A DNA stretch of 64,000 nt from an uncultured Aureispira sp. (GTDB lineage: Bacteria; Bacteroidota; Bacteroidia; Chitinophagales; Saprospiraceae). The notes beneath the pieces are model-generated. The model ran no database searches. It had not been told where the DNA came from and saw nothing but the letters and a program-made list of their open reading frames with translations. Shown piece after piece: positions 1 to 64,000 of the stretch. The DNA lies in NCBI GenBank assembly GCA_964526715.1, contig CAZGMB010000024.1, positions 6,324-70,323 of the forward strand. Direction: 5' to 3'. How positions within the stretch are numbered: position 1 is the first letter of the stretch; each line of letters starts with the position of its first letter. The translations under genes were made by a program, and so were the position numbers.

Positions 1-3000
1 TTGGAGCTGCCTGTCAATGTGGCACTGTTTACCTTACAGGTAAGTTCTTGATTTGGTCCTGCATTAGCTGCGGGCAAATTTGCATCTTTTATTACTACTA
101 CATTGTCAGTAGCCACACATTGATCAGGGAAAGTTACCGTAATAGTATAAGTTCCCTCTGTACTTGTAGTTACTGTTTGACCTGTATTATTAAAGCCGTT
201 TGGTCCTGTCCATACAAACACTCCACCTGTTGATGCTGTAGTAGCCGTTAATGTAGCTGTGTTTTGAGCACAAGTAAGTTGTATATCTGGACCTGCACTC
301 ACTATCTGTGTACATGTGGAGCATGGCGTCTGCGTTACTGTAAATGGAACGGTACATCCATTGTTAATTGCATCCGTTACCACCAAATTCAAGACTTGTC
401 CATTGGCAGGAAGATTATTAATAGTGGCCACCTGTCCGTAAGTAAAAGGTCCGAAAGTTTGAGCACCCAATGTCACATTGTAAAAATTGGTACTTCCACT
501 CACCACATTAACTACGAAAGTGATACTAAATCTATCATCCAAGGTGGTGTTTCCAGTATTATTATTGTCACAGCTTCCAATGACAATATTATTTACTGCC
601 AATACACAAGGAGTACTACAAGCAGGCGGTGCTGTTACATTGACTACCCTTCTACATTGATTATCATTTTCATCCACAATTGTCAACGCCAAATTACCAC
701 CAGATATCGGATATGGTCCTAATACTACATTAGTATTATAGGGGTATAAAGTAGCATTGTTGGATAAACGCCAATTGGCTGAAGTATTAAATCCTGTCAC
801 TCTTATGGTAAAAGTAAAGGTATCGTCTGAAGGATCATTAATCGTACCATTGTTATTACACAAAATATTGGATACCACACCATTTACGCTACAAGCTCCA
901 GAACATCCATTAAGACTACCTACCGGTATGGTGGTAAAGCAAGATATATTCAATAAGTCCCTGATTCTGATATCGGGTGATGTGCCATTGGCAGGAAGTT
1001 GAAAACTTACTGGTGCCCCATAATTGTAAGTGCCTGAAATCACATTGTTAATCAATAACGAAAATTGAGTAGATGTGCCAGCATTTACTGATGTAGCTAC
1101 AAATGATATCGTATAAACATCATCAGAAGCATCAGCATCAGTGCCTTGATTGTTACAAGAAATATCAAGGTTATTAACGGTGATTTCACAATTAGTAGAA
1201 CATGAAACTAATGGTCCAATATTTCGGGTCACAGTACATCCTGTAATATTATCAATAATCTCTAAGGTTCCTGAACTACCATTAGCCGGTAATTCAATGG
1301 TATTTAGAATATTGTAATTTAGATTATTACTTATCACTTCACTATTATACCTAACCGTGTATGTGTTAGTTACGCTAGGAAGTGACCCAATATTCATTTT
1401 AATCACATAAACATCATCGTTGGCATTGCTCAATGTCCCTTTGTTGTCACAATCGATATCAAAAGTATTGATAGAAAGACGTTGACCACTTAATATTTGT
1501 AACGGATAAGAAGCCACACATAGATCAGCCAATGTTCTGACTTGTATTGTATAGCTTGCGGCACTTAAATTGCCAAAGAGCGGATTGGTTGTCCAAGGCA
1601 AGTTGTTTAATCTAAATTCCAAACCCGTAGTTGGAGGATTTACGGTAATAGAACCATTATTTGCCCCAAAACATATTTCATTTTGTACATTAAATGTTAC
1701 ATTAGGAATAGCTAAGACATTTAAAGTGACTTCTGCAATTGATTTACAGTTATTTGCATTCGTGACAACTACAAATATCTTTTGACCATTAGCTGTGTTT
1801 GTATATGTCAGCGGCAACGGATTGGTATTGTTTTGAGCGTCTGCCAACGTTGCGTGGTATGTAAATGTAAACCCTGCACCTGAAATAATGCTACTTTGAG
1901 CTAAAGCCAAGTCAAAAGTGGTGATACCATCCCTGTCATTATCACATACTGAAAGAGTCGCATTTTGAACCTGTGGATTCGGTGTTACTTCAAATAAAAC
2001 AGGGATTCTTTGACTCTTACATGCATTAAGTGTATCAATTGCCTGAACATAATAAGTGAATATACCTGTTACATTTGTTGGTGGTAAATAAGTTAGCGAC
2101 TTATCTTGCAATACTACACCGCCATTGGGTACACTAAACCATTGTGCACTTTGATTTGGACCGGTTACCGTAACTGTTAACGCTACACCCGTTTGCCCCT
2201 CACATGCTTTTTGATTTCCACCCGAAACTGGATTTGGAATGATCGGACAGTTACATTGTGGTGGATCCACTACGATAGTTTGATTAGCACAGTCTGCCAC
2301 AGTAGATACCAAGGTTAGGGTTACACTTTGACCAATGGGAATATTGGATATGGTTCTGATACTACCATTGACGGTGATTGTACCCGCAGATGCTGTAACA
2401 TTATAACCAAAAACCTGTATCCTGACACTATATGTATTGAAGTCAGGTGCACATTTTACTTCTATGACTTCATAAGTACCCGGATCTAACAATTCTACTT
2501 CTACGGTTGCTACCGCATCCGGACAAATACTAGTGCTTGGTACAATATAATCAAATGGATAAGTGTCCGCCGTTTGACCAGCAAAACTTACATTAGCTGG
2601 GTTTGAAATATTGATTCCCGTAGCATAGGTATCTGACCAAAATCCATTCGTAGCAAAAGGAGGCGTCAGTAATGACCATAAGTTTACTGATCTACCATCA
2701 TTACAAATTCTTAATGTTTGACCTACTCCAGCTTGTGGTCCTAACACATTGATAAACTTAATTTCTACTTCATCAGTACATCCGAATTCATTCGTAGCTA
2801 GGATATAATAACTCGTAAACACATCTGTTGTAACTGGTGAAGGAATCTCATTAGCTGGACTTGCTGGAGTTCCATTGTGATATGTTAAGGTGATATTTGT
2901 GTTGTTTAAGTCGGTAACCAAAATCTCAGCAAGGTCAAAAATTTCGCCTAAACAAATTTCAATAGACGTTCTGTCTGCGATAATATTGGGTACAGGGACA

Positions 3001-6000
3001 ATGGTTACTTCCTGATCAACGGTAATATCGGTTCCTGTGCATGCATTTCTATACGTCCAAGTGTAAACCCTAGTATTGCCATTGTCCACAAATGTAGGGT
3101 TGACTGACCCTGAAATGGCACAAGGTGCCACTAAGCCATTGGTATAGTTAAGTGGTTGTGGTGTAGGAAATCCAACATTACATGGTAAAAATACGTCTGC
3201 AGGATCGTCAGTAAAAAATGGATCCGGTGCAGGAAGTACATTTATATTTTGATTATACACAATTGATCTGCCGCATGCATCGGTAAACTGCCAAGTATAT
3301 TGGATGGTACCACCACATTGATTGTAACTACCCGTTTGTATTGGAATTACTGATCCAGAGATTTCACATGGTGCAGCTTCGCCATTAGAGTAAAATAATG
3401 CTGGTGGCACTGCCGGAATATCTACACACTCTACTTGAATGTTAGCTGGTGGTACATCTAAAAATACTGCAGCCGGAGTAGGTTGTACATTTATATTTTG
3501 TACATGATCCAATTTAGTGCCACATTGATCAGTAATGGTCCAAGTGACTGTAGCATTACCTCCACATTGATTTACACCTGCCGTACTTAAAATCGGAAGC
3601 ATTTCTCCAGACCTTTCACACTCACCCGAGATACCATTACTATACTCAAGAGGTATGGCAAATGCAGAAAGATCCTGACAAGTTACAGTGACATCCTGTG
3701 GTAATGGAGTGATTATAGTCGGTGGTGCAGAAGGTAAAACAACAATAATCTGACTGTATGATATAGGGCGATTACAATCGTCAACCCCGTTCCAATTGAT
3801 GGTGATATTGCCTCCACATGCTCTAAAGTCTCTAACTACAACAGGAGAAATACTACCAGAAATCAAACATGATGAATTATTAGTGTAGTTGATATCCGGA
3901 GCATCAAACAATTCTGCATCAGCACATGAAAGCGTGGTATAAACAGGAGGATTGATCAAAGTTGCCACAGGAGGCGGCAATACATTGACTACACGGGTAT
4001 AGGTATATCTCCTATCACAAAGATCGGTGTACTCCCAAGTGTACGTGTAAGTTTTAGCACAATTATTTTCTACCACGTTCAGAGTAGGTATGACATCAGC
4101 TGTGATAAGACAACTTCCTGTAGAGTTATTGGTGATTTGCAATACAGGTAGATTTGATGGATCTGGCTCATCTGTACATTGAACTGTACTTAATGGTGGT
4201 GGCGGATTTACAAAGGATGGCTCTGCAGGAGGTAACACCGTGATGGTCTGGCTCCAAACGATTGTCCTACCACATTGGTCCATATACTCCCATTGCAATT
4301 GATAGGTTGCCTGACAATTGACAATGTTTGAATTTATGGTTGCTTGTACTGAACCTGAGATACCGCAGACTCCTGAAAGTCCGTTGGAGTAATTCAACAC
4401 AGGAGGTGTACTTAAGTCCGGAGCATTCACACAAGAGAAAGTGGTGCTAGCTGGAGGATTAGTAAATGTAGGCGGCGGCGGCGGGAGTACATTTATAGTT
4501 CTGGTGTAAGATATTGTTCTACCACAAAAATCGGTATGCTCCCACAAATAGGTATAAATCTTGGAACAATCTGGATTTTCTTGCACCTGCGGTACGGCGG
4601 TAATAGTTCCAGTAATGGCACAATCACCACTGGCGCCATTGGTATAATTTAATGGTATAGCTGTGCCCGGATCTGGTGTATTTACACATGCCAAAGTTTC
4701 TGATGGTGGTGGGTTTACAAAAGACGCAGGAGGTGGAGGATTGACCGTGATAGTTCTGACATGGGTAATGGTGCGACCACATAAATCCATAAACTCCCAG
4801 GTGTAGGTATATTGACCCTGACAATTTTCAACGGTTCCACTCCTTACTGGAGGCACAGAACCAGAGATACCACATCCATTTAAAGTTTGTCCATTGTTAT
4901 AACTCAACGGTGGCAATTCATCAAAATCAAAGCCATCGCAAGACTGTACTGTAAGACTAGCTGGTGGATTAATCCATTGCGGAGCTAAAGGCGGATCTAC
5001 GTTTACTATTTTAGTGTGAGTGATAGTTCTATCACATGCATCCGTATACTCCCATTCATAAGTAATTATTTTGGAACAATCTGGATTGGAAACCACTGAT
5101 GGTGTCGCATTGATGGTGCCACTAATCAAACAATTGCCCGCAGCACCATTGGTATAATTTAGAGCCAAGGGAACAGTTGTATCAGGTGCATTTTCACAAG
5201 TTACAGTCTCTGATGCAGGCGGATTTACAAAAGCTGGAGCAGGTGGTGGGTTTACAGTTACCGTTCTGATATGGGTTATGGTTCTTCCACATAAATCCAT
5301 AAACTCCCAAGTGTAAGTGTACTGTCCTTGACAATCTTCAACACTTCCAGTCCTGACATAATCAACACTTCCGCTGATACCACATCCATTCAGGGTTTGG
5401 CCATTGTTATAATTTAATGGCAGCGGTGCATCAAAATTGAATCCATCACAAGACAATACCGTAATACTAGCTGGTGGGTTGATCCATTGAGGAGCTAACG
5501 GTGGATCCACGTTTACTATTTTGGTATGGGAGATCGTTCTATCGCAAGCATCTGTAAATTCCCACTCGTATGTAATAATTTTAGAACAATCAGGATTGGA
5601 AACAACTGTTGGTGTGGCATTGATGGTACCGCTGATAAGACATGTTCCTGATGCCCCATTGGTGTAGCTTAAAGGTAAAGGTACTGTAATATCTGGTGCA
5701 TTTTCACAGGTTACGGTCTCTGATGCCGGTGGATTGACAAAAGCAGGTGCAGGAGGCGGAATCACAGTTACCGTACGATTATGTGTTATAGTCCTTCCAC
5801 ATTGGTCCATAAATTCCCATGTATATGTGTAAGCACCCGCACAATCATCAACACTTCCTGTTCTGACGGGTTCATCGCTTCCACTGATTCCACAACCATT
5901 TAGTGTTTGACCATTATTGTAAAACAATGGAGGCAACGCATCAAAATTAAATCCACTACAAGATTCCACAGTAATGTCTACAGGTGGATTGATCCAAACT

Positions 6001-9000
6001 GGTGCAAGTGGCGGATCTACATTAATGATCTGCGTATGGGTAATTGTACGGTCACAAAAGTCAGTAAATTCCCACTCGTATGTGTACACTTTGGAACAGT
6101 CAGGGTTTTCTACCACAGAAGGCAATGCTGGTACAGCACCACTTATGAGACACATCCCAGAACCATTATTGGTATAGCTGAGGTTCACTGCTAGATTCTC
6201 ATCTGGCTCATTCTCGCAGGTTACAGTATTATTAGCTGGTGGATTGACCCAAACTGGGGCAGCTGGAGGTACTACAGTTACTACTTTGGAATGAGTGATC
6301 GTCCTATTACATTGATCTATAAAAGTCCAAGTGTAGGTATATGATCCTTGACAATCTTCGACTGAACCTGTACGGACTGCTTGTACCGAACCTATGATTT
6401 GACATCCAGCCCCACTTAAAAAATTATTGTATGATAAAAGTGGTAGCGCATCAAAATCATACCCGGAGCACGACTCTACCGTTTCATCTGTGGGCGGAGA
6501 TATCCATGTCGGCAAATCAGGTGGACTCAAGGTGTACACTTGCGTGTGTGCTATAGTTCTGCCACAGGGATCCGTAAATTCCCAAGTAAATGTAATGGTT
6601 CCCTCACATTCCTCTATATCGTCAACCCTAACAGGTGGGACAGATCCTGCTATTTCACAAAATGACCCTGCCGGCGCACCGTTAGAATAAGACAATGGCG
6701 GCAAAAAAGAAGTTGGTAATGTCACTCCACAGGCCAAAGTCACATCAGCAGGAGGATTGATCCAAACTGCTTCTGGTGCAGGATCAACAAATAATATTTG
6801 CTGATAAGATATGGATCGCCCGCAACTATCTGTTTTTTCCCATAAGTATTCGATCTGTCCTCCGCAGATATCATAAGCATCGGTACGGTCGGGAATCACA
6901 GTACCCGCTATTCTACACCTTCCCGAAGGTACACCGTTAGAATATTGCAAAGGTGGCAAAACAGATGGGTCTGGTATCATAGCACATGTGATCGTCGCGG
7001 TATCTGGAGGTATATTTTGAAATGTAATGTCTAATGGTGGCTCTATAGTCCACACTTGGGTATGGGAAAGCGGCCTACCACATCGATCATTACCTTCCCA
7101 AGTAAACGTCACTGTACCTTCACAGTTGACAGTATCAACGGTTTGAACGGGTATAATTTGTCCTGCCACTGCACAGAATGGCCCTGTTTGACCATTAGTA
7201 TAAGATAAAGGCGGCAAGAAATTGGCATCGGGAAAAGCAGTACAAGCTACAGTTACGTCCGCAGGTGGCTGTATAAAAGCAGCTTCCAAAGGTGGATTGA
7301 TGGTGATCACTTGATCATCTAAAATTTCCTGCATACATACATTGTCATTGGATTGCCATGTGTATGTGACTGTCCCCATGCAACCCATGGTATCTACAGC
7401 ACGTGTGGCTGTAATGGTGCCAAAAACCCGACATGCTCCCGTCAAACCATTATCATATGATAGAGTAGGTAATGGTGTTGCTGGTGGAAATAAATCGCAT
7501 GATACTGTTATATCTACAGCAGGGGTAAATGTAGCCGGTGGTACTGGTTGTATGGTTATGGTTTGTACATGACTCGCAGTATTACCACAGCTATCTGTGA
7601 TTTCCCAGGTACGAGTGATCGTTCCACCGTCGCAATTAGTATAATTGTCTTCTTGTACCCCTGCAAGCGTGCCACTACCTAAACAATTGTCTGTAAAAGA
7701 TAAAGTAGGCATAGCAGGTACTGACAAAAAACAATTAAAAGTCGCGTTGGGAGGCCCACCCGTAATGACTGGCTGGATATTATCCTGAAATGAAAAAGGA
7801 GCAGAGTCTAACTCACAACATGTCGTCATAGTGGTACAACCCGATATTATATCTGCTATATTATCACCCACCATGGGAGGATCGGCTTTAGCGGTGACAT
7901 AATTATAACTATATGCAGTAAAGTCCGCACAAGTCGGCCAAGTAAAGGTAGTAGATGTTCCTGGGACGACCGCAACCAATTCTCCGGAAGCATTGGCTAT
8001 GAGAATATATTGCGAGTATCCTGTTGCTAGATTGGGGTTTCCACCAACATTAATATTTACTGTACCATTGGGACACACGGGTGTGGGTGATGCGGTGATG
8101 GTACCCGCTTCCGCATCGTAGACATTAACCGTTATACAGTTGGGTAAAGGACTAGCCGTTAGAGGCACGCAATCATTTTGCACATCCGTACATAGAGTAT
8201 ATTGCCCTGGGGTGGTCCAAGTGTGGGTGTAGGTCATTTCTGTCTCACCTCCATTAATATTATTACTAAACAAAAAAGTATTACCTGGTGTCCAGGCAGG
8301 TCCATTATCAAGTGTCCAAACATATCTAATACCACCTGGAGCTAAAGGTGTAGTATATGTATAAGATTGACCTACACAAGCATTGATTTCACCAGTTACA
8401 GGACCACCAAAAGGCTCTATAGCTGGATCACAACCAGGTGCAGTTACAGAAAAAGTTACCGAACACCTAGATCCACCACACCCATCTACAACTAAATGAT
8501 ACGTTTTACCCTTAATTGCTCCTGAAACATTTAAAGTTCTAGTACCTGAGACTACACCACATCCAAAACATGGAGGGTTTGCACCACCACATGGAGGTGG
8601 CTGAAAGTCAGCATCACATGCAATAGCTGATGGAACGTTATTACATTCACCATAAATTGCAGCCTGAATTCCTCTACTTGTTCCACTTCCTGTACAACCA
8701 GAAAAAGACAAATTTACAGTAAAATCTTCGCAAATGGCTGTAAATCTTAGCCATGTTGGATTTTGCCAAGCAGTGTTTGTAAGGCCTACGCACAAATCGC
8801 CACTACTCGGCCCTGACGGCGGAGTACCTGAGTTTCCCATTTGAAAAGTATAACCTTGCAAACAATTTATCGTACAAAGTAAGGGTGCTGTACTACAATT
8901 ACAAGTAGGAGAACTTGATCCAGTGTTACACACAGACCATGGTGGACATTGAGCAAAAATTTGATAGCTGATTCCAAATAAAATAAAAAGAGTAAATATA

Positions 9001-9011
9001 AGCTTACGCAT
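1..9011 (-). CDS. Giant secreted cysteine-rich tandem-repeat surface protein (adhesin-like). N-terminal >3,000 aa are present; the C-terminus lies beyond the left window edge. Not in the supplied ORF track.
   Basis: The reverse complement from 9011 reads ATG CGT AAG CTT ATA TTT ..., giving MRKLIFTLFILFGISYQIFAQ followed by CPPWSVCNTGSSSPTCNCS (signal peptide, then a Cys-rich mature part). The same frame is open and in register where hand-translated at 8821-9011, 5281-5342 (VEDCQGQYTYTWEFMDLCGRT), 1381-1499 (QILSGQRLSINTFDIDCDNKGTLSNANDDVYVIKMNIGS) and 3-59 (GPNQELTCKVNSATLTGSS). There is no stop before position 1, so a stop-bounded ORF caller skips it. Only plus-strand ORFs of 152 aa or less cover these 9 kb. 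Confidence 0.8.
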   Translation of the reverse strand, partial: MRKLIFTLFILFGISYQIFAQCPPWSVCNTGSSSPTCNCSTAPLLCTINCLQGYTFQMGNSGTPPSGPSSGDLCVGLTNTAWQNPTWLRFTAICEDFTVNLSFSGCTGSGTSRGIQAAIYGECNNVPSAIACDADFQPPPCGGANPPCFGCGVVSGTRTLNVSGAIKGKTYHLVVDGCGGSRCSVTFSVTAPGCDPAIEPFGGPVTGEINACVGQSYTYTTPLAPGGIRYVWTLDNGPAWTPGNTFLFSNNINGGETEMTYTHTWTTPGQYTLCTDVQNDCVPLTASPLPNCITVNVYDAEAGTITASPTPVCPNGTVNINVGGNPNLATGYSQYILIANASGELVAVVPGTSTTFTWPTCADFTAYSYNYVTAKADPPMVGDNIADIISGCTTMTTCCELDSAPFSFQDNIQPVITGGPPNATFNCFLSVPAMPTLSFTDNCLGSGTLAGVQEDNYTNCDGGTITRTWEITDSCGNTASHVQTITIQPVPPATFTPAVDITVSCDLFPPATPLPTLSYDNGLTGACRVFGTITATRAVDTMGCMGTVTYTWQSNDNVCMQEILDDQVITINPPLEAAFIQPPADVTVACTAFPDANFLPPLSYTNGQTGPFCAVAGQIIPVQTVDTVNCEGTVTFTWEGNDRCGRPLSHTQVWTIEPPLDITFQNIPPDTATITCAMIPDPSVLPPLQYSNGVPSGRCRIAGTVIPDRTDAYDICGGQIEYLWEKTDSCGRSISYQQILFVDPAPEAVWINPPADVTLACGVTLPTSFLPPLSYSNGAPAGSFCEIAGSVPPVRVDDIEECEGTITFTWEFTDPCGRTIAHTQVYTLSPPDLPTWISPPTDETVESCSGYDFDALPLLSYNNFLSGAGCQIIGSVQAVRTGSVEDCQGSYTYTWTFIDQCNRTITHSKVVTVVPPAAPVWVNPPANNTVTCENEPDENLAVNLSYTNNGSGMCLISGAVPALPSVVENPDCSKVYTYEWEFTDFCDRTITHTQIINVDPPLAPVWINPPVDITVESCSGFNFDALPPLFYNNGQTLNGCGISGSDEPVRTGSVDDCAGAYTYTWEFMDQCGRTITHNRTVTVIPPPAPAFVNPPASETVTCENAPDITVPLPLSYTNGASGTCLISGTINATPTVVSNPDCSKIITYEWEFTDACDRTISHTKIVNVDPPLAPQWINPPASITVLSCDGFNFDAPLPLNYNNGQTLNGCGISGSVDYVRTGSVEDCQGQYTYTWEFMDLCGRTITHIRTVTVNPPPAPAFVNPPASETVTCENAPDTTVPLALNYTNGAAGNCLISGTINATPSVVSNPDCSKIITYEWEYTDACDRTITHTKIVNVDPPLAPQWINPPASLTVQSCDGFDFDELPPLSYNNGQTLNGCGISGSVPPVRSGTVENCQGQYTYTWEFMDLCGRTITHVRTITVNPPPPASFVNPPPSETLACVNTPDPGTAIPLNYTNGASGDCAITGTITAVPQVQENPDCSKIYTYLWEHTDFCGRTISYTRTINVLPPPPPTFTNPPASTTFSCVNAPDLSTPPVLNYSNGLSGVCGISGSVQATINSNIVNCQATYQLQWEYMDQCGRTIVWSQTITVLPPAEPSFVNPPPPLSTVQCTDEPDPSNLPVLQITNNSTGSCLITADVIPTLNVVENNCAKTYTYTWEYTDLCDRRYTYTRVVNVLPPPVATLINPPVYTTLSCADAELFDAPDINYTNNSSCLISGSISPVVVRDFRACGGNITINWNGVDDCNRPISYSQIIVVLPSAPPTIITPLPQDVTVTCQDLSAFAIPLEYSNGISGECERSGEMLPILSTAGVNQCGGNATVTWTITDQCGTKLDHVQNINVQPTPAAVFLDVPPANIQVECVDIPAVPPALFYSNGEAAPCEISGSVIPIQTGSYNQCGGTIQYTWQFTDACGRSIVYNQNINVLPAPDPFFTDDPADVFLPCNVGFPTPQPLNYTNGLVAPCAISGSVNPTFVDNGNTRVYTWTYRNACTGTDITVDQEVTIVPVPNIIADRTSIEICLGEIFDLAEILVTDLNNTNITLTYHNGTPASPANEIPSPVTTDVFTSYYILATNEFGCTDEVEIKFINVLGPQAGVGQTLRICNDGRSVNLWSLLTPPFATNGFWSDTYATGINISNPANVSFAGQTADTYPFDYIVPSTSICPDAVATVEVELLDPGTYEVIEVKCAPDFNTYSVRIQVFGYNVTASAGTITVNGSIRTISNIPIGQSVTLTLVSTVADCANQTIVVDPPQCNCPIIPNPVSGGNQKACEGQTGVALTVTVTGPNQSAQWFSVPNGGVVLQDKSLTYLPPTNVTGIFTYYVQAIDTLNACKSQRIPVLFEVTPNPQVQNATLSVCDNDRDGITTFDLALAQSSIISGAGFTFTYHATLADAQNNTNPLPLTYTNTANGQKIFVVVTNANNCKSIAEVTLNVLAIPNVTFNVQNEICFGANNGSITVNPPTTGLEFRLNNLPWTTNPLFGNLSAASYTIQVRTLADLCVASYPLQILSGQRLSINTFDIDCDNKGTLSNANDDVYVIKMNIGSLPSVTNTYTVRYNSEVISNNLNYNILNTIELPANGSSGTLEIIDNITGCTVTRNIGPLVSCSTNCEITVNNLDISCNNQGTDADASDDVYTISFVATSVNAGTSTQFSLLINNVISGTYNYGAPVSFQLPANGTSPDIRIRDLLNISCFTTIPVGSLNGCSGACSVNGVVSNILCNNNGTINDPSDDTFTFTIRVTGFNTSANWRLSNNATLYPYNTNVVLGPYPISGGNLALTIVDENDNQCRRVVNVTAPPACSTPCVLAVNNIVIGSCDNNNTGNTTLDDRFSITFVVNVVSGSTNFYNVTLGAQTFGPFTYGQVATINNLPANGQVLNLVVTDAINNGCTVPFTVTQTPCSTCTQIVSAGPDIQLTCAQNTATLTATTASTGGVFVWTGPNGFNNTGQTVTTSTEGTYTITVTFPDQCVATDNVVVIKDANLPAANAGPNQELTCKVNSATLTGSS
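3000..7700 (-). repeat. About 18-19 tandem ~255-260-bp (~86-aa) domain repeats inside the 1-9011 gene. The central copies (about 4480-6120) form a ~520-bp two-domain super-repeat with high nucleotide identity.
   Basis: A minus-strand peptide motif, W-E-[FY]-x-D-x-C-[GD]-R-[TS]-I, recurs about every 250-260 nt. Plus-strand images include ccacataaatccataaactccca near 4780 and 5296, and ccacattggtccataaattccca near 5796. Further copies lie near 3270, 3520, 4010, 4270, 4520, 5030, 5545, 6050, 6310, 6560, 6820, 7080, 7340 and 7590. Blocks 4741-5260 and 5261-5780 align almost base for base by eye. Confidence 0.7.
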
Positions 9012-9679
9012 CAGGACATTATTTGGTGTTTGTTAAAGGAGTCACAAATAAAAGACAAAATTTTGAAATAATTTAACATTATATTAAAATTTAAATAGTA
9101 ATGTGTTAAAATTTAGACAAAAGTTGCCCTGATAAGACATTTTATTCTATGACATTTACACCTTAAATAATAAAATTCAATAACCTACTTACTTTAAATT
9201 CAGAACGCATTACACAACACAAAATATACTTGGGTGTAGGGTTTCATGTATCTTTTGTTTATTAGCTTCATTTATTGTAGGATATTGTAAAGAAGCTACC
9301 CTTTTTGTAGTAAACACTATTAGGAGCTAGTCTGAGCCGTTGTTTGCGCTTGATGATTAGCTTACTCAAAAACACATTATTTGGGACACATGTGAAGAAT
9401 ATTATTTGAAAAATTATGGTAAGTACACCGTTTGATTTAACAAGATTTCCCTTCAGGTCTCTCATTTTTAGAAGTCAGAGATTAAAACTTTGAAGCGTGG
9501 ATGCCACTTTGCTGAATCCAATATCTATGACTAAAAATCATATGTATAAATCCGTCCATTTGTCGCTATCAAGACATTTATAATCGACTTATTAAATAGG
9601 GAATACTTTAATAATGGGGCAAAAAAAAATATTTATCAATTATTTTACAAAAAAAGTGATATATATTAAAATAAACCCT

Positions 9680-9687
9680 TATCTTTG
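9680..9687 (+). promoter_or_regulatory. Candidate Bacteroidota -7 promoter box (TATCTTTG, matching TAnnTTTG) for the RRM gene
   Basis: Exact match to the TAnnTTTG consensus 74 nt upstream of the ATG at 9761. No clear -33 TTTG lies at the expected spacing. Confidence 0.3.
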
Positions 9688-9760
9688 TTTCGATATTGAA
9701 TTTTGACCCAAAAGCGGGTCCTTTTTATTCTAATTTTATTTTTTTTTTAATTTTTTTTTA

Positions 9761-10057
9761 ATGAATATTTTCGTTGCGAAACTAAACTACAGAACTACTT
9801 CTGAAGCTTTAGAAGACTTATTTGCACAGTACGGCGAAGTTGTAAGCGCCAAAGTAATTACTGACAGAGACACAGGTAGATCTAAAGGATTTGCTTTTGT
9901 TGAAATGGGAAGCGAAGATGCGGGTATCGCTGCTATCGCTGGATTGAATGAAACACAGTTTGACGGTCAGACCATTGTTTGTAAAAAAGCAGAACCAAGA
10001 CCGGCTAGTCCGCCAAGAAGAGATAACAATTTCAGACCAAGAGAAAGAAGATATTAA
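9761..10057 (+). CDS. RRM-type RNA-binding protein (single RNA recognition motif with an Arg/Pro-rich tail)
   Basis: RNP-2 IFVAKL and RNP-1 KGFAFVEM motifs. 98 aa, matching bacterial Rbp-type proteins. Confidence 0.9.
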   Translation: MNIFVAKLNYRTTSEALEDLFAQYGEVVSAKVITDRDTGRSKGFAFVEMGSEDAGIAAIAGLNETQFDGQTIVCKKAEPRPASPPRRDNNFRPRERRY

Positions 10058-10083
10058 TAGTAGCGTATAAAATTGAATCTTAT

Positions 10084-10119
10084 AAAGAGCCTTTTCATCA
10101 GATTAGGCTCTTTTTTTTT
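10084..10119 (+). terminator. Rho-independent terminator after the RRM gene
   Basis: 8-bp stem AAAGAGCC (10084-10091) pairs with GGCTCTTT (10106-10113). It is followed by a 9-T run ending at 10119. Confidence 0.8.
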
Positions 10120-10271
10120 GTTTTATTTCAGGCACCACTAAACTGTAATTATTATTGGGTGTTACTAATTCACGTCTTGATAATGTTTAGCAGTAGTTTA
10201 TATGATGCGCTTTTGGCATTTACCAAGCAATAATTAGAATTTTCAAATACATCATTCATAAAAAATATTTT

Positions 10272-12050
10272 TTGAAAAACTTATTCACACTCAATAGATA
10301 TTTTATCAAATACAAATGGCACTTGCTACTGGGCATTTTGTTTGTAAGTGCGGCCAATTATTTCTCTATACTCATACCCCAAAAAGTTAGAGAAGCTTTA
10401 GACTTTGTACATGACAAAATCAAAGGATACAAAGAGCTTTCAGACGTCCAAAGTGCCGAATTCTACGCTGAATTAGGTCATGATTTATTGATATTTGGAT
10501 TGATCGTTTCTGGTTTTGCGATCATCAAAGGTATTATGATGTATTACATGAGGCAAACCATCATAGTGATGTCCAGATATATTGAGTATGATATGCGCAA
10601 AGAAGTTTTCGGACATATACAAACCTTGGACCAATCCTATATGCGCACCCACCAAACTGGAGATATCATGGCTCGTATTTCAGAAGATGTATCTAAAGTA
10701 CGAGAGTACCTAGGACCTGGAGTATTATATGGTATCAACCTCATCACACTGTTTGCGATGACCATTTATGCTATGGTAAAAGTAGACCTTACTTTGACCT
10801 TATTTGCCTTGGCACCATTACCTATTTTGTCTATTTCCATCTATTATGTAAGTAATCTCATCAATAAAAAGAGCCTCAGTATTAAACAACAATTGTCAAA
10901 ACTCACGAGTACTGCTCAAGAAACCTATTCTGGCATCCGTGTGGTCAAATCATATGTGAAGGAAGATCCTTTTGCAGAGTATTTTTCTAAAGAAAGTGAT
11001 GAATTCAGGACTAGATCGTTGGCCCTTGCTAAAGTAGAAGCCTATTTTCAACCATTGATGGCCTTGTTAATTTCTTTAAGTACACTTTTTGTAGTATTGG
11101 TTGGTGGGTATCAATATTTTGACGGTAAACTTTCCGCAGGAACTATTGCTGAGTTTATATTATATGTCAATATGCTGACGTGGCCTGTCACGGCTATTGG
11201 CTGGATTGCATCCATCATACAGGAAGCTGAAGCATCGCAATCTCGTCTCAATCAATTGTTGCATGAAAAATCTAATATTGTAAACCAAAATGACCAGGTT
11301 TATCCCATATCAGGCGATATAGAATTTAAAAATGTGACCTTCATATATCCTAATACAGGAGTCAAAGCACTCGACCATGTCAGTTTTAAAATATCCAAAG
11401 GTCAGCGTATAGCGATCATGGGCAGAACAGCTTCCGGAAAATCTACCATTGGTGAGCTGATGACTCGAATGTTTGATGTCACTGAAGGACAAATATTGAT
11501 TGATGGCATGGATATCAAGGAACATAACCTAAAATTGATCAGAGAACGGATTGCTTATGTACCACAAGACGTCTTCCTTTTTTCAGATACTATTGAGTCC
11601 AACATTGGCTTTGGTGTGGAAAATGCTCACATTGACGAAATTAAAAAATATGCGGAGTATGCTTCCATCAAAAATGAAATAGAAAGTCTTCCTGCTCAAT
11701 TTAATACCACTGTAGGTGAGCGAGGAGTAACCCTATCCGGTGGTCAAAAACAACGTATCTCCATAGCAAGAGCGTTTATTAAAAAGCCGGATATGGTAAT
11801 CCTAGATGATGCCCTTTCTGCTGTAGATACTAATACGGAACAGCAAATCCTGAGTTTTTTGGATGAAGAGTTGATCCATAAAACAGCCATCATCATCACC
11901 CATAGGGCCAATAATCTATTGAATTACGATAAAATTATTATCTTAGATGATGGTCGCATAGCCGAAGAAGGAACACATCAAGAATTAATCAGAAATGAAG
12001 GGTTTTATGCTAGCATTTATCAACAGCAAATGATGCAACATGCTGTATAG
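10272..12050 (+). CDS. ABC exporter, fused transmembrane and ATP-binding protein (MsbA/multidrug-exporter type)
   Basis: N-terminal six-TM-type region, then Walker A GRTASGKST, signature LSGGQKQR and Walker B MVILDDALS. TTG start; there is no upstream in-frame ATG. Confidence 0.9.
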   Translation: MKNLFTLNRYFIKYKWHLLLGILFVSAANYFSILIPQKVREALDFVHDKIKGYKELSDVQSAEFYAELGHDLLIFGLIVSGFAIIKGIMMYYMRQTIIVMSRYIEYDMRKEVFGHIQTLDQSYMRTHQTGDIMARISEDVSKVREYLGPGVLYGINLITLFAMTIYAMVKVDLTLTLFALAPLPILSISIYYVSNLINKKSLSIKQQLSKLTSTAQETYSGIRVVKSYVKEDPFAEYFSKESDEFRTRSLALAKVEAYFQPLMALLISLSTLFVVLVGGYQYFDGKLSAGTIAEFILYVNMLTWPVTAIGWIASIIQEAEASQSRLNQLLHEKSNIVNQNDQVYPISGDIEFKNVTFIYPNTGVKALDHVSFKISKGQRIAIMGRTASGKSTIGELMTRMFDVTEGQILIDGMDIKEHNLKLIRERIAYVPQDVFLFSDTIESNIGFGVENAHIDEIKKYAEYASIKNEIESLPAQFNTTVGERGVTLSGGQKQRISIARAFIKKPDMVILDDALSAVDTNTEQQILSFLDEELIHKTAIIITHRANNLLNYDKIIILDDGRIAEEGTHQELIRNEGFYASIYQQQMMQHAV

Positions 12051-12072
12051 ATAAAATTTACTATTGAAAATG

Positions 12073-12103
12073 TTTGGATGATTAAAACTAATTAATATAT
12101 TTG
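12073..12103 (+). promoter_or_regulatory. Candidate Bacteroidota sigma-A promoter (-33 TTTG, then 19 nt, then -7 TATATTTG)
   Basis: TTTG at 12073-12076 and TATATTTG at 12096-12103, 33 nt upstream of the GTG start at 12136. Confidence 0.4.
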
Positions 12104-12135
12104 TCCTGATTATTCATTTTTAAAAATTTAGACTC

Positions 12136-12489
12136 GTGGAATACGAAGACAGAGGCAAGTTTGACAGTGTTTATACCGCAAAGGTGAAGGCAGGCAAAAG
12201 AAGAACTTATTTTTTTGATGTAAAAAAGACCAAAGGTGACGATTATTACATCAGTTTGACAGAAAGCACCAAAAAATTCAATAGTGATGGTTATGAGCGC
12301 CACAAAATACTATTGTACAAAGAAGATTTCAATAGGTTCCTAGCCCAACTTCAAGAAACTATTGACCATGTCAAAAAAGATTTAATGCCTGATTTTGATT
12401 ACGAACAATTTGAAAAAAGACAAGCTGAATGGGAAGCATCCCAAACTGATGATACCAGAAAAAGAGATGTAGATGACGTTGATTGGTAA
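12136..12489 (+). CDS. PUR-alpha-like ssDNA/RNA-binding protein (DUF3276 family)
   Basis: KRRTYFFDVKKTKGDDYYISLTESTKKF and HKILLYKEDFNRF match the conserved core of the Bacteroidota PUR-like family as I recall it. GTG start. Confidence 0.65.
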   Translation: MEYEDRGKFDSVYTAKVKAGKRRTYFFDVKKTKGDDYYISLTESTKKFNSDGYERHKILLYKEDFNRFLAQLQETIDHVKKDLMPDFDYEQFEKRQAEWEASQTDDTRKRDVDDVDW

Positions 12490-12557
12490 GTCATAATTTT
12501 TTGACTATTTATGTCCTTACTTTGGGAATATTATTACTCATGCAATATAATACATAG

Positions 12558-13256
12558 ATGCATATATTATTGGTTTTTGCCACCGCTACTGAATGTGAGG
12601 GATTTCAAAGCACACTAGAAAAAAATGCTACTTTTGATGAAGAAAATGCCTTTTATTCTTTTAAAAATCTAACCCTAGAGTTTTTTGTTTCAGGTGTAGG
12701 AATGACGACTACATGTTATACACTGACTAAAAAAATAATGGCTTCAGACTACGATCTTATTATTAATGCTGGAATAGCAGGTGCATTTGATCGTAAAGTT
12801 TCACTCGGCTCTGTGTTTTTGGTATCCAAAGACAGGTTTGCGGACTTAGGAGTGGAAGATGCTCAAGGCATATTTTCAGACGTATATGAAACAGGTTTGG
12901 TTTTAGGCAATAATTTTCCATTTCGAGATGGTTGGATGCAGGCAGATTTTGGCATTTTATCTTTTGATCTGTATGACCATGCCATAGCAATAACAGTCAA
13001 TAAAGTAACTGGAAGTGCCACATCTATACAAAGCATCAGAACAAAATATCAGCCTGATATAGAAAGTATGGAAGGTGCTGCCTGTTTTTACGTTGCCAAA
13101 ATGAATCATATTCCATGTTTGCAGCTTAGGTCTATTTCTAATCATGTAGAGCCAAGAGATAAGTCTAAATGGAATATTCCACTCGCTTTAAAGCATTTGG
13201 AAGATGCTTGCTTCCATATTTTGGAATACATTAGCAAGCAAATACAAATTCCTTAG
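12558..13256 (+). CDS. mqnB: Futalosine hydrolase-like nucleosidase (PNP_UDP_1 fold, MqnB-like)
   Basis: ILLVFATATE N-terminus, INAGIAGAF, SMEGAA and LRSISNHVEPRDKSKW motifs, typical of MTA/futalosine nucleosidases. Confidence 0.55.
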   Translation: MHILLVFATATECEGFQSTLEKNATFDEENAFYSFKNLTLEFFVSGVGMTTTCYTLTKKIMASDYDLIINAGIAGAFDRKVSLGSVFLVSKDRFADLGVEDAQGIFSDVYETGLVLGNNFPFRDGWMQADFGILSFDLYDHAIAITVNKVTGSATSIQSIRTKYQPDIESMEGAACFYVAKMNHIPCLQLRSISNHVEPRDKSKWNIPLALKHLEDACFHILEYISKQIQIP

Positions 13257-13261
13257 GCAAA

Positions 13262-14353
13262 CTACTTTTTATCAGTAATACGTTTTTTGTTATTTTGATA
13301 GCTGATCATCAGCCTGGTGATGTCATTATAACTTGCTAAGCCGTCTTCAATCCCATGTAACTTAAGATAGAAATCATAGATCAAATCTCTTACCCAAGGA
13401 AAAATATCCGGATACTTTTGGCTATCATAGCGTATGTTTTGTAGATCCTTAACCACATGGTGATGAAGTAATGAATAACACTTTTGTGCGACGTCAGGAT
13501 ATCTGCTATTGACATCATAAAATAAATATCTCCAATATGAAATCCATCCTGAGTATTGTAAGTAGGTATTATTTGATGTTGCACAGCTGAGCAATCCTAT
13601 GAAATTGCATTCTCCTTCATCTGTAAACCCATAACCATGTGCCATTTCGTGAGCTATGGTAAAAGGCCACTGCAATGGATTTAAACCCGGATCTACATGA
13701 CCCTCAAAAGAAAACGGATTGTAAAATCCGGCTGTAGCTATCCGGAGCAAACTTCCTTTTGGGTACAATGGTCTGATCCTTACCTTACCTGGAGTGGGAT
13801 ATTCCCATTGTTGTAGTAATTTGGTTTGAGATAGTCGTACTTCATTTTCGATAATTGTCCATGACAGCTGCTGATCTGATATAGTACTATCAGCATTTTG
13901 ATATGCATTGAGACGTTGCGTAATATCAAGTAATTCCTGAACTAATACCGTAGAATCTATGTCGACTTCGTTCCATTGTTGGGTTTCTAAAAGACCACTT
14001 CGGTGATAATTATAACCCCAAAAGAGATAAAACAAACCTACCAATAATAAAACTATATTTACTGTTTTGGCGATAATCAATTTAATGGCAGCCTTCCAAC
14101 CGTATTGAAGTTTGTGAAAATAGGCCTTTCTCCACCATAAGTAACTTACGCAAACTAACCCGATTAAAAGCAAATAGATAGTTGCAAAAGGTACTTTTCC
14201 CAAAGTAAAATCATATATATTTCTGATCACAGCAAAAAGGCTACTATAGATCTTGTGAAATCCTTTAGGTGATACCATTGATGCTATCCCATGGACTATA
14301 ATCACCAAAACAAAAAAGGTGATTCCATAATATTTCCTTACAAAATGGATCAA
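13262..14353 (-). CDS. Membrane zinc metallopeptidase-like protein (DUF3810-like)
   Basis: Three or four N-terminal TM segments, an HEMAH zinc motif (HExxH) and a downstream TDEGECNFIG, resembling the EDEANF motif of DUF3810. Confidence 0.6.
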   Translation of the reverse strand: MIHFVRKYYGITFFVLVIIVHGIASMVSPKGFHKIYSSLFAVIRNIYDFTLGKVPFATIYLLLIGLVCVSYLWWRKAYFHKLQYGWKAAIKLIIAKTVNIVLLLVGLFYLFWGYNYHRSGLLETQQWNEVDIDSTVLVQELLDITQRLNAYQNADSTISDQQLSWTIIENEVRLSQTKLLQQWEYPTPGKVRIRPLYPKGSLLRIATAGFYNPFSFEGHVDPGLNPLQWPFTIAHEMAHGYGFTDEGECNFIGLLSCATSNNTYLQYSGWISYWRYLFYDVNSRYPDVAQKCYSLLHHHVVKDLQNIRYDSQKYPDIFPWVRDLIYDFYLKLHGIEDGLASYNDITRLMISYQNNKKRITDKK

Positions 14354-14467
14354 GGGAGTAAAATTACTTTTAATCTATAAGACTCGTTATCATTTTGTGT
14401 TTTTCCCAAATCAATTGTCTTGGTTACTATTTTTACCTCTATCATTTAAAACAGGCTCCCAATACGG

Positions 14468-15007
14468 TTATTTAAAATCTGCAAAAAAGTTTCTCAGCTC
14501 TAAGGCATTTTCTGGTTTCAATTTGCCGGCAAGTATAAGCCTCAACTCTCTCCTTCTAGACGCCACTTCAAATTGTTTTTTCTCTTCATTGGTAATAGGA
14601 ATAACGGGAGGCACTTTTACAGGTTTTCCTGTTGCCGAGTCTATAGCCACAAAAGTAAAGTACGCGTGATTGGATTGTCTGGGATTTGCACCGGTAATAT
14701 CAGATGCAGAAACTTCCACATAAATTTCTACCGAAGTATTAAACGCTCTAGTGACCTGAGCATTTAACGTGATGACATCCCCTAATTTTATGGGTTCGTG
14801 AAATGAAATATGGTCAACCGATGCTGTTGCCACTTGAGACTCGCAATGTCTCGCTGCACACACTGCACAAGCAATATCCATCCATCTCATAAGGTAGCCA
14901 CCCATAAGATTGCCCATGGGGTTAGTATCGTTTGGCATAATCATTTCTGTCATTATAGTTTTCGAATAAGCCACCAGTTTTCCTTCTTTATGTTGTTCTT
15001 GCATCAT
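14468..15007 (-). CDS. Acyl-CoA thioesterase (hotdog fold, YciA/acyl-CoA hydrolase type)
   Basis: MPNDTNPMGNLMGGYLMRWMDIA is a typical N-terminal signature of this family. Confidence 0.8.
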   Translation of the reverse strand: MMQEQHKEGKLVAYSKTIMTEMIMPNDTNPMGNLMGGYLMRWMDIACAVCAARHCESQVATASVDHISFHEPIKLGDVITLNAQVTRAFNTSVEIYVEVSASDITGANPRQSNHAYFTFVAIDSATGKPVKVPPVIPITNEEKKQFEVASRRRELRLILAGKLKPENALELRNFFADFK

Positions 15008-15038
15008 ACGATGATATATTTTTTGTATAAATAACTAT

Positions 15039-15761
15039 TTAATATAACAATTTAAAACCAAAGAGTTCACTCATGATGATGGCTAACTCCTCACCTACTG
15101 TTTCTAGGTGGTGAGTTTGACCTGTTTCTTTAGCCAGTGATGTCACCGTTTTGTTTTCATCCACAATACCACAAGGAACTATTTTATCAAAATAAGTTAA
15201 ATCAGTATTTACGTTGAATGCAAAACCATGCATACTGACCCACCTAGACATATGTACTCCTATGGCGCATATTTTTCTGTATTGTAAATTTGAATCATCG
15301 GGTTCTAGCCATACTCCCGTATAATCAGGAATTCTGATCCCTTTTAATCCATATTTCCCCAATAGCAAGATTATTGATTCTTCCAGGTATCTCACATATC
15401 GATGTACATCTGTAAAAAAATAGTCTAGATCCAAAATTGGGTAACCTGTGATTTGCCCGGGTCCGTGATAAGTGATGTCACCACCTCGATTAATTTTGAA
15501 AAATTCAATATTTCCTCCAGTGAGTTCATCTTCTGACAATAACAAATGATCCATACTACCACTTTTACCTAAGGTGAAGACTGGATTGTGCTCACAAAAT
15601 ATCATTTGATGTATAGTTTCTTCTACACCTGCTTCTGGGTTTCTCCTTTCCCCTAGTTTTTTGTCCACCAAAGCCTTATGAAAACCAGTTTGTATGTCCC
15701 AAACTTCTTGATAAGTATGATTTTTGATCCATTGAAAGTTTACCTTAGGAATATTTATCAT
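15039..15761 (-). CDS. lipB: Lipoyl(octanoyl) transferase
   Basis: EHNPVFTLGKSG, RGGDITYHGPGQ and KICAIGV motifs. 240 aa. Confidence 0.9.
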   Translation of the reverse strand: MINIPKVNFQWIKNHTYQEVWDIQTGFHKALVDKKLGERRNPEAGVEETIHQMIFCEHNPVFTLGKSGSMDHLLLSEDELTGGNIEFFKINRGGDITYHGPGQITGYPILDLDYFFTDVHRYVRYLEESIILLLGKYGLKGIRIPDYTGVWLEPDDSNLQYRKICAIGVHMSRWVSMHGFAFNVNTDLTYFDKIVPCGIVDENKTVTSLAKETGQTHHLETVGEELAIIMSELFGFKLLY

Positions 15762-16034
15762 GCAAAAATAAAATTATACCAATATAATCCATTTTCTAAG
15801 TGTTTTGTTTTCGTTTTCTTTGTTGCACTCAAAGGTTGGGTATTAAAAATGGATTAAAGACGATTAAAAAGACCTAATTGATATTTGCAGTCATATGGTA
15901 TTTGCATGTTATCAATATTTGCATATAATTATTTATGAACCAATCTATTACAATATGCTGCTATTTTTTTCTTCAAATTTCTTGGATAAAGACAAAAAAT
16001 AATATTACCTTAGTGTCCATAAAATCAAATAGTC

Positions 16035-16178
16035 ATGTCAAAGTATAAAGTAAAAGCTTCTCCCAAAAAGGATGTTTTGTCTTCACAAGACGCCAAAGAA
16101 GAAAAACAATTTTTCAGAATAGCCATTATTGTTACTATTGTAGTTATTGTATTGATATACGCATTTTACAATCTGTAA
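16035..16178 (+). CDS. Possible 47-aa single-pass membrane peptide (below the ORF-track size cutoff)
   Basis: ATG at 16035. Sequence is MSKYKVKASPKKDVLSSQDAKEEKQFFRIAIIVTIVVIVLIYAFYNL: a charged N-terminus, then one hydrophobic helix. A hairpin terminator follows. Confidence 0.35.
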   Translation: MSKYKVKASPKKDVLSSQDAKEEKQFFRIAIIVTIVVIVLIYAFYNL

Positions 16179-16229
16179 GATAGTGCACATAGATTACCCA
16201 TAGGTAATATTTATGTTTTTCTAATCATG

Positions 16230-16285
16230 AAGCAATTATCATCACCAAGCATCACTTGTTCTTGTAATGATAATTGCTTTTTTTA
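16230..16285 (+). terminator. Long-stem hairpin with a T-run
   Basis: AAGCAATTATCAT (16230-16242) pairs with ATGATAATTGCTT (16267-16279), followed by a T-run to 16285. Confidence 0.6.
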
Positions 16286-16354
16286 TGGTATCAGATTTTT
16301 GAACTTTTAATCAAAAATAGAGTGTTTTAATGCATCAATGTTTGTAATGTTTTA

Positions 16355-17467
16355 TTACCATTGGGGGCAAAAGTTATCTTCATTGTGGTGTTCGCCAATG
16401 TAGATTATAGAAAACTCAAAAGATGACAGTGAACTCCTGTCTTTTACTAAGCTATTGATGTTTTGGTCATAGCTAAATCCAAGGATAAAATTGTTGTACT
16501 CAAATCCTGCCATGGCTATAATGGATTCCAATCCAAAGTTATTATAATTTTTTACACCTCGTATATAAGGCCCCAATAGTAGGTACTGTCCAGATGTTTT
16601 AGCTATTTTATATCTGAAAGTAGCCCCTAGGTTTATTTGAGAATGTGGGCCTTGAATGAGTGTATTAACCCGAGGTTGTATGTAAAGCCTATCTGCAGTC
16701 TTTATAGAAGCACCGGTGTGAAAACTCCATTTTGCAAACAATGTATCTGTTTTGAGTAAGTCAGGGTCTACGATATCCGGTGAGTTAAAAAAAGAAATAT
16801 TGGGTTGATTAAAATGAAAATAACCAATTCCTGCATGAAAGTTGAATGCTTTACTTGGGGTAATGCTATAATATAAACCCAAACTCATGTCAACAAATGC
16901 TTTATTGTTTACGGGAAGATTTTCTCCTGTGCCTAAGGTATAACCATTGATAGAGTTAAATTGATCTTGGAAGGTTATATCTTCATAGTTGACTGACTTT
17001 TGAAAGACACCACCCTGAAAACCGATACCCAAATATTGTTTACTTTTCCTGTCTAATGCTTTGTGATATGCTCCTGTTAATACGATTTGATTGGTATTGA
17101 AGTCAAAGGTGTTTACCCGATCTCCAAAAAATGTTATACCTAAAGCAACATGGTCAGGAATGTGTTTTTTGCCTAAATGTACATCAAACCTTACATCTCC
17201 GCTTGCAGAAAAAGTAGTCAAAGGACGATCTACTACAGATCTCCATTGATCTCTATATATGGTAGAAATACGAAATGTCCCTTTATAGGTACCCGCAATG
17301 GCAGGATTTAAAGTCAGTGGTGATGCATAAAACTGAGAAAAATGAGCATCTTGTGAAGTTAGCTTGCCTATAATGATCAAAACCAGCAAAAATGCCCCTA
17401 AGTTTCTAAATACTAATTTAATGCTCATTAAAGATATATTTAATATGAAATTGAAAATAATTTTCAA
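16355..17467 (-). CDS. PorP/SprF-family type IX secretion system outer-membrane protein
   Basis: SQDAHFSQFYASPLTLNPAIAGTYKGTFRISTIYRDQW matches the PorP/SprF N-terminal signature, and the remainder is beta-barrel-like. The true start may be the internal Met at about 17428 (MSIKLVF...). Confidence 0.85.
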   Translation of the reverse strand: MKIIFNFILNISLMSIKLVFRNLGAFLLVLIIIGKLTSQDAHFSQFYASPLTLNPAIAGTYKGTFRISTIYRDQWRSVVDRPLTTFSASGDVRFDVHLGKKHIPDHVALGITFFGDRVNTFDFNTNQIVLTGAYHKALDRKSKQYLGIGFQGGVFQKSVNYEDITFQDQFNSINGYTLGTGENLPVNNKAFVDMSLGLYYSITPSKAFNFHAGIGYFHFNQPNISFFNSPDIVDPDLLKTDTLFAKWSFHTGASIKTADRLYIQPRVNTLIQGPHSQINLGATFRYKIAKTSGQYLLLGPYIRGVKNYNNFGLESIIAMAGFEYNNFILGFSYDQNINSLVKDRSSLSSFEFSIIYIGEHHNEDNFCPQW

Positions 17468-17575
17468 TGTGGATAAAGTTTTGCAAAAATACTAAAAAGT
17501 ACCATATGAAATTAATAATGGACTGATTTTTGGAGTTGTAATATTAATAATAACGCAATACGATAAAAAATAGTA

Positions 17576-18397
17576 TTGAACCATCGCATGTCGAAGAAAA
17601 AAAAGATTGACACAAAACATTTATTTCATGGTGTTTGCCATCTGAATATCATCCCGGTGTTCCTAAAACCCGTAGATGAAAGTCTTATGGCTAGTCAAAT
17701 GCTTTTTGGAGAAACGTGTGTCATTTTAGAGAAAAAAAACAAGCACTGGTTTAAGGTCATCACTACTAAATGTAATGTGCAGGGATGGATTAAATCTTCT
17801 CAAATTTTTTTGACAGAAGAAGCGATATATCAAAAATTAAGTAATCAACCTGCAACAACCCTTGAAGTGTGTCACCCTATCTTCAACGATGATGTTACCA
17901 AAAATATCATCATTGGCTCTTCCCTACCCTGTTTTGATGGCATATCATGTACTATGCCCGATGGGAAGTATATTTACAATGGTCAAGCCATACAAGACGA
18001 AGGACTTGATTTCTCTTCAGAATTATTTGTAAAGATAGCTAGACGATACCTTTACAGTCCTGAATTAAGTGGAGGCAGGTCTCCGTTTGGCATAGATAGT
18101 GGTGCTTTAATCCAACTTATCTTTGGCTTTTTTAATGTTAGTCTGCCGAGGTTTCCTCATGAGCAATTCTTAATGGGAGAAATCATTGATTTTGCAGAGT
18201 TAGCCAAAGAAGGAGATATTGCTTTTTGTGAAGATCAGGACGGACACATTCACCATGCTGGTATCATCTTAGGTGATAAAAAAGTGATGCATGTTTATGG
18301 ATGCGTAAGAATAGATAAAATTGATCATCATGGGTTTTACAATCATGACTTAAGGAAATATACCCACAAACTTAGGATTATTAAAAGAGTTATTTAA
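17576..18397 (+). CDS. SH3b plus NlpC/P60 (C40) cell-wall peptidase homologue with Ser in place of the nucleophile Cys
   Basis: N-terminal SH3b-like region (GWIKSSQI). The C40 core GGRSPFGIDSGALIQ aligns with the canonical GGxxxxGxDCSG, and the His motif is HHAGIIL. The likely start is the ATG at 17588. Confidence 0.75.
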   Translation: MNHRMSKKKKIDTKHLFHGVCHLNIIPVFLKPVDESLMASQMLFGETCVILEKKNKHWFKVITTKCNVQGWIKSSQIFLTEEAIYQKLSNQPATTLEVCHPIFNDDVTKNIIIGSSLPCFDGISCTMPDGKYIYNGQAIQDEGLDFSSELFVKIARRYLYSPELSGGRSPFGIDSGALIQLIFGFFNVSLPRFPHEQFLMGEIIDFAELAKEGDIAFCEDQDGHIHHAGIILGDKKVMHVYGCVRIDKIDHHGFYNHDLRKYTHKLRIIKRVI

Positions 18398-18428
18398 TAC
18401 TGAAAAAACCAAATTCACCAAACTCACT

Positions 18429-19532
18429 TTACAGTTTACTGTGATTCAGAATCAAATCTAGATCGACATTGTTTTCAATCAAGTCAATGGCCATATTTAT
18501 TTTCCAAGGAGTGCTGCGATTGATTTTTACTTCTATTTTACTGATTCTTAATACAGCACCATAAGTATCTAATTCGGTTCTGATTAGAGGTAAGTTATTC
18601 TTTTCGATATACTTAATAGTATGTTTGTCCATTTGACCTTCGCCCGTGGCTACAATACCCGAAAGCGGACAGTTTGATATGCCATGATTGTGCGCCATAA
18701 TTTCTATTTTCTTTATGGCTTCATTAATAGATCTTGTTGCCACAACCAAAAGTAAGTCCTGAGAACTTTTGAGTTCTTTTAAATCTATCAATGAGCCGGC
18801 TATGATACTTTCCACTTTGTTATCTACAAAATCTGCATTGTAAGTCACCACACCTTTGACCGCTTCAGAAACGGTCCTGATAAGTGGATAAGCTAAGGTT
18901 TTTTCATATGGCATAATACCCAATAAAGGCAAATTTTTCTTTTCTAGCCATTTCCCCACATAATGTTTTACTTTTTCAGCTTTTTCGGGCAATACTTTAT
19001 TGATGATTACACCGATCATAGGTACCTCTTCTTCTCTAAATAATGCAGTGGTCATGTTGAGCATATCGATTGTGCTGCCTATGCCACCTTCTACGATCAT
19101 GACTACTCCTGCATCTAATATTTTAGCCACTTTTGCATTAGAAACGTTAGCTACACTTCCTACTCCGGGGTGACCTGTCCCTTCATATATCACGATATCA
19201 TTGTTAAGGCCCAATGATTTTTCAGCTTTGTATAATATGCTATGCAGATCATAAGCATCAGGTGAATCCAGATATTTTTCAGTGGCTCCTGGACCTAAAA
19301 TAACAGGGCTATGGAGTTCAGGGATGATTTCAAAATTAATAAGATCAGCAAATAAAATGGTATCCTTATCCACTCTAAGGTGTTGGATATCCAAAAATTT
19401 TTGCCCTACAGGTTTACAATATCCTACTTTGAGACCTTTTTTCATGTATGCAGATACCAAACCCAGAGTAGACGTGGTTTTTCCGACATGCTGACTTGTA
19501 GCAGCCACAAAAATATTTTTATACTTTTTCAT
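18429..19532 (-). CDS. BioD-like P-loop / DRTGG-domain protein (homologue of the phosphotransacetylase N-terminal domain)
   Basis: IFVAATSQHVGKTTSTLGL P-loop and CKPVGQ motif. The ~367-aa length matches stand-alone Pta-N-type proteins. Confidence 0.65.
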   Translation of the reverse strand: MKKYKNIFVAATSQHVGKTTSTLGLVSAYMKKGLKVGYCKPVGQKFLDIQHLRVDKDTILFADLINFEIIPELHSPVILGPGATEKYLDSPDAYDLHSILYKAEKSLGLNNDIVIYEGTGHPGVGSVANVSNAKVAKILDAGVVMIVEGGIGSTIDMLNMTTALFREEEVPMIGVIINKVLPEKAEKVKHYVGKWLEKKNLPLLGIMPYEKTLAYPLIRTVSEAVKGVVTYNADFVDNKVESIIAGSLIDLKELKSSQDLLLVVATRSINEAIKKIEIMAHNHGISNCPLSGIVATGEGQMDKHTIKYIEKNNLPLIRTELDTYGAVLRISKIEVKINRSTPWKINMAIDLIENNVDLDLILNHSKL

Positions 19533-19685
19533 ATCTTTTGATATTTGCTATGAGTGGACAAGATAAAGAATTAACAAACCTATTTAACTTTTCAAATCAA
19601 ATATATTTTTGGAGATGGACTTCCTGATCAATGTGAAATATAAAGAATTTACAGCACCAAATAGTAGAATTACAAATATGTCCAT

Positions 19686-19721
19686 AAAAAAAGGCCTGCC
19701 ATTTTAAAAACGACAGGCCTT
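19686..19721 (-). terminator. Rho-independent terminator of the giant adhesin gene
   Basis: On the minus strand, AAGGCCTG pairs with CAGGCCTT (plus-strand coordinates 19714-19721 and 19691-19698). A U-run follows (plus-strand A-run 19686-19692). It sits 23 nt past the stop codon. Confidence 0.65.
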
Positions 19722-19743
19722 CTAATTTTATTGAAAATAACTA

Positions 19744-22700
19744 TTACTCAACTATGATCATTTTCTTAGTCGCAGTAAAGTCTCCACTTTCAAGAGTGTA
19801 ATAAAGTACACCACTAACACCTAATTGCTCTTTGGTGAATACTTCATTGTTCATACCTTTTACAGCATCAATGTTTCTAACAACTACAAGTTTACCAGTC
19901 AAGTCATAAACACTTAGTGTAGCTGTAGCTGCTTGTGGCATACTGAAGCTTACTGTGGTTTGACCTCTGAATGGGTTTGGTTCGTTTTGGAACAATTCGA
20001 TTACTGAAATCGGTGCAGTACGTACGTTAAGTTTTACTCCTGCTACTTTCAGGTCGCTTGAGTAAGACTCTGCTTTAGTTACATTTGAATTCAATGTCAT
20101 CATTTCACTTACACTGGTTGCTTTGTCTGCTTTAACAGATATAGTGAAAAGTACTTCATTACTACTCAAATCTACATTCTCAACAGCTGCATAACTCATG
20201 GTTACATTGCCATTTTCAAGAATTCCTATATTAGCATTGTTGATATCTAAAGATCCACTGTTTACACCTACAAGCTTAGCATCTTTAAGGTTCATTGTAA
20301 ACTGGAATCCTGCCAACTCATCCATATTAGATGCTGTAAATGGTATTTCTACGGTTTGTCCAGCTTCTATATTGGTTTCATCAACATTAAAGATAATTCC
20401 TGTATTTGATCTTGGCTCTGTAAGCGCATTTACCACATCAGTAGTAGCACTAGAGTTAACATCTCCAATTTTTACAGCTACTAAATCCTGACCTGTTTTG
20501 GTCTCATTCAAACCTTGATATTCAAAAGCATCAGTGTAAGGGAATGGATTCTTAGCATCTAAAGTTTGTCCTTTAACAGGGAATCTCCAGCTTGCATTTC
20601 TGAATTCATCATTTACACCCAAGATTACTTTACGTAATTCTGTAAGGTCACTTGCTGTTACTCTTCCGTCATTGTTTGCATCAGATGCAATCACTTTGTA
20701 GGTATCATTAAAGACATCTAATCCTAAAATGTGTCTCTGAATCAATACAAGGTCAAGCGTTGTAACACCGTTAAGGTAATCACCACCTTTAGCTGCAGAT
20801 ACTTCATAATCCATATCTGAAACTACTTCCATTACATAATTACCAGCTGCATCAGGTTGAACTGTTTTAGGGAACTCAGGTAAATTAGTTTCAAATGTTA
20901 CGTTTACATTTTTAACTGCATTACCAGTTGAAGTCAATACTGTACCAGAAACGATAGGTTTGTTAGTATCACAACCTCTGATATTAAGTAAAGTTGAGCA
21001 GAAGTCTGTATTCCAAGCTTCATCCCATACACTTACTTCAACAGTAAAGTCACCACATGTTGTCCAAACTTTTCCAGCGCTTCTTGCTGATGGTAACCAC
21101 TTATAAGCTCTACCTTGAGCATATTCTGCTGCTGTTGCATTTACACTTCCGTTTGCACCTGCTTTGTAGAAGTGCTCGTCATTGATTCTAGAATATATTG
21201 GAGCCACTTTATCAAATGTAAAGTATAGTTTAGACTGAGGTGTACAGTTATCAAATGCACCTTTGTCGAAATCTTTAGCCCACAATTCAACCATCTTAGG
21301 ATTAGTCTGCATTACAGCTGTGTTGATGCTTACACAGTAAGGCGTAGGTGCTTTTTTGTCCACTACCATTACTGTACTTTCACATTGTGCTACATTACCA
21401 CATCCGTCAGTTACTTTCCACAATACTTTGTGGCTAATGTTCTCTGCGTCTAAGATAAACGCTGTCGCACCTGTTCCTACTGGTATTTTCACAGTCTCAC
21501 CACTTGCTTTTGTAGGTCTGATGTACGTTACATACACTAGATCTGCCAATGGTGCTCCTGGATGTTGTTGCTGTAATTGTGCCCAAACTGGGTTTGGTGC
21601 TCCTGTAGCCAACAATCTTGTTTGAGCTACCCAAATACCATTCCATGATTTGTTCACAAAGCTTGATGCTAATCTGTCTACTGTACCATTGGCCCAGCCG
21701 TCAAAGAACATCTGCCACTTAATCCAGCTTTCGTCAGCACATACTAACGCGTCTGTTGCTGATGCTTCTAGTGCTACCTGAGCCTCACATCCTCCGTTAG
21801 GATTAAGTGCGCTTGGGTTTGCTGCAAACATCTGATCTTGACATGTCAATACTGGTTCGATTTCGTCTTTGTAAGTATAGAAGTGAACAAATGGTCCTCT
21901 ATCTTCACCAGTACACCAGTTTTTATAGTTGTACTCTACTCTCCACTTCTTACAAGCTCCATCTTCGAATAAGAAAGTATCAATTTTGATATTCTCACCG
22001 ACGATATCACACTGACCGTAATTTACTATTGGTTTCTTGATAACAGGATTGTTAGCATCTCTAGCATCTGCTAAGTCAAAGCTACACTTATTCCACTCAG
22101 TCGTTGTATTATTTTGTGGGAACGTCACTGTAAATGGTGCCGTAATCGTCGTAACTGTAATGAATTGAACACATGTAACTACTGTATTACCTTTAGTTAC
22201 TTTGAATGTTCTTCTTAGTGTTCCACTCTTACAAACATCATTGAATTGTCCAACCCACTGGTCTCTGTATGTAATGTCTATGTTAGAACAAAGATCATAT
22301 GCTTTAGGTAATCCTGTCATGGTAAGGCTAGAACTAACTGGCGTGTCAGCATCTAAACTTAAGTTCAACTCCATATCACATGTTACTGTAACATCAGCAG
22401 GACAAACCAAAACTGGAGGAAGCTTATTCTCTACTCTTACAGTCACCCAAGTGGTATTGTAATTATCTCTCATTCCATTAATGATAAGATTATCACCGTA
22501 CACACCATTCATGTTACCATCATCCCATACTCTCAATTCCACATCGTGTAATCCAAACTCAGCTCCTGCAGGGATATCCTCACAACAGAACTTAACATAT
22601 TCACCACCATCTGTATCAATGATAATATTATTATCTCTAGTATCATTAGGGTGTGCCCATACATTGTTTGGAACGTTGTCCACAGGTGAGTGATTGTATG

Positions 22701-25700
22701 TGCTATTGTTATTATGATTGTTTGCTCCTATGTTTCCACATGAACCACCACTCAATCTTCTAACTTCAAGTTTCACATCTGTACAGTGGTCATATGAACC
22801 ATTATCAGCTGCGTCTGCATAAAGTTTAGCAAAACCGTCACCTTCACCACCGGTAAGACTTAAAACTATGTTTTGTAAGCCTATCGCTACTGGTGGACTA
22901 AAGTCACCTACAGTTACGTAGTAATAACATCTAGAAATATTACCACACTCATCCATGATAGTATACTCTACTAAATGTCTTCCTTTTTCAAGACCTTCCA
23001 CTCTAACTTTAATATCGTGTTCGTCGTGTCCAAGGAAACCACCTGTTACTATGGTTCTTCCTGGTCCAAATACTTTTGCAGTAAATGAAGCAACAGAAGA
23101 ACAACCATCAACCATTACAGCTGGTACAGGTAAGTCACTATGTGCAACACATCCCCAAGGATCTACACCAATAGTGATATCGTCAGGACATTCGATAATC
23201 TTAGGTCCTTTAGTATCGTTAACTTTGATAACCTGAACATGTACTCTTGGATTTGTAGAAGATAGTGGTAAACACATATTTCTAACTTTCCAAGTTCTCA
23301 ATATTTCATAACTACCTGGACAAATGTCAAAGATTTCGTCAGAAACATTTACACTCACCATACATAGGTTACCTGTTTTATTAACCGGTGTACCATTTAA
23401 TGATGGGAAGCCTGTATTGGAAGCATTGGTAAGACTTGGCGTTTGTTTAACGTCAGTACATTCTAATGCTTTGTCATTAGTAAAGTCTGCCGGCCAAACA
23501 ATGTTATCAAGATTTAAACCTTCAATAGTTATGATTTGGTCACAGCTTACTGTCTCACCATTACCATATGTTGAAGTCCAAGTTCTTGTTATGATTGCTC
23601 TCGGTGTAGCACACTGACCTCTATCATCAAACCAATCTTTGTAAGTGATTACTGCACCTGGCTTACAAGTTCTTAAGAAAGCTTCACCAGTTTTCAATGC
23701 GCCAGGTACTTTCGTTCCATCTGCCAAAGTGATGATAAATCTTTCATTTACATCTGTATTACAAGTTACTGTAACATTCGCAGGACAATTGATTTCAGGA
23801 ACCAATTTCTCCTCAATTGTCACTGTACCCCAACAACTGTTGCCTGTACCATTACAATCTACGATGCTCACTTTGAAAGTCTGATCTTTGTCGGAGATGT
23901 CAAAGAAGTTTGCATGAGGGATACCACTTAAAGTAGTAATCTCAATACAATATCTGTCAAAACATCTGTAATCATTACCTTCTAACAACATATCAGGATT
24001 AATTCTAGCTTCACAATTGTTGTCTAGAGATAAGTTGATATGGTCATTACAAGTAATCGTGTTACTTGGGATGTTTTCTTGTACCACTACAGTAAATGAA
24101 CATGTTGCAGTGTTACCTGCGATATCAGTTGCTGTTGCTGTAATTACGGTAGTACCAATCGGCAAATTAAGATTTGCAGGACTGTAAGTTACTACTGCAC
24201 TACAATTGTCTGTGGCAGGTACAGCACCAGGCCATTGGAAGGTACATTGACCTGATCCTAGTCTGAATGTCTGGTTACCCGGACAAATAATAGATGGTCT
24301 AGTAACGTCCCTTACAGTTACCGTTGCAAAACAAGCTGCTTCATTTCCACAATCATCAATTACTTTAACCAATACTTGATTTGGACCTAAGTCTGCACAA
24401 GTAAAGTTCAATTTTGACAATTGGAAAGTAAGGTCTGCTGCTGCACTACATGCATCAACTGCACCAGCTATTCCACCTTCGATCACATCACCCGCAGTGA
24501 TAGATACTTTTCCATCTGCATCAAGATCTACATTAATATTTTTACATGTAAACACAGGTGGTCTAGTGTCTCTAATTGTAATTCTTTGAACACCACTACT
24601 TCTATTTCCACAAGGGTCAGTTGCTGTCCAAGTTCTAGTAATGACACCTGTAAATCCACAAGTTCCTGGAGCAAAAGTCTCAGTAAATTCTATACAAATG
24701 AACTGAGAAGGTGCACAGTTGTCAACAGCGGCTGCTACTCCAAACTCTGCAAATGTTGCAGTTGGTGCAAAACTTCCTGTTGCAGGATTACAAGTAAATG
24801 ATTTAACTACATATGGTCCTGTACATTCAACAGTTACGTTCAATGGAACCGTAATTTCAGGAGCTTTAGAGTCTCTTACAGTAACTACTTGATTCCAAAT
24901 TTGTGCGTTATTGGATGCATCTCTTACAGTCCAAATGTTAGTCAATGTGTAATTGTAATGAGCACACAATGCTTGGTTAGGACTCTTAGTAGAGTTTTGT
25001 ACAAAAGCAATGGTCGGTGCAGCAGTACAGTTATCTTCTACATCATTTGGATTTAATACCAATGGTGCAGGTACATTATCACATTCTACAGTGATATTTT
25101 GTGGTTTACCCACCAATATCTCTGGTTGTTGTGAATCTAAGACTAAGATAGTAAATGTACAAGTCGCTGTATTACCATCATTGTCAGTAGCAGTATATCT
25201 GATGGTGTAAGGTCCTCCTACAGGTATTACATCTCCAGGTACAAATTGATTTGTTGGAGCGGCAACCACTGTAAGTGGAACATCACAGTTATCCACTGCA
25301 TATGGTATATCCCAATTTACTTTTGCACTACAACGATCTACGTCATTATTCACCATGATCATTGAAGGACAATTAGTAAAGAATGGCATTGCTCTGTCTA
25401 CTACAGTAATGTTCAATGAACAACTACCTTCATTACCAGCAGCATCTCTTACATAATATCTCAATACACTTAAACCTTCTTCAAAATCATAAGCTACATT
25501 TCTATTTCCGCCTGCAGCAATAAGCTGTGTAAGTGTAAATGGTCCTGCTACAGTTCCATCAGGGTTAGTGATGCTGTATGTGTAAACCGTAACTCCACAA
25601 TTATCCGCAGGTATAGGGTGTGTCCAAGACATCTGGCTTTCGCATCTAAAGATTTCCGTAACTAATGGATTGTTAGGAATAGATGCACAACTTACAGTTG

Positions 25701-28700
25701 GCACTTGTCTGTCTTCAACAGTCACTCTGATTGAACATGTACTTGTATTACCAGCTACATCTGTTGCAGTCCATATTACTGTAGTTGTACCCACAGGGAA
25801 TACAGCACCCGCAAGTGTAGCTGTGTTGTTAAAGTTATTTCTAAGTGTAACGGCTCCTGTACAGTTATCAGCTGCAGTTGCATTTAATGCTGTTGCAGGA
25901 ACTGTATATGAACATGCGTTATTGTCAGCTGAGAATACAAATGGACTACCCGCAGGGCAAGTAATAGTAGGTACTTGTCTGTCTACCACCACGATGTTAA
26001 ATGAACATGTGCCTATCAAAGTACCATTTGCTTCAGTAATTCTGTATGTTACTGTACTTGTACCCAAATTGAATACTGAACCCGCTGCGCTATTGTTACC
26101 GGAAGCTGATGTAGCACCTGTAATTGTGTATGTCACAGTGTAAGGACAGTTGTCAAAATTGAATCTTGGAGCCACTGCATCAGCGGTAGAAGTCCAAGTA
26201 CAAGTGTTATTGTCTGTTTGGAATGTTTGCGTTACAGATGGACAGTAAATCTCAGGGTTCTGAGTATCTACAACCGTCACTGTAAATGTACATACCGCAG
26301 TATTGTTATTAGCATCAGTTGCTAAGTATCTGATCACATAAGTTCCTATTGGCCAAGTACCACCTTGAGCAGGACCTGCATCAGTTCTTTGAACATTAGT
26401 ATATCCACAGTTATCAGAAGCAATTGGATTTGCCCAAGTTACTGTAGATGAACATAAATCTGGAGAGTTGCTTGCTGTAAAGTTGGATGGGCATTGTACA
26501 AATACCGGAACGGTATTGTCCGTAACCACCACATCAAAGAAACAAGTATTAATATTACCGTTAACGTCTCTCACGTTATATCTCACTCTTGTAGTACCTA
26601 CAGGGAAGTTATAAGTTGTAGCTAATGAGCCACCACTCAATAATGTTCCTGTTAGGTTGAATGGTCCAAAAATATCACCATTCGGTAACTCCAATCTGTA
26701 AGTATATAGACTTATTGTACAATTATCTGTAGGTGTAGGATGATTCCAAGAATGTGGCGCCGCACAATCTGCATCATCAGCACCTGTATTAAGCGCAACA
26801 TTAGTAGGACAAGCAATCGTTGGTACGACATTGTCTCTTACTTCAAAGTTAACTGTACATAGACTTGTGTTACCTGAACCATCCGTTGCAATAAAGTCAA
26901 TCGTGTAGAAACCAGGTCCATAATTACCTGTAGCGTCTGCTCCAGCATTAAAGAAAGGATCATTATGATTGATGGAAGCTACTGAACAATTGTCAGTCGC
27001 TGTTGCCACTAAAGGAATATTCACTACACATGCATTTGCAGGTACAAAGTAAACTGCCTGAACAGATGGACAAGTAATTACTGGAGCAGTAACGTCTCTT
27101 ACGACCACGGTTGCTGTACATGTAGATCTGTTACCCGCTGCATCAGTCACGGTATAGGTTACAAAAGAAGTACCTAAGTTAAATGTTTGAGTAGTAGGTA
27201 CACTGTTTTGACCTGTAGCAGGGCTATTTGCGGTAGTTACACCAGTAATAGCATAGGTTACTGTAAGGCCTGCAGTCATACAATTATCACTAAACACAGC
27301 TGCGTAAGGAGCAGGTAAAACGCCTACACAAGTAGCATTTGCATTTAATGTGATATCTTGAGGACAAGAAACTACTGGAGCATCATCGTCAGTTACGGTC
27401 ACGTCTACTGCACAAGTACTGGTATTTCCACCAAGGTCTGTAGCTATGAAAGTAACTCTAGTTGTTCCTGATATACCATTAGTACCTGGATAGAACAAAC
27501 CTGAAGTAAATCCTGAAACAGCTGTAGCTGCACTAGTAGCCGCAGGATTTGGCAATTGTGATGGAGCTGCTGCACCATTTCCAAAGAAATGAGAAATAGC
27601 AACATCTGTACAATTGTCACTCACTGTAGGTTGTAATGGCACGAATGCTGTACATCCCGCAGAAGGATCTGTACCCACAGTTACATTAGCTGGACAAGTT
27701 ATTACCGGGTCTCTGTCGTCTACAACTGTAATCACGAATGAACAAGTTGCAGTGTTTCCACTCATATCTGTTACTAAATAACTTTCAGTATGTGTACCTG
27801 CTCCATAATTTTGAACAGCTGCACCTTTACCGTTAGTTAATTGGGTAATAAACATAGGACAGTTGTCAGAAGCCACTGGAGCTGTATAAGCAATATTTAC
27901 AGAACAGTCATTAGCCGTAGCTGGTTGAGTGATCACAAAACCTCCTACAGGTGCTGATGGTGTCACCGTAAATCCTGCATTAGTAATATTAATTGTAATA
28001 TTTTCTGGACAACCTGTAAACTGTGGTAATACATTATCAACAACGGTTACCGTGAAGGTACATACTGAGATGTTTCCACTGGCATCAGCTGAAGAATAGG
28101 TAACTACTGATGTACCTTTTGCAAAAACATATGCATTTACTGCACCTGTTCCGTTAGCTACGGTTTGATCAGGGTTTAGTATAGAATATGTCAATACCGG
28201 TGGTACAGTACAATTATCTGTATTGGTTACCGGAGCTAAGCTTCCACTTGTCCATGTACATCCTGTATTAGGACTCACGTTCATAGTGATGTTAGCAGGG
28301 CAAACTAATGTAGGGGCAATTGCATCTACAACAGTCACATTTGCAATACATGTAGATGCATTACCATTTACATCAGAAACGAGAAGTACTACGTCATTCT
28401 GACCTAAATCAGCACATGTAAATTGACATGTACCATTAGGTGTAGTAAACGAAAACATACTATTGATTGTAACTGCAGCGCCGAGTATATTATCTACTGT
28501 ATTCATAATAAAACAGAATTGCTGACCAGCTGTTAACGTAACTGCTGTGGTTCCTGTTTGATTATTTAACCCTGAATTATTAGTCAATTGACTTGTTACA
28601 CCATTAACACTATATAAGAAAGGGTCATAGAATGGACCGTCAACATCCATTGTTTGATAATTCCATGAAAAACTTAATGTTCCGTTAACTGGTGCATTTA

Positions 28701-31700
28701 TGCAATAAGTAGTGTTTACATTACCGCCAGCACCAGTATTACTTCCAGTAATTTGAATATTACTTGGTGCACCAGCCGTATTGACGCTTCCATTACCACC
28801 ATTTGCATTGAAAGTCCAATTTGCAGGAGCAAAACTTCCAGAGAAACCTGTGGTTGTAGGACATACATTAACATTTGCAATACCACAATTGTCACTGCTA
28901 CCACCATTAACATCTGCTGCTACGATACTCGCTGTACCGGCTGCATTTAAGAAGATAGTGATGTCTTTGCATTGTGCAATAGGCTCTTCGAAATCCTGAA
29001 CAGTTGCTGTGTAAGTACAAGATACTGTTGGCGTCAAAGGAGTAAATACCCCAGCCACCAAAGTACCCGCGATGGCATGCACTGTATTCACACCAACATT
29101 AAATGCAGTGGCGTTTACAGTACTTAGTGTCACTGGTGATGCCATAGATGCGATTGTTGTCGCACCTGTCACCCAATATCTGATTGTGAACTCATCAGCA
29201 CAATCTGCATTGATTTCTGCAGGAATCAAATTCATAAATGTGTTGCAAGAGCCTGCATCAGTTGCTGCTGTAAAGTCAGCAGGACAAGTGATGATTGGTC
29301 CTGAATAAGTCACTGTAATCTCAGTAATAGTGGTACACATTGGGCCATTAGCACCATTAGTACCGTTATTAGGGTCAGTAACAGTGAGTCTGTAAACATA
29401 ATCACCTGGAGTAGCTTCAGTAACTGTAACTGTTCCAGTTGTTCCTGCGATAGGACCAGCAGTAGGACTCACTCTTTCCCAACTGTATGTATATCCAACA
29501 CCACTACCCGCTACAACAGTGCTAACTAATTGAACAGGCTGAGTGATACAAGAAGGATTTTCTATAGCAGTAAGGGTTACGATTGGTCTATTGACAACTC
29601 TTACCTCGATCGTTCCTACATAGAAACAGTCGTCACCAGCAAGACCATCAACATTATGTCCGATTCTAACATATATAGCTGCGTCAGAAGAAATATAGTC
29701 AAATGGTCCTGTAGCAGATAATAAACCTGTCGCGCCACCATTGACTGCGTTATTATAACTATTATAGTACCCAAGTACAGTTATGCTTTGTGGAGCAGGT
29801 ACTGTAGGCAATGCATACGTTATACCTGTGAAAGTACCTGAATTTCCACCTGGAGTGGTTGGACAAGTTTCTAACAAAACATCAGTAAGTGCAGGTGCAT
29901 CTATGATACTTAATGTAAATGTTGTTGCCAATTCAGCACATCCACCACATCTTTGCCATATTTGGTAAGTACCTGGAATAAATACAGGTTGGAAACTAAC
30001 CGGTGCACCATTTCCTGCAATAGTTTGCACTAAAGCATTGCCAATAGGAGCAGCTAAAGGTGAGGTAGAAAGGTTGTAATACAACTCATATGTACAAGCA
30101 GCATCAGTATTTGATGTTGTAGATAAGGTCCAACCGTTATTATTAGCACACTGAACAGCTGTGTTTGGAGATGTTTGCCATCCACCTGTTGGTGCAAAGT
30201 TCGGTTGTACTGTGATACTAAATTTAACTTCAGCACCTTGACAAGTTACACCATTTAATGTAATCTGTGGCGTTACACCGATAGTAACTACGTTAGGGAA
30301 ATTGTTTCCATTTTCACCCATCCACATTAACTCAGGTGCATTATTTGGTAAGCTATTTAAGGTACCCGGGGCTACCACAAGCGGATCGCTACTGGTAACT
30401 AAATAGGAAACTGTAGCTATCCCTACACCTGTGGCAGGATCTACCAAACATGCAGGTACCATTTGCTCTAAGTATTGTAAATCTATTTTTCCATTGTCAC
30501 CCAAACATACAGTTATGTTGTTTGGTGTGATCGCCATAGGAGGCGCAGGAAGGACGAAAGCATCCTGACTACCTACACACGCTGCATTAAACGAAGCCGG
30601 AACAGCATCGATAATAGCAGATGTTTGAGCATTGAGAGGCATTTGAATATTTGATGGATAAATTGGAGGCGTCGGACTTACTACAGGTATACCATTCCCA
30701 GCGGGGATTGAACCACAATTTGCAGTTCTAACAGGAACTACTTCCACTCTGTAACATCCCACTGCAGGGTTTATCCATGCAGGAACTATTTGCCAGCCAC
30801 CGACAACAGTATTAGTCACAGTATTAACCAATCTGTATCTCCATGCATATCCAGCCGGTGCTGTACTTCCAGCCGCAGCAGTTAAGCTACCCCCAGCACA
30901 AACCGGTGCAACGGTAAGAGTAGGCGGAGCAGGGAATGTAATGAAATCTCTGTTTAATGATCTACAAGTAATATCTGCGACTGTGCCTGCGGCAGCACCG
31001 TCAGGTGATGCACCACATGCTGTCGTTGCTCTCACATTTACTCTGATATTGTGGCAACCAGCAACAAAATTAATGGCTTGAAGGCCTGCAAGATTTACAG
31101 GACCAAACGCAGTTCCATTATTCGAACCCGTGTAGACCAACTCCATACCTGTAGGTATAGAAACTGGTGCAGAAAGGGTAACTGTAGATACATTAGTTGT
31201 AGCACCACAATTAGCTGCCATGCTTACAGTAGGAGTCACAGTGCTTAAATCAGGCCAAACAATAAATGTTCTAGTAGCCTCACAACTAGCATCAGGACTC
31301 ACGGTTCCTGCTGCGGTAGCGCCACAAGCTGATGTCAAGGCATATCTAACAGATAATGAATGACAACCCGGAGCTATATTTGTAGGTAGTGTGGTACTGT
31401 AAGCACCACCATCTAAACTATATCTAAGTTCAAAACCAGGTACTACAGCAGGTACCACATCCCAGTTTACTGAGATATTGGTATTTCCGCATGTGCTACC
31501 TTTGGTAATGGAAGTAATATTGCTGGTAACATCTGGGAAGATGGTCATTTGTACAGCGTTACTAGCCTCACAAGCAGGTAGTGCCGGAGTACCTATAGGG
31601 AATGAACCACATGCCGCTGCTAATACGTATCTAGCTCTAACTGAATAACATCCAGCTGCTGTTGTGCTTGGATTGGTTGCCCAAGTCACACCATTGTCTA

Positions 31701-34700
31701 TACTATATTGAACAGAGTATCCTGGAACAGCTGGTACAGTAGGTAATGTAAACATAGTAGCACATGTATTTGCCGTAGCTGTAATAGTTGGCGGTGGTGG
31801 CGTATTGTGTAAGTAAATTGTTGAACTGACTCCACATGCGGGATCAATTGACTCTCCGCTGGTACCTGCTAAAGTACTTCCACAATCAGCAGCCAACACA
31901 TATCTTGCTGCAACAGGTCTACAACCAACTTCAAACCAATTAGAAGGGAAAAACAATCCCGGAGCTAACCATACACCATCCCAGCTTAATTGTATATTGA
32001 ATCCAGTTGGAGGAGGAGCATAGAAAATTGTAAGACCTGCACCAGGGCACCTTTGTAAATCAGTTAAGGTTAAAGAATTAGCCCAGTTTATAATTGCACT
32101 AGTTGGGAATATAATAACATTTACAGTATTACTTTCTGCACAGGCACCTGGCCCTGCCGTTAATGGTGCTACAGTTCCACAAGCCGCAGTATTGACATAT
32201 CTAGCTTGTACTGAATAACATCCTGCTGTAGTGGGAATTACAGGTGCATCTGTCCAATCAATGATAGTCCCTGTAGATGTGTTTACTACTCTGTATTGAG
32301 TAGTGAACCCAACAAATGAAGGCACTGTCGGCAATGTAAACGCTGCATTACAGGTATTAGCTGGCGCAGTAATTACCGGCGCTGCTGGATAAATCAATGC
32401 ATTTACAGGAGCACTAGCTGCACAAGCTGCATCTGCACTACTTGCACCCGCAGGGTTAGTACCACAAGCTGCCGCAAGTACGTATCTTGCTCTTACTGTG
32501 TAGCATCCTGCTAAAGTAGTGCTCGGAGCCGCCGACCAACTGCCTGAATTATTGAGTTCATATTCTACATTAAAACCAGTCACTGGTGTAACAGTAGGTA
32601 GCGTAAACATAGCATTACAACTACTTGCTGGTTGAGCTAATGTTGGCGCGGTAGGGAAAATGACTACGCTTACCGTGTTACTAGTTGCACATGCACCAGG
32701 GCCTGCTGTATTAGCCAGTGTGGCTCCACAGTCTGCTCCAAGTACATACCTTGCTGCAACTGTATAACATCCAGAAGAAGTAGGGACAGTAGGGGCAGCC
32801 GCAAATGCTCCACCATCTATAGAATACTGCACAGAAAAACCTGGAACAGCAGGAACCGCAGGTAATGTGAATGCACTATTACAAGTGTTTATTGGCGCAG
32901 TAATCGTTGGTGCCTGTGGGAAAATAACCACATTAACAGTGTTACTGATACCACAAACACTTGGCCCCGTAGCGCCCGCAGGTGTCGTTCCACACGCTGA
33001 TGCAAGAACATACTGTGCCCTTATATTGTAACATCCTGGAGTCGTAGGTAAAACAGGTGTACTGGTAAAAGCACCACCATTTATACTCCACTGAACATTA
33101 AATCCAGGAGTAGGGGTAACAGTTGGTAAAGTGAATGCTGCCGCACATGTGTTGGTTGGTGCAGTTAATATTGGAGCTTCAGGGAATATAACTACATTTT
33201 CTGCGTTGCTTGGAGCAGTACATGAAGAAGTAACTCCATCAGAAAATGAACCAGCAGGAACAATATTAAATGGCAATGAACCACAAGCTGCAGCTGTTAC
33301 GTATCTAGCCCTAATTGAGTGACAGCCTGCCGCTAAATCATTAAGCGTCACACCTACTGTTGCGTATGCATCAGAAAATGCAGCACCGTAATGACCACCC
33401 CAATATCCATTGTCAGCGCCACCATGTTCTATATAAATGGATCTTACACCAGGACCATACCCGCTGAAAGTATGCGATATCTGTAAAGGTGTTAAACCGA
33501 TAAACATTGGAGCTCCTGGAGTACCTTGACCGAAAGAAGCGATAACGTTATTTGAAGCATCTCTTAATTCGTATCTTACATAGTATGGATCTGGACCAGC
33601 TGCGCCACATAGTGCGTTTAAAAATATTGATCTAACTACCTCACCCACATTAATATCTGGAGCTGAATCCAAATATCCAGCAGTGTAACCTGCAGCTAAT
33701 AAATCAATAGTTTGGCTTTTTCTAAGGCTTGCAGTGTTTTCAGGACAGCTGCCATAAGATGTTATAAATAATGGATTAGACGCTGCCCAACCGTTTCCAG
33801 AACTTGAAATAATATTCCAACCTGAAGTACTTCCTGTTTGAGCACTATTATTACTTACTAAATTGTTAAAAGGAGTTGTGCTCCATGGTCCTCCATCTAC
33901 ACTGTATTCCACGCTAAAACCTGGAACCGCTGGTACACTTGGTAATAAAAAGTTTGAACTACAAGTATTGGAAGGAGCAACTATTGTTGGAGGAGTAGGA
34001 TAAACTACAAAATTGTGTACTTTTCTGCAAGCCGAAGGTGAATCACCATCTGCCGTAGAGTTGTCACAATTAGCCATTTGGCGTATCATTAGGTTATGAC
34101 ATCCTGGAGCAATACCTGTAGGTAAAGCTGTACTGTATGCACCACCATTAAGGCTATATTCATAAGTTACATTAGTTGGTGCCGGTGGTAATCCTGTAAC
34201 GGAAGATACCGTACCATTGCTACCACTAGAACAAGTGGTGTTCACTGTAATATTGGCAGTACTTAAATCATCAAATAAGACAAAGTTGGTTATAGCAGAT
34301 GCAGGCGTAGGATTACCTGTACCACAACCAAAAAATCCTGCAGAATTGGTATTTAATCTGTAGGATATAGTGTGACATCCTCTGCTTAATGTAGCTGGAA
34401 TCGTAGAGCTGTAAGCACCACCATCTATGCTATACTCATATGAGAAACATGAGTACAAAGGATTTGGAATAACAGAGATAGTAGCAGCGCAAGTTAGATT
34501 GCCCACTATACTGGCTGCAGCTAGTGCAGGAGGTCCGTTAGTACCAAAGTATATACTATATGTAGTAGTAGTACTTGGTATCATCATACCTGGAGTATAG
34601 GTGTTGCCACCACAAGTAACATTAGTAGTAGCAAAAACAGCTACCGTAATACAGTGTGGCCCTGCTGGGACACCGCTAGGTAAGCTATTGGCAAATGCCG

Positions 34701-34965
34701 GACTACCATCTAAGGAATAACGATACTCATAGCCTGCTCCTGGGGTCACAGGTGCTATAGTAGCATTTACAACAGCATGATTGCCGTTGGTACAAACATC
34801 CGCAGGACTGAAAGTCATTGATGATATCGTCGGTGCAGTAGGGCACGCCTGACCAATCAATGTTTCGGAACCTAACGTGAAGAAGCAAAGAAACAAAATC
34901 AACATCCAGCCACTAAAAGTGCTCGATGGACTTTGCTTTTGCAATAAAACGTTTAAGTTTTTCAT
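19744..34965 (-). CDS. Giant (5,073-aa) T9SS-secreted multi-domain surface adhesin. Contains a signal peptide, ~97-aa Cys repeats, a nested FBA-like lectin domain, a HYR-like array, CarboxypepD_reg-like, dockerin-like and cohesin-like modules, and a T9SS C-terminal sorting domain.
   Basis: A single uninterrupted 15.2-kb ORF. N-terminal hydrophobic signal GWMLILFLCFFTLGS. Domain evidence is given in the sub-features below. Confidence 0.95.
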   Translation of the reverse strand: MKNLNVLLQKQSPSSTFSGWMLILFLCFFTLGSETLIGQACPTAPTISSMTFSPADVCTNGNHAVVNATIAPVTPGAGYEYRYSLDGSPAFANSLPSGVPAGPHCITVAVFATTNVTCGGNTYTPGMMIPSTTTTYSIYFGTNGPPALAAASIVGNLTCAATISVIPNPLYSCFSYEYSIDGGAYSSTIPATLSRGCHTISYRLNTNSAGFFGCGTGNPTPASAITNFVLFDDLSTANITVNTTCSSGSNGTVSSVTGLPPAPTNVTYEYSLNGGAYSTALPTGIAPGCHNLMIRQMANCDNSTADGDSPSACRKVHNFVVYPTPPTIVAPSNTCSSNFLLPSVPAVPGFSVEYSVDGGPWSTTPFNNLVSNNSAQTGSTSGWNIISSSGNGWAASNPLFITSYGSCPENTASLRKSQTIDLLAAGYTAGYLDSAPDINVGEVVRSIFLNALCGAAGPDPYYVRYELRDASNNVIASFGQGTPGAPMFIGLTPLQISHTFSGYGPGVRSIYIEHGGADNGYWGGHYGAAFSDAYATVGVTLNDLAAGCHSIRARYVTAAACGSLPFNIVPAGSFSDGVTSSCTAPSNAENVVIFPEAPILTAPTNTCAAAFTLPTVTPTPGFNVQWSINGGAFTSTPVLPTTPGCYNIRAQYVLASACGTTPAGATGPSVCGISNTVNVVIFPQAPTITAPINTCNSAFTLPAVPAVPGFSVQYSIDGGAFAAAPTVPTSSGCYTVAARYVLGADCGATLANTAGPGACATSNTVSVVIFPTAPTLAQPASSCNAMFTLPTVTPVTGFNVEYELNNSGSWSAAPSTTLAGCYTVRARYVLAAACGTNPAGASSADAACAASAPVNALIYPAAPVITAPANTCNAAFTLPTVPSFVGFTTQYRVVNTSTGTIIDWTDAPVIPTTAGCYSVQARYVNTAACGTVAPLTAGPGACAESNTVNVIIFPTSAIINWANSLTLTDLQRCPGAGLTIFYAPPPTGFNIQLSWDGVWLAPGLFFPSNWFEVGCRPVAARYVLAADCGSTLAGTSGESIDPACGVSSTIYLHNTPPPPTITATANTCATMFTLPTVPAVPGYSVQYSIDNGVTWATNPSTTAAGCYSVRARYVLAAACGSFPIGTPALPACEASNAVQMTIFPDVTSNITSITKGSTCGNTNISVNWDVVPAVVPGFELRYSLDGGAYSTTLPTNIAPGCHSLSVRYALTSACGATAAGTVSPDASCEATRTFIVWPDLSTVTPTVSMAANCGATTNVSTVTLSAPVSIPTGMELVYTGSNNGTAFGPVNLAGLQAINFVAGCHNIRVNVRATTACGASPDGAAAGTVADITCRSLNRDFITFPAPPTLTVAPVCAGGSLTAAAGSTAPAGYAWRYRLVNTVTNTVVGGWQIVPAWINPAVGCYRVEVVPVRTANCGSIPAGNGIPVVSPTPPIYPSNIQMPLNAQTSAIIDAVPASFNAACVGSQDAFVLPAPPMAITPNNITVCLGDNGKIDLQYLEQMVPACLVDPATGVGIATVSYLVTSSDPLVVAPGTLNSLPNNAPELMWMGENGNNFPNVVTIGVTPQITLNGVTCQGAEVKFSITVQPNFAPTGGWQTSPNTAVQCANNNGWTLSTTSNTDAACTYELYYNLSTSPLAAPIGNALVQTIAGNGAPVSFQPVFIPGTYQIWQRCGGCAELATTFTLSIIDAPALTDVLLETCPTTPGGNSGTFTGITYALPTVPAPQSITVLGYYNSYNNAVNGGATGLLSATGPFDYISSDAAIYVRIGHNVDGLAGDDCFYVGTIEVRVVNRPIVTLTAIENPSCITQPVQLVSTVVAGSGVGYTYSWERVSPTAGPIAGTTGTVTVTEATPGDYVYRLTVTDPNNGTNGANGPMCTTITEITVTYSGPIITCPADFTAATDAGSCNTFMNLIPAEINADCADEFTIRYWVTGATTIASMASPVTLSTVNATAFNVGVNTVHAIAGTLVAGVFTPLTPTVSCTYTATVQDFEEPIAQCKDITIFLNAAGTASIVAADVNGGSSDNCGIANVNVCPTTTGFSGSFAPANWTFNANGGNGSVNTAGAPSNIQITGSNTGAGGNVNTTYCINAPVNGTLSFSWNYQTMDVDGPFYDPFLYSVNGVTSQLTNNSGLNNQTGTTAVTLTAGQQFCFIMNTVDNILGAAVTINSMFSFTTPNGTCQFTCADLGQNDVVLLVSDVNGNASTCIANVTVVDAIAPTLVCPANITMNVSPNTGCTWTSGSLAPVTNTDNCTVPPVLTYSILNPDQTVANGTGAVNAYVFAKGTSVVTYSSADASGNISVCTFTVTVVDNVLPQFTGCPENITINITNAGFTVTPSAPVGGFVITQPATANDCSVNIAYTAPVASDNCPMFITQLTNGKGAAVQNYGAGTHTESYLVTDMSGNTATCSFVITVVDDRDPVITCPANVTVGTDPSAGCTAFVPLQPTVSDNCTDVAISHFFGNGAAAPSQLPNPAATSAATAVSGFTSGLFYPGTNGISGTTRVTFIATDLGGNTSTCAVDVTVTDDDAPVVSCPQDITLNANATCVGVLPAPYAAVFSDNCMTAGLTVTYAITGVTTANSPATGQNSVPTTQTFNLGTSFVTYTVTDAAGNRSTCTATVVVRDVTAPVITCPSVQAVYFVPANACVVNIPLVATATDNCSVASINHNDPFFNAGADATGNYGPGFYTIDFIATDGSGNTSLCTVNFEVRDNVVPTIACPTNVALNTGADDADCAAPHSWNHPTPTDNCTISLYTYRLELPNGDIFGPFNLTGTLLSGGSLATTYNFPVGTTRVRYNVRDVNGNINTCFFDVVVTDNTVPVFVQCPSNFTASNSPDLCSSTVTWANPIASDNCGYTNVQRTDAGPAQGGTWPIGTYVIRYLATDANNNTAVCTFTVTVVDTQNPEIYCPSVTQTFQTDNNTCTWTSTADAVAPRFNFDNCPYTVTYTITGATSASGNNSAAGSVFNLGTSTVTYRITEANGTLIGTCSFNIVVVDRQVPTITCPAGSPFVFSADNNACSYTVPATALNATAADNCTGAVTLRNNFNNTATLAGAVFPVGTTTVIWTATDVAGNTSTCSIRVTVEDRQVPTVSCASIPNNPLVTEIFRCESQMSWTHPIPADNCGVTVYTYSITNPDGTVAGPFTLTQLIAAGGNRNVAYDFEEGLSVLRYYVRDAAGNEGSCSLNITVVDRAMPFFTNCPSMIMVNNDVDRCSAKVNWDIPYAVDNCDVPLTVVAAPTNQFVPGDVIPVGGPYTIRYTATDNDGNTATCTFTILVLDSQQPEILVGKPQNITVECDNVPAPLVLNPNDVEDNCTAAPTIAFVQNSTKSPNQALCAHYNYTLTNIWTVRDASNNAQIWNQVVTVRDSKAPEITVPLNVTVECTGPYVVKSFTCNPATGSFAPTATFAEFGVAAAVDNCAPSQFICIEFTETFAPGTCGFTGVITRTWTATDPCGNRSSGVQRITIRDTRPPVFTCKNINVDLDADGKVSITAGDVIEGGIAGAVDACSAAADLTFQLSKLNFTCADLGPNQVLVKVIDDCGNEAACFATVTVRDVTRPSIICPGNQTFRLGSGQCTFQWPGAVPATDNCSAVVTYSPANLNLPIGTTVITATATDIAGNTATCSFTVVVQENIPSNTITCNDHINLSLDNNCEARINPDMLLEGNDYRCFDRYCIEITTLSGIPHANFFDISDKDQTFKVSIVDCNGTGNSCWGTVTIEEKLVPEINCPANVTVTCNTDVNERFIITLADGTKVPGALKTGEAFLRTCKPGAVITYKDWFDDRGQCATPRAIITRTWTSTYGNGETVSCDQIITIEGLNLDNIVWPADFTNDKALECTDVKQTPSLTNASNTGFPSLNGTPVNKTGNLCMVSVNVSDEIFDICPGSYEILRTWKVRNMCLPLSSTNPRVHVQVIKVNDTKGPKIIECPDDITIGVDPWGCVAHSDLPVPAVMVDGCSSVASFTAKVFGPGRTIVTGGFLGHDEHDIKVRVEGLEKGRHLVEYTIMDECGNISRCYYYVTVGDFSPPVAIGLQNIVLSLTGGEGDGFAKLYADAADNGSYDHCTDVKLEVRRLSGGSCGNIGANNHNNNSTYNHSPVDNVPNNVWAHPNDTRDNNIIIDTDGGEYVKFCCEDIPAGAEFGLHDVELRVWDDGNMNGVYGDNLIINGMRDNYNTTWVTVRVENKLPPVLVCPADVTVTCDMELNLSLDADTPVSSSLTMTGLPKAYDLCSNIDITYRDQWVGQFNDVCKSGTLRRTFKVTKGNTVVTCVQFITVTTITAPFTVTFPQNNTTTEWNKCSFDLADARDANNPVIKKPIVNYGQCDIVGENIKIDTFLFEDGACKKWRVEYNYKNWCTGEDRGPFVHFYTYKDEIEPVLTCQDQMFAANPSALNPNGGCEAQVALEASATDALVCADESWIKWQMFFDGWANGTVDRLASSFVNKSWNGIWVAQTRLLATGAPNPVWAQLQQQHPGAPLADLVYVTYIRPTKASGETVKIPVGTGATAFILDAENISHKVLWKVTDGCGNVAQCESTVMVVDKKAPTPYCVSINTAVMQTNPKMVELWAKDFDKGAFDNCTPQSKLYFTFDKVAPIYSRINDEHFYKAGANGSVNATAAEYAQGRAYKWLPSARSAGKVWTTCGDFTVEVSVWDEAWNTDFCSTLLNIRGCDTNKPIVSGTVLTSTGNAVKNVNVTFETNLPEFPKTVQPDAAGNYVMEVVSDMDYEVSAAKGGDYLNGVTTLDLVLIQRHILGLDVFNDTYKVIASDANNDGRVTASDLTELRKVILGVNDEFRNASWRFPVKGQTLDAKNPFPYTDAFEYQGLNETKTGQDLVAVKIGDVNSSATTDVVNALTEPRSNTGIIFNVDETNIEAGQTVEIPFTASNMDELAGFQFTMNLKDAKLVGVNSGSLDINNANIGILENGNVTMSYAAVENVDLSSNEVLFTISVKADKATSVSEMMTLNSNVTKAESYSSDLKVAGVKLNVRTAPISVIELFQNEPNPFRGQTTVSFSMPQAATATLSVYDLTGKLVVVRNIDAVKGMNNEVFTKEQLGVSGVLYYTLESGDFTATKKMIIVE
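19747..19998 (-). other. T9SS type-A C-terminal sorting domain (Por_Secre_tail)
   Basis: The last ~84 aa read LFQNEPNPFRGQTTVSFSMPQAATATLSVYDLTGKLV...YYTLESGDFTATKKMIIVE. This matches the N-P-F ... L-x-[VI]-[YF]-D-x-x-G-[KR] ... K-[ML]-[IV] pattern of the CTD. Confidence 0.85.
20020..20406 (-). other. Cohesin-like module
   Basis: FNVDETNIEAGQTVEIPFTASNMDELAGFQFTMNLKDAKLVGVNSGSL resembles the cohesin beta-sandwich signature. Assigned from memory of the family; not searched. Confidence 0.5.
20608..20778 (-). other. Dockerin-like duplicated Ca-binding segment
   Basis: LNGVTTLDLVLIQRHILGL is followed by SDANNDGRVTASDLTELRKVILG. The second copy has the D-x-N-x-D-G-x(5)-D loop. Confidence 0.65.
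20788..20952 (-). other. CarboxypepD_reg-like beta-sandwich
   Basis: VSGTVLTSTGNAVKNVNVTFE...DAAGNYVMEV is the typical pattern. Confidence 0.6.
24070..29298 (-). repeat. Array of about 20 HYR-like (hyalin-repeat-type Ig) domains of ~80-85 aa each
   Basis: A recurring unit of the form P-x-[IF]-x-CP-x-[ND]-[IV]-T ... D-N-C ... Y-x-[AV]-T-D-x-[AS]-G-N-x-x-x-C-x-F-x-[IV]-x-V-x-D. An example is CPANITMNVSPNTGCTW...DNC...YSSADASGNISVCTFTVTVVD. Confidence 0.75.
28447..28845 (-). other. Unidentified ~135-aa module nested inside an Ig-like domain (residues about 2041-2173)
   Basis: The host domain reads ...AADVNGGSSDNCGIANV [insert] CQFTCADLGQNDVVLLVSDVNGNASTC. The insert reads FSGSFAPANWTFNANGGNGSV...GTLSFSWNYQTMDVDGPFYDPFLYSVNGV...QQFCFIMNTVDNILGAAVTINSMFSF. 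Confidence 0.5.
30691..34848 (-). repeat. About 14 tandem ~90-100-aa N-terminal Cys-containing repeats
   Basis: Unit consensus is NTC-x-[AS]-x-FTLPTVP-x-VPGF-x-VQYSIDGG-x-[FW]...GCY-x-V-x-ARYVLAAACG...C-x-x-SN-x-V-x-V-[IV]-IFP-x-AP. Confidence 0.8.
33352..33870 (-). other. FBA-like (F-box-associated / Fbs1-FBXO2-type glycan-binding) domain nested in one N-terminal repeat (residues about 366-538)
   Basis: ISHTFSGYGPGVRSIYIEHGGADNGYWGGHYGAAFSDAYATV aligns with the human FBXO2 C-terminus ISHTFTDYGPGVRFVRFEHGGQDSVYWKGWFGARVTNSSVWV (recalled). Upstream matches are KSQTIDLLAAGY against KAQVIDLQAEGY, and GWNIISSSGNGW against GWCDVEHGGDGW. Confidence 0.7.
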
Positions 34966-35799
34966 AAAAAATAAAGTTTTGGTTATTAAATTTTAAAAGA
35001 GATTGAGCTATAAAGTGTGTAAGTTTACGCTCAAGTGGAGTTATAAAATATTAAGGGGTGTATATCAGAAATGAGCTTTTTGATGTACCTGATGAGTGTA
35101 TATGATGAAGAAAAAATCACCGAAACACTCAAAAATTTGGGTTCAAAAAACTTATAAAAAATGTTAAAATTATTTTTTGGACGAGATGAAAATGTAGTTA
35201 TTTTGGAGAAAATAAGTAGATGATTCCATAAAATAACCACCATGGTACCACAGAAAGTGTCTGTGGACATACTCATTTGTAAAGCATTTCTAAAGTTGCT
35301 CATGGTTGGTTATTAAATCTGTTTAGCATATGTATCTTTTTTAAAATCAATTAATTGGATACATATTATTCGTTCTATTAATTTGTTACGAGCCTCTTAT
35401 TAGACCCTTTACAGCGCAAAGATAAATAAAACGATTATATCCAGAAAATTTTTTAATATATTTTTTTCAAATATGTTAATTATTTATTTAATATGTGATT
35501 ACATGATTTAGTAGCGTTAAACAGATCTTTCCACCAAATGGAAAAATATTCATGTACGCATTATCGATAACTTTTTTACAAATGTTTGTGTACTGATTGA
35601 GATTGGTAAAAACTCAACCAAATCAAAAATGCATACTTTTCCGATATATAAAATGAATAACAGATGTACTGTAGGTAACATGAAGTTGGACTTTTGAAGC
35701 TCTTTGAAATGATTTCACTTATAAATTTATGTTCCTGTTTTTTCAAAGGCTTTTTATGAAGCTTCATTGATGACTTAAACAACAATTCATAATAGCGTC

Positions 35800-35993
35800 C
35801 AGTGGGAACTCGTGGGAACTCAGTGGGAACTCGTGGGAACTCAGTGGGAACTTAGTCGGAATGCAGTATGAACTCAGTAGGAATGTAGTAGGAACTCAGT
35901 AGGAATGCGGTTATACCATCTACGGAGTATCGTGGGAGTATCATGGGAGCATCATGGGAGCATCATGGGAGCATCTATGGATTATCTTTGGAG
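35800..35993. repeat. Two adjacent arrays of 10/11-nt tandem repeats (16 units)
   Basis: Array A (35800-35907) has 10 units: CAGTGGGAACT / CGTGGGAACT alternating, decaying to CAGTAGGAATG / TAGTAGGAACT. Array B (35928-35993) has 6 units of 11 nt: TATCGTGGGAG, TATCATGGGAG, CATCATGGGAG twice, CATCTATGGAT, TATCTTTGGAG. Confidence 0.9.
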
Positions 35994-36084
35994 TTGGCAT
36001 TGTATTAGACTAATTCAGGAAAGAGATTATGAGCTAAATATAATTTTGAATGGATCGCTCTTTCAAAAATACAAATGCATTACT

Positions 36085-36696
36085 TCACTCTAACAACTTA
36101 AATAGCAGTTGGTTATTGATAGTAGGTATCATTTCATGACAATATTTCAATAGTTGTTCTTCGGTAATTTTAGGCAAATTGAAAGCTAAAAAGAATTGGT
36201 AATTGCTTCCAATATTCCAATATACATTATCTTTACTGTACACGATTTTCACCTTGCCAATATAAGCTTCTTTAAATTTAATTTTTTCCTTTTGGCCTGG
36301 AACAAACTCTCCATTTTGGACTTTAGAGCTTAGGGTTACTTCCAAGAAATCAGGACTCTCATCAAATACAGGGTTAGTCATCATTTTCAAAAGTATACCT
36401 GTATTTGCCATGTCAGCATCTTCCCATTTATAAAAGCAAGATTTAGCCTTGACATCACCCATGTTACCTACGGGCTTAACCATGATATTTTCAGGCACTA
36501 CTTGCAACGTAGCCCCTACGCTTTCAATGGTTAATAGCTCGCAGGGATTATATAATTGAAGTTTTACCGGATCTGTGGTTAAACCAAAGTTGAAATTGGA
36601 AAAATGGCTTCTTTCCTGTGCCCTTAAATCAGAAAACAAGATTGTAACAGCTAATATAAATATATATTTAGTCATGATATCAAAATTATACGGCAA
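36085..36696 (-). CDS. Hypothetical secreted protein
   Basis: A signal peptide is predicted from the internal Met (MTKYIFILAVTILFSDLRAQ). No family recognised. Confidence 0.55.
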   Translation of the reverse strand: MPYNFDIMTKYIFILAVTILFSDLRAQERSHFSNFNFGLTTDPVKLQLYNPCELLTIESVGATLQVVPENIMVKPVGNMGDVKAKSCFYKWEDADMANTGILLKMMTNPVFDESPDFLEVTLSSKVQNGEFVPGQKEKIKFKEAYIGKVKIVYSKDNVYWNIGSNYQFFLAFNLPKITEEQLLKYCHEMIPTINNQLLFKLLE

Positions 36697-37011
36697 AAGT
36701 ATAGCTTAATCCTGATAAAATAAACTTAACGCAGATTTTAACATCGATTTAAGATAACCAAATGCTAATTGATAGTCAAAAATGAACATTCAAAAGCTGC
36801 AAATGAACATTCAAAAGGCTTGCTTCAAACCAGTGCTCCTATCGTTTCTTGATTGTAGTTTACAAGATTTTGCAATCTATTTATGATTGATATCCAAATT
36901 ATTTATCAGGATCACTTATATGGAAGTTATATTTGAAAATACATTAATGTGCGTCTAAATCTTTTTAAATTATCTATATAATATTATTATTTTAATACTG
37001 TAACATATTGA

Positions 37012-37494
37012 CTAAGTATTTACTTTTTGTCCATTTTGCTTTCCTTGGAAAGATTTGAAAACAAACCACCATAAGCCAATCTTTAGGAGAATGAACAACA
37101 AAACCCATACTAGTATGACTACCTTTGGATGCATGAATTCCTTTTTTGTTTTGCTGAAAAAAAGAGTAGTAAAAAACAACAGTATAAAATACCCAATACC
37201 TGTTAAAATTATTCTGGCATTACTATATTGTACTAAATAGTTTTCAGAAGTAATCAAAACTGGATAATTCACTTTAGATAAATTACAACTCACATAATGG
37301 AGTATAAAAATGAAAACAGATGGTATCACAGCAAACAGATATAAAAAGAAATCGCCGTTAAGGTTTGTTTGACTATTGAATTCTTGGTAGCAGAAATACC
37401 ATAAAAGGAATAACCATATGTACAGTAACACCCAAGAAATCTTTAGAGGAGTTGTCCATTTGACATTATATGAAGGTTTATCTCTTTGTAGCAT
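37012..37494 (-). CDS. Hypothetical integral membrane protein (about 4 TM)
   Basis: Four hydrophobic stretches. Sits 8 nt downstream of tsaD on the same strand. No family recognised. Confidence 0.5.
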   Translation of the reverse strand: MLQRDKPSYNVKWTTPLKISWVLLYIWLFLLWYFCYQEFNSQTNLNGDFFLYLFAVIPSVFIFILHYVSCNLSKVNYPVLITSENYLVQYSNARIILTGIGYFILLFFTTLFFSKTKKEFMHPKVVILVWVLLFILLKIGLWWFVFKSFQGKQNGQKVNT

Positions 37495-37502
37495 AATAAA
37501 AA

Positions 37503-38513
37503 TTACATTTCCATCCTAGGTGAAGGCGATACACTTTGGTCTGCGAAGTCGTCTTTTAAAAATTTGTAATAGCCTGCTATACCGATCATACCTGCATTAT
37601 CTGTACAAAACTCAAAATCCGGGATATAAGTATGCCATTGATTTTTTACACCTTGCTCTAGGAATGTTGCCCTTAGTTGGCTGTTGGCAGAAACACCACC
37701 GGCTAAACCTATATGTTTTATTCCTGTTTGCTGACTCGCTAATGAGATCTTCCTGATTAAGATATCCACGATGGTTGTCTGCACAGAGCAACAAATATCA
37801 TTTAAATTTTCTGCAATAAATTGTGGGTTTTGTGCCATTTCCCTTTGGAGAAAATAAAGTATTGATGTTTTTAAGCCGCTGAAACTAAAATCAAGGTTGG
37901 CCACCTGTGGTTCTGGAAATTTAAAGATGGGTTTACCTTTCTGTGCTAGTGTATCGATAATGGGACCTGCAGGATAATCCAAGCCTAACATTTTTCCTGT
38001 TTTATCAAAAGCTTCTCCGGCAGCATCATCTATCGTGGTACCCAATATATCCATAGTAATATAATCATGTACTCTGACAATCTGGGTGTGACCACCGGAT
38101 ACCGTAAGACATAGAAAAGGAAACTCTGGAAAAGGCATTTTGGCAAAGTGTGCCATAACATGAGCTTGCATATGATGTACTTCTACCAAAGGAATATCTA
38201 GACTAAGGGCAAGTGCTTTGGCAACAGAGACTCCCACGATCAAACTTCCCAAAAGCCCTGGGCCTCGAGTAAAGGCGATACCGTCAAGTTCGTTTAAATT
38301 TTTACCCGCGGCATTTAAGGCTACATCTATTACGGGTAGAATATGTAATAAGTGTTGTCTACTTGCCAATTCTGGAATAACACCACCGTATTGCTGATGC
38401 ACTATTTGATTTGCAGTTTTATTGGACAAAACTATACCATTTTCTATAATGGCGGCACTCGTATCATCGCAGGATGACTCAATGGCTAGGATAACGATAT
38501 TTTTTTTTGACAA
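37503..38513 (-). CDS. tsaD: tRNA N6-adenosine threonylcarbamoyltransferase
   Basis: ILAIESSCDDTSAAI, GGVIPELASRQH, VHHMQAH and LTVSGGHTQ motifs. Confidence 0.92.
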   Translation of the reverse strand: MSKKNIVILAIESSCDDTSAAIIENGIVLSNKTANQIVHQQYGGVIPELASRQHLLHILPVIDVALNAAGKNLNELDGIAFTRGPGLLGSLIVGVSVAKALALSLDIPLVEVHHMQAHVMAHFAKMPFPEFPFLCLTVSGGHTQIVRVHDYITMDILGTTIDDAAGEAFDKTGKMLGLDYPAGPIIDTLAQKGKPIFKFPEPQVANLDFSFSGLKTSILYFLQREMAQNPQFIAENLNDICCSVQTTIVDILIRKISLASQQTGIKHIGLAGGVSANSQLRATFLEQGVKNQWHTYIPDFEFCTDNAGMIGIAGYYKFLKDDFADQSVSPSPRMEM

Positions 38514-38698
38514 GTTTTGTGTGAATTTACTGTATTATTATAAAAAAATAAATATTTTTGCCTTCGATACGCCAAAAGTGATTTTGGATGCATCAATAAA
38601 AGGAATGAACGATAAAAATCAGGTTTTTGTTTTTCATTGTGTTTTTTATAATTATTTCAAAGAATTAATAACCTTGTCAATTTTTTAAACCACTTTTT

Positions 38699-39286
38699 AT
38701 GAGTAAAATAATCAATATTGTTCTTGTGTTAATCACTTTGGTATTAGCATATTGGTTGTATGCATCTATTCAGGATCCTATAGCTTTTCATGGAGAGCGT
38801 GATAAAAGAAAAGATGCTGTGATTGCAAAACTAAAAACCATTCAGGCAGCACAGGATGTCTATCGTCTAGCTACTGGTAAATACGCAAAAACTTTTGATA
38901 GCTTAGCCGCAGGTATCATGAATGGTAAAGTTCCGATCGTAAAATTAGAGAAAGATCCTTCTGATCCTACTAATGAAGACAAATTTATCAAAACAGTAAC
39001 TTATGTTTCAGCTAAAGACACCCTGTTTTCTACGTTAGGAAAAAGTATCAATTTAGACTCTCTAAAATATGTACCTTATGGAGAAGGTGCTTTGTTTACA
39101 ATAAACGCTGACACAATGACACACCAAAATTCTTTGGTCAATGTAGTAGAAGTGGGTACTAGATATAAAGAATTCATGGGCCCTTTTAAGAGTCCTAATT
39201 ATAAAAAATACGATAAGTATTACGATCCTGAAAAGTTACTTAAATTTGGAGATATGAACTCTCCGAATACTAACGGTAATTGGTAA
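38699..39286 (+). CDS. Hypothetical N-terminally membrane-anchored protein
   Basis: A single TM segment (IINIVLVLITLVLAYWLYA) followed by a soluble domain. No family recognised. Confidence 0.55.
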   Translation: MSKIINIVLVLITLVLAYWLYASIQDPIAFHGERDKRKDAVIAKLKTIQAAQDVYRLATGKYAKTFDSLAAGIMNGKVPIVKLEKDPSDPTNEDKFIKTVTYVSAKDTLFSTLGKSINLDSLKYVPYGEGALFTINADTMTHQNSLVNVVEVGTRYKEFMGPFKSPNYKKYDKYYDPEKLLKFGDMNSPNTNGNW

Positions 39287-39298
39287 CAAATCATAGGG

Positions 39299-40090
39299 AT
39301 GCTTCAAAAAGATTTTAAACATATCGGACACCATTCCGAATCATATCAACTGTCTGTCGTAATAATGGCAGACAGTTTTTTTTATAGTATATTTGATGAC
39401 CAAAATTCACTGATTACTCATCATTCTTATAAAAATATTCATTTTTCTGATGAGAGTATACAAGTCATCTTAGAAGATCAAGCCTTAAATCATCAGTATA
39501 ACCAAATCAATGTAGTTTCTTTAGGTGGAAATGCACACCAATTGGCGCTACCTGATGATGACTTTATCCATTCGTTGCCTACTATGGCTTGGAAAGAACT
39601 ATATAAAGAGCAATTGCCAGGACAATATATTTATAATTATTTTGGCATTACGCCATCACAATTAGACTTGTTAAATCAACTATTTAAAAATTACAACTAC
39701 CCAATACATGATTTTTCATTTCTTTTGACTGCTTATTATATTGGTATTGATTCACCTTGTGTACACGTACATTTTGAAGAACATCTGATCACTATTTTTA
39801 TTCAACATGAGGGGAAAGTACAGTTTTACAATACCTTTACATTTACCACAGAAAAAGATGTCTTATACTTTGTATTGGCGGCAATGAATTATGCACACCT
39901 AGATCCCAAAAGCAATAGTGTACAGGTTACAGGTTGGATTGATCCCAAATCAACCATTTTTACTTTGCTAAAATCCTATATATCTCAAATAACAATGCTT
40001 GAAGACGCAGATTTTTTAATTAATACAAAGGAAAACTATCAGGCTGCAAACTATTTTATTCACTTTATAAATAGATTATGCGCATTATAG
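39299..40090 (+). CDS. Hypothetical protein, possibly DUF3822 family
   Basis: A YQLSVVIMADSFFYSIFD-type N-terminus, and the position directly upstream of and overlapping rsmD, match my recollection of DUF3822 genes in Bacteroidota. Confidence 0.45.
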   Translation: MLQKDFKHIGHHSESYQLSVVIMADSFFYSIFDDQNSLITHHSYKNIHFSDESIQVILEDQALNHQYNQINVVSLGGNAHQLALPDDDFIHSLPTMAWKELYKEQLPGQYIYNYFGITPSQLDLLNQLFKNYNYPIHDFSFLLTAYYIGIDSPCVHVHFEEHLITIFIQHEGKVQFYNTFTFTTEKDVLYFVLAAMNYAHLDPKSNSVQVTGWIDPKSTIFTLLKSYISQITMLEDADFLINTKENYQAANYFIHFINRLCAL

Positions 40091-40614
40091 GTGGTAGATT
40101 TAAAGGGAGAAAATTTATACCACCTGCCAAAAACTGGCCTACTCGACCCACTACTGATTTTTCAAAAGAAGGACTGTTCAATATTCTAAATAACAGAATC
40201 GATTTTGAATCTACGGTGATGTTGGATTTATTTGGTGGCACAGGAAATCATAGTTATGAATTTATATCGAGAGGATGTACTGATGTGACCTACGTGGATA
40301 AATTTCCTGGTTGTATTGCCTTTGTTACCAAAACTGCACAGGAATTAGATATACAAGATCAGATAAAAATTGTGAAGTCTGATGTCTTTAAGTTTTTACA
40401 GCATAATGTAAGACAATACGATTATATATTTGCAGGTCCTCCCTACCCTTTGCCCAATCTAAATGCCATACCTGATGAAATATTCAAATACAACACATTA
40501 GCAGATGATGGCCTGTTTGTTTTGGAACACAACCCAAACCATAATTTTAAAAACCATGTTAGATACCTAGAAGAACGGAACTATGGTACTACAATTTTTA
40601 GTTTTTTTAGGTAG
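40078..40614 (+). CDS. rsmD: 16S rRNA (guanine966-N2)-methyltransferase
   Basis: MRIIGGRFKGRKF, TRPTTD, DLFGGTG and FAGPPY motifs. 13-nt overlap with the upstream gene. Confidence 0.85.
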   Translation: MRIIGGRFKGRKFIPPAKNWPTRPTTDFSKEGLFNILNNRIDFESTVMLDLFGGTGNHSYEFISRGCTDVTYVDKFPGCIAFVTKTAQELDIQDQIKIVKSDVFKFLQHNVRQYDYIFAGPPYPLPNLNAIPDEIFKYNTLADDGLFVLEHNPNHNFKNHVRYLEERNYGTTIFSFFR

Positions 40615-40618
40615 ATAT

Positions 40619-41362
40619 TTAAATACCCCTAACTTTATATTGATGATTGGGGTCGTCTACTTTAATAATTTTATCATTTAGATAGTCGGATTCTACCAAT
40701 CCATCTCTCAGCCTTACTATTCTATGTGCATGATCAGCGATATCTGGCTCGTGAGTTACCAAGATTACGGTATTACCAGCATTGTGGATTTTTTCGAAGA
40801 TGCCCATGATTTCCACTGATGTTTTGGTATCCAAGTTACCTGTAGGCTCGTCAGCAAGGATGATTGCAGGGTTATTGACCAAGGCACGAGCTATGGCCAC
40901 TCTTTGGCGTTGACCACCCGAGAGTTCATTGGGTTTATGTTCCATTCTGTCTGAAAGGCCCACCTTATGGAGTGCCTCGGCTGCCTTTTCACTTCTTATT
41001 TTTTTAGAATCACCTGCATATACCAAAGGTAAGGCTACATTGTCCAAAGCAGAAAGTCTAGGAAGCAGATTGAAAGTTTGGAATACGAACCCTATTTGTT
41101 TATTTCTAACTTCAGCAAGGTCTCCATCGGACATCATAGAGACATCTATGCCGTTCAGAATATAAGATCCCGCACTCGGACTATCCAAGCAGCCCAAGAT
41201 ATTCATAAGCGTTGACTTCCCTGACCCTGACGGCCCCATAAGTGCCACATATTCATTTTTATGAATGTCTAAGGTGACCGATTTTAGAGCCTGTATGATT
41301 TCGTCTCCCATCTTGTACATTCTGGAGATTTTGTCTAAGGAAATAATTTTTTGATTAGCCAT
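40619..41362 (-). CDS. ABC transporter ATP-binding protein (MacB/LolD-type ATPase), with no adjacent permease gene
   Basis: Walker [10 protein letters not shown], signature LSGGQRQR, Walker [12 protein letters not shown]. Confidence 0.9.
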
Positions 41363-41451
41363 AATATGCTTATTGAAAATTTGACCGCTAAGATAACAGC
41401 AATTTTCTATTTGATGGCAATTTATAGACCATAAGCATAAATCTATCGCCC

Positions 41452-41990
41452 AAAGTAGTTAGGAAGAAGGTTAAGGTGGAATTGTTGAGTTGGTGGAGAT
41501 GGTGGAGTTGTTGAGTTGGTGAAGATGGTGGAGATGGTTGAGATGGTGAGGTTAAGGTTAAGATTAAGATTGAGATTGATGGAGTTGTTGAGATGGTGGA
41601 GATGGTGGAGTTGGTGGAGATGGTGGAGATGGTGGAGATGGTTGAGATGGTGAAGATGGTGAGGTTAAGATTGAGAAGGATTGTGTTGTTGAATTGTTGA
41701 GATGGTGGAGATGGTTTATTTGGTTGAGTTGGTGGAGATGGTTGAGTTGGTGGAGATGGTTGAGTTGGTGGAGATGGTTGAGTTGTTGAGTTGTTGAATT
41801 GGTTGAGTCGTTGAATTGTTGAATTGGTTGAGATGATGGAGATGGTTTATTTGGTGGAGTTGGTTTAGATGGTGGAGATGGTGATTGAGCGGAGTCGAAA
41901 TCACATTAAAGTTGAGATTAAGGTTGAGATTAAGGTTAAGGTTTAGATGGTGGAGATGGTTTAGTTGTTTAGTTGGTGGAGTTGGTTACA
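41452..41990. repeat. Degenerate 9-nt tandem-repeat array (GGTGGAGAT / GGTTGAGTT / GGTGAAGAT), almost cytosine-free on the plus strand
   Basis: No C at all in 41452-41808 (357 nt), and a single C (41809) up to 41889. Three perfect tandem copies of the 18-mer GGTTGAGTTGGTGGAGAT lie at 41722-41775. Blocks are punctuated by GAGGTTAAGGTTAAGATTAAGATTGAGATT-like segments at 41548-41578, 41661-41680 and 41908-41946. Confidence 0.9.
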
Positions 41991-42060
41991 TTATTCAAAT
42001 TATTTTACAGCTTTACAAATCACACCGCTTTACGATGGTAGCCTTAGATACTCCACTTGA

Positions 42061-43728
<1,668 letters not shown>

Positions 43729-43784
43729 TATAGGATTATCAAAGTAATTTTTAATTTTACCCATAGATTGTAAAAAGGATAATC

Positions 43785-44561
43785 ATGACCGTAAAAACAA
43801 TGGCCGAAGTTTCTGCATCAGGCATAGAAGTAGAAATTCTTTTTTGGGTAGGATGTGCAGGCAGTTTTGATGCCAGGGCTCAGCGAGTTACCAAAGCTTT
43901 TGTACAGTTGTTGGAAAAAGCAGGTGTTTCTTATGCTATATTGGGTAATGAAGAGATGTGTACCGGTGATCCAGCAAGACGCGCAGGTAATGAGTTTATT
44001 TTCCAAATGTTAGCCTTACAAAACATCAATACACTTAATATGTACGGTGTTAAAAAAATAGTAACGGCTTGCCCACACTGTTTTAATACCCTTAAAAATG
44101 AATACCCTGCTCTTGGAGGAAGTTATGATGTGGTACACCACACACAGTTTTTGCAAGGACTGTTAAATGAAGGCAAACTCAAAGTGGAAGGTGGTACGTT
44201 CAAAGGTAAAAAAATCACCTACCATGACTCTTGTTATCTGGGACGTGTCAATGGAGAGTATGAAGCACCTAGACAATTACTTACTGAATTGGAAGCAGAT
44301 TTGGTAGAAATGAAGAGATGTAAAACCACAGGACTGTGTTGTGGTGCCGGTGGTGCTCAAATGTTTAAAGAAGACGAACCTGGTGACAAACGTATCAATA
44401 TAGAAAGAGCTGAAGAAGCACTTAGTACTAATGCAACTATTGTAGCGGCTAACTGTCCTTTTTGCATTACCATGATTACTGACGGTATGAAAGCCAAAGA
44501 CAAACAAGATGATGTTATGGTGATGGATATATCAGAGCTGATTTTGCAGAGTATGAAATGA
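43785..44561 (+). CDS. (Fe-S)-binding protein with two cysteine-rich CCG domains (HdrD/GlcF/LutA-like)
   Basis: WVGCAGSFD...ACPHCFNTL and HDSCYLGR...GLCCGAGG...ANCPFCITM motifs. Confidence 0.75.
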   Translation: MTVKTMAEVSASGIEVEILFWVGCAGSFDARAQRVTKAFVQLLEKAGVSYAILGNEEMCTGDPARRAGNEFIFQMLALQNINTLNMYGVKKIVTACPHCFNTLKNEYPALGGSYDVVHHTQFLQGLLNEGKLKVEGGTFKGKKITYHDSCYLGRVNGEYEAPRQLLTELEADLVEMKRCKTTGLCCGAGGAQMFKEDEPGDKRINIERAEEALSTNATIVAANCPFCITMITDGMKAKDKQDDVMVMDISELILQSMK

Positions 44562-44619
44562 TAATATAATCACCCAACGAAATGCTTGTACAAAATGATG
44601 AAAATTAATCATCTATTAC

Positions 44620-45300
44620 ATGGATCCAAAAACAATAAATATATCTCCCGCTTGGAAACAGGCTCTTTCCACAGCATTTGAATCTTCATATTTTGATATG
44701 CTTCGTGCAAGCCTAAAGCAAATGAAAGCTGAAGGTAAAACAATCTATCCCCCAGGAAATCTAATCTTTAATGCATATGACCAAGTGACACCAGAATCAG
44801 TAAAGGTTGTCATCCTCGGTCAGGATCCTTATCATAATCCAGGCGAAGCCATGGGACTTAGCTTTTCAGTACCCAAAGGTGTGAAAGTACCACCTTCTCT
44901 CAAAAATATATATAAGGAACTATCTAGTGACTTAAAATTAAGTATACCTGATCATGGTGATCTCACGGACTGGGCAAAGCAAGGTGTCTTTATGCTCAAC
45001 GCCTTTCTTACAGTAGAACATAATAATGCTGCTTCTCATCGAAATATTGGCTGGCACCATTTTACAGATGCCACCATTCAATATTTATCTGATCATTTTG
45101 AGAATATAGTCTTCATGTTGTGGGGCAATTTTGCTAAAAATAAAAAAACGTTCATTGATGGGTCTAAACATCTTATTTTGGAGGCAGCTCACCCATCTCC
45201 CTTAGCTGGAAATGCTTTTCAAGGATGTAAACATTTTTCTAAGGCAAACGAATATCTTATTCAAAATGGTAAAAGTCCCATCAATTGGCAAATATTATAA
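44620..45300 (+). CDS. ung: Uracil-DNA glycosylase (family 1)
   Basis: VVILGQDPYH, GVFMLNAFLTV and AHPSPL motifs. Confidence 0.92.
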   Translation: MDPKTINISPAWKQALSTAFESSYFDMLRASLKQMKAEGKTIYPPGNLIFNAYDQVTPESVKVVILGQDPYHNPGEAMGLSFSVPKGVKVPPSLKNIYKELSSDLKLSIPDHGDLTDWAKQGVFMLNAFLTVEHNNAASHRNIGWHHFTDATIQYLSDHFENIVFMLWGNFAKNKKTFIDGSKHLILEAAHPSPLAGNAFQGCKHFSKANEYLIQNGKSPINWQIL

Positions 45301-45369
45301 ACGGTATTCATATTGATCTATGAACAAATCACATGAATACCATTTTTCCGAATGTAACCCTAAATAAAA

Positions 45370-45738
45370 ATGAATATAATGTTAAAAATAGTGGCCGTAC
45401 TTGGAGCTTTAGCGGTAGGTATTGGGGCCTTTGGGGCACATGGATTAAAGCCAATGCTCAGCACTGTTCAAATAGAAACCTTCAAGACCGCTTCATTTTA
45501 TCATTTTGTACATGTCATACCCATGTTATTGATTGCACTAAAGTATAGTGAGCATAAAATCTTAAAACAGTGCTTTTACTTATTCCTTATTGGAATATTA
45601 TGCTTTTCTGGTTCGCTGTATATCATCAGTACAAAACACCTTATTGCTGGAGATATTTGGAATTTCGTTGGCCCCATCACACCCGTCGGAGGTTTATTTT
45701 TCATTTTAGGCTGGCTTAACTTCCTGAGGGTGCGGTAG
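45370..45738 (+). CDS. DUF423 (YgdD-like) small membrane protein
   Basis: GAFGAHGLK motif and four TM segments. 122 aa. Confidence 0.75.
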   Translation: MNIMLKIVAVLGALAVGIGAFGAHGLKPMLSTVQIETFKTASFYHFVHVIPMLLIALKYSEHKILKQCFYLFLIGILCFSGSLYIISTKHLIAGDIWNFVGPITPVGGLFFILGWLNFLRVR

Positions 45739-47017
45739 AGTTGCCCTTGTTGGAGTTGCCTCCCGGCTTTTTCTTTTTGAAAAACTTCTTTTTGGGTTGA
45801 GCTTCAGCATTTTTATTGGAAGACGTGGAACTCATTCTTGGATTTCTAAAACCACCAAATTTTGGACGCTCAGTTTTCCATTCAGGACTGATACCTATAG
45901 ATTCGGGAATATTCAATTTTAATATTTCATTACCAATAAGTTTTTCTATAGCGACCAGCTTGTACATTTCCTCTTGATTGACTAAAGTGATCGCCACACC
46001 ATCAGTATCAGCCCTTCCCGTACGACCTATCCGGTGTACATAATCTTCTCCATCTCCAGGTACATTGTAATTGACTACCAAGTCAATGCCTTTGATATCA
46101 ATTCCTCTGGCCAATACATCGGTAGCTACGATAACTCGAGTCTTTTTTGACCTAAATCTATTGAGTACTTCTTCGCGCTGCTGTTGTTCTAGGTCAGAAG
46201 AAATACCTTCTACAGTATACCCTTGTCCAGATAATCCTTTGATGATATCATTTACTGACCTTTTGGTAGAGGAGAAGACAATAATACTCTCATAATTGGG
46301 TTTATCTTTGATAAGTTCGTTGATCAGTTGTGCTTTATGACCATCATTTACCAAATAAGCAGATTGTAGTATTCTAGCTGATGGCTTAGAAATAGCTATG
46401 GTAACTTCATATGGGTTTATAAGATTTTGCTTAGCAAGTTCTCTCATTTTGGGAGGCATTGTGGCACTGAACATCAATGTTTGTCTTTGCTTTGGAAGTG
46501 CCGCTAGTATTTTTTTGATGTCATCATAAAACCCCATGTCCAGCATTCTATCTGCCTCGTCCAAGATCAAGTATTTAAGTTTATTAAAATTTACATTTCC
46601 CATATTGATGTGACTGATCAGCTTTCCGGGAGTAGCAATGATAATATCTGCACTATTGAGCGCTTTTTTTTGAACTTCCCACTCATTTCCAGATCCACCA
46701 CCGTATATCGCTATTGAAGATACAGGAACAAAGTAAGCAAATCCTTGTATTTGTTGATCAATCTGAACTGCCAACTCTCTAGTAGGAACAATAACTAAAG
46801 TACTAGTACCTTCATGTTGATTTGTTGCCATATTATGGAGGAGTGGCAACATAAATGCGGCTGTCTTACCCGTACCTGTTTGCGCACAGGCAATGAGATC
46901 TCTTCCTTTAAGTATCTCGGGTATGGAAAGTTCCTGTATCGGAGTAGCTTGATCAAAACCCATATACGATATGGCTTCTAAAATTCTTTCGTCCAACCCT
47001 ATTTCACTAAATGTCAT
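45716..47017 (-). CDS. DEAD-box ATP-dependent RNA helicase with a basic C-terminal tail
   Basis: Q-motif TPIQ, then AQTGTGKT, DEAD, SAT, ARGID and HRIGRTGR. The 3' end overlaps the convergent DUF423 gene by 23 nt. Confidence 0.92.
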   Translation of the reverse strand: MTFSEIGLDERILEAISYMGFDQATPIQELSIPEILKGRDLIACAQTGTGKTAAFMLPLLHNMATNQHEGTSTLVIVPTRELAVQIDQQIQGFAYFVPVSSIAIYGGGSGNEWEVQKKALNSADIIIATPGKLISHINMGNVNFNKLKYLILDEADRMLDMGFYDDIKKILAALPKQRQTLMFSATMPPKMRELAKQNLINPYEVTIAISKPSARILQSAYLVNDGHKAQLINELIKDKPNYESIIVFSSTKRSVNDIIKGLSGQGYTVEGISSDLEQQQREEVLNRFRSKKTRVIVATDVLARGIDIKGIDLVVNYNVPGDGEDYVHRIGRTGRADTDGVAITLVNQEEMYKLVAIEKLIGNEILKLNIPESIGISPEWKTERPKFGGFRNPRMSSTSSNKNAEAQPKKKFFKKKKPGGNSNKGNSTAPSGS

Positions 47018-47145
47018 AATAATTATTTATTTACCTTTTGCACCGTTAAAGTAATGATTCTAAAAACATAACTTAAAAAATGTAAAATCGTTCAATTGTA
47101 TTAAAAAAATGCAAATATAAAAAATATTGTCAATAAAGCACATGA

Positions 47146-48831
47146 ATGATTAGTCAATACCAGAAAGTTATAATAAATTTGCATTTTAAAGTAATTAATT
47201 TGGCTGTAGATTTAAAAAATATTGAGTCGTTGTACAACGAAGAACTGGTAATGGCGGGTGAACTACTCTTTGAGTCAAAAAAAGTTATTGATCTTATCAC
47301 TTCCGAACATGGGTTACATTTTGCAAAAATCAAAGATGGCAAAACTTATGAAGTAGAGATCTTACATCCTTTTGCAAAAAGACAAAAAGTAAGTTGTGAG
47401 TGTTCTTTCTTCTTGCAAAGCGGCATTTGTAAACATATTGTAGCGACTTTGTTTTCTATACGCAACCAAAGCAAGATCAAACAACTTAGTAAAACGAATG
47501 TAGCTCATAAGGCAAAGCCCAGTAAATTGGTGGTTTCTCATATCCTGGAAGAGATTAATGCCTCTGATCTGAAACAATTTGTAAAGTCGTATGCCAGAAA
47601 TGATAAAAAATTCGAAACTCAACTAAAAGTGGCTTTTGCCCGAAAAATTGATCTTGCTGACAATCAGGAAAAATATAAAAATATACTGAATGCCATTGTA
47701 AGGCCTGTGACAGGTGCTCAGTTGCAGGTGAGCGCCGCAGACGTAAGAGTATTAGGGCAAGTATTAGATGAGTTTGCAGATCAAATCGAAGATAGTTTGG
47801 CTCTCTTTCAATATAGAGAAGCGTTGGACATCTATATCGTATCATTTAGCAAGCTGGAATATGTAAGGAGTAAGTATAAAAACCAAAGTGACTTATACGC
47901 AACGTTGAGTTTTCGGTACCATAAAATTCTAAGTCAATTCCTAAATCAGAAATTACCTTTTCAGGTTAAGCAAGATTTATTGGTCTTTTTAAAAGAATTT
48001 TATCAGAGGTCATATTATATTTTTGATGCTTTTGCACACAATGTGGTTTATCAATTAGCCAGCCAAAGCAATAAAGATGAAAAAGCGGTTATCAATACTT
48101 TTCTCATAACACTTTTGGCTTCTAAACAAGGGGCTGAACTATCCATTTTACTTGCGCTTTTGATTAAAATTCAAAATAACGTCAATAATGAATTGAAACC
48201 ATTGATAAAAAAATATCAAAACAGTTTCATGGATGTTGTGGATATTTTAATCGAAAACCAGGAAAACATCTTAGCTATAAAATTATTGCAAAGTTGGGAA
48301 GGACAAAAAAGTAAAGAATATTATGCAAAATTGACTTCTCTATTTGCAAAAACTAATGATAATAACGCACTAACAAAAGCGGTTGAAAGTGGTTTTATGG
48401 CTTTTGGTGAAGTTTCGTTTTTGGACATGCTCAAAAAACAAATATCTGACGAAGATTATCAAAAATTTGTATCTAAACTTGAATCCAAACTTTTATCTTT
48501 AAATCTGGGTCAAAGCTTATTGAATTTATATCAAAAAGAACAAAATTGGGCTGGGCTTATTATTTATTTAGAAAAAAATCCCAATATTGATGATATCCGT
48601 AAGTATGATGTCTTCATCAATGGCTTTGAGCCCAAAATGCTCGCTGAACTATATAAGTTAAGTCTCAAGAAGTATCTCGACGCACATTTAGGAGATCAGG
48701 CATCCATTTATTTGCAAGATTTAAAACACCATTTGCAAAAGGTCAAACTTGATAAAGTATCTCAAAAAATGGGTTTACTTTTAAAAGAAGATTATCAACA
48801 CAGACCAAAACTGCACGGCATCTTTGACTAA
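47146..48831 (+). CDS. SWIM zinc-finger domain protein with a long helical-repeat C-terminal region
   Basis: CECSFFLQSGICKHIVA fits the SWIM pattern CxCx(n)CxH. The start is uncertain; a TTG at 47200 is an alternative. Confidence 0.65.
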   Translation: MISQYQKVIINLHFKVINLAVDLKNIESLYNEELVMAGELLFESKKVIDLITSEHGLHFAKIKDGKTYEVEILHPFAKRQKVSCECSFFLQSGICKHIVATLFSIRNQSKIKQLSKTNVAHKAKPSKLVVSHILEEINASDLKQFVKSYARNDKKFETQLKVAFARKIDLADNQEKYKNILNAIVRPVTGAQLQVSAADVRVLGQVLDEFADQIEDSLALFQYREALDIYIVSFSKLEYVRSKYKNQSDLYATLSFRYHKILSQFLNQKLPFQVKQDLLVFLKEFYQRSYYIFDAFAHNVVYQLASQSNKDEKAVINTFLITLLASKQGAELSILLALLIKIQNNVNNELKPLIKKYQNSFMDVVDILIENQENILAIKLLQSWEGQKSKEYYAKLTSLFAKTNDNNALTKAVESGFMAFGEVSFLDMLKKQISDEDYQKFVSKLESKLLSLNLGQSLLNLYQKEQNWAGLIIYLEKNPNIDDIRKYDVFINGFEPKMLAELYKLSLKKYLDAHLGDQASIYLQDLKHHLQKVKLDKVSQKMGLLLKEDYQHRPKLHGIFD

Positions 48832-48838
48832 TTATGGA

Positions 48839-51295
48839 TTAAAATCCGAAATGAACACCTAGCATAAAGTTCCTTCCTGCCTGTGGGTAAAGAAAATTTT
48901 CTGTGATTTCACTTCCAAATACGTAAGAATAACTATATCCATTGGTGGAATAAAGTTGGTTCCAAATATTATTGATCATAAGATTACATTCCATGTGCTT
49001 CCAAAATTTAGATTTGAATTGTTTAGCAACTCTAAGGTTTTGAAAACTATAAGCGGGCAAAGATCTATGGGTATTGGATGTATTGTCGAGGTACTGTTGA
49101 CTCACATACTTCGCAGACCATTCTATTTGCAATGATTTGACAGGTGTAAACATGAGCTGAAAGGCCGCTGTCAAAGAAGGGGAAAATGAGATATCCGTGT
49201 TTTGGTGTGGTATTTTTATGATTTCAAAACCGTCGGTGTAGTCAGCTAAGATTTCGTCGAAAGCTTCGATCTTATTTATACTCCATGTAGCCGTCACATT
49301 GGTGGCCCATTTTTCCGACCATTGTTTTACTATATTATTTTCCCATCCTAATCTATAGCTCTTTGGCACATTAATGCGGATATTGGCTCCTACATCATTG
49401 AGCTCACCGGTAAGTACTAATTGATTATTATAATCCATATAATAAATATTCGATTCTAAAACTAAACTATTCCATTGGCCTTGATATCCCAACTCCCAAT
49501 TATATAATATCTCGGGAGATGGCAATATTCCAAATGCATTATCTATAAAATCTCCACGGGAAGGCTCCTTACTTGCCTTGGCAAAAGAAAAGTAAATATT
49601 CTTTCCTGATGCGAGATCATAGTTTAAACCAAATTTAGGATTAAGAAATAAAAAATCATCTTTCACATCTATACTCCGCAAGTCATTGTCAATACCTGCG
49701 ACTTCGTAATTTACTTTCCTAACTTGTACATCCCCATATAATGTAAGTTTATCTGCTACCTTATAAATAGAGCGAAAATAAGACGATAGGTCGGATTTCC
49801 TTCCTGTATTGTCATAATATCGTTTTTCTCTATCTAGATTTTTCATTCCAACAGATGAGCTAATTACATTTCCAAAATGATCTCCCAAATATACATTGGC
49901 TGCCAATCCAGCGTGGAATGTTAGATTTTTATTCCATTGCTTTTGGGCATCCACTATCAATCCCATGAGATCGTTATCGAGCCACCTTCTCCTGACTATA
50001 TCTGATCGCGAAAGTATAGAACCATCTGATTGTACCTCAGGTTCGATATTATAATCAGACCATTTGGCATCGTGTCTAAATTCTTCAAAATAGCCTCTTC
50101 CCTTAGTATAAAACAGTGTGGTTTTGGTCTTCCATGTCGCATTGGGTGCATAATCATAAAGTAGTTGGTAATGCGTTTGTCTGTAATTGTCTACTTGATT
50201 GGGATAAGTATAATAATTATATCTTCGGTCAGACGAAAACAAATTAACAGAATCTTCTTGTGTTTTATAAATAGAACCCAAATTATTAAGGTAATGATTT
50301 TGAAGCGCTTGTATATCTCCAGATACTTTAGCTTCTGGCGCGCCATACCAAGATTGATAAGTGATCTCTTTGCCATGGATCACATTGAACCTAAGGGACG
50401 AACGCTCAGAAATTTTTGCTGCTGAAAAGTACATACTGTTGAGATCAGAAGATGCCCGATCGATATATCCATCAGATTTAATAATGCTATACCTTCCTTC
50501 TACCAAATATTTATTATTCATCAAACCAGAGCCTAATTTTAGGCTTACTTTTCTGGTATTAAATGAACCCAAAGTACTGGCAATATCCAAAAATGGATTG
50601 ACTCTGACTTCAGATGTATTCATACTCACCGTACCACCAAAAGCTCCCGAACCATTGGTAGAAGGGCCAACACCTCTTTGAATCTGTAAGTTTGAAACGG
50701 AAGTCATCAAATCTGGCATATTTACCCAAAATACATTTTGAGACTCTGCATCATTTATGGGTACTCCATTTAAAGTGACATTGATTCGCGTTTGATCTGA
50801 TCCCCTTAACCTTAGCCCGGTGTACCCAATACCTGCACCTGCATCAGATGTGACTACCATGGATGGTGTCCACTGGAGCAAAAATGGTGCATCTTGTCCA
50901 AGATTTTCTTTGTTTAAGGTTTTGGAATCCAGGTTTTGTTTGGTAAAAGGATGATCTTGTGCTACCCTATTAGCTAGAATCTCTACCGTGTTTAAGTTAA
51001 AAATGGTTCCCGGTAAAACGATATCTTTTTTTAGGTCAGTATTTATCTGAATGTCTTGTTGGAAGGACTGATAGCCCACAAAGGTAATTTTAAGGCTATA
51101 GGTACCGGGCTTAATATTAGTAATGGCAAAACTCCCTTTCTTGTCAGTGGAAGCTGCATATGTAGTGTTTTCAAAAAAAACGGTTGCAAACTCCAGTAAT
51201 TCTCCTTTTTCGTTGGATACCGTCCCAGTCAAAGAAAACTGGCCAAAAACATTTAGAGTAAAAAACAGAAACAAAGTAAAAATGAAAATTCTCAT
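48839..51295 (-). CDS. TonB-dependent receptor (CarboxypepD_reg, plug and barrel domains), predicted thiamine or thiamine-precursor uptake
   Basis: Signal peptide, then TGTVSNEKGELLEFATVFF...GSFAITNIKPGTYSLKITFVGYQS (CarboxypepD_reg), a plug region and a C-terminal barrel ending in F. A TPP riboswitch lies immediately upstream. Confidence 0.88.
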   Translation of the reverse strand: MRIFIFTLFLFFTLNVFGQFSLTGTVSNEKGELLEFATVFFENTTYAASTDKKGSFAITNIKPGTYSLKITFVGYQSFQQDIQINTDLKKDIVLPGTIFNLNTVEILANRVAQDHPFTKQNLDSKTLNKENLGQDAPFLLQWTPSMVVTSDAGAGIGYTGLRLRGSDQTRINVTLNGVPINDAESQNVFWVNMPDLMTSVSNLQIQRGVGPSTNGSGAFGGTVSMNTSEVRVNPFLDIASTLGSFNTRKVSLKLGSGLMNNKYLVEGRYSIIKSDGYIDRASSDLNSMYFSAAKISERSSLRFNVIHGKEITYQSWYGAPEAKVSGDIQALQNHYLNNLGSIYKTQEDSVNLFSSDRRYNYYTYPNQVDNYRQTHYQLLYDYAPNATWKTKTTLFYTKGRGYFEEFRHDAKWSDYNIEPEVQSDGSILSRSDIVRRRWLDNDLMGLIVDAQKQWNKNLTFHAGLAANVYLGDHFGNVISSSVGMKNLDREKRYYDNTGRKSDLSSYFRSIYKVADKLTLYGDVQVRKVNYEVAGIDNDLRSIDVKDDFLFLNPKFGLNYDLASGKNIYFSFAKASKEPSRGDFIDNAFGILPSPEILYNWELGYQGQWNSLVLESNIYYMDYNNQLVLTGELNDVGANIRINVPKSYRLGWENNIVKQWSEKWATNVTATWSINKIEAFDEILADYTDGFEIIKIPHQNTDISFSPSLTAAFQLMFTPVKSLQIEWSAKYVSQQYLDNTSNTHRSLPAYSFQNLRVAKQFKSKFWKHMECNLMINNIWNQLYSTNGYSYSYVFGSEITENFLYPQAGRNFMLGVHFGF

Positions 51296-51365
51296 AATGA
51301 TATTTTTAATAAAAATTTAAAATATCCTTATGAGGTGTGCATCAATGACTACAAGGTGGAGTCTG

Positions 51366-51456
51366 TCTAAAAATCCCTTCTCAGCATTACCTGAGCAGGT
51401 TCGATGGGTATGATCTCAGCAAGAGTAGTCCACTCAAGCACCCCAAATAAGGAAGT
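51366..51456 (-). promoter_or_regulatory. TPP (thiamine pyrophosphate, THI-box) riboswitch
   Basis: The minus strand reads uuGGGGUGCuugaguggacuacucuuGCUGAGAucauACCCaucGAACCUGcUCAGGUAAUGCUGAGaAGGGAuuu. This contains the conserved GGGGUGC, CUGAGA, ACCC, GAACCUG, UAAUGC and AGGGA blocks in order. It sits 70-160 nt upstream of the receptor ATG at 51295. Confidence 0.85.
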
Positions 51457-51457
51457 G

Positions 51458-51465
51458 CAAAGGTA
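51458..51465 (-). promoter_or_regulatory. Candidate -7 promoter box (TACCTTTG on the minus strand) driving the riboswitch and receptor transcript
   Basis: Plus-strand CAAAGGTA is the reverse complement of a TAnnTTTG match. It lies about 14 nt upstream of the GGGGUGC block. No clear -33 element. Confidence 0.35.
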
Positions 51466-51751
51466 TGGGATAAAATCATACTTTAAGAATAAATAATTCA
51501 ATATTATTTTTAACTATTTTGATTTTTAGCAAATTTAAAACTTAAATTATAAATATAGTATTGATTTATATTTCATTAAACATTATTAATTAATATTATA
51601 TTGAAATAACGTTATTTTATTTCAATATCGTTATTTGTTCCAAAATAAAAAAATAACATTTTATTAGTAATTGCATTGGAAATATTTTTTTCACTCATAC
51701 TTTCGCACCGTCAACCACATTAATTCTTTTTAATTTAAATCATTAAAGCAA

Positions 51752-54532
51752 ATGTATTGTAAAACTAAACTTTTAAATTATTTTATTCTTTTCATCTTAG
51801 CTTTTATAGCAACAGCTAACGTGTCTGCTAAAAGTCCAGCTTTTATCGAGTTGGGTACGATAGACAAAATGTATTCTGGTAAAGTTACTGATCAAAACGG
51901 AGAACCCGTAATTGGTGCAAACATTCTTATCAAGGGCACTGATCAAGGTACAGTAACTGACTTAGACGGTAACTTTTCGATTGAAGCGGAAATGGGAGCT
52001 ACATTAGTAGTATCTTTTGTTGGATTTGTCACCCAAGAAGTAGTGTTAAATGCAAACAACATCACAATCAAACTAGAATCAGATGCTACTCTACTTGAAG
52101 AAGTAGCGATCGTAGGTTCAAGATTTTCAAAGCCACGTACGGACATAGACAGACCTGTTGCTGTAGATGTTATCAACCTAAAAGATTTACAACAAACTAA
52201 CCAAATAGATATAGGGCAGGCTTTAACTTATTCAGCGCCATCATTTAATGCAGTAAAATTTGGTATTAATGATGCGGCACCTTTTGTGGATCCTGCAACA
52301 TTAAGAGGCCTAGGTCCAGACCAAGTATTAGTTTTAGTAAATAACAAAAGAAGACATAAAGTTTCTTTTTTAAGTATCAACGACGGTGTAGGTAAAGGTC
52401 AAGTAGGTACAGATGTAAATGCTGTTCCATCGATAGCTCTCAAAAGAGTTGAAATCCTAAGGGATGGTGCAGCGGCTCAATATGGATCTGACGCTATTGC
52501 GGGGGTAATAAATATGGAAATGAACGATGCAAATTCTGGCGGTTCTGTAAGTGCATATTTCGGACAAGGCTATTCAAAACCAAATCTTGATGTAACTGGA
52601 ATAATTGCTCCTGAATTAATAACTGACGGACTAACTTACAATTTGAATGCCAATATGGGATTTAAGCTATCTTCCAAAGGATTTGCAAATGTAACGGCAA
52701 CTTACAGCCACACAGACGGATATGATAGGTCAGGTCCGTTTAAATCTTCCAATGGTTATTATGTAAAAGATGCCGTTGAAGATGCTAAGCTAATAGCTGC
52801 TAATGGAATAGATTTGGATAGAGCCGTTTTGGGGTCAGCCCAAAATACAACTTTAGGCTTATTTTTGAATAGTGGCTATAAATTAAGTGATAAATGGAAT
52901 GCATATCTATTTGGAGGATATACTAATAAGCATGTAGTAACTGGAGTATTCACAAGACCACCTTCAAATGCTAGAAGATCTGTATTAGAAATATTTCCTA
53001 ACGGTTACAACCCTGTAGCACCTGCTGATCTACAGGATCATTCTATCACCGCTGGCATAAAAGGTAAACTTGGTAGTTGGGACGCTGATTTCAGTATAGG
53101 TAATGGCGGAAACCTTGTAGACTGGTATGCCGAAAATACTGTTAACCCAAGTTTAGGTGCTACTTTTAATGGAGCTCCATCTCCGACAGAATTTTATATA
53201 GGACAAACCAAAGTTGGTCAAACACTTGTCAACGCTGATATCGCTAAAACATTTAATAAGGATAGTTATCCAAACTATAGTGTAGGAATTGGAACAGAAT
53301 TTAGAGCAGAATCATTTTCTCAAAAAGCCGGTGATAGAGCATCATATGAAGCTGGACCATTTAAAGCTACAAAAGATATAGGATCAAGCGGCCGTGAAGG
53401 TTTTAGCGATAAAACTGCTGGATCTTGGAATAGAACCAACGTTGGTGTTTATATTGAAGCAGAGACAGAGTTAAACAAAAGCCTATTATTCGGAATAGCT
53501 GTCAGAGGTGAAAACTATTCAGATTTTGGTGCTAACATGTCATACAAAGCTAATACTAGAGTAAAGTTAATAGAAAACCTTTCTGTAAGAGGATCATATA
53601 GTCGTGGCTTTAGAGCACCTTCTATGACTCAAATACACTATTCAAATTATGTAAACATTTCATTTGATAATGCAGGAAATTCAATAACGAATCCTGTTAT
53701 CCCAAGCACATCTGATTTAGCCAAGATTCTTGGAATTGAAGGTTTGGAAGCAGAAACTTCAAATGATGTTTCATTCGGATTAATGAGTAAAATAGGTAAA
53801 AATTTAATCTTTACTGCTGACGTTTTCCAAATAGATGTAGACAATAGAATTATGCTTTCAGGCCCAATAGATGTATCAAAAATACCTGAATTTGTGTCAG
53901 CTGGATTTCCACAAACTTCCAATACTTTCGTAAACGCGATTGATACTCGAACTAAAGGTTTAGAAGCTGTTTTAGCATACAATTTACCTATCAATGATGA
54001 CAATAAGGTAGACCTTAATTTGGGATATTCATACATGGCTACCACATTATTAGCTAATCGTAAAACAAGCAAAGGTATTGAAGTGGTAGATCCTGCTTCA
54101 GCAGCTTATATCACAGATGGTTTGCCTAAAGATAAATTTATCCTTTCTTTAAATTATACCTTCAAAAAATTAGGTTTCTTATTTAGAACAACAAGATTTG
54201 GAGAAGTAACTGACCCTTTAGCTTTTCATAATATAGATATCAATGGTGATGGTAAATTTGCTAATTACAAAGATGCAAATGGCAACACCATCAAAGAGGT
54301 AGATGGTAAAGTACAAGATCCATTTAGTGCCAAATTTGTAACAGATTTATCTTTGTCTTATAACTTGGTTAAAAACTTATCATTAACAGTAGGCGTAAAC
54401 AATATCATGGACGTATATCCTGATTTATTACTTAAACCACAAACTACAAATGAAGTAATTTACTCTAGACGTACAAATCAGTTTGGTACACAAGGAAGAT
54501 TCTTACACACAACAGTTAATTACAGATTTTAA
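51752..54532 (+). CDS. TonB-dependent receptor (CarboxypepD_reg, plug and barrel domains), with no SusD-like partner
   Basis: Signal peptide, then GKVTDQNGEPVIGANILIKGTDQGTVTDLDGNFSIEA, a plug with the VEILRDGAAAQYGSDAIAGVIN motif, and a barrel ending in NYRF. Confidence 0.9.
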   Translation: MYCKTKLLNYFILFILAFIATANVSAKSPAFIELGTIDKMYSGKVTDQNGEPVIGANILIKGTDQGTVTDLDGNFSIEAEMGATLVVSFVGFVTQEVVLNANNITIKLESDATLLEEVAIVGSRFSKPRTDIDRPVAVDVINLKDLQQTNQIDIGQALTYSAPSFNAVKFGINDAAPFVDPATLRGLGPDQVLVLVNNKRRHKVSFLSINDGVGKGQVGTDVNAVPSIALKRVEILRDGAAAQYGSDAIAGVINMEMNDANSGGSVSAYFGQGYSKPNLDVTGIIAPELITDGLTYNLNANMGFKLSSKGFANVTATYSHTDGYDRSGPFKSSNGYYVKDAVEDAKLIAANGIDLDRAVLGSAQNTTLGLFLNSGYKLSDKWNAYLFGGYTNKHVVTGVFTRPPSNARRSVLEIFPNGYNPVAPADLQDHSITAGIKGKLGSWDADFSIGNGGNLVDWYAENTVNPSLGATFNGAPSPTEFYIGQTKVGQTLVNADIAKTFNKDSYPNYSVGIGTEFRAESFSQKAGDRASYEAGPFKATKDIGSSGREGFSDKTAGSWNRTNVGVYIEAETELNKSLLFGIAVRGENYSDFGANMSYKANTRVKLIENLSVRGSYSRGFRAPSMTQIHYSNYVNISFDNAGNSITNPVIPSTSDLAKILGIEGLEAETSNDVSFGLMSKIGKNLIFTADVFQIDVDNRIMLSGPIDVSKIPEFVSAGFPQTSNTFVNAIDTRTKGLEAVLAYNLPINDDNKVDLNLGYSYMATTLLANRKTSKGIEVVDPASAAYITDGLPKDKFILSLNYTFKKLGFLFRTTRFGEVTDPLAFHNIDINGDGKFANYKDANGNTIKEVDGKVQDPFSAKFVTDLSLSYNLVKNLSLTVGVNNIMDVYPDLLLKPQTTNEVIYSRRTNQFGTQGRFLHTTVNYRF

Positions 54533-54536
54533 TAAC

Positions 54537-54572
54537 AATAGCCCAATCATTCTATAAAGTGATTGGGCTATT
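54537..54572 (+). terminator. Perfect 13-bp stem hairpin between the receptor and dehydrogenase genes (terminator, attenuator or RNA-stability element; weak U-tract)
   Basis: AATAGCCCAATCA (54537-54549) pairs with TGATTGGGCTATT (54560-54572) across a 10-nt loop. The downstream sequence is CTAAAATT, not a clean T-run. Confidence 0.45.
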
Positions 54573-54587
54573 CTAAAATTATAAAAT

Positions 54588-56108
54588 ATGGATGGAATTG
54601 TTAATGACTTTTCAAGTAGGCACATACTAATCATTGGTAGTGGCAATGCAGCGCTTTGCGCTGCCATTGCTGCTCTCGAGAAAGGATGTGATGTTCTAGT
54701 ATTAGAAAAAGGCGATATCAAAGAATGGGGAGGAAATAGTAGATACACAGCCGGAGCAATGAGATTTGCCTATGATTCCAATGCAGATTTACTTCCGTTA
54801 TTAAGAAATCCAGAAGATAAAAAGCTTGCTATTACTGATTTTGGATCTTATACCAAAGAACGATTTTTAGGTGATTTAGAGCATTTTAATGAGGGTGTTC
54901 CTATCACTGAGTTACAACAATATCTTGTTGACCACAGCTTAGAAACAATGCAATGGCTTGGGTCACACAATGTAAAATTCGATCCAATATACTCCAGGCA
55001 ATCTTTTATAAAAGATGGTAAATATATCTTTTGGGGTGGATTAACGCTAGAAGCTGAAGGCGAAGGTAATGGATTGGTTCATTCCGAATTAGAAGAGTTT
55101 TCTAGATTAGGTGGACGAATCTTATATAATTGTGATGTACAGAAAATAAACATCAAAGATGGTGCGATCACAGGTGTTGATTGCATCATAGATGGCGAAG
55201 CAAAGTCCATTCATGGCTCAGCAGTGGTTTTGGCTTGTGGTGGATTTGAATCTAACGAAGCTATGCGTGCTAAATATTTAGGTCCAGAATGGGCTCAAGC
55301 AAAAGTCAGAGGGACAAGGCATAATATGGGACATGGATTAACCATGGCTTTAGACTTGGGCGCTGACACCAACGGTTTTTTTGGAGGATGTCATGCGGTA
55401 CCTATGGATAAAAACATGCCTGATTATGGTAATCTAAACATTCCACATATTGAACGTAAGCATTACAGAAAAATTAGTTACTTATTTGGATTGATGATTA
55501 ATACTGATGGTAATCGATTTGTTGATGAAGGTGCTGATTTTAGGAATTATACATACGCACAATTTGGAAGAGCTGTATTAGAGCAACCCAATGCCACAGC
55601 TTGGCAGATATTTGATCAAAAAGTACTTCATTTACTATATAGTGAATATAATACTCATGACGCTAGTTTTATCGAAGCTGATACATTGGAAGGTCTTGTC
55701 GAAAAAATGGGAGATATGAATAAGAAACAAGCACTAAATACCATCCAAGCGTATAATGCTTCTGTAAAAGTTGATATCACATTCGATCCTACTATAAAAG
55801 ATGGAAGAGGCACTGTTGGACTTTCACTGCCAAAATCAAACTGGGCAAACACGCTTGATACACCTCCATACAAAGCATATCCTGTCACGGGTGGAATTAC
55901 TTTTACATATGGAGGATTGAAAATTGATACTAATAGCAAAGTAATTGACACCAAAGGTGATATCATTGAAGGTCTTTTTGCTTGTGGAGAAATTGTAGGT
56001 GGTGTGTTTTTCTATGGTTATCCAGGTGGGTCTGGTTTGACATCAGGAGCAGTATTTGGAAGAAATGCTGGTTATAGTGCTGCCGAATTTATCAATTCAA
56101 AGCCATAA
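54588..56108 (+). CDS. FAD-dependent dehydrogenase, TcuA (tricarballylate dehydrogenase)-like flavoprotein
   Basis: The N-terminal ILIIGSGNAALCAAIAALEKG...GGNSRYT matches the TcuA-type GGGNAALCAA...GGNS signature. The C-terminal FACGEIVGG is a flavoprotein motif. Confidence 0.75.
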   Translation: MDGIVNDFSSRHILIIGSGNAALCAAIAALEKGCDVLVLEKGDIKEWGGNSRYTAGAMRFAYDSNADLLPLLRNPEDKKLAITDFGSYTKERFLGDLEHFNEGVPITELQQYLVDHSLETMQWLGSHNVKFDPIYSRQSFIKDGKYIFWGGLTLEAEGEGNGLVHSELEEFSRLGGRILYNCDVQKINIKDGAITGVDCIIDGEAKSIHGSAVVLACGGFESNEAMRAKYLGPEWAQAKVRGTRHNMGHGLTMALDLGADTNGFFGGCHAVPMDKNMPDYGNLNIPHIERKHYRKISYLFGLMINTDGNRFVDEGADFRNYTYAQFGRAVLEQPNATAWQIFDQKVLHLLYSEYNTHDASFIEADTLEGLVEKMGDMNKKQALNTIQAYNASVKVDITFDPTIKDGRGTVGLSLPKSNWANTLDTPPYKAYPVTGGITFTYGGLKIDTNSKVIDTKGDIIEGLFACGEIVGGVFFYGYPGGSGLTSGAVFGRNAGYSAAEFINSKP

Positions 56109-56229
56109 AAACCACTTAGATGATAACACATTTTTGCTTTAAAGAAAGAAAAATAAAATTATCTCTAGTAATAATTTGGCAGTAATGGTTAAGTAAAATC
56201 TCCAATTAAAATTCAAACAAAAAATACAG

Positions 56230-57408
56230 ATGCAAATAAATACCAAATTTAATGGATTAATATTTTTTCTTTTATCTATATTGATATTCATTTCATCTTG
56301 TAAAACGAGTTCTAAAAGTACGGCATTATCACTCTTAGATGAAAAAAAAGTGCCATGTGTTTACATGCGAGGTGGCACATCTAAAGGTCCATTTTTTGAT
56401 ATGAGAGATTTGCCTTCAGATATAAAAAAGAGAAATCAAATTTTGCTTGATGTGATGGGTTCTCCTGATCCACGCCAAATAGATGGACTTGGCGCTGTAG
56501 AGACAGTAACCAGCAAAGTAGTCATGGCTCAACCTTCTAAAAGAAAAGGTATAGATGTAGACTATTTATTTGCCCAAATTGATATCGATAAACCTGTTGT
56601 TGATACCACTCCTCCGTGCGGCAACATGATGGCTGGTGTAGGGCCTTTTGCCATAGAAAAAGGTTGGGTAAAAGCTCAGATTCCAGAAACGAGAGTGATG
56701 GTGTATAATATAAATACAAACTCCGTCATAGAGGAAGTAGTCCAAACTCCCCACGGACGGGTCATTTATGATGGCAATATGAAGATAGACGGTGTACCGG
56801 GTACTGCGGCTCCTGTAATGATGAACCTTTTAGATCAAGTGGGTGTAAAAACGGGCAAGTTGCTCCCTACAGGTAATGTAGTTGAGATCATAAATGATAT
56901 TGAAGTGAGTATTGTAGATGCCGGATCCTTGATGGTTCTGATAAAAGCAAGTGATCTCAATTTAATAGGAAATGAACAAGGTGATTACTTTAACCAAAAT
57001 CCTGATTTAATGAGCAAAATTGAGCAAATCAGATTGAAGGCAGGTATTTTATGTGGTTTAGGAGATGTGAGCAATAGTGTTATTCCTAAAGTAGCCATTT
57101 TATCCAAACCAACGCTTGATCATACTAACATCACTTCGAGATACTTGACGCCACATACGCTCCACCCATCTCATGCAGTCACGGGAGCTATTTGCATTAG
57201 TACAGCTTTAAAAATACAAGGATCTGTAGCATCCAAAGTAGGAATATCTAATGGAAAAGCACAAGAGTTAATATTTATAGAACATCCCTCTGGAATCATT
57301 GAAATAAATATTGAAACAGAAGGAGAAGGCAAAAACTTAAAAGTCAATAGAGCAGGTAGTGTAAGGACGGTAAGAAAAATAATGGAAGGATATGTATATT
57401 ATAAGTAA
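56230..57408 (+). CDS. PrpF-family isomerase/tautomerase (methylaconitate isomerase / 4-oxalomesaconate tautomerase family). The start codon is ambiguous.
   Basis: The PCVYMRGGTSKGPFF signature sits near the N-terminus. The ATG at 56230 would add a lipoprotein-type signal (LIFISSC). The in-frame GTG at 56350 gives the canonical cytoplasmic N-terminus. Confidence 0.75.
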   Translation: MQINTKFNGLIFFLLSILIFISSCKTSSKSTALSLLDEKKVPCVYMRGGTSKGPFFDMRDLPSDIKKRNQILLDVMGSPDPRQIDGLGAVETVTSKVVMAQPSKRKGIDVDYLFAQIDIDKPVVDTTPPCGNMMAGVGPFAIEKGWVKAQIPETRVMVYNINTNSVIEEVVQTPHGRVIYDGNMKIDGVPGTAAPVMMNLLDQVGVKTGKLLPTGNVVEIINDIEVSIVDAGSLMVLIKASDLNLIGNEQGDYFNQNPDLMSKIEQIRLKAGILCGLGDVSNSVIPKVAILSKPTLDHTNITSRYLTPHTLHPSHAVTGAICISTALKIQGSVASKVGISNGKAQELIFIEHPSGIIEINIETEGEGKNLKVNRAGSVRTVRKIMEGYVYYK

Positions 57409-57436
57409 GTATTATTCCAGAATTAAACAATTCTAA

Positions 57437-58288
57437 ATGAATATCACCAAAGGCGTAAGGTACTTACTGTTGAGTACCATTTTCTTTACTACCATGCAAG
57501 CTCTAGTCAAAGGAATGGATCAGTATGATAGTTTTCAGCATGTATTTTTTAGATCAGCCATTGGTTTTTTACTCTGTGTTGTAGCACTGAAAAAAGAAAG
57601 TATCTCATTAGTCGGTAAAAACCAAAAAATGTTGATCATGAGAGCGTTGGTAGGATGTGTATCTATGTTTTCCTTCTTTTACATTTTGACCAAAATACCT
57701 TTTGGGACAGCTTCGGCATTTAAATATATGTCACCCATTTTTGCTACAATATTTGCAGCTATAATCTTGAACGAAAAGATAAAAGGAAAGCAATGGCTAT
57801 ATTTCTTCATGTGTTTTAGTGGAATATTATTATTAAAAGGATTTGACGTTAGAATTGGTTTATTTGATATGATGATTGGACTTGTAGCTGCTATATCAGG
57901 AGGTTTGTTGATCATTGTCATTAAAAAAATTGGAGAAGATGATCACCCGTTAGTTATTTTGCAGTATTTCATGTTGATTGCCGCTTTGATTAGTTTAATT
58001 GTGATTCTGCCTTACTGGGAATGGCCAAATGTAGCAGACCTTATTAAGATTTTTACCATTGGTATTGTAGGTTTTGTGGCGCAGTACTATTTTACTAAGT
58101 CGATTCAGCAGCCCGATGAAGTTAATTACATATCCATCTTGCGATATTTAGAAGTATTTTTCGCTTTGCTGATTGGGTACATTTGGTTTGATGAAACCTA
58201 TACTTGGCAAAGCTTTTTTGCCATCGTTTTAATAATGGCAGGGATATTATTGTCCTTTTTTGAAAAACAAAATTTGAAAACAGTATAA
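57437..58288 (+). CDS. EamA/DMT-family transporter (10 TM)
   Basis: Two EamA-like halves of five hydrophobic helices each. 283 aa. Confidence 0.8.
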   Translation: MNITKGVRYLLLSTIFFTTMQALVKGMDQYDSFQHVFFRSAIGFLLCVVALKKESISLVGKNQKMLIMRALVGCVSMFSFFYILTKIPFGTASAFKYMSPIFATIFAAIILNEKIKGKQWLYFFMCFSGILLLKGFDVRIGLFDMMIGLVAAISGGLLIIVIKKIGEDDHPLVILQYFMLIAALISLIVILPYWEWPNVADLIKIFTIGIVGFVAQYYFTKSIQQPDEVNYISILRYLEVFFALLIGYIWFDETYTWQSFFAIVLIMAGILLSFFEKQNLKTV

Positions 58289-58298
58289 AATTTTAAAA

Positions 58299-59555
58299 AT
58301 GAATAAAAGATATTTGGTCCTAATGGTATTAGGAATTTTTTCGGTGATCACATACTTGGACCGAACAGCAATGGGACTCACTGGCGATGCTGTAACTAAA
58401 GATTTAAATCTTACCGACGAACAATTTGGATGGATATTGTTTGCCTTCACGGTCGCATATGGAGCTTTTGACATTCCCACAGGTTGGTTGGGTGATAAAT
58501 TTGGACCGAGAGCCACATTATTTCGCATTGTCATCATATGGTCTATTTTTACTGTATTGACTGGATTTGCAACAGGATTTATCATGTTATTTGTGGTAAG
58601 GTTTTTATTTGGTGCTGGTGAGGCTGGTGCTTATCCAAACGCAACCGTGGCCATATCAAGGTGGTTTCCTATGGAAGAAAGAGGTAGAGCACAGTCTGTA
58701 GTATGGATGTGTAGTAGATTGGGAGGCGCTTTGGCTCCATTCTTAATTTTGCCAATTATGGGATGGGCTGACTGGAGGACAGTATTTTATTTATTTGGAA
58801 TATTAGGATTTTTATGGGCCGTTGGTTGGTATTTTTGGTTTAAAGACGAGCCAAGAGATATGCCAGGAATTACACAACAAGAAGTAGAATATATTGAAAA
58901 CAATAGAAGCATAAAATCCGCTGCTCATGGGTTTCTTTCATGGTCAACTATTGTGAAGAATCGAAATCTTTGGGCCTTATGTGGTATGTATTTCTTCTTA
59001 CTATTCGCTGCTTATTTCTATATGTCTTGGATGCCTAAATACCTGGCCAATGGAAGGGGAATAGCAAAAGAAGATCTAACTTTTATGACTTCCTTGCCTT
59101 TCATTCTTGGTATGGCTGGTTGTCTGATAGGAGGGTTTAGTAGTGACTTTTTAGTAAAAAAATGGGGACTTAAATGGGGAAGAAGATCAGTAGGAATGAT
59201 TGGTCTACTATTATCTGGCGTTTGTATCTTAGTAGCAAGTAACCTCAGCATTGAAAATAATAGCACAGCAATGATATTTCTAGCCTTAGGACTTGCCTTT
59301 AAAGACTTTACATTGCCTGTAGCATGGTCTGTTGCTGCCGATATTGGAGGAAAAAGAGCTGGAGTCATCGCTGGTACAATGGGCATGTGCGGTCATATCG
59401 GTTCATCAATCATGTCAGTCGGATATGGATACTTAAAGACTGCAACTGGAAGTTGGGAAATTCCAACGCAAGCGATAGGTTGTTTTGTGATCCTTGGCGG
59501 AATTCTCTGGATGTGGGTAGATGCATCCAAACCTATTCAAGTGGTAGAATCGTAG
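58299..59555 (+). CDS. MFS transporter, anion:cation symporter (ACS)-like
   Basis: YLDRTAMG, FDIPTGWLGDKFGPR and RFLFGAGEAGAYP motifs, typical of ACS-type organic-acid MFS carriers. Confidence 0.82.
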   Translation: MNKRYLVLMVLGIFSVITYLDRTAMGLTGDAVTKDLNLTDEQFGWILFAFTVAYGAFDIPTGWLGDKFGPRATLFRIVIIWSIFTVLTGFATGFIMLFVVRFLFGAGEAGAYPNATVAISRWFPMEERGRAQSVVWMCSRLGGALAPFLILPIMGWADWRTVFYLFGILGFLWAVGWYFWFKDEPRDMPGITQQEVEYIENNRSIKSAAHGFLSWSTIVKNRNLWALCGMYFFLLFAAYFYMSWMPKYLANGRGIAKEDLTFMTSLPFILGMAGCLIGGFSSDFLVKKWGLKWGRRSVGMIGLLLSGVCILVASNLSIENNSTAMIFLALGLAFKDFTLPVAWSVAADIGGKRAGVIAGTMGMCGHIGSSIMSVGYGYLKTATGSWEIPTQAIGCFVILGGILWMWVDASKPIQVVES

Positions 59556-59578
59556 AAATGAAAACGGAAATCAAGTTA

Positions 59579-61006
59579 CTAATTTTTTAAATAATCTTCG
59601 TAAAGCCATTTAATTTGAGGATGCTTTAAAACAAAATCATTTAATACCATTTTGTTTTGTTTTTTTAAATAATTGTACAACTCAGGAGCATCTTGTTGGA
59701 TGTCAATTATTTTTATATTACATTTACAATCAGGTATGTATGTGTTTTCTATAATATTTTCAGCAATTTGTCGAGAAGGGTTATCATCTTTAAAAATTTT
59801 TTGTTCACCAATTTTTTCAAGCGTATTAATTAAAATTTCCTTCAACTCTCTTGGCAAATCATTAAATGCGTTTTTATTAACATAAAATGAAAACATTGAA
59901 TTAGGTTCATTCCAATTACTTTTATCATAAAATCTAAATCCTTTGTGATGTATACCTATGGAAACATCTTCTTCGGGATTTTGCCATTCAATTACATCAA
60001 AATTTATGATATCTACCATTTTGGCAAATTGATATCGCAGCATTGGTTTTAATTTTGCACCTATACTTGGCTGACTCAAAAGATATCCAGCAAAATTTGC
60101 GAATCTTACGTTTTTCCCTTTAAAGAATAAAGAATCTTTTGGCATTTCCTTATACCACCCACCATATTGTGGTCCAGAATGTCCACCTTGGTATGTTAAA
60201 ATGTTTTGAGACTCATACAATTTCAAGTATGTCTCTTTAATTTTTGATTGGCGCATCCAGGATACCATTTGTGAGTAGGATTTTCCAAATGGTATTGTAG
60301 AAAACATTACGGCTTCTGGGTTCTCCTTAAAATTAATATGAGGTCCAGAATGTAGTATTTGTATGACGTTATCCGTTAATGCTTCTTGTACTTCTTCTTT
60401 AGATCTATGGTGGCCATTAGATGTTGGAAGTTGATAATCTGGTAAGATTCGTATAATAAACTTCCCCCCAGAATGATCATAGATTTGCTTAGCAAATTTT
60501 TCTAAATAATTTTGATATGTGTAAGAATCCGCACTCCAAGCAGCCGTCATATTCCATATGATGGGTTGATTTTTGAGATTTATCCAATCTCTTAAAAATA
60601 ACCCTAAACCCAAAACAGAAAATACACAAAATGCTGCAGACATATAATGAAACCTTTTCTTCCATATTTCCTTTTGTTTTTTAACGTCTAATTTCGTTTC
60701 AACATCAAAACCAATATTTTCAATATAACTTTCTCGGTCGTATTTATTTTCTGATATATATCTGTAGCACGTATCTAAAAATTCGCGATTTTGACCTTCG
60801 TCATGCATTAACTTATGGAGCAGTCCTGCAGAATGCTTTTGATCTTGTGGTGCAATGTCAAGATTTTCAGAAATGTGTTGGCTGAGCTCTTCGTAAGAAT
60901 ATTTATCACCAGGTCTTTCAATTGACTTATTATAAACCTGAGAAATCATTTTCCTTAAAAACAATACTTCTTGTCTTGAAACCTGTATTATTTTCTTTTC
61001 AGCCAC
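59579..61006 (-). CDS. Membrane-anchored protein: ~125-aa cytoplasmic N-terminal domain, one TM segment, then a periplasmic TRAP DctP-like solute-binding domain
   Basis: TM segment YMSAAFCVFSVLGLGLFL. The binding domain shows WNMTAAWSADS...HSGGKFIIRILP...FSTIPFG...GGWYKEMPKDSLFFKGKNVRF...FDVIEWQNPEEDVSIG...FYVNKNAFNDLPRELKEIL, resembling the DctP-family pattern. No DctQ or DctM genes are in the window. Confidence 0.6.
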   Translation of the reverse strand: MAEKKIIQVSRQEVLFLRKMISQVYNKSIERPGDKYSYEELSQHISENLDIAPQDQKHSAGLLHKLMHDEGQNREFLDTCYRYISENKYDRESYIENIGFDVETKLDVKKQKEIWKKRFHYMSAAFCVFSVLGLGLFLRDWINLKNQPIIWNMTAAWSADSYTYQNYLEKFAKQIYDHSGGKFIIRILPDYQLPTSNGHHRSKEEVQEALTDNVIQILHSGPHINFKENPEAVMFSTIPFGKSYSQMVSWMRQSKIKETYLKLYESQNILTYQGGHSGPQYGGWYKEMPKDSLFFKGKNVRFANFAGYLLSQPSIGAKLKPMLRYQFAKMVDIINFDVIEWQNPEEDVSIGIHHKGFRFYDKSNWNEPNSMFSFYVNKNAFNDLPRELKEILINTLEKIGEQKIFKDDNPSRQIAENIIENTYIPDCKCNIKIIDIQQDAPELYNYLKKQNKMVLNDFVLKHPQIKWLYEDYLKN

Positions 61007-61248
61007 TTATCTTATTAAATTTTGTTGCAAATATATAATTTACATTCAAAAATATCTATAAAAGTGATTTTTATGTCAGATTTTTAAATCTGTGATCAGG
61101 CCTGATTGCTGAAATGTAATGAAGCATCGGATTTGTGATCTAGATATCAGTAATCTGTGGATATATCAACCTATTTAACGAACCACTTTTTGGACTCTAG
61201 ACGCTTTAAAAAAACTGTCATTGATTACCAACGCTGATGATTCCTACC

Positions 61249-64000
61249 CTACTTCACCACTACCCGCACGCCTTGACTATGACTGGCAAACTCCGGTGCA
61301 TACATACACTCTATGTTAGTGATACCCGCTGAAAAATCTCCTTTATGTACTACCCTGACAGGATACTCAAATACAAAGGTACCTTTGGGCAAGTAGCCAA
61401 AATAAAAATGAGTGGCCATGTCTTTGGTGACTTCATAATATCCCAACGATCCTTGATATTTGTATTCTGAGATCACATTTACAGGTTCAAATCCACTGAC
61501 TCGCATATCTTTCATGTGGACATATTCCATTTCCCGATCTACTCGGAGTTCAATTCGAACTACTACCCTATCTCCAGGTTTTAGAGCTACTTTGTCTGTG
61601 ATTTCTGTCAGGGAGACACCTTTATCTCCAGCTACAGATTTGTAAAGCTTTTTGGTCAGTTTCAAAGGTGTATCAGCAAAGGTTTTAATTTGATCCAATT
61701 GTTCGAAATATTGATAATAAGCAGCGCCCCATGCCACAGACTTATTATTATTGGTGACTTTTAATGTGCTCATCTCTTTTTTGATAGCATCTGATGACCA
61801 CGCTTTTTTGATGTAACCTGTACCAGATTCTGTGGTTTGTGCTGAAGTATTGATCAGTTCATTACCTACTAGAATCACCGGTTGCGAACTCTCCGTAATC
61901 CAATCACTGACTTTACTTTTTTCTCCTTGGATAAGCAAAGCATAGATAGCAGCCGCTGTAGATTTGGATGTTTTCCAGTGGTTGGTTTGTTTATTTTTGA
62001 GTAACCAGATTTTCATTCTTTCGGTTTCGTCTTTATTACCACCTGCTTCTGAAAACAATTCTACCAATAAGGCATGTCTTTCTATCGGTAATTGATACCA
62101 ATAAAATCCATTACCTTCATTCCAATAAATGCCCATTTCATCGCTCTTGGTAGATTTTTCTCTAAGAGACTTTATTATATTTTGGTATGTGGCGTCTTCA
62201 CTTCTATGCATAATCAAACCGATCATCGCTTGTGTATAAAGAGATCTTTTTGTCCAATACTTTTTTGATTGTCCAAAGTAATAGCCTCGCGCTTCTTTTG
62301 ATGCTGCACTGGCATTGACATGACTAAAGAAAGTCTTGATATATAAGTAATGTACAGATAAGTCATCTAGGTGATCATCATTGATACTGCCACCATACTT
62401 TTTGATACTTTCCTGCAGCCTTTCATATCTGAACACCAATTCATCATCCATATATTTCAAAGCCTTAGTGATGATGTCAGATAATTCTGGATCGTTAATT
62501 TGCAAAGCGCCCAATCTGTAAAGATGCCCTATGTTTTCCATGATTTGTTGGGTAGTATATACATTATCCCTGCCATCAGATAACCAAGGAAAACCACCGT
62601 TGGAAAGTTGCCTTTCTTTAAGTTTTTGAATAGCTACATTTCTTTCATTGGCCAATGTATTTAAGTCAAACAACAAAGCAATGTTTTTTTTCTGCTCTGT
62701 CTCAGACAAAGCTTGCCTAACCCATGGTGTTTCTGCTAAAATGGCTGACTTAAGCTCTTCATTTTTGGACAAATTGCTCACTAAAGCATCTTTGTCTTTG
62801 ATCTTCCATTGATCAAAAACAGCCTTCATTTTAGGATGGGCATTTGCAATTGTTGAAGCCAGAAGATTGGCATATAACCGATCTATTAATGCTTGGGTAC
62901 TTACATTGGCAGATTCTTGCATATAAGGCAACGCCTGAACTGCATACCATACCGGACTTGCAGTGTACTCCAAGGTATACTTATAGTCAGACTTTGTTTT
63001 AGAGAGATTGTTTTTAAACGCATTAAAGGTAAAACTTCGAGTACTGTTGCCAGGAATCCAGAAAGGCATGGTCTCTGTAACCAACATCTTATTAGTCACT
63101 ACAGGAATGGTATTTTCTTCGGCATCTGTATGCTGATCGGTGGCAGCGCTAACTCTGTAAGTAATAGCTTGGTACTTGGTTTCAGGCACTTTCATTTCCC
63201 AAAACAAACCCTGAGAGTTACCTTTAGCAATATTAAAATCAATTGATGTTGCGGATTTTATGAATTCATTGGTGATTTCCTTCATCGTAATCGCATCCCA
63301 AATTTGTAATTGCGCTCTTCCGTTAACTGGCTTTTCACTAAGATTAGACACTTTGGCACTAAATGAAATGACGTCACCATCTCTTACAAATCTTGGCGCA
63401 TTGGGAAATACCATCAAATCTTTTTGAGTGACTACCGTTCTCTCGTCATATCCAATTTTTAGATCTGTAGTGTGCGCAAGTGTCATTAACTTCCATTTGG
63501 TCAATGCTTCATTGATGGTGAAATTTATGATGACATTCCCATCAGCATCTGATTTCATATCTGGAAAAAAGAAGACCGTTTCCTTTAGATTTTTCCTCAC
63601 CTGAATTTCTTCAACTACTTTGACTTTGGTCGTAGTATTCGATGGCTGATCCAAAGCACGCCCACCCACATTAGATGGTTCGTCAGGCACTGCTGCTGGT
63701 GCAGGCACAGACTCATTCATAACTTCACTATCGGCACTGCTCCTCATGGATTTCATCATGACTACATCACCACGACGGGTCGAACCATAATATCCATAAT
63801 CTTGTATTAATGGAATCAAGGATGGAAATATCCAAGGCTGGTATTCAATATAACCTTTGTTTCCATATGAATAATGCAAACCATTGACCAATCTAAATCC
63901 TGCTGCATCTACATTGACCCACCCATATGACGTAGGGTAAAAATCTTTTCTCCAATAATGAGGTGCAAACTGATCTAAAGACGCATCGTACATAGCTGCC
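61249..64000 (-). CDS. Alpha-2-macroglobulin-family protein, C-terminal ~916 aa (the N-terminus lies beyond the right window edge). No thioester motif.
   Basis: A bait/A2M_N-like segment ETVFFFPDMKSDADGNVIINFTINEALTKWKLMTLAHT, a helical TED-like region and a receptor-binding-like C-terminus. The frame stays open upstream of the Met at 63993 to the window edge. The canonical YPYGCxEQ position reads LPYMQESA, and the visible sequence has only one Cys. Confidence 0.8.
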   Translation of the reverse strand, partial: AAMYDASLDQFAPHYWRKDFYPTSYGWVNVDAAGFRLVNGLHYSYGNKGYIEYQPWIFPSLIPLIQDYGYYGSTRRGDVVMMKSMRSSADSEVMNESVPAPAAVPDEPSNVGGRALDQPSNTTTKVKVVEEIQVRKNLKETVFFFPDMKSDADGNVIINFTINEALTKWKLMTLAHTTDLKIGYDERTVVTQKDLMVFPNAPRFVRDGDVISFSAKVSNLSEKPVNGRAQLQIWDAITMKEITNEFIKSATSIDFNIAKGNSQGLFWEMKVPETKYQAITYRVSAATDQHTDAEENTIPVVTNKMLVTETMPFWIPGNSTRSFTFNAFKNNLSKTKSDYKYTLEYTASPVWYAVQALPYMQESANVSTQALIDRLYANLLASTIANAHPKMKAVFDQWKIKDKDALVSNLSKNEELKSAILAETPWVRQALSETEQKKNIALLFDLNTLANERNVAIQKLKERQLSNGGFPWLSDGRDNVYTTQQIMENIGHLYRLGALQINDPELSDIITKALKYMDDELVFRYERLQESIKKYGGSINDDHLDDLSVHYLYIKTFFSHVNASAASKEARGYYFGQSKKYWTKRSLYTQAMIGLIMHRSEDATYQNIIKSLREKSTKSDEMGIYWNEGNGFYWYQLPIERHALLVELFSEAGGNKDETERMKIWLLKNKQTNHWKTSKSTAAAIYALLIQGEKSKVSDWITESSQPVILVGNELINTSAQTTESGTGYIKKAWSSDAIKKEMSTLKVTNNNKSVAWGAAYYQYFEQLDQIKTFADTPLKLTKKLYKSVAGDKGVSLTEITDKVALKPGDRVVVRIELRVDREMEYVHMKDMRVSGFEPVNVISEYKYQGSLGYYEVTKDMATHFYFGYLPKGTFVFEYPVRVVHKGDFSAGITNIECMYAPEFASHSQGVRVVVK

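Follow-up and report, generated by a model that had tools for sequence, protein, structure and literature searches.

In this study, a 64,000-nucleotide stretch of DNA (the window, C24:6324-70323) was analysed. It belongs to a 5.5-Mb genome in 150 contigs that is 99% complete, and the contig extends 6.3 kb leftward beyond the window. A six-frame listing with open ends gave a minus-strand frame that starts with ATG at 9011 and reaches the window edge at position 3 (3..9011, 3,003 codons). Its codon-first positions (9011, 9008 ... 5) are all ≡ 2 mod 3, and there are zero stop codons among them. The probability of 3,003 open codons by chance is about 1e-82 at 41% GC. The first-pass annotation had described this frame as running off the window without a stop, which was confirmed over 3-9011, and the N-terminus that it quoted agreed exactly with the start of the translation, MRKLIFTLFILFGISYQIFAQ. 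It had also stated that the ORF track lacked the giant frame and held only short antisense ones. In a listing without open ends, the only frame in 1-9500 that reached 150 aa was indeed an antisense one of 152 aa (264-722, plus strand). The giant gene is absent from the track because the track omits frames open at the window ends.

Contig extension placed the stop of the giant frame at C24:2987, which is 3,336 bases beyond the left edge of the window. The last 1,112 codons, together with the stop, occupy C24:2987-6325 (= L003:2987-6325) on the minus strand. The full-length protein has 4,115 aa, with zero N in the ORF, and the window holds about its first three quarters. By size, the frame ranks third in the genome, behind a 7,567-aa frame and the other giant of the window (5,073 aa). 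It contains 166 Cys, which is 4.0% of its residues versus 1.1% across the long frames of the genome. The claim of an edge-truncated, Cys-rich, secreted repeat protein of more than 3,000 aa was thereby borne out: the complete protein has a signal-peptide-like leader, repeats, and a CHU_C domain. The leftward extension carried the predicted gliding-motility or T9SS C-terminal domain (CTD) that had been proposed for it. Visual inspection upstream of 9011 revealed no recognisable Bacteroidota-type promoter. For annotation, these 9 kb, which in the track seemed to contain nothing or only short antisense frames, are a single gene, and the remedy is the use of open-ended frames together with contig extension.

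An orthologue of 4,110 aa, P0002 (locus L004), was found in an independent assembly. It is about 86–89% identical and lies in the same neighbourhood. dN/dS against P0002 was 0.017–0.075 in every body segment, with dS of 0.4–3 (Nei-Gojobori). Since dN/dS is about 0.02–0.08, strong purifying selection acts on the minus-strand frame rather than on the antisense ones. As judged from this comparison of coding sequences, the giant gene is functional. A seemingly poor match to P0002 over residues 1001-1400 arose from misalignment in the region of the super-repeats, and local-pair alignment gave 85% identity there.

About 35 relatives (P0002-P0036) have the same architecture, with 31–89% identity and lengths of 2,600–4,100 aa. 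Their sources are Saprospiraceae, Chitinophagales, and Bacteroidota MAGs; the named genomes among them are MAGs that carry the labels Aureispira sp. CCB-QB1, Lewinellaceae bacterium, and Saprospiraceae bacterium. The order of parts in the database relatives is the same as here: an N-terminal tip domain, HYR_4C, Ig_7, FIDD, SprB, and CHU_C. The tip of the giant protein, however, differs in type from that of the nearest orthologue (43% identity, versus 85–97% for the rest). Several relatives already bear the name 'gliding motility-associated C-terminal domain-containing protein'. The giant gene is an ordinary addition to a known, already annotated class.

The modules follow one another in the order of signal peptide, Cys-rich tip, two Ig-like domains, 19 HYR_4C units, Ig_7/SprB/FIDD/PKD-like repeats, and CHU_C. 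Between the leader and CHU_C, there are about 45 small beta-sandwich modules: 19 HYR_4C, 8 FIDD-type, about 12 Ig/PKD-like, and 2 SprB repeats. All coordinates below are on the minus strand. A putative Sec signal peptide covers residues 1-20 (8952..9011) and consists of MRK, a hydrophobic core, and IFA, with a cleavage site before Q that was placed by eye. The leader, MRKLIFTLFILFGISYQIFA followed by Q, has by visual judgement an n/h/c layout and is kept in homologues. The tip domain comprises residues 21-195 (8427..8951) and appeared in an AF2 model and in the alignment as a beta-sandwich rich in disulfides, with conservation of about 13 of its Cys. Two Ig/PKD-like domains follow at residues 196-410 (7782..8426). 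Their model pLDDT was mostly 80–97, and they are 81% and 93% identical to those of P0002.

The HYR_4C (PF23237) array occupies residues about 411-2010 (2982..7781), with 19 units of about 85 aa and four Cys each. PF23237 scored 240 bits on the giant protein, with 13–14 stretches above threshold. A self-built HMM found 19 full units and a degenerate twentieth match overlapping the next region. Within the array, a repeat search found a 510-nt two-unit super-repeat in three copies (4671-5990). Since the copies are only 67–76% identical in nucleotides, they are neither young nor at risk of assembly collapse. TRF found no tandem DNA repeats; its period limit of 500 nt is below the length of the super-repeat. 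Self-BLASTP of the whole giant protein gave zero off-diagonal matches, and the repeat units were then counted with self-built HMMs.

Downstream of the array lie an Ig-like region at residues 2011-2440 (1692..2981), with a CHU_C-associated Ig_7 domain at residues 2261-2344, and an SprB-type repeat at residues 2439-2495 (1527..1697). The FIDD-type and PKD-like units were delimited with self-built HMMs. The first FIDD-type block contains four Cys-bounded units of about 95 aa at residues 2511-2897 (321..1481). The units of this block carry the motif C-[DN]-N-x-G-T...DD-x-[YF]. The FIDD (PF26689) label was taken from precomputed Pfam hits of relatives, the family being newer than the Pfam copy used here. 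PKD/Ig_7-like units number seven in total (residues 2905-3056 and 3455-3854); those at residues 2905-3003 (3..299) are cut by the window edge. Left of the window lie parts of two further PKD-like units, the second FIDD-type block (four units, residues 3061-3447), five PKD/Ig_7-like units (residues 3455-3854), a second SprB repeat (residues 3865-3900, Pfam), a pre-CTD Ig domain (residues 3957-4016), and CHU_C (PF13585) at residues 4024-4100 of 4,115.

Several searches of the giant protein were negative. Pfam at E<=1 gave nothing for residues 2005-2100, 2340-2440, and 3935-4030 or for the second FIDD-type piece, and only a single sub-threshold, chance-level match for the first FIDD-type piece. 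A search of the whole protein against PDB sequences gave none at E<=0.001 and one chance-level match at E<=10. The Bacteroidota O-glycosylation motif D[ST][AILVMT] was not enriched, with 11 sites observed versus 17±4 expected. A literature search on the HYR_4C (PF23237) and FIDD (PF26689) families found nothing.

CHU_C scored 42.9 bits on the giant protein, versus a GA of 27, and 48.7 bits in the genome-wide search. TIGR04131, the model of the type B T9SS sorting domain, scored 34.6 bits, just under its cut-off of 35. The host genome encodes SprA (1,943.8 bits), 12 PorP/SprF paralogues above cut-off, and a GldJ-like gene, which at 353 bits does not reach the equivalog cut-off of 458. On contig C39, a GldK-like frame adjoins a PorP gene. 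Membership among T9SS cargo was assigned from the C-terminal CHU_C together with SprA, PorP/SprF, and the GldK-like frame of the host genome. By its CHU_C domain, the 4,115-aa protein is a predicted type B T9SS cargo. The genome encodes 31 CHU_C proteins, and a PorP/SprF gene lies immediately downstream in 4 of these 31, which is the classical cognate layout.

The giant gene does not have this layout. ComEC and MscS lie downstream of it, and an sprF-like or porE-like gene directly downstream is absent. Upstream are an RRM protein, an ABC exporter, a futalosine hydrolase, a DUF3810 protein, a thioesterase, and LipB, followed by a PorP/SprF-family gene at 16355..17467 on the minus strand (TIGR03519, 166.9 bits versus a cut-off of 90.55). 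This gene lies 7.3 kb upstream of the giant gene, in a separate operon, and is hypothetically the nearest candidate for a shuttle or anchor of the giant cargo. The layout is shared by L004, the locus of the close orthologue P0002. A PorP gene directly downstream is absent in all three loci of relatives (L004, L005, and L006), and in two relatives at 56–59% identity a PorP gene is nowhere nearby. Because the sprF-like gene directly downstream is missing, the giant cargo falls among the 'orphan' type B substrates, a recognised subclass (PMC12618676). The locus is a natural example of such an orphan cargo with an unlinked PorP/SprF gene nearby.

The tip domain is without database annotation. Residues 21-195 had no match in Pfam, even at E<=1, or in NCBIfam, and the tip profile gave only chance-level matches against PDB sequences. 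AF2 models were built from a 23-sequence alignment and were all-beta for the N-terminus (pLDDT 83 for residues 21-420; pLDDT 82 and pTM 0.82 for residues 21-202). Foldseek with the 400-aa N-terminal model returned generic Ig/FN3 arrays only. With the tip alone, the matches were weak (E about 1e-3, TM 0.3–0.55) and comprised clostridial collagen-binding/PPC, CBM35, CBM6, Eph ligand-binding, and similar jelly-roll domains. The tip alignment showed conserved disulfide Cys and variable loops. The models suggest, at the level of fold class, that the tip is a binding-module-like beta-sandwich resembling CBM or collagen-binding domains.

The tip profile matched 107 of 151 sampled family genomes (106 of 150 genera), with 1–10 copies in each. 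The tip-bearing open frames were 244–4,590 aa long, and the tip was near the N-terminus in the copies whose position was checked. A tip search of 1.84 billion representative proteins gave 170 matches.

Comparison with P0002 showed a sharp break at the tip. Codons 1-16 and about 60 nt of 5' flank are 80–97% identical in nucleotides. From codon 17 to about 195, identity is about 50% in nucleotides and 43% in amino acids, and a blastn match is absent there. From Ig1 onward, amino acid identity is back to 81–97%. dN against P0002 was 0.58 in the tip and 0.025–0.10 in the body; the tip evolves about 6–20 times faster than the stalk. The P0002 tip shares 74% identity with that of a short secreted paralogue (about 423 aa, C30:37720-39048) in the window's own genome, a protein that combines its tip with a PKD-like domain and thrombospondin-type-3-like repeats. 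A counterpart of this short gene was not found in the genome of P0002. The nearest relative of the giant gene's tip is that of P0066, with 78% identity.

The same pattern was seen in other pairs. P0066 and P0067 have identical signal peptides (17/17) and are 76% identical at the start of Ig1, and their tips are only 48% identical. In a same-genus genome, the giant orthologue resembles a protein of 872 aa, whose C-terminus is type-A-CTD-like, at 80–94% over the tip, the Ig domains, and the first HYR_4C unit. Against the tips of more distant orthologues, the P0002 tip shows 55–61% identity, close to the value for the proteins as a whole, and the giant gene's tip shows 37–45% against all of the same tips. 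Since the giant gene's tip is equally remote from all of them and that of P0002 is not, the replacement most likely occurred in the giant gene's own lineage, as far as these identities indicate. In the handful of pairs compared, the head looks like a cassette that has been exchanged repeatedly between conserved flanks, as far as identities can tell.

The tip is likely the ligand-binding head of the protein: its modelled fold is CBM/collagen-binding-like, it evolves faster than the stalk, and it appears to have been exchanged between proteins. A wider proposal is more tentative, although its chances are not far below even: the tip may represent an undescribed, Saprospiraceae-wide 'head' family, a cassette swapped among paralogues and lineages that would re-target a conserved stalk to new ligands such as prey, host, or substrate surfaces. 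This unannotated, family-wide, exchangeable domain is the only part of the gene with some novelty. Saprospiraceae include epiphytes, floc dwellers, and ixotrophic predators. The swapped tip is of modest interest as a handle on how they vary the binding of their filaments. The gene itself changes little, since giant type B adhesins of the T9SS are plentiful in this genome.

Giant gliding-type adhesins of the T9SS are a well-known class. The SprB of Flavobacterium johnsoniae is a gliding adhesin of 6,497 aa, a cargo with a type B CTD that is bound by SprF. The giant protein belongs to the CHU_C cargo class and would work like the SprB-class type B adhesins. Like SprB, it is a giant cargo, predicted for Sec and the T9SS, that ends in a CHU_C/type B CTD and combines SprB-type repeats with a long Ig-like stalk, and its host genome encodes SprA, the PorP/SprF paralogues, and the GldJ-like gene. 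Unlike in SprB, only two SprB repeats were found above cut-off, and the stalk consists mainly of HYR_4C and FIDD. The operon of the sprC-sprD-sprB-sprF type and an adjacent sprF are also absent. With so few SprB repeats and no sprF linkage, the protein was not classed as an SprB orthologue.

A parallel for the gene arrangement exists in the same species. [quoted passage not shown] As with them, the giant gene encodes a type B CTD without a neighbouring sprF-like or porE-like gene, and an orphan PorP/SprF gene is nearby (16355-17467). The giant protein differs from these orphans in being far larger and in having other passenger domains, and any pairing of it with a shuttle is putative. In F. 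johnsoniae, cargo that is encoded with a PorE homologue is static (PMC12618676). By analogy, the odds here lean somewhat towards a mobile, SprB-like adhesin over a static one.

The open frame, its leader and CHU_C domain, the purifying selection on the body, and the T9SS genes of the genome make it probable that this functional gene encodes a T9SS cargo of 4,115 aa and that the protein is a long filamentous cell-surface adhesin. By analogy with studied type B cargo (PMC9143113; PMC12618676), the protein would be exported by Sec and cleaved after Ala20. Disulfides would form in the periplasm among its 166 Cys, four of which belong to each HYR_4C unit. The CTD would then be recognised at SprA, and a PorP/SprF-like shuttle would extract the cargo, which would stay bound to the shuttle at the outer membrane. 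The stalk would hold the Cys-rich tip roughly 150–200 nm off the cell, a length scaled from the GhpA protein (5,898 aa, 240 nm), and the tip would probably act as a ligand-binding head. As an orphan cargo, the protein may use an unlinked shuttle and ride the gliding track as in F. johnsoniae.

GhpA, the grappling hook of Aureispira (5,898 aa, 240 nm), carries its N-terminal head, about 1,400 aa long, on a heptameric stalk, and ghpB (PorP) and ghpC (PorE) lie downstream of its gene (bioRxiv 10.1101/2024.01.29.577165). The giant protein could be a static multimeric appendage of the same kind, with protomers aligned into a rigid, PorP/PorE-anchored stalk and the tip catching prey or partner cells. 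Like GhpA, it is a giant T9SS cargo from Saprospiraceae in which an N-terminal head is followed by a disulfide-rich stalk of Ig-like repeats and then a CTD, and the label of the closest named genome is Aureispira sp. Here, however, ComEC and MscS follow the gene instead of ghpB and ghpC, and the head measures about 175 aa, with two Ig domains in addition. The search against PDB chains gave no sequence match at E<=10 beyond one chance-level match. With neither the gene cluster nor the head size of GhpA, a GhpA-like appendage is unlikely.

Slightly less probable again is release to the medium or matrix, in which case the CTD would be cleaved or weakly binding and the protein would be soluble or matrix-binding rather than cell-bound. 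Some T9SS cargo is released, and the absence of adjacent anchor genes is in keeping with such a fate. However, the type B CTD proteins examined remain attached to PorP-like proteins (PMC9143113; PMC12618676), and a stalk of about 45 domains is most sensible with one anchored end. A decaying pseudogene or a MAG assembly chimera of repeats is very improbable and largely refuted: the assembly has 150 contigs, the gene contains repeats, and its tip is sharply unlike that of the nearest orthologue, but 4,115 codons run without a stop, body dN/dS is about 0.02–0.08, the internal repeats at 67–76% nucleotide identity are too diverged for assembly collapse, an independent assembly holds a 4,110-aa orthologue in the same neighbourhood, the ORF has zero N, and a chimera of the tip alone needs two crossovers within 540 nt. 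A functional, cell-bound adhesin thus remains the preferred reading.

The first-pass annotation had counted two giant Cys-rich surface proteins within 35 kb. The second, at 19744..34965 on the minus strand, is real and is a gene separate from the first. It has 5,073 aa, 3.6% Cys, and HYR, FBA, and dockerin-like modules, but its CTD is of type A and not of type B. In one relative at 59% identity, the orthologue of the giant gene has an HYR/type-A giant as its immediate upstream neighbour, and the pairing of a type-A giant with a type B giant may recur.

The tip domain of the type B giant, the 4,115-aa CHU_C protein, lies at window positions 8427-8951 (minus strand), between the signal peptide and the first Ig-like domain (Ig1). 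It was compared with the tip of the close orthologue in sister genome G151 (L004:10049-10585), the tip-bearing proteins L013 and L014, and the database relatives P0066 and P0067. Judged by sequence, the tip appears to be a mosaic segment. The identity between the giant and its orthologue was 43% in the tip, whereas it was 85-97% in the remainder of the same protein pair, and the breakpoints were sharp at both the signal-peptide/tip and tip/Ig1 junctions. The same mosaic pattern was observed in a second pair, P0066 and P0067.

The tip of the L004 orthologue had a 74% match to L014, a short secreted paralogue of about 423 aa in the genome of the window (G000:C30:37720-39048, minus strand). L014 combines a tip of this family with a PKD-like domain and with Ca-binding repeats of the thrombospondin-type-3-like kind (DxDxDGxxDxxDNC), and no counterpart of it was found in G151. 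The 872-aa protein L013 comes from a congeneric genome (G080:C18:28876-31492). Its N-terminus corresponds to the tip, Ig and first HYR_4C domains of the giant orthologue in that genome at 80-94% identity; an unrelated domain comes next, and the CTD is type-A-like. L013 is thus a case of an N-terminal module shuffled between two export routes, type A and type B.

An "orphan" PorP/SprF gene (16355-17467, minus strand) adjoins no type B cargo gene. It sits 2.3 kb from the 5,073-aa type A giant on one side and 7.3 kb from the type B giant on the other. Its position is conserved, and the sister-genome protein is 91% identical. PorV is the partner used by type A cargo; therefore, the type B giant is a more plausible client of this gene than the type A giant.

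The 1.26-kb gap upstream of the type B giant contains a divergently oriented gene for a 98-aa RRM-type RNA-binding protein (9761-10057, plus strand), kept in the sister genome at about 89% nucleotide identity. Divergence from the sister genome was very uneven around DUF3810 (13262-14353, minus strand) and futalosine hydrolase (12558-13256, plus strand): DUF3810 shared only 51% identity and futalosine hydrolase only 57% with the sister-genome versions, whereas the flanking genes reached 75-94%.

In a 59% relative, the type B orthologue (L005:10001-22294) is directly downstream of a giant of the HYR/beta-helix kind whose CTD is type A (L005:1-8683); gene calling gave this giant as three pieces, which frameshifts may have separated. 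The pairing of type A and type B giants may therefore recur beyond this window. The largest open frame of G000 (C2:64165-86865, minus strand) encodes 7,567 aa, matches HYR_4C weakly and probably represents a further giant surface protein.

Follow-up and report, generated by a model that had tools for sequence, protein, structure and literature searches.

Almost everything known about the FBA domain concerns its part as glycan sensor in the cytosolic ubiquitin ligases of ER-associated degradation and lysophagy. In the sugar-binding domain (SBD) of Fbs1 (FBXO2), F177, Y279 and W280 make up an aromatic triad that forms the GlcNAc2 pocket and stacks on GlcNAc-GlcNAc (PMC4603797), and this pocket sits on top of the sandwich, away from the F-box/Skp1 side (PMC6389600, PMC4603797). 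The triad alone is insufficient for lectin activity, since FBXO44 (FBG3) possesses it and still fails to bind sugar, owing to a different loop network in which the beta5-beta6 loop is pivotal (PMC4603797). NCCRP1 is an FBA protein that lacks an F-box (PMC3210139). Engineered Fbs1 has been used to capture N-glycopeptides (PMC5457524).

The window analyzed here is a stretch of 64,000 nucleotides from an uncultured Aureispira sp., in which a first-pass annotation had proposed that an FBA domain is nested inside a repeat of a giant T9SS adhesin. A search of Pfam PF04300 confirmed the domain at residues 368-537 (33355-33864, minus strand), with a match covering profile positions 9-175 of 175 (E=4.4e-20) that scored 72.6 bits, where the gathering cut-off is 32.4. 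A phmmer search of the PDB returned the FBXO2 SBD (1umi_A, E=2e-15) as well as FBXO6 and FBXO44, and the FBXO2 peptides that the annotation had quoted proved nearly exact when compared with the PDB alignment. The AF2 model had an overall pLDDT of 80.3, with values of 83-98 in the FBA part. Its ten best Foldseek matches were all SBDs of Fbs1, Fbs2 or FBG3 (E~1e-12, TMt 0.76, rmsd 3.0 Å), and the model reproduced the 10-stranded antiparallel beta-sandwich of the Fbs1 SBD, in agreement with the fold that had been proposed. The query keeps every position with a conservation of at least 80% in 211 FBA copies, for example W383, W393, Q418, D421, L422, Y503, R508 and W522. Residues ~366-540 are thus a complete FBA-family beta-sandwich. 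The Foldseek ranks after the top ten were occupied by bacterial CBM22, CBM4, CBM16 and CBM61 and by phage tailspike modules; the Fbs1 fold lies within the wider CBM/galactose-binding-like class. The resemblance to these CBMs (E 1e-5 to 1e-4) comes with only 9-15% identity and is a likeness at the level of the fold. The Fbs1 binding site lies at the loop apex, whereas many such CBMs use the concave sheet face.

Compared with the SBDs of Fbs1/FBXO2, Fbs2/FBXO6 and Fbs3/FBXO27, the query shares the Pfam family over its full length, the 10-stranded sandwich and the aromatic triad, but at 27-34% identity and with two extended, probably disulfide-linked loops and a glycine in place of Lys281. It also lacks the F-box, the linker and the ubiquitin-ligase context of these proteins, is predicted to be extracellular where they are cytosolic, and is nested in another domain where their FBA domain is C-terminal. 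FBXO44/FBG3 and NCCRP1 share the fold and triad with the query and are cytosolic vertebrate proteins.

The nesting could be read directly from the alignment of the host repeat with its neighbors. The N-terminal half of the host repeat (residues ~320-365, 33871-34008, minus strand), which ends in NTCSSNFLLPSVPAVPGFSVEYSVDGGPWSTTP, and the C-terminal half (residues ~541-590, 33196-33345, minus strand), which begins with LNDLAAGCHSIRARYVTAAACG, both align with six sister repeats at 41-58% identity, and the only interruption is a single gap of ~175 columns. Uninterrupted sister repeats of the same ~88-aa four-Cys family occupy residues 591-1235 (31261-33195, minus strand). The whole insert extends over about residues 366-540, and residues 366-538 of the open reading frame, which the annotation had given as the interruption, correspond exactly to positions 33352-33870 of the window. 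All of the peptides it quoted were found in the minus-strand translation. Because the closest FBA relatives are nested in HYR domains, HYR was tested as the identity of the host repeat; a diverged HYR was rejected, as the rejoined halves had no Pfam HYR match and an hhalign probability of 0.1%. Pfam returned only a weak CHB_HEX_C motif, at 13.7 bits on the rejoined halves. An AF2 model of one sister-type repeat unit (pLDDT 84.7) had no significant PDB match that would assign a fold class (best E=0.17).

The protein that carries the insert is 5,073 aa long (19744-34965, minus strand), with a reading frame that is open throughout. Its domains are a putative signal peptide, judged by eye from a hydrophobic segment at the N-terminus, followed by Cys-rich ~88-aa repeats, PKD-like domains, many HYR domains, Dockerin_1, CarboxypepD_reg and a T9SS CTD. 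This last element, a type A C-terminal sorting domain at residues 4996-5071 (19753-19980, minus strand), scored 34.8 bits with TIGR04183 (cut-off 23) and 28.1 bits with PF18962 (cut-off 27), and it bears out the earlier assignment of the protein as T9SS surface cargo. The identical protein is present in NCBI on a contig of 73.8 kb, and one fragment in its 90% cluster bears the name 'T9SS type A sorting domain-containing protein [Saprospiraceae bacterium]'. The domain search detected no F-box or F-box-like domain in all 5,073 aa, as had been claimed, and a six-frame HMM search found a single FBA copy, with no second one, in the whole window.

In overall design the protein resembles the giant T9SS fibers GhpA, the Aureispira grappling hook, and SprB of Flavobacterium, with which it shares a length above 5,000 aa, a Sec signal, an N-terminal binding region, a long stem of disulfide-rich Ig-like repeats, a C-terminal T9SS sorting domain and a PorP-family gene nearby. 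The latter encodes a PorP/SprF-family T9SS outer-membrane protein (16355-17467, minus strand; PF11751, 127.6 bits) that, by analogy with ghpB beside ghpA, is a possible anchor of the adhesin. GhpA sets the example of a giant Saprospiria T9SS fiber with an adhesin module at its distal, N-terminal end, although that module is Antigen I/II-like and the one of the query is an FBA domain. Apart from the FBA domain, the giant adhesin showed no sequence homology to GhpA or to any other solved adhesin; one host-type repeat weakly resembles the GhpA structure (TM 0.50, E 0.56).

We sought the counterparts of the Fbs1 glycan contacts in the family alignment. Tyr404 (33754-33756, minus strand), in the beta3-beta4 loop, is the equivalent of the glycan-stacking Phe177, and Tyr521-Trp522 (33400-33405, minus strand), in the beta9-beta10 loop, are the equivalents of Tyr279-Trp280. 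The triad positions are aromatic in most of 236 FBA copies, the W522 position in 199 of them. The contact residues named in the first-pass annotation as a point to check are therefore retained as far as the triad is concerned (Y404/Y521/W522), but the loops that shape the pocket are remodeled and Lys281 is replaced by Gly523, directly after Trp522. The query consequently does not have the Fbs1-like loop network with its short beta5-beta6 loop and Lys281. Two clade-specific extensions account for the remodeling, one of 7 residues in the beta3-beta4 loop (SCPENTA, containing Cys407; 33730-33750, minus strand) and one of about 7-8 residues in the beta5-beta6 loop (LNALCGA, containing Cys453; 33601-33621, minus strand), the latter modeled at a low confidence of pLDDT ~65. 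The loop-2 Cys is present in 7/7 copies that have the loop-1 Cys insertion, and no copy has it alone. The same twin extensions and Cys pair are present in members of the query's clade, such as the FG-GAP/FBA-in-HYR protein of the cultured Christiangramia crocea YB25, the Flavobacteriaceae MAG protein L003, and P0010, P0021 and P0031. A family-wide disulfide between the two loop regions was ruled out, as Cys residues there showed no association across the family (Fisher p=0.08, odds ratio <1). For this reason our proposal that a Cys407-Cys453 disulfide joins both extended loops, which is probable from sequence co-occurrence, is limited to the 7 related sequences.

Taken together, we favor the reading, at a probability of about 0.6, that the nested FBA domain binds glycans from a position close to the distal tip of a giant T9SS adhesin, with a ligand that is probably not identical to that of Fbs1. 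The expectation of a different ligand follows from the sequence, because the beta3-beta4 and beta5-beta6 loops are extended and Lys281 has become glycine. In the mechanism we propose, the C-terminal sorting domain would fix the adhesin to the outer membrane, and therefore the N-terminal region, including the FBA domain, would be held at the far end of a long repeat fiber; this geometry is suggested by analogy with GhpA, to which the adhesin has no sequence homology. The FBA termini are expected to leave the host-repeat loop side by side, so that the loop apex opposite the termini would face outward. That apex, with Y404, Y521 and W522, would be a lectin-like or CBM-like carbohydrate-binding site, through which the fiber could attach to targets that bear glycans, for example prey, the surface of an alga or host, or floc polysaccharide. 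Saprospiraceae occur in large numbers in activated sludge and on algae. The logic would be that of CBMs on enzymes and on surface glycan-binding proteins, where a glycan module is likewise carried by a secreted multidomain protein. If glycan binding is true, the domain would give a clue to the attachment targets of giant Saprospiraceae T9SS adhesins.

The alternative that survives best, although we regard it as rather unlikely, is that the FBA domain does not act as a lectin, like that of FBXO44/FBG3 and possibly NCCRP1, and instead makes protein contacts or forms a structural knob on the fiber. Such contacts might consist of lateral association between adhesin protomers, or of binding to a protein target, for example flagella or pili. 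In favor of this reading, FBXO44 shares the fold and triad without binding sugar, and in the query the pocket-shaping loops are remodeled and Lys281 is lost; giant Saprospiria T9SS fibers can moreover bind proteins, flagella among them. Against this, the glycan-stacking aromatics are strongly kept over hundreds of divergent prokaryotic copies, the next-best structural neighbors in Foldseek are all carbohydrate-binding modules, and secreted proteins pair the FBA domain with the lectin-like domains Laminin_G_3 and Lectin_C.

An apparent extreme rarity of the domain was an artifact of a word-index search with the domain alone, which gave 3 matches and missed the query's own cluster; an exhaustive search returned 641 clusters. 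The best 150 of these scored 87-422 bits, compared with ~55 bits for vertebrate FBXO2, and were mostly non-metazoan multidomain secreted proteins with a T9SS tail, HYR, cadherin or PEP-CTERM. Among the 68 top FBA matches, an F-box was present in only 2, while Por_Secre_tail was found in 17 and HYR in 7; the other partner domains were cadherin, Big_9, DUF11, SprB, RTX, Laminin_G_3 and Lectin_C. FBA domains are encoded in 45 prokaryotic species genomes, from Bacteroidota, Verrucomicrobiota, Endozoicomonas, Myxococcota and two archaeal MAGs, and the best match among GTDB species representatives was 52% identical. The family is therefore widespread in secreted bacterial proteins and is not a eukaryotic speciality.

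Within it, the query belongs to a prokaryotic, F-box-less, extracellular branch, and specifically to a small Bacteroidota clade (L003, P0010, P0021, P0031 and P0015 in the FBA tree) whose members are typically inserted in Ig-like domains, usually HYR. In L003, P0010, P0021 and P0031, the sequences flanking the FBA domain rejoin to a full HYR domain (31.7-47.5 bits, cut-off 21.7). These prokaryotic relatives are often T9SS cargo and are uncharacterized; their host is HYR, in contrast to the ~88-aa four-Cys repeat of the query. The nested FBA-in-Ig-like architecture thus recurs in other genomes, including that of one cultured isolate.

These results divide the novelty that had been claimed for the insertion. 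FBA domains in T9SS adhesins and their nesting in HYR are recurrent, and Pfam already tags prokaryotic FBA proteins automatically. On the other side, none of 49 homologues of this particular host repeat carries an FBA insert, and our literature searches found no paper on prokaryotic FBA domains. The recurrent nesting illustrates how domains become inserted into Ig-like repeats in nature and is not a categorically new system.

What the query and several hundred relatives add is that many bacteria and some archaea employ the FBA fold outside the cell, where adhesins and other secreted proteins carry it. If the prokaryotic domains bind glycans, they would supply new lectin specificities and be a starting point for tracing the origin of eukaryotic F-box lectins. 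A wider proposal, which we advance only tentatively, is that the prokaryotic F-box-less FBA domains may form an unrecognized extracellular glycan-binding family, exceeding the eukaryotic F-box lectins in size and diversity and possibly being their source. One Bacteroidota lineage would then have become an 'insertable' module in at least two unrelated Ig-like hosts, carrying a disulfide-braced, re-specified apex at the tips of giant T9SS fibers for prey, algal or host glycans.

The same data bear on where the domain came from. It had been described as 'eukaryote-type' and grafted into the adhesin, and a tree had been suggested as a check on horizontal transfer. Recent acquisition from an animal, protist or alga would fit the fact that the Pfam FBA family was built from F-box proteins of eukaryotes, that all the literature found is eukaryotic, and that some FBA-bearing bacteria (Endozoicomonas, Kistimonas) are animal symbionts. 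We consider it very improbable, however. The query's nearest relatives are Bacteroidota proteins with 44-58% identity, against 30-34% for animals, and at least five prokaryotic phyla possess the domain, always in typically bacterial architectures. In a neighbor-joining tree of 236 copies, the named metazoan F-box copies formed one clade of 23 leaves that did not contain the query. A foreign base composition was ruled out as well, since the GC3 of the insert (0.197) is similar to that of the rest of the gene (0.238). The eukaryotic framing is accordingly not supported, and the domain belongs to a large radiation among secreted and surface proteins of prokaryotes.

Finally, there is only a negligible chance that the insert arose as a chimera during assembly or is what remains of a pseudogene, outside the expressed protein: the source appears to be metagenome-assembled and repeat-rich giant genes misassemble easily, but the frame is open over 5,073 codons, the family-invariant residues and both host-repeat halves are intact, similar nested architectures exist in other genomes, and a 5,069-aa JGI protein from an independent assembly matches the query with 100% identity over the 275 aa that cover the two junctions.

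The largest open reading frame of the window (19744..34965, minus strand) encodes a giant protein of 5,073 amino acids whose C-terminal end carries the signal for sorting and anchoring, a type A sorting domain of the T9SS (TIGR04183, 34.8 bits; PF18962, 28.1 bits). Its further domains include numerous HYR copies, one PKD-like domain, Dockerin_1 and CarboxypepD_reg, and a domain scan of the whole 5,073-residue chain found no F-box. The first-pass annotation had described an FBA domain, the substrate-binding domain of the Fbs1 family, interrupting one repeat of a T9SS adhesin that lacks an F-box. That description was borne out on every point: each quoted peptide was found in the translation, and residues 366-538 correspond exactly to window positions 33352-33870. 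Over residues ~336-572, hmmscan matched Pfam FBA (PF04300) at profile positions 9-175 of 175 (E=4.4e-20, 72.6 bits, gathering cut-off 32.4 bits). A phmmer search against PDB sequences returned the substrate-binding domains of FBXO2, FBXO6 and FBXO44 only (best 1umi_A, E=2e-15), which stayed the sole relatives of solved structure when the whole giant protein was searched. Residues 318-592 were modelled with AlphaFold2 from an alignment of 41 sequences, giving a mean pLDDT of 80.3, with most of the FBA at 83-98 and the extended beta5-beta6 loop at ~65. The ten best Foldseek matches in the PDB were the substrate-binding domains of Fbs1, Fbs2 and FBG3 (E~1e-12; target-normalised TM of the top matches 0.76, rmsd 3.0 A). 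Next, six orders of magnitude behind, ranked bacterial modules of the CBM22, CBM4, CBM16 and CBM61 families, together with carbohydrate-active domains of phage tailspikes. Because PF04300 matches and the predicted fold is of the Fbs1 type, the FBA call holds, and the domain is a member of Pfam FBA by HMM, fold and core residues alike. The complete FBA fold sits inside a stalk repeat, at 366 residues from the N-terminal end of a predicted Sec/T9SS-exported protein.

The host repeats, ~88 residues long with four cysteines, occupy window positions 31261-34008 on the minus strand, with the consensus ...NTC..FTLP.V..V.GF.VQYS.DGG....P...T.PGCH.I.ARYVL..ACG... and relatives in cluster proteins P0213-P0261. 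Aligned with six neighbouring repeats, the query region showed a single gap of ~175 columns, and the two halves of the interrupted repeat were 41-58% identical to their uninterrupted sisters, confirming the nesting. Pfam offered no model for this repeat beyond a weak CHB_HEX_C motif. HYR was rejected as its identity: the rejoined repeat had no Pfam HYR match, and the profile-profile probability was 0.1%. A sister repeat was modelled confidently with AlphaFold2 (pLDDT 84.7); the model had no significant neighbour in the PDB and a weak Ig-like resemblance, to GhpA fragments among others. The 49 homologues of the repeat family, mostly from Saprospiraceae, Sphingobacteriales and Chitinophagaceae, all lack FBA, and 53 of 57 repeat units keep the usual 10-19-residue spacing at the insertion point. 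In the sequences compared, FBA insertion into this host is so far unique to the query protein.

The closest FBA relatives are five sequences, L003 (a Flavobacteriaceae MAG locus) and cluster proteins P0010, P0021, P0031 and P0015, and BLAST identities between the query and its clade relatives were 44-58%. The FBA is likewise nested in all of these but P0015. When it was excised from those four and the flanks rejoined, Pfam HYR was recovered at full length (profile 6-81 of 81, 31.7-47.5 bits, cut-off 21.7); by a motif census of 210 copies, 8 or more are HYR-nested. Since these relatives are HYR-nested and the query's host shows no relationship to HYR, one FBA lineage sits in loops of two host domains unrelated by sequence. 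P0021 has the same architecture as the protein at L004 (NZ_JAJSON010000018.1) of the cultured isolate Christiangramia crocea YB25, which carries eight FG-GAP repeats and an HYR-nested FBA of the query's clade; this strain is a practical organism for function tests.

Fbs1 grips the GlcNAc-GlcNAc core through Phe177 in the beta3-beta4 loop and Tyr279/Trp280 in the beta9-beta10 loop, at the top of the sandwich and opposite its Skp1-binding side (PMC4603797; PMC6389600). The query equivalents are Y404, Y521 and W522. These positions are aromatic in most copies, in the metazoan clade and the rest alike, with Trp in the W522 column in 199 of 236. The main rival reading, that the query FBA is a non-lectin member of the family, has its precedent in FBG3/FBXO44, which retains Tyr/Tyr/Trp at the triad without binding sugar, owing to a different hydrogen-bond network in its loops, the short beta5-beta6 loop being pivotal (PMC4603797; PMC6389600). 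In the query clade the beta5-beta6 loop is 8 to 12 residues longer, and a 7-residue extension follows Y404 immediately. Each extension brings one Cys, the inserted pair being all-or-none (7/7); across the FBA family, cysteines in these two loops showed no association. A predicted clade-specific disulfide probably braces the remodelled pocket. Lys281 of Fbs1, typical of the metazoan clade, is Gly in the query. Because the pocket is remodelled, the predicted ligand may differ from the N-glycan core. We regard a non-lectin FBA as rather improbable and predict glycan binding with modest confidence.

A lectin- or CBM-like attachment module is the most likely role; to the proposal as a whole we assign a probability of about 0.6, and its structural part we hold with near certainty. 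By what is established for the T9SS and by the precedent of GhpA, the N-terminal part of the protein would be the one far from the cell. GhpA, a T9SS substrate of 5,898 aa from Saprospiria, has its adhesin module at the distal, N-terminal end, together with an Ig-like stem rich in disulfides and a sorting domain at the C-terminus; a PorP homologue adjoins it (bioRxiv 10.1101/2024.01.29.577165). Judging from Fbs1 structures, the FBA termini would be on the far side from the binding loops, so that the apex of a loop-inserted FBA would face outward from the fibre axis. The domain would act in the manner of a CBM-type module on an adhesin; lacking an F-box and having a different loop network, the query falls outside the sugar-recognising F-box proteins. 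A PorP/SprF-family outer-membrane protein gene (16355-17467, minus strand; PF11751, 127.6 bits) lies 2.3 kb downstream of the gene for the 5,073-aa protein, recalling ghpB beside ghpA in Aureispira, and its product may anchor one of the giant proteins. A second giant frame (3-9032, minus strand; >3,010 aa, running off the window start), with eleven HYR_4C, Ig_7 (CHU_C-associated) and an SprB repeat, probably codes for a further T9SS fibre or adhesin in the neighbourhood.

The domain had also been labelled eukaryote-type. A word-index search (three matches, two of them amphibian FBXO2) gave a misleading impression of rarity and eukaryotic affinity, overturned by an exhaustive phmmer search of 1.84 billion cluster representatives. 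This found 641 clusters with E<=1e-3, of which 354 reached E<=1e-10; scores of the top 150 were 87-422 bits, against ~55 for vertebrate FBXO2, with lengths of 192-6,974 aa and one to eight FBA copies each. Pfam architectures of 68 of these 150 contained FBA in 68, Por_Secre_tail (T9SS) in 17, HYR in 7 and F-box in 2, alongside bacterial Ig, cadherin, DUF11, SprB, RTX, Laminin_G_3 and C-type lectin domains. A profile scan with a single peptide pattern located 45 FBA loci in GTDB species genomes: Flavobacteriaceae, Christiangramia, Draconibacterium, Mariniphaga, Saprospiraceae, Phaeodactylibacter, many Verrucomicrobiota, Endozoicomonas, Kistimonas, Polyangiaceae, Minicystis, Byssovorax and two archaeal MAGs. 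Representative prokaryotic architectures were all extracellular and free of F-box, and a single-domain form with a PEP-CTERM anchor occurred on clearly bacterial contigs. In a neighbour-joining tree of 236 copies, rough, biased towards the query and without a meaningful root, the named metazoan F-box copies formed one 23-leaf clade excluding the query. The label fits only in part, and a recent eukaryotic source for this copy is very unlikely.

Pfam already tags FBA automatically in T9SS proteins, whose names are 'hypothetical protein' or 'T9SS type A sorting domain-containing protein', so by the criterion set in the first-pass annotation part of the claimed novelty falls; the combination with this four-Cys host is unique. 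Also left standing for the query clade are the recurrent nested-domain habit and the remodelled pocket with its probable disulfide brace. The searchable literature yielded no description of the prokaryotic extracellular FBA radiation, which appears undescribed.

An assembly chimera is disfavoured, because the reading frame is intact and 275 residues across both junctions are 100% identical in a 5,069-aa JGI protein from an independent assembly. That protein belongs to the giant protein's 90%-identity cluster, in which a fragment is annotated 'T9SS type A sorting domain-containing protein'; the exact sequence is present in NCBI, and third-position GC is similar in insert (0.197) and gene (0.238).

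Several further observations were made. Among the marine-animal symbionts Endozoicomonas and Kistimonas, giant cadherin/Big_9/Laminin_G_3 proteins with FBA are strikingly common (L008, L010, L011, L016, L019, L021, L026, L033, L037, L042); a recent family-wide genomic review reports F-box enrichment in Kistimonas and leaves FBA unmentioned. The archaeal domains lie at L027 5380-5895 and L036 3511-4044; a Methanobacteriota MAG has its FBA within a 1,954-aa NosD/right-handed beta-helix protein, and a Methanophagaceae contig also bears one. Cluster proteins P0009, P0016 and P0022 (also P0007, P0008, P0011) combine a signal peptide with two or three tandem FBA, some ending in HDEL; these are probably ER-resident proteins of microbial eukaryotes that have FBA but no F-box, which gives the fold a third setting. 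In the giant protein, the Dockerin type I match (25.9 bits, cut-off 22.9; residues ~4672-4781, window ~20620-20950, minus strand), an unusual partner for a Bacteroidota adhesin, is preceded by a CarboxypepD_reg-like domain, with the sorting domain just downstream. GC skew spikes locally to +0.257 at window 40001-42000, amid surroundings of ~0.

Follow-up and report, generated by a model that had tools for sequence, protein, structure and literature searches.

The intergenic region between lolD and an ABC-F gene in the 64 000-nt stretch of Saprospiraceae DNA analyzed here (hereafter, the window) contains a tandem array that is devoid of cytosine on the plus strand for 357 consecutive nucleotides. 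This tract quite probably is a VNTR that is driven by slippage and recombination and represents one locus of a BIME/STRR-like mosaic repeat family, which is private to one species and is either neutral or selfish.

Composition and coding status of the tract

The 357-nt C-free run occupies positions 41452-41808 of the plus strand and is the longest such run in the window; the next two, 41810-41889 (80 nt) and 41905-41988 (84 nt), follow on the same strand, set apart by a single C at 41809 and by an island at 41890-41904. Elsewhere in the window, C-free runs do not exceed 48 nt, and G-free runs do not exceed 51 nt; given 18.5% C, ∼2e-27 C-free runs of 357 nt would be expected by chance on both strands of the window, in agreement with an earlier note on this DNA that had pointed out a C-free tract far from the background composition. 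The 9-nt minisatellite with a higher-order structure that the same note had described was recovered both by Tandem Repeats Finder (period 9, 44 copies, 70% matches over 41484-41882) and by a unit parse of the array, which yields ∼32 nine-mers, ∼10 eight-mers of the GTTGAGTT type and three hexamer blocks. Likewise, three copies of the 18-mer GGTTGAGTTGGTGGAGAT are present at 41722-41775, and the array is punctuated by GAGGTTAAGRTT-type blocks in the three places that had been given.

All six reading frames of the tract contain stop codons, and the earlier judgement that none of them is convincingly coding stands. The G-less strand might nevertheless be read as a Pro/Ser/Thr-rich linker of a surface protein (SPPSQP, TKPTPP), with frameshifts introduced by decay or by sequencing error, considering that a period of 9 nt is divisible by three, that one minus-strand frame reads SPP(S/T)(Q/K)P, and that gene callers place ORFs of 129-164 aa inside such arrays. 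However, the proline-rich reading switches by turns among all three frames, each of which is interrupted by TAA stops; a search at the tract for a start codon or a signal peptide leading into the G-less strand found none; strains differ by 8-nt units and by a 374-nt indel; and the loci of the family are all intergenic, in varied contexts, with no Pfam hit for the called ORFs. The stops, the frame-hopping, the missing start and the non-triplet polymorphism among strains rule out a coding sequence or pseudogene, and the probability that the tract is a decayed linker is negligible. The C-free tract is real, non-coding DNA.

No known structured RNA was detected with the Rfam covariance models either (no match at E<=1 within 40500-42600, on either strand). 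Zero secondary structure is predicted for the G-less strand, in line with the earlier proposal that a transcript through the tract, G-less in one direction, would be largely unstructured.

Anatomy of the lolD/ABC-F gap

The genes that flank the tract are those named previously, namely, a MacB/LolD-type ABC ATPase gene (start 41362, minus strand) and an ABC-F ATPase gene (start 42115, plus strand). Between them, the array resolves into four super-units, each a run of 9/8-nt units (GGTGGAGAT, GGTTGAGTT, GGTTTAGAT, GTTGAGTT and others); at the super-unit ends, GGTGA is followed by a junction and then by hexamers (AAGGTT, AAGATT, GAGATT). The gap consists of the following features, which come from the unit parse unless other evidence is given.

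41363-41462, minus strand: unique lolD-proximal flank, with no match elsewhere in the genome and 99/100 positions identical in other strains
41463-41544, plus strand: super-unit 1, 9/8-nt units GGTGGAGAT, GGTGGAGTT, GTTGAGTT, GGTGAAGAT and GGTTGAGAT
41545-41577, plus strand: hairpin-less junction GGTGA/GGTT and hexamer block 1 (AAGGTT AAGATT AAGATT GAGATT)
41578-41657, plus strand: super-unit 2, nine-mers, chiefly GGTGGAGAT
41658-41680, plus strand: hairpin-less junction and short hexamer block 2 (GGTGAGGTT AAGATT GAGAAGGA)
41681-41879, plus strand: super-unit 3, 9/8-nt units including the three copies of the 18-mer GGTTGAGTTGGTGGAGAT and the single C at 41809
41880-41904, plus strand: hairpin module GGTGATTGAGCGGAGTCGAAATCAC, with the stem GTGATT (41881-41886)/AATCAC (41899-41904) and the loop GAGCGGAGTCGA (unit parse and folding)
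41905-41943, plus strand: hexamer/12-mer block 3 (ATTAAAGTT GAGATT AAGGTT GAGATT AAGGTT AAGGTT; Tandem Repeats Finder and parse)
41944-41988, plus strand: super-unit 4, the last five 9/8-nt units
41989-42114, plus strand: unique ABC-F-proximal flank, with a terminator-like hairpin at 42051-42072 and a -7 box at 42087-42094 (motif search and relatives)

The junctions of super-units 1 and 2 are hairpin-less (GGTGA/GGTTAAG), and that of super-unit 3 is the 24-nt hairpin GTGATT-GAGCGGAGTCGA-AATCAC (41881-41904), the sole C-rich island of the array, for which modest folding energies are predicted, namely, -8.3 kcal/mol (z -1.6) for the plus strand and -4.8 kcal/mol (z -2.5) for the minus strand. 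In a correction to the earlier note, the island at 41890-41904 is part of a discrete, dispersed hairpin element rather than noise. The left part of the array (super-unit 1) differs among strains, and super-unit 4 is variable in the more distant ones (L212-L216).

The tandem units all lack C on one strand, and amplification of such C-free seeds, combined with the absence of the hairpin from two of the three junctions, would account for the extreme composition of the tract. The unit types themselves are probably related because, judging from their sequences, the 9-mer GAGATGGTT is the 12-mer GAGATTAAGGTT without TAA.

Length alleles among strains

Assemblies of the same species were identified by exact-protein look-up with LolD and ABC-F. 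Their two flanks are, respectively, 99.1% (3214/3244) and 99.7% (1352/1356) identical to those in the window, and the gap between the two genes has the following lengths, which rest on short-read assemblies, so that individual values could be partly mis-assembled.

Window: lolD/ABC-F gap of 752 nt, 1 hairpin
L188/L209 (ENA): gap of 770 nt, 1 hairpin
L210 (JGI 3300005961): gap of 1036 nt, 2 hairpins
L187/L211 (JGI 3300005989): gap of 1144 nt, 2 hairpins

Two of the length differences are clean indels across direct repeats of 57-61 nt: the L188 allele is equivalent to L187 minus 374 nt, with the junction located inside a 57-nt direct repeat, and L210 lacks 108 nt (12 units) of L187, the overlap at the junction being 61 nt. 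In the place of the hairpin-less junction of the window (41545-41577), the hairpin GGTGATTGAGCGGAGTCGAAATCAC... is present in both L187 and L210, where it precedes the same GATGGAGTTGTTGAG as in the window. At the left end, at least 5 distinct alleles are represented among 10 contigs; beyond the full alleles listed above, partial contigs contribute at least three left-end alleles along with several right-end ones. Among the four closest full alleles, the right 395 nt do not vary, which could be due to constraint or merely to recency. A second locus, the array upstream of mazG on contig C23, is variable as well (259, 278 and 282 nt).

Most of the short-read contigs break in the array, with 8 of the 10 lolD contigs ending within it; at the locus on contig C10, contigs from other strains stop ∼80 nt into the array. 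Given these breaks and the repetitive nature of the tract, an assembly or sequencing artefact comes to mind. However, the same locus was independently assembled in at least four other datasets; the five independent assemblies (JGI, ENA, Logan and this genome) share the flanks, the unit vocabulary and the right-hand 395 nt, and the units are heterogeneous, unlike a collapsed perfect repeat, which makes an artefact extremely improbable. The combination of differing gap lengths with near-identical flanks implies that the tract is real and mutates far faster than the flanks.

The alleles of 752, 770, 1036 and 1144 nt bear out the earlier suggestion of an expansion locus: large indels lengthen, shorten and rearrange the array at a much higher rate than that at which the DNA around it changes. 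With its head-to-tail units and a copy number that differs among strains between conserved flanks, it has the hallmarks of a VNTR, or bacterial minisatellite. The length changes would be driven by replication slippage and by unequal recombination between the internal direct repeats of the array.

A dispersed mosaic repeat family

The tract had been considered impossible to assign to any repeat class, but a genome-wide search reveals it as a member of a dispersed, species-specific mosaic repeat family with ∼8 loci in the assembly of this genome (5.5 Mb, 150 contigs, 36% GC). When the gap is used as a blastn query, the family loci match over positions 41455-41987 only, and the unique flanks match nothing. 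The family is built of three modules, namely, 9/8-nt units (GGTKDAGWT), 6/12-nt units (AAGRTT/GAGATT) and the 24-nt hairpin GTGATT-GAGCGRAGTCGA-AATCAC, which recur in the order of a 9/8-nt run, then GGTGA with either the 24-nt hairpin or nothing, then 6/12-nt units. The search of the genome for further C-free arrays, one of the checks put forward earlier, yielded C/G-free tracts of the same units in the following places, among others.

C10:1775-2232: C/G-free tract of 458 nt, longer than that in the window
C27:4639-5039: C/G-free tract
C59: C/G-free tracts in two blocks
C11:86430-86553: C/G-free tract
C23:19705-19936: C/G-free tract

Hexamer-only arrays are found at further places in the genome. 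The hairpin is present in ∼50 copies that form 32-33 clusters genome-wide, with compensatory stem variants that keep the pairing (GTGGTT/AACCAC and GTGGCT/AGCCAC); it occurs alone, in tandem with a 41-nt period (C102) or after an unrelated 22-nt tandem family (C27:38.4-38.9 kb). At C27:4617-4888, 9-mers, hairpin and hexamers succeed one another in the same order as in the window, three times, with a 120-nt period.

The repeat family is strongly intergenic. By crude ORF calls, ORFs of at least 150 aa account for 82% of the genome, and 12 of the 67 tracts and 16 of the 65 hairpin cores (the latter being loose-core matches) are located inside such ORFs. Tracts and hairpins occur in convergent, tandem and divergent gene contexts alike.

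Several of the loci have peculiarities of their own. The 22-nt tandem repeat at C27:38460-38900 (GAGAAGCTTGTAAAGTACTYRGA; ∼155 copies) accounts for the commonest 13-mers in the genome and is found at many contig ends (e.g. C22:185, C26:213, C27:261 and C98:335), with several contigs ending in it; on C27, the hairpin of the family comes next, along with a hairpin of a second type (GGCTTCGGCTATCGCTCAGCC, up to three times). The region C102:5087-5500 consists of ∼nine 41-nt units, each comprising the hairpin and a near-identical 16-nt linker, and has a CRISPR-like look, with no unique spacers. At C23:19706-19984 (also in L201-L208), the G-less strand of the 9/6-nt array reaches the mazG start codon; the leader or promoter region of mazG is built of repeat units, and its length differs among strains. 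The ‘genes' for proteins of 129-164 aa that are called within arrays (L187:1682-2119, L210:786-1175, L211:738-1175 and C27:4624-5118) have low-complexity products, VEMVEM… or LNHLHH…, with no Pfam hit, and are almost certainly spurious.

The block or the hairpin could, in principle, be a mobile element of the REP/REPIN or MITE kind that is spread by a RAYT or by the TnpA of IS200/IS605, with the arrays arising as by-products. The dispersal of the hairpin in ∼50 copies with compensatory stem variants, its presence at this locus in one or two copies depending on the strain, the hairpin-bearing and hairpin-less versions of the junction at the same position, the nine Y1_Tnp matches in the genome, and the coincidence of the orientation of 10 of 13 hairpins in tandem-gene contexts with that of the genes are all compatible with this scenario. 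Nevertheless, a mobile element appears unlikely: there is no hairpin core within 1.5 kb of any of the nine Y1 transposase genes, the hairpin has no GTAG or CGTC end tag, its orientation is not biased with respect to the replication-type skew (11:14), no terminal inverted repeats bound the block, the sole long inverted pair being the two promoter stretches described below, and no pair of empty and filled sites with a target duplication was found. The distances from the Y1_Tnp matches rule out an association with RAYT. As for an ordinary MITE-like element, which the earlier note had envisaged as an alternative should many dispersed copies with terminal inverted repeats be found, the dispersed copies are there but the terminal inverted repeats are not: no inverted repeat bounding 41463-41988, no ends shared across loci and no border duplication were detected.

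Distribution among relatives and gene neighborhood

The closest relatives by ABC-F are Saprospiraceae MAGs. Three consecutive 9-mers occur in 84 places in this genome and in none among 24 congeneric and 16 same-order genomes, and the hairpin loop is found in 28 places here, compared with at most 2 in any of these 40 relatives. The repeat family is private to this Saprospiraceae species; the inspection of relatives for C-free arrays, which had also been advised, returned none in the same 24 and 16 genomes. Among 160 related loci found with ABC-F (80 from genomes and 80 from metagenomes), none has an array upstream of ABC-F, and none shows the lolD/ABC-F synteny.

In 10 of the 11 congeners examined (window 40619-42115 compared with L176-L186), the gene divergent from lolD encodes a deoxynucleoside kinase, in some cases with gatC in between, whereas here, the partner of lolD is ABC-F, and the deoxynucleoside kinase gene is on another contig (C27:35876-36499), so that the array occupies a lineage-specific rearrangement junction. 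On the other side of the break (the kinase side, C27:36.5 kb), there is an ordinary gap with no array, which rules out the presence of arrays at both ends of the rearrangement.

The 15-mer of the hairpin loop, TGAGCGRAGTCGAAA, occurs once or twice in a few relatives, at C1:142449 and C1:2272049 of G034 (L219 and L220) and at C27:1748 of G008 (L217); in G034, it lies within an apparent T9SS C-terminal-domain coding sequence (…LLVERSRNEPVFTLYNLTGQ…). These occurrences may be due to chance or may be relics.

Putative flanking promoters

A clear Bacteroidota -7 box (TAnnTTTG), TACCTTTG, occupies 42087-42094, 20 nt upstream of the ABC-F start codon (ATG at 42115); in the relatives L001 and L095, both of which lack the array, the promoter stretch TACCTTTGCrGyCAAATT is conserved. 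For lolD, the promoter call is weak, being a relaxed motif match to a -7 box look-alike, TATCTTAG, on the minus strand (41388-41395 in plus-strand coordinates), ∼26 nt upstream of the ATG at 41362. The distance between the array and the -7 box is 99 nt on the ABC-F side and ∼68 nt on the lolD side, where the box is putative. The segments 41377-41403 and 42079-42105 are 74% inverted copies of each other (…TAnnTTnGCrGyCAAATTT…), which looks like a shared promoter or leader motif. Between the array and the ABC-F -7 box, there is also a terminator-like stem-loop (42051-42072, plus strand; CTCCACTTGAAAATCGGTGGAG with a T-rich tail), which is absent from L001 and L095 and has nothing obvious upstream that would need termination.

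Because the ABC-F -7 box and the weaker lolD look-alike both lie in the unique promoter-proximal flanks of the respective genes, the array, sitting between these flanks and outside the identified boxes, would be spacer DNA, and the earlier description of the array as filling the divergent promoters and 5' regions does not hold, subject to the weak call for lolD.

The location between two divergent genes and the variation in length, by up to 392 nt among near-identical strains, raise the question of a contingency or regulatory VNTR, in which the length of the array would tune or switch the expression of the divergent lolD-type and ABC-F genes through promoter distance, supercoiling coupling between the promoters or a moved upstream element. 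The relaxed match for lolD leaves room for a promoter inside or beyond the array. Nevertheless, such a role is improbable. At 99 nt and ∼68 nt from the -7 boxes, the array belongs neither to a coding sequence nor to a core promoter spacer, where the tracts of phase-variable contingency loci are located, notwithstanding the weak assignment of the lolD promoter; other members of the family lie between convergent genes (C10, C6) or in tandem contexts, places in which one would not expect a promoter; and in relatives, the same promoter stretch precedes ABC-F with no array present. The most probable status of the tract is that of tolerated spacer DNA, neutral or selfish, that would have no dedicated regulatory, RNA or protein-coding role.

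Strand orientation

The raw GC skew is too noisy and is dominated by a coding-strand bias of 0.077, so a coding-corrected estimate was used. By this estimate, the G-rich strand of the arrays tends to coincide with the C-skewed strand (ratios of 13:2 for arrays picked by hand and of 13:5 for a list compiled without bias by a regex), and in tandem-gene contexts, 9-mer arrays present the G-less strand as sense in 5 of 6 cases. This orientation bias is suggestive of some directional process or constraint, which would not be predicted under pure neutrality. The broader proposition, that the arrays are not orientation-neutral, the G-rich strand being kept off the strand in which G is in replication-type excess (13:5) and the G-less strand of 9-mer arrays serving as sense in tandem contexts, is doubtful. 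If true, it would imply either a replication-coupled bias of expansion or selection for long structure-free upstream or leader DNA in the Shine-Dalgarno-less Bacteroidota.

On the contig that includes the window (C24), the coding-corrected skew changes sign near the array, at ∼47.7 kb, from about -0.004 to -0.03 on the left to about +0.013 to +0.045 on the right, an estimate that is weak owing to the few plus-strand genes on the left side. Such a change would fit either a rearrangement junction or a replication landmark.

A possible orientation bias would also fit a structural or binding element, be it a two-tetrad G-quadruplex or other non-B DNA, an array for the titration of a nucleoid protein or a DnaA-like protein, or a source of G-less leaders. 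GG-N-GG-N-GG-N-GG motifs reach a density of 63 per kb in the array, compared with 1.1 per kb in the window, the G-less strand extends to the mazG start codon at C23, and zero structure is predicted for the G-less RNA of the tract. However, the predicted G4-inclusive folding energy of -5.7 kcal/mol is no better than that of shuffled sequences (mean -11), the array unit agrees with the DnaA-box consensus at just 6 of 9 positions, and both the rapid turnover of the array and its absence from all congeners count against a conserved role, so that an element of this kind is very improbable. The reading of the tract as a slippage- and recombination-driven VNTR remains the preferred one.

Implications

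The local weight of these findings is small, as the annotation of the two ABC ATPase genes is unchanged. The array does, however, discriminate very well between strains and is thus of use as a marker in a wastewater-type species of Saprospiraceae that is uncultured or poorly studied. Arrays of this family explain the fragmentation of assemblies of the species at such sites, and the 129-164-aa ORFs that gene callers place within them serve as a warning against spurious gene calls.

Comparison with known repeat systems

A literature search found no published description of intergenic repeat families in Saprospiraceae or Bacteroidetes. Among the known systems, the family resembles the REP/BIME sequences of enterobacteria and the REPIN clusters of Pseudomonas (PMC3184786, PMC3733652, PMC3116915) in that a short extragenic hairpin is present in tens of copies, with compensatory stem changes, forms mosaics with further short motifs and is restricted to one lineage, its copies being solitary, arranged in tandem (41-nt period, C102) or part of larger blocks. 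The palindrome itself agrees with the REP/REPIN type (20-40 nt, imperfect, extragenic, many copies), being 24 nt long with a 6-bp stem, and 49 of the 65 loose cores are outside ORFs of at least 150 aa. In contrast, the conserved GTAG or CGTC tetranucleotide that marks one end of REP/REPIN sequences (PMC3733652) is missing from the ends of the consensus GGTGATTGAGCGRAGTCGAAATCAC, and none of the nine Y1_Tnp matches has a hairpin core within 1.5 kb, unlike a REPtron, in which the cognate RAYT is flanked by repeats. There are only ∼50 copies, and the long 9- and 6-nt tandem arrays that dominate here, with their total strand asymmetry, have no counterpart in BIMEs.

The STRR, reportedly first described by Mazel et al. 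in 1990, are heptamers and thus differ from the 9- and 6-nt units of this family, to which they are unrelated in sequence, which come from a different phylum and are coupled to a hairpin module. The similarity to the STRR of heterocystous cyanobacteria (named in PMC4748335) consists in dispersed short tandem units at many intergenic loci, lineage specificity and the lack of a known function.

The units of the arrays abut, and the 16-nt ‘spacers' on C102 are near-identical to one another, in contrast to a CRISPR array, in which identical repeats alternate with unique spacers of similar length. With the simple-sequence contingency loci of Neisseria and Haemophilus, the tract shares a hypermutable repeat adjoining genes but differs from them in lying outside the coding sequence and the promoter spacer of ABC-F (for lolD, the promoter call is weak) and in having no evident on/off logic. 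Similarly to the MIRU-type VNTRs of Mycobacterium and MLVA loci (e.g. PMC3689786, PMC5056196), the arrays are intergenic, and their copy number differs among close strains via slippage or recombination; unlike the MIRU-type VNTRs, with units of 40-100 nt, the unit is 9 nt long, and the arrays are much longer and more heterogeneous, are organized in super-units and belong to a multi-module family. With its allelic series and indel junctions, this is a well-documented case of mosaic intergenic repeats in which small hairpins are combined with fast-changing 6-10-nt arrays, and such mosaics may be a recurrent, unpublished feature of Saprospiraceae/Bacteroidota genomes.
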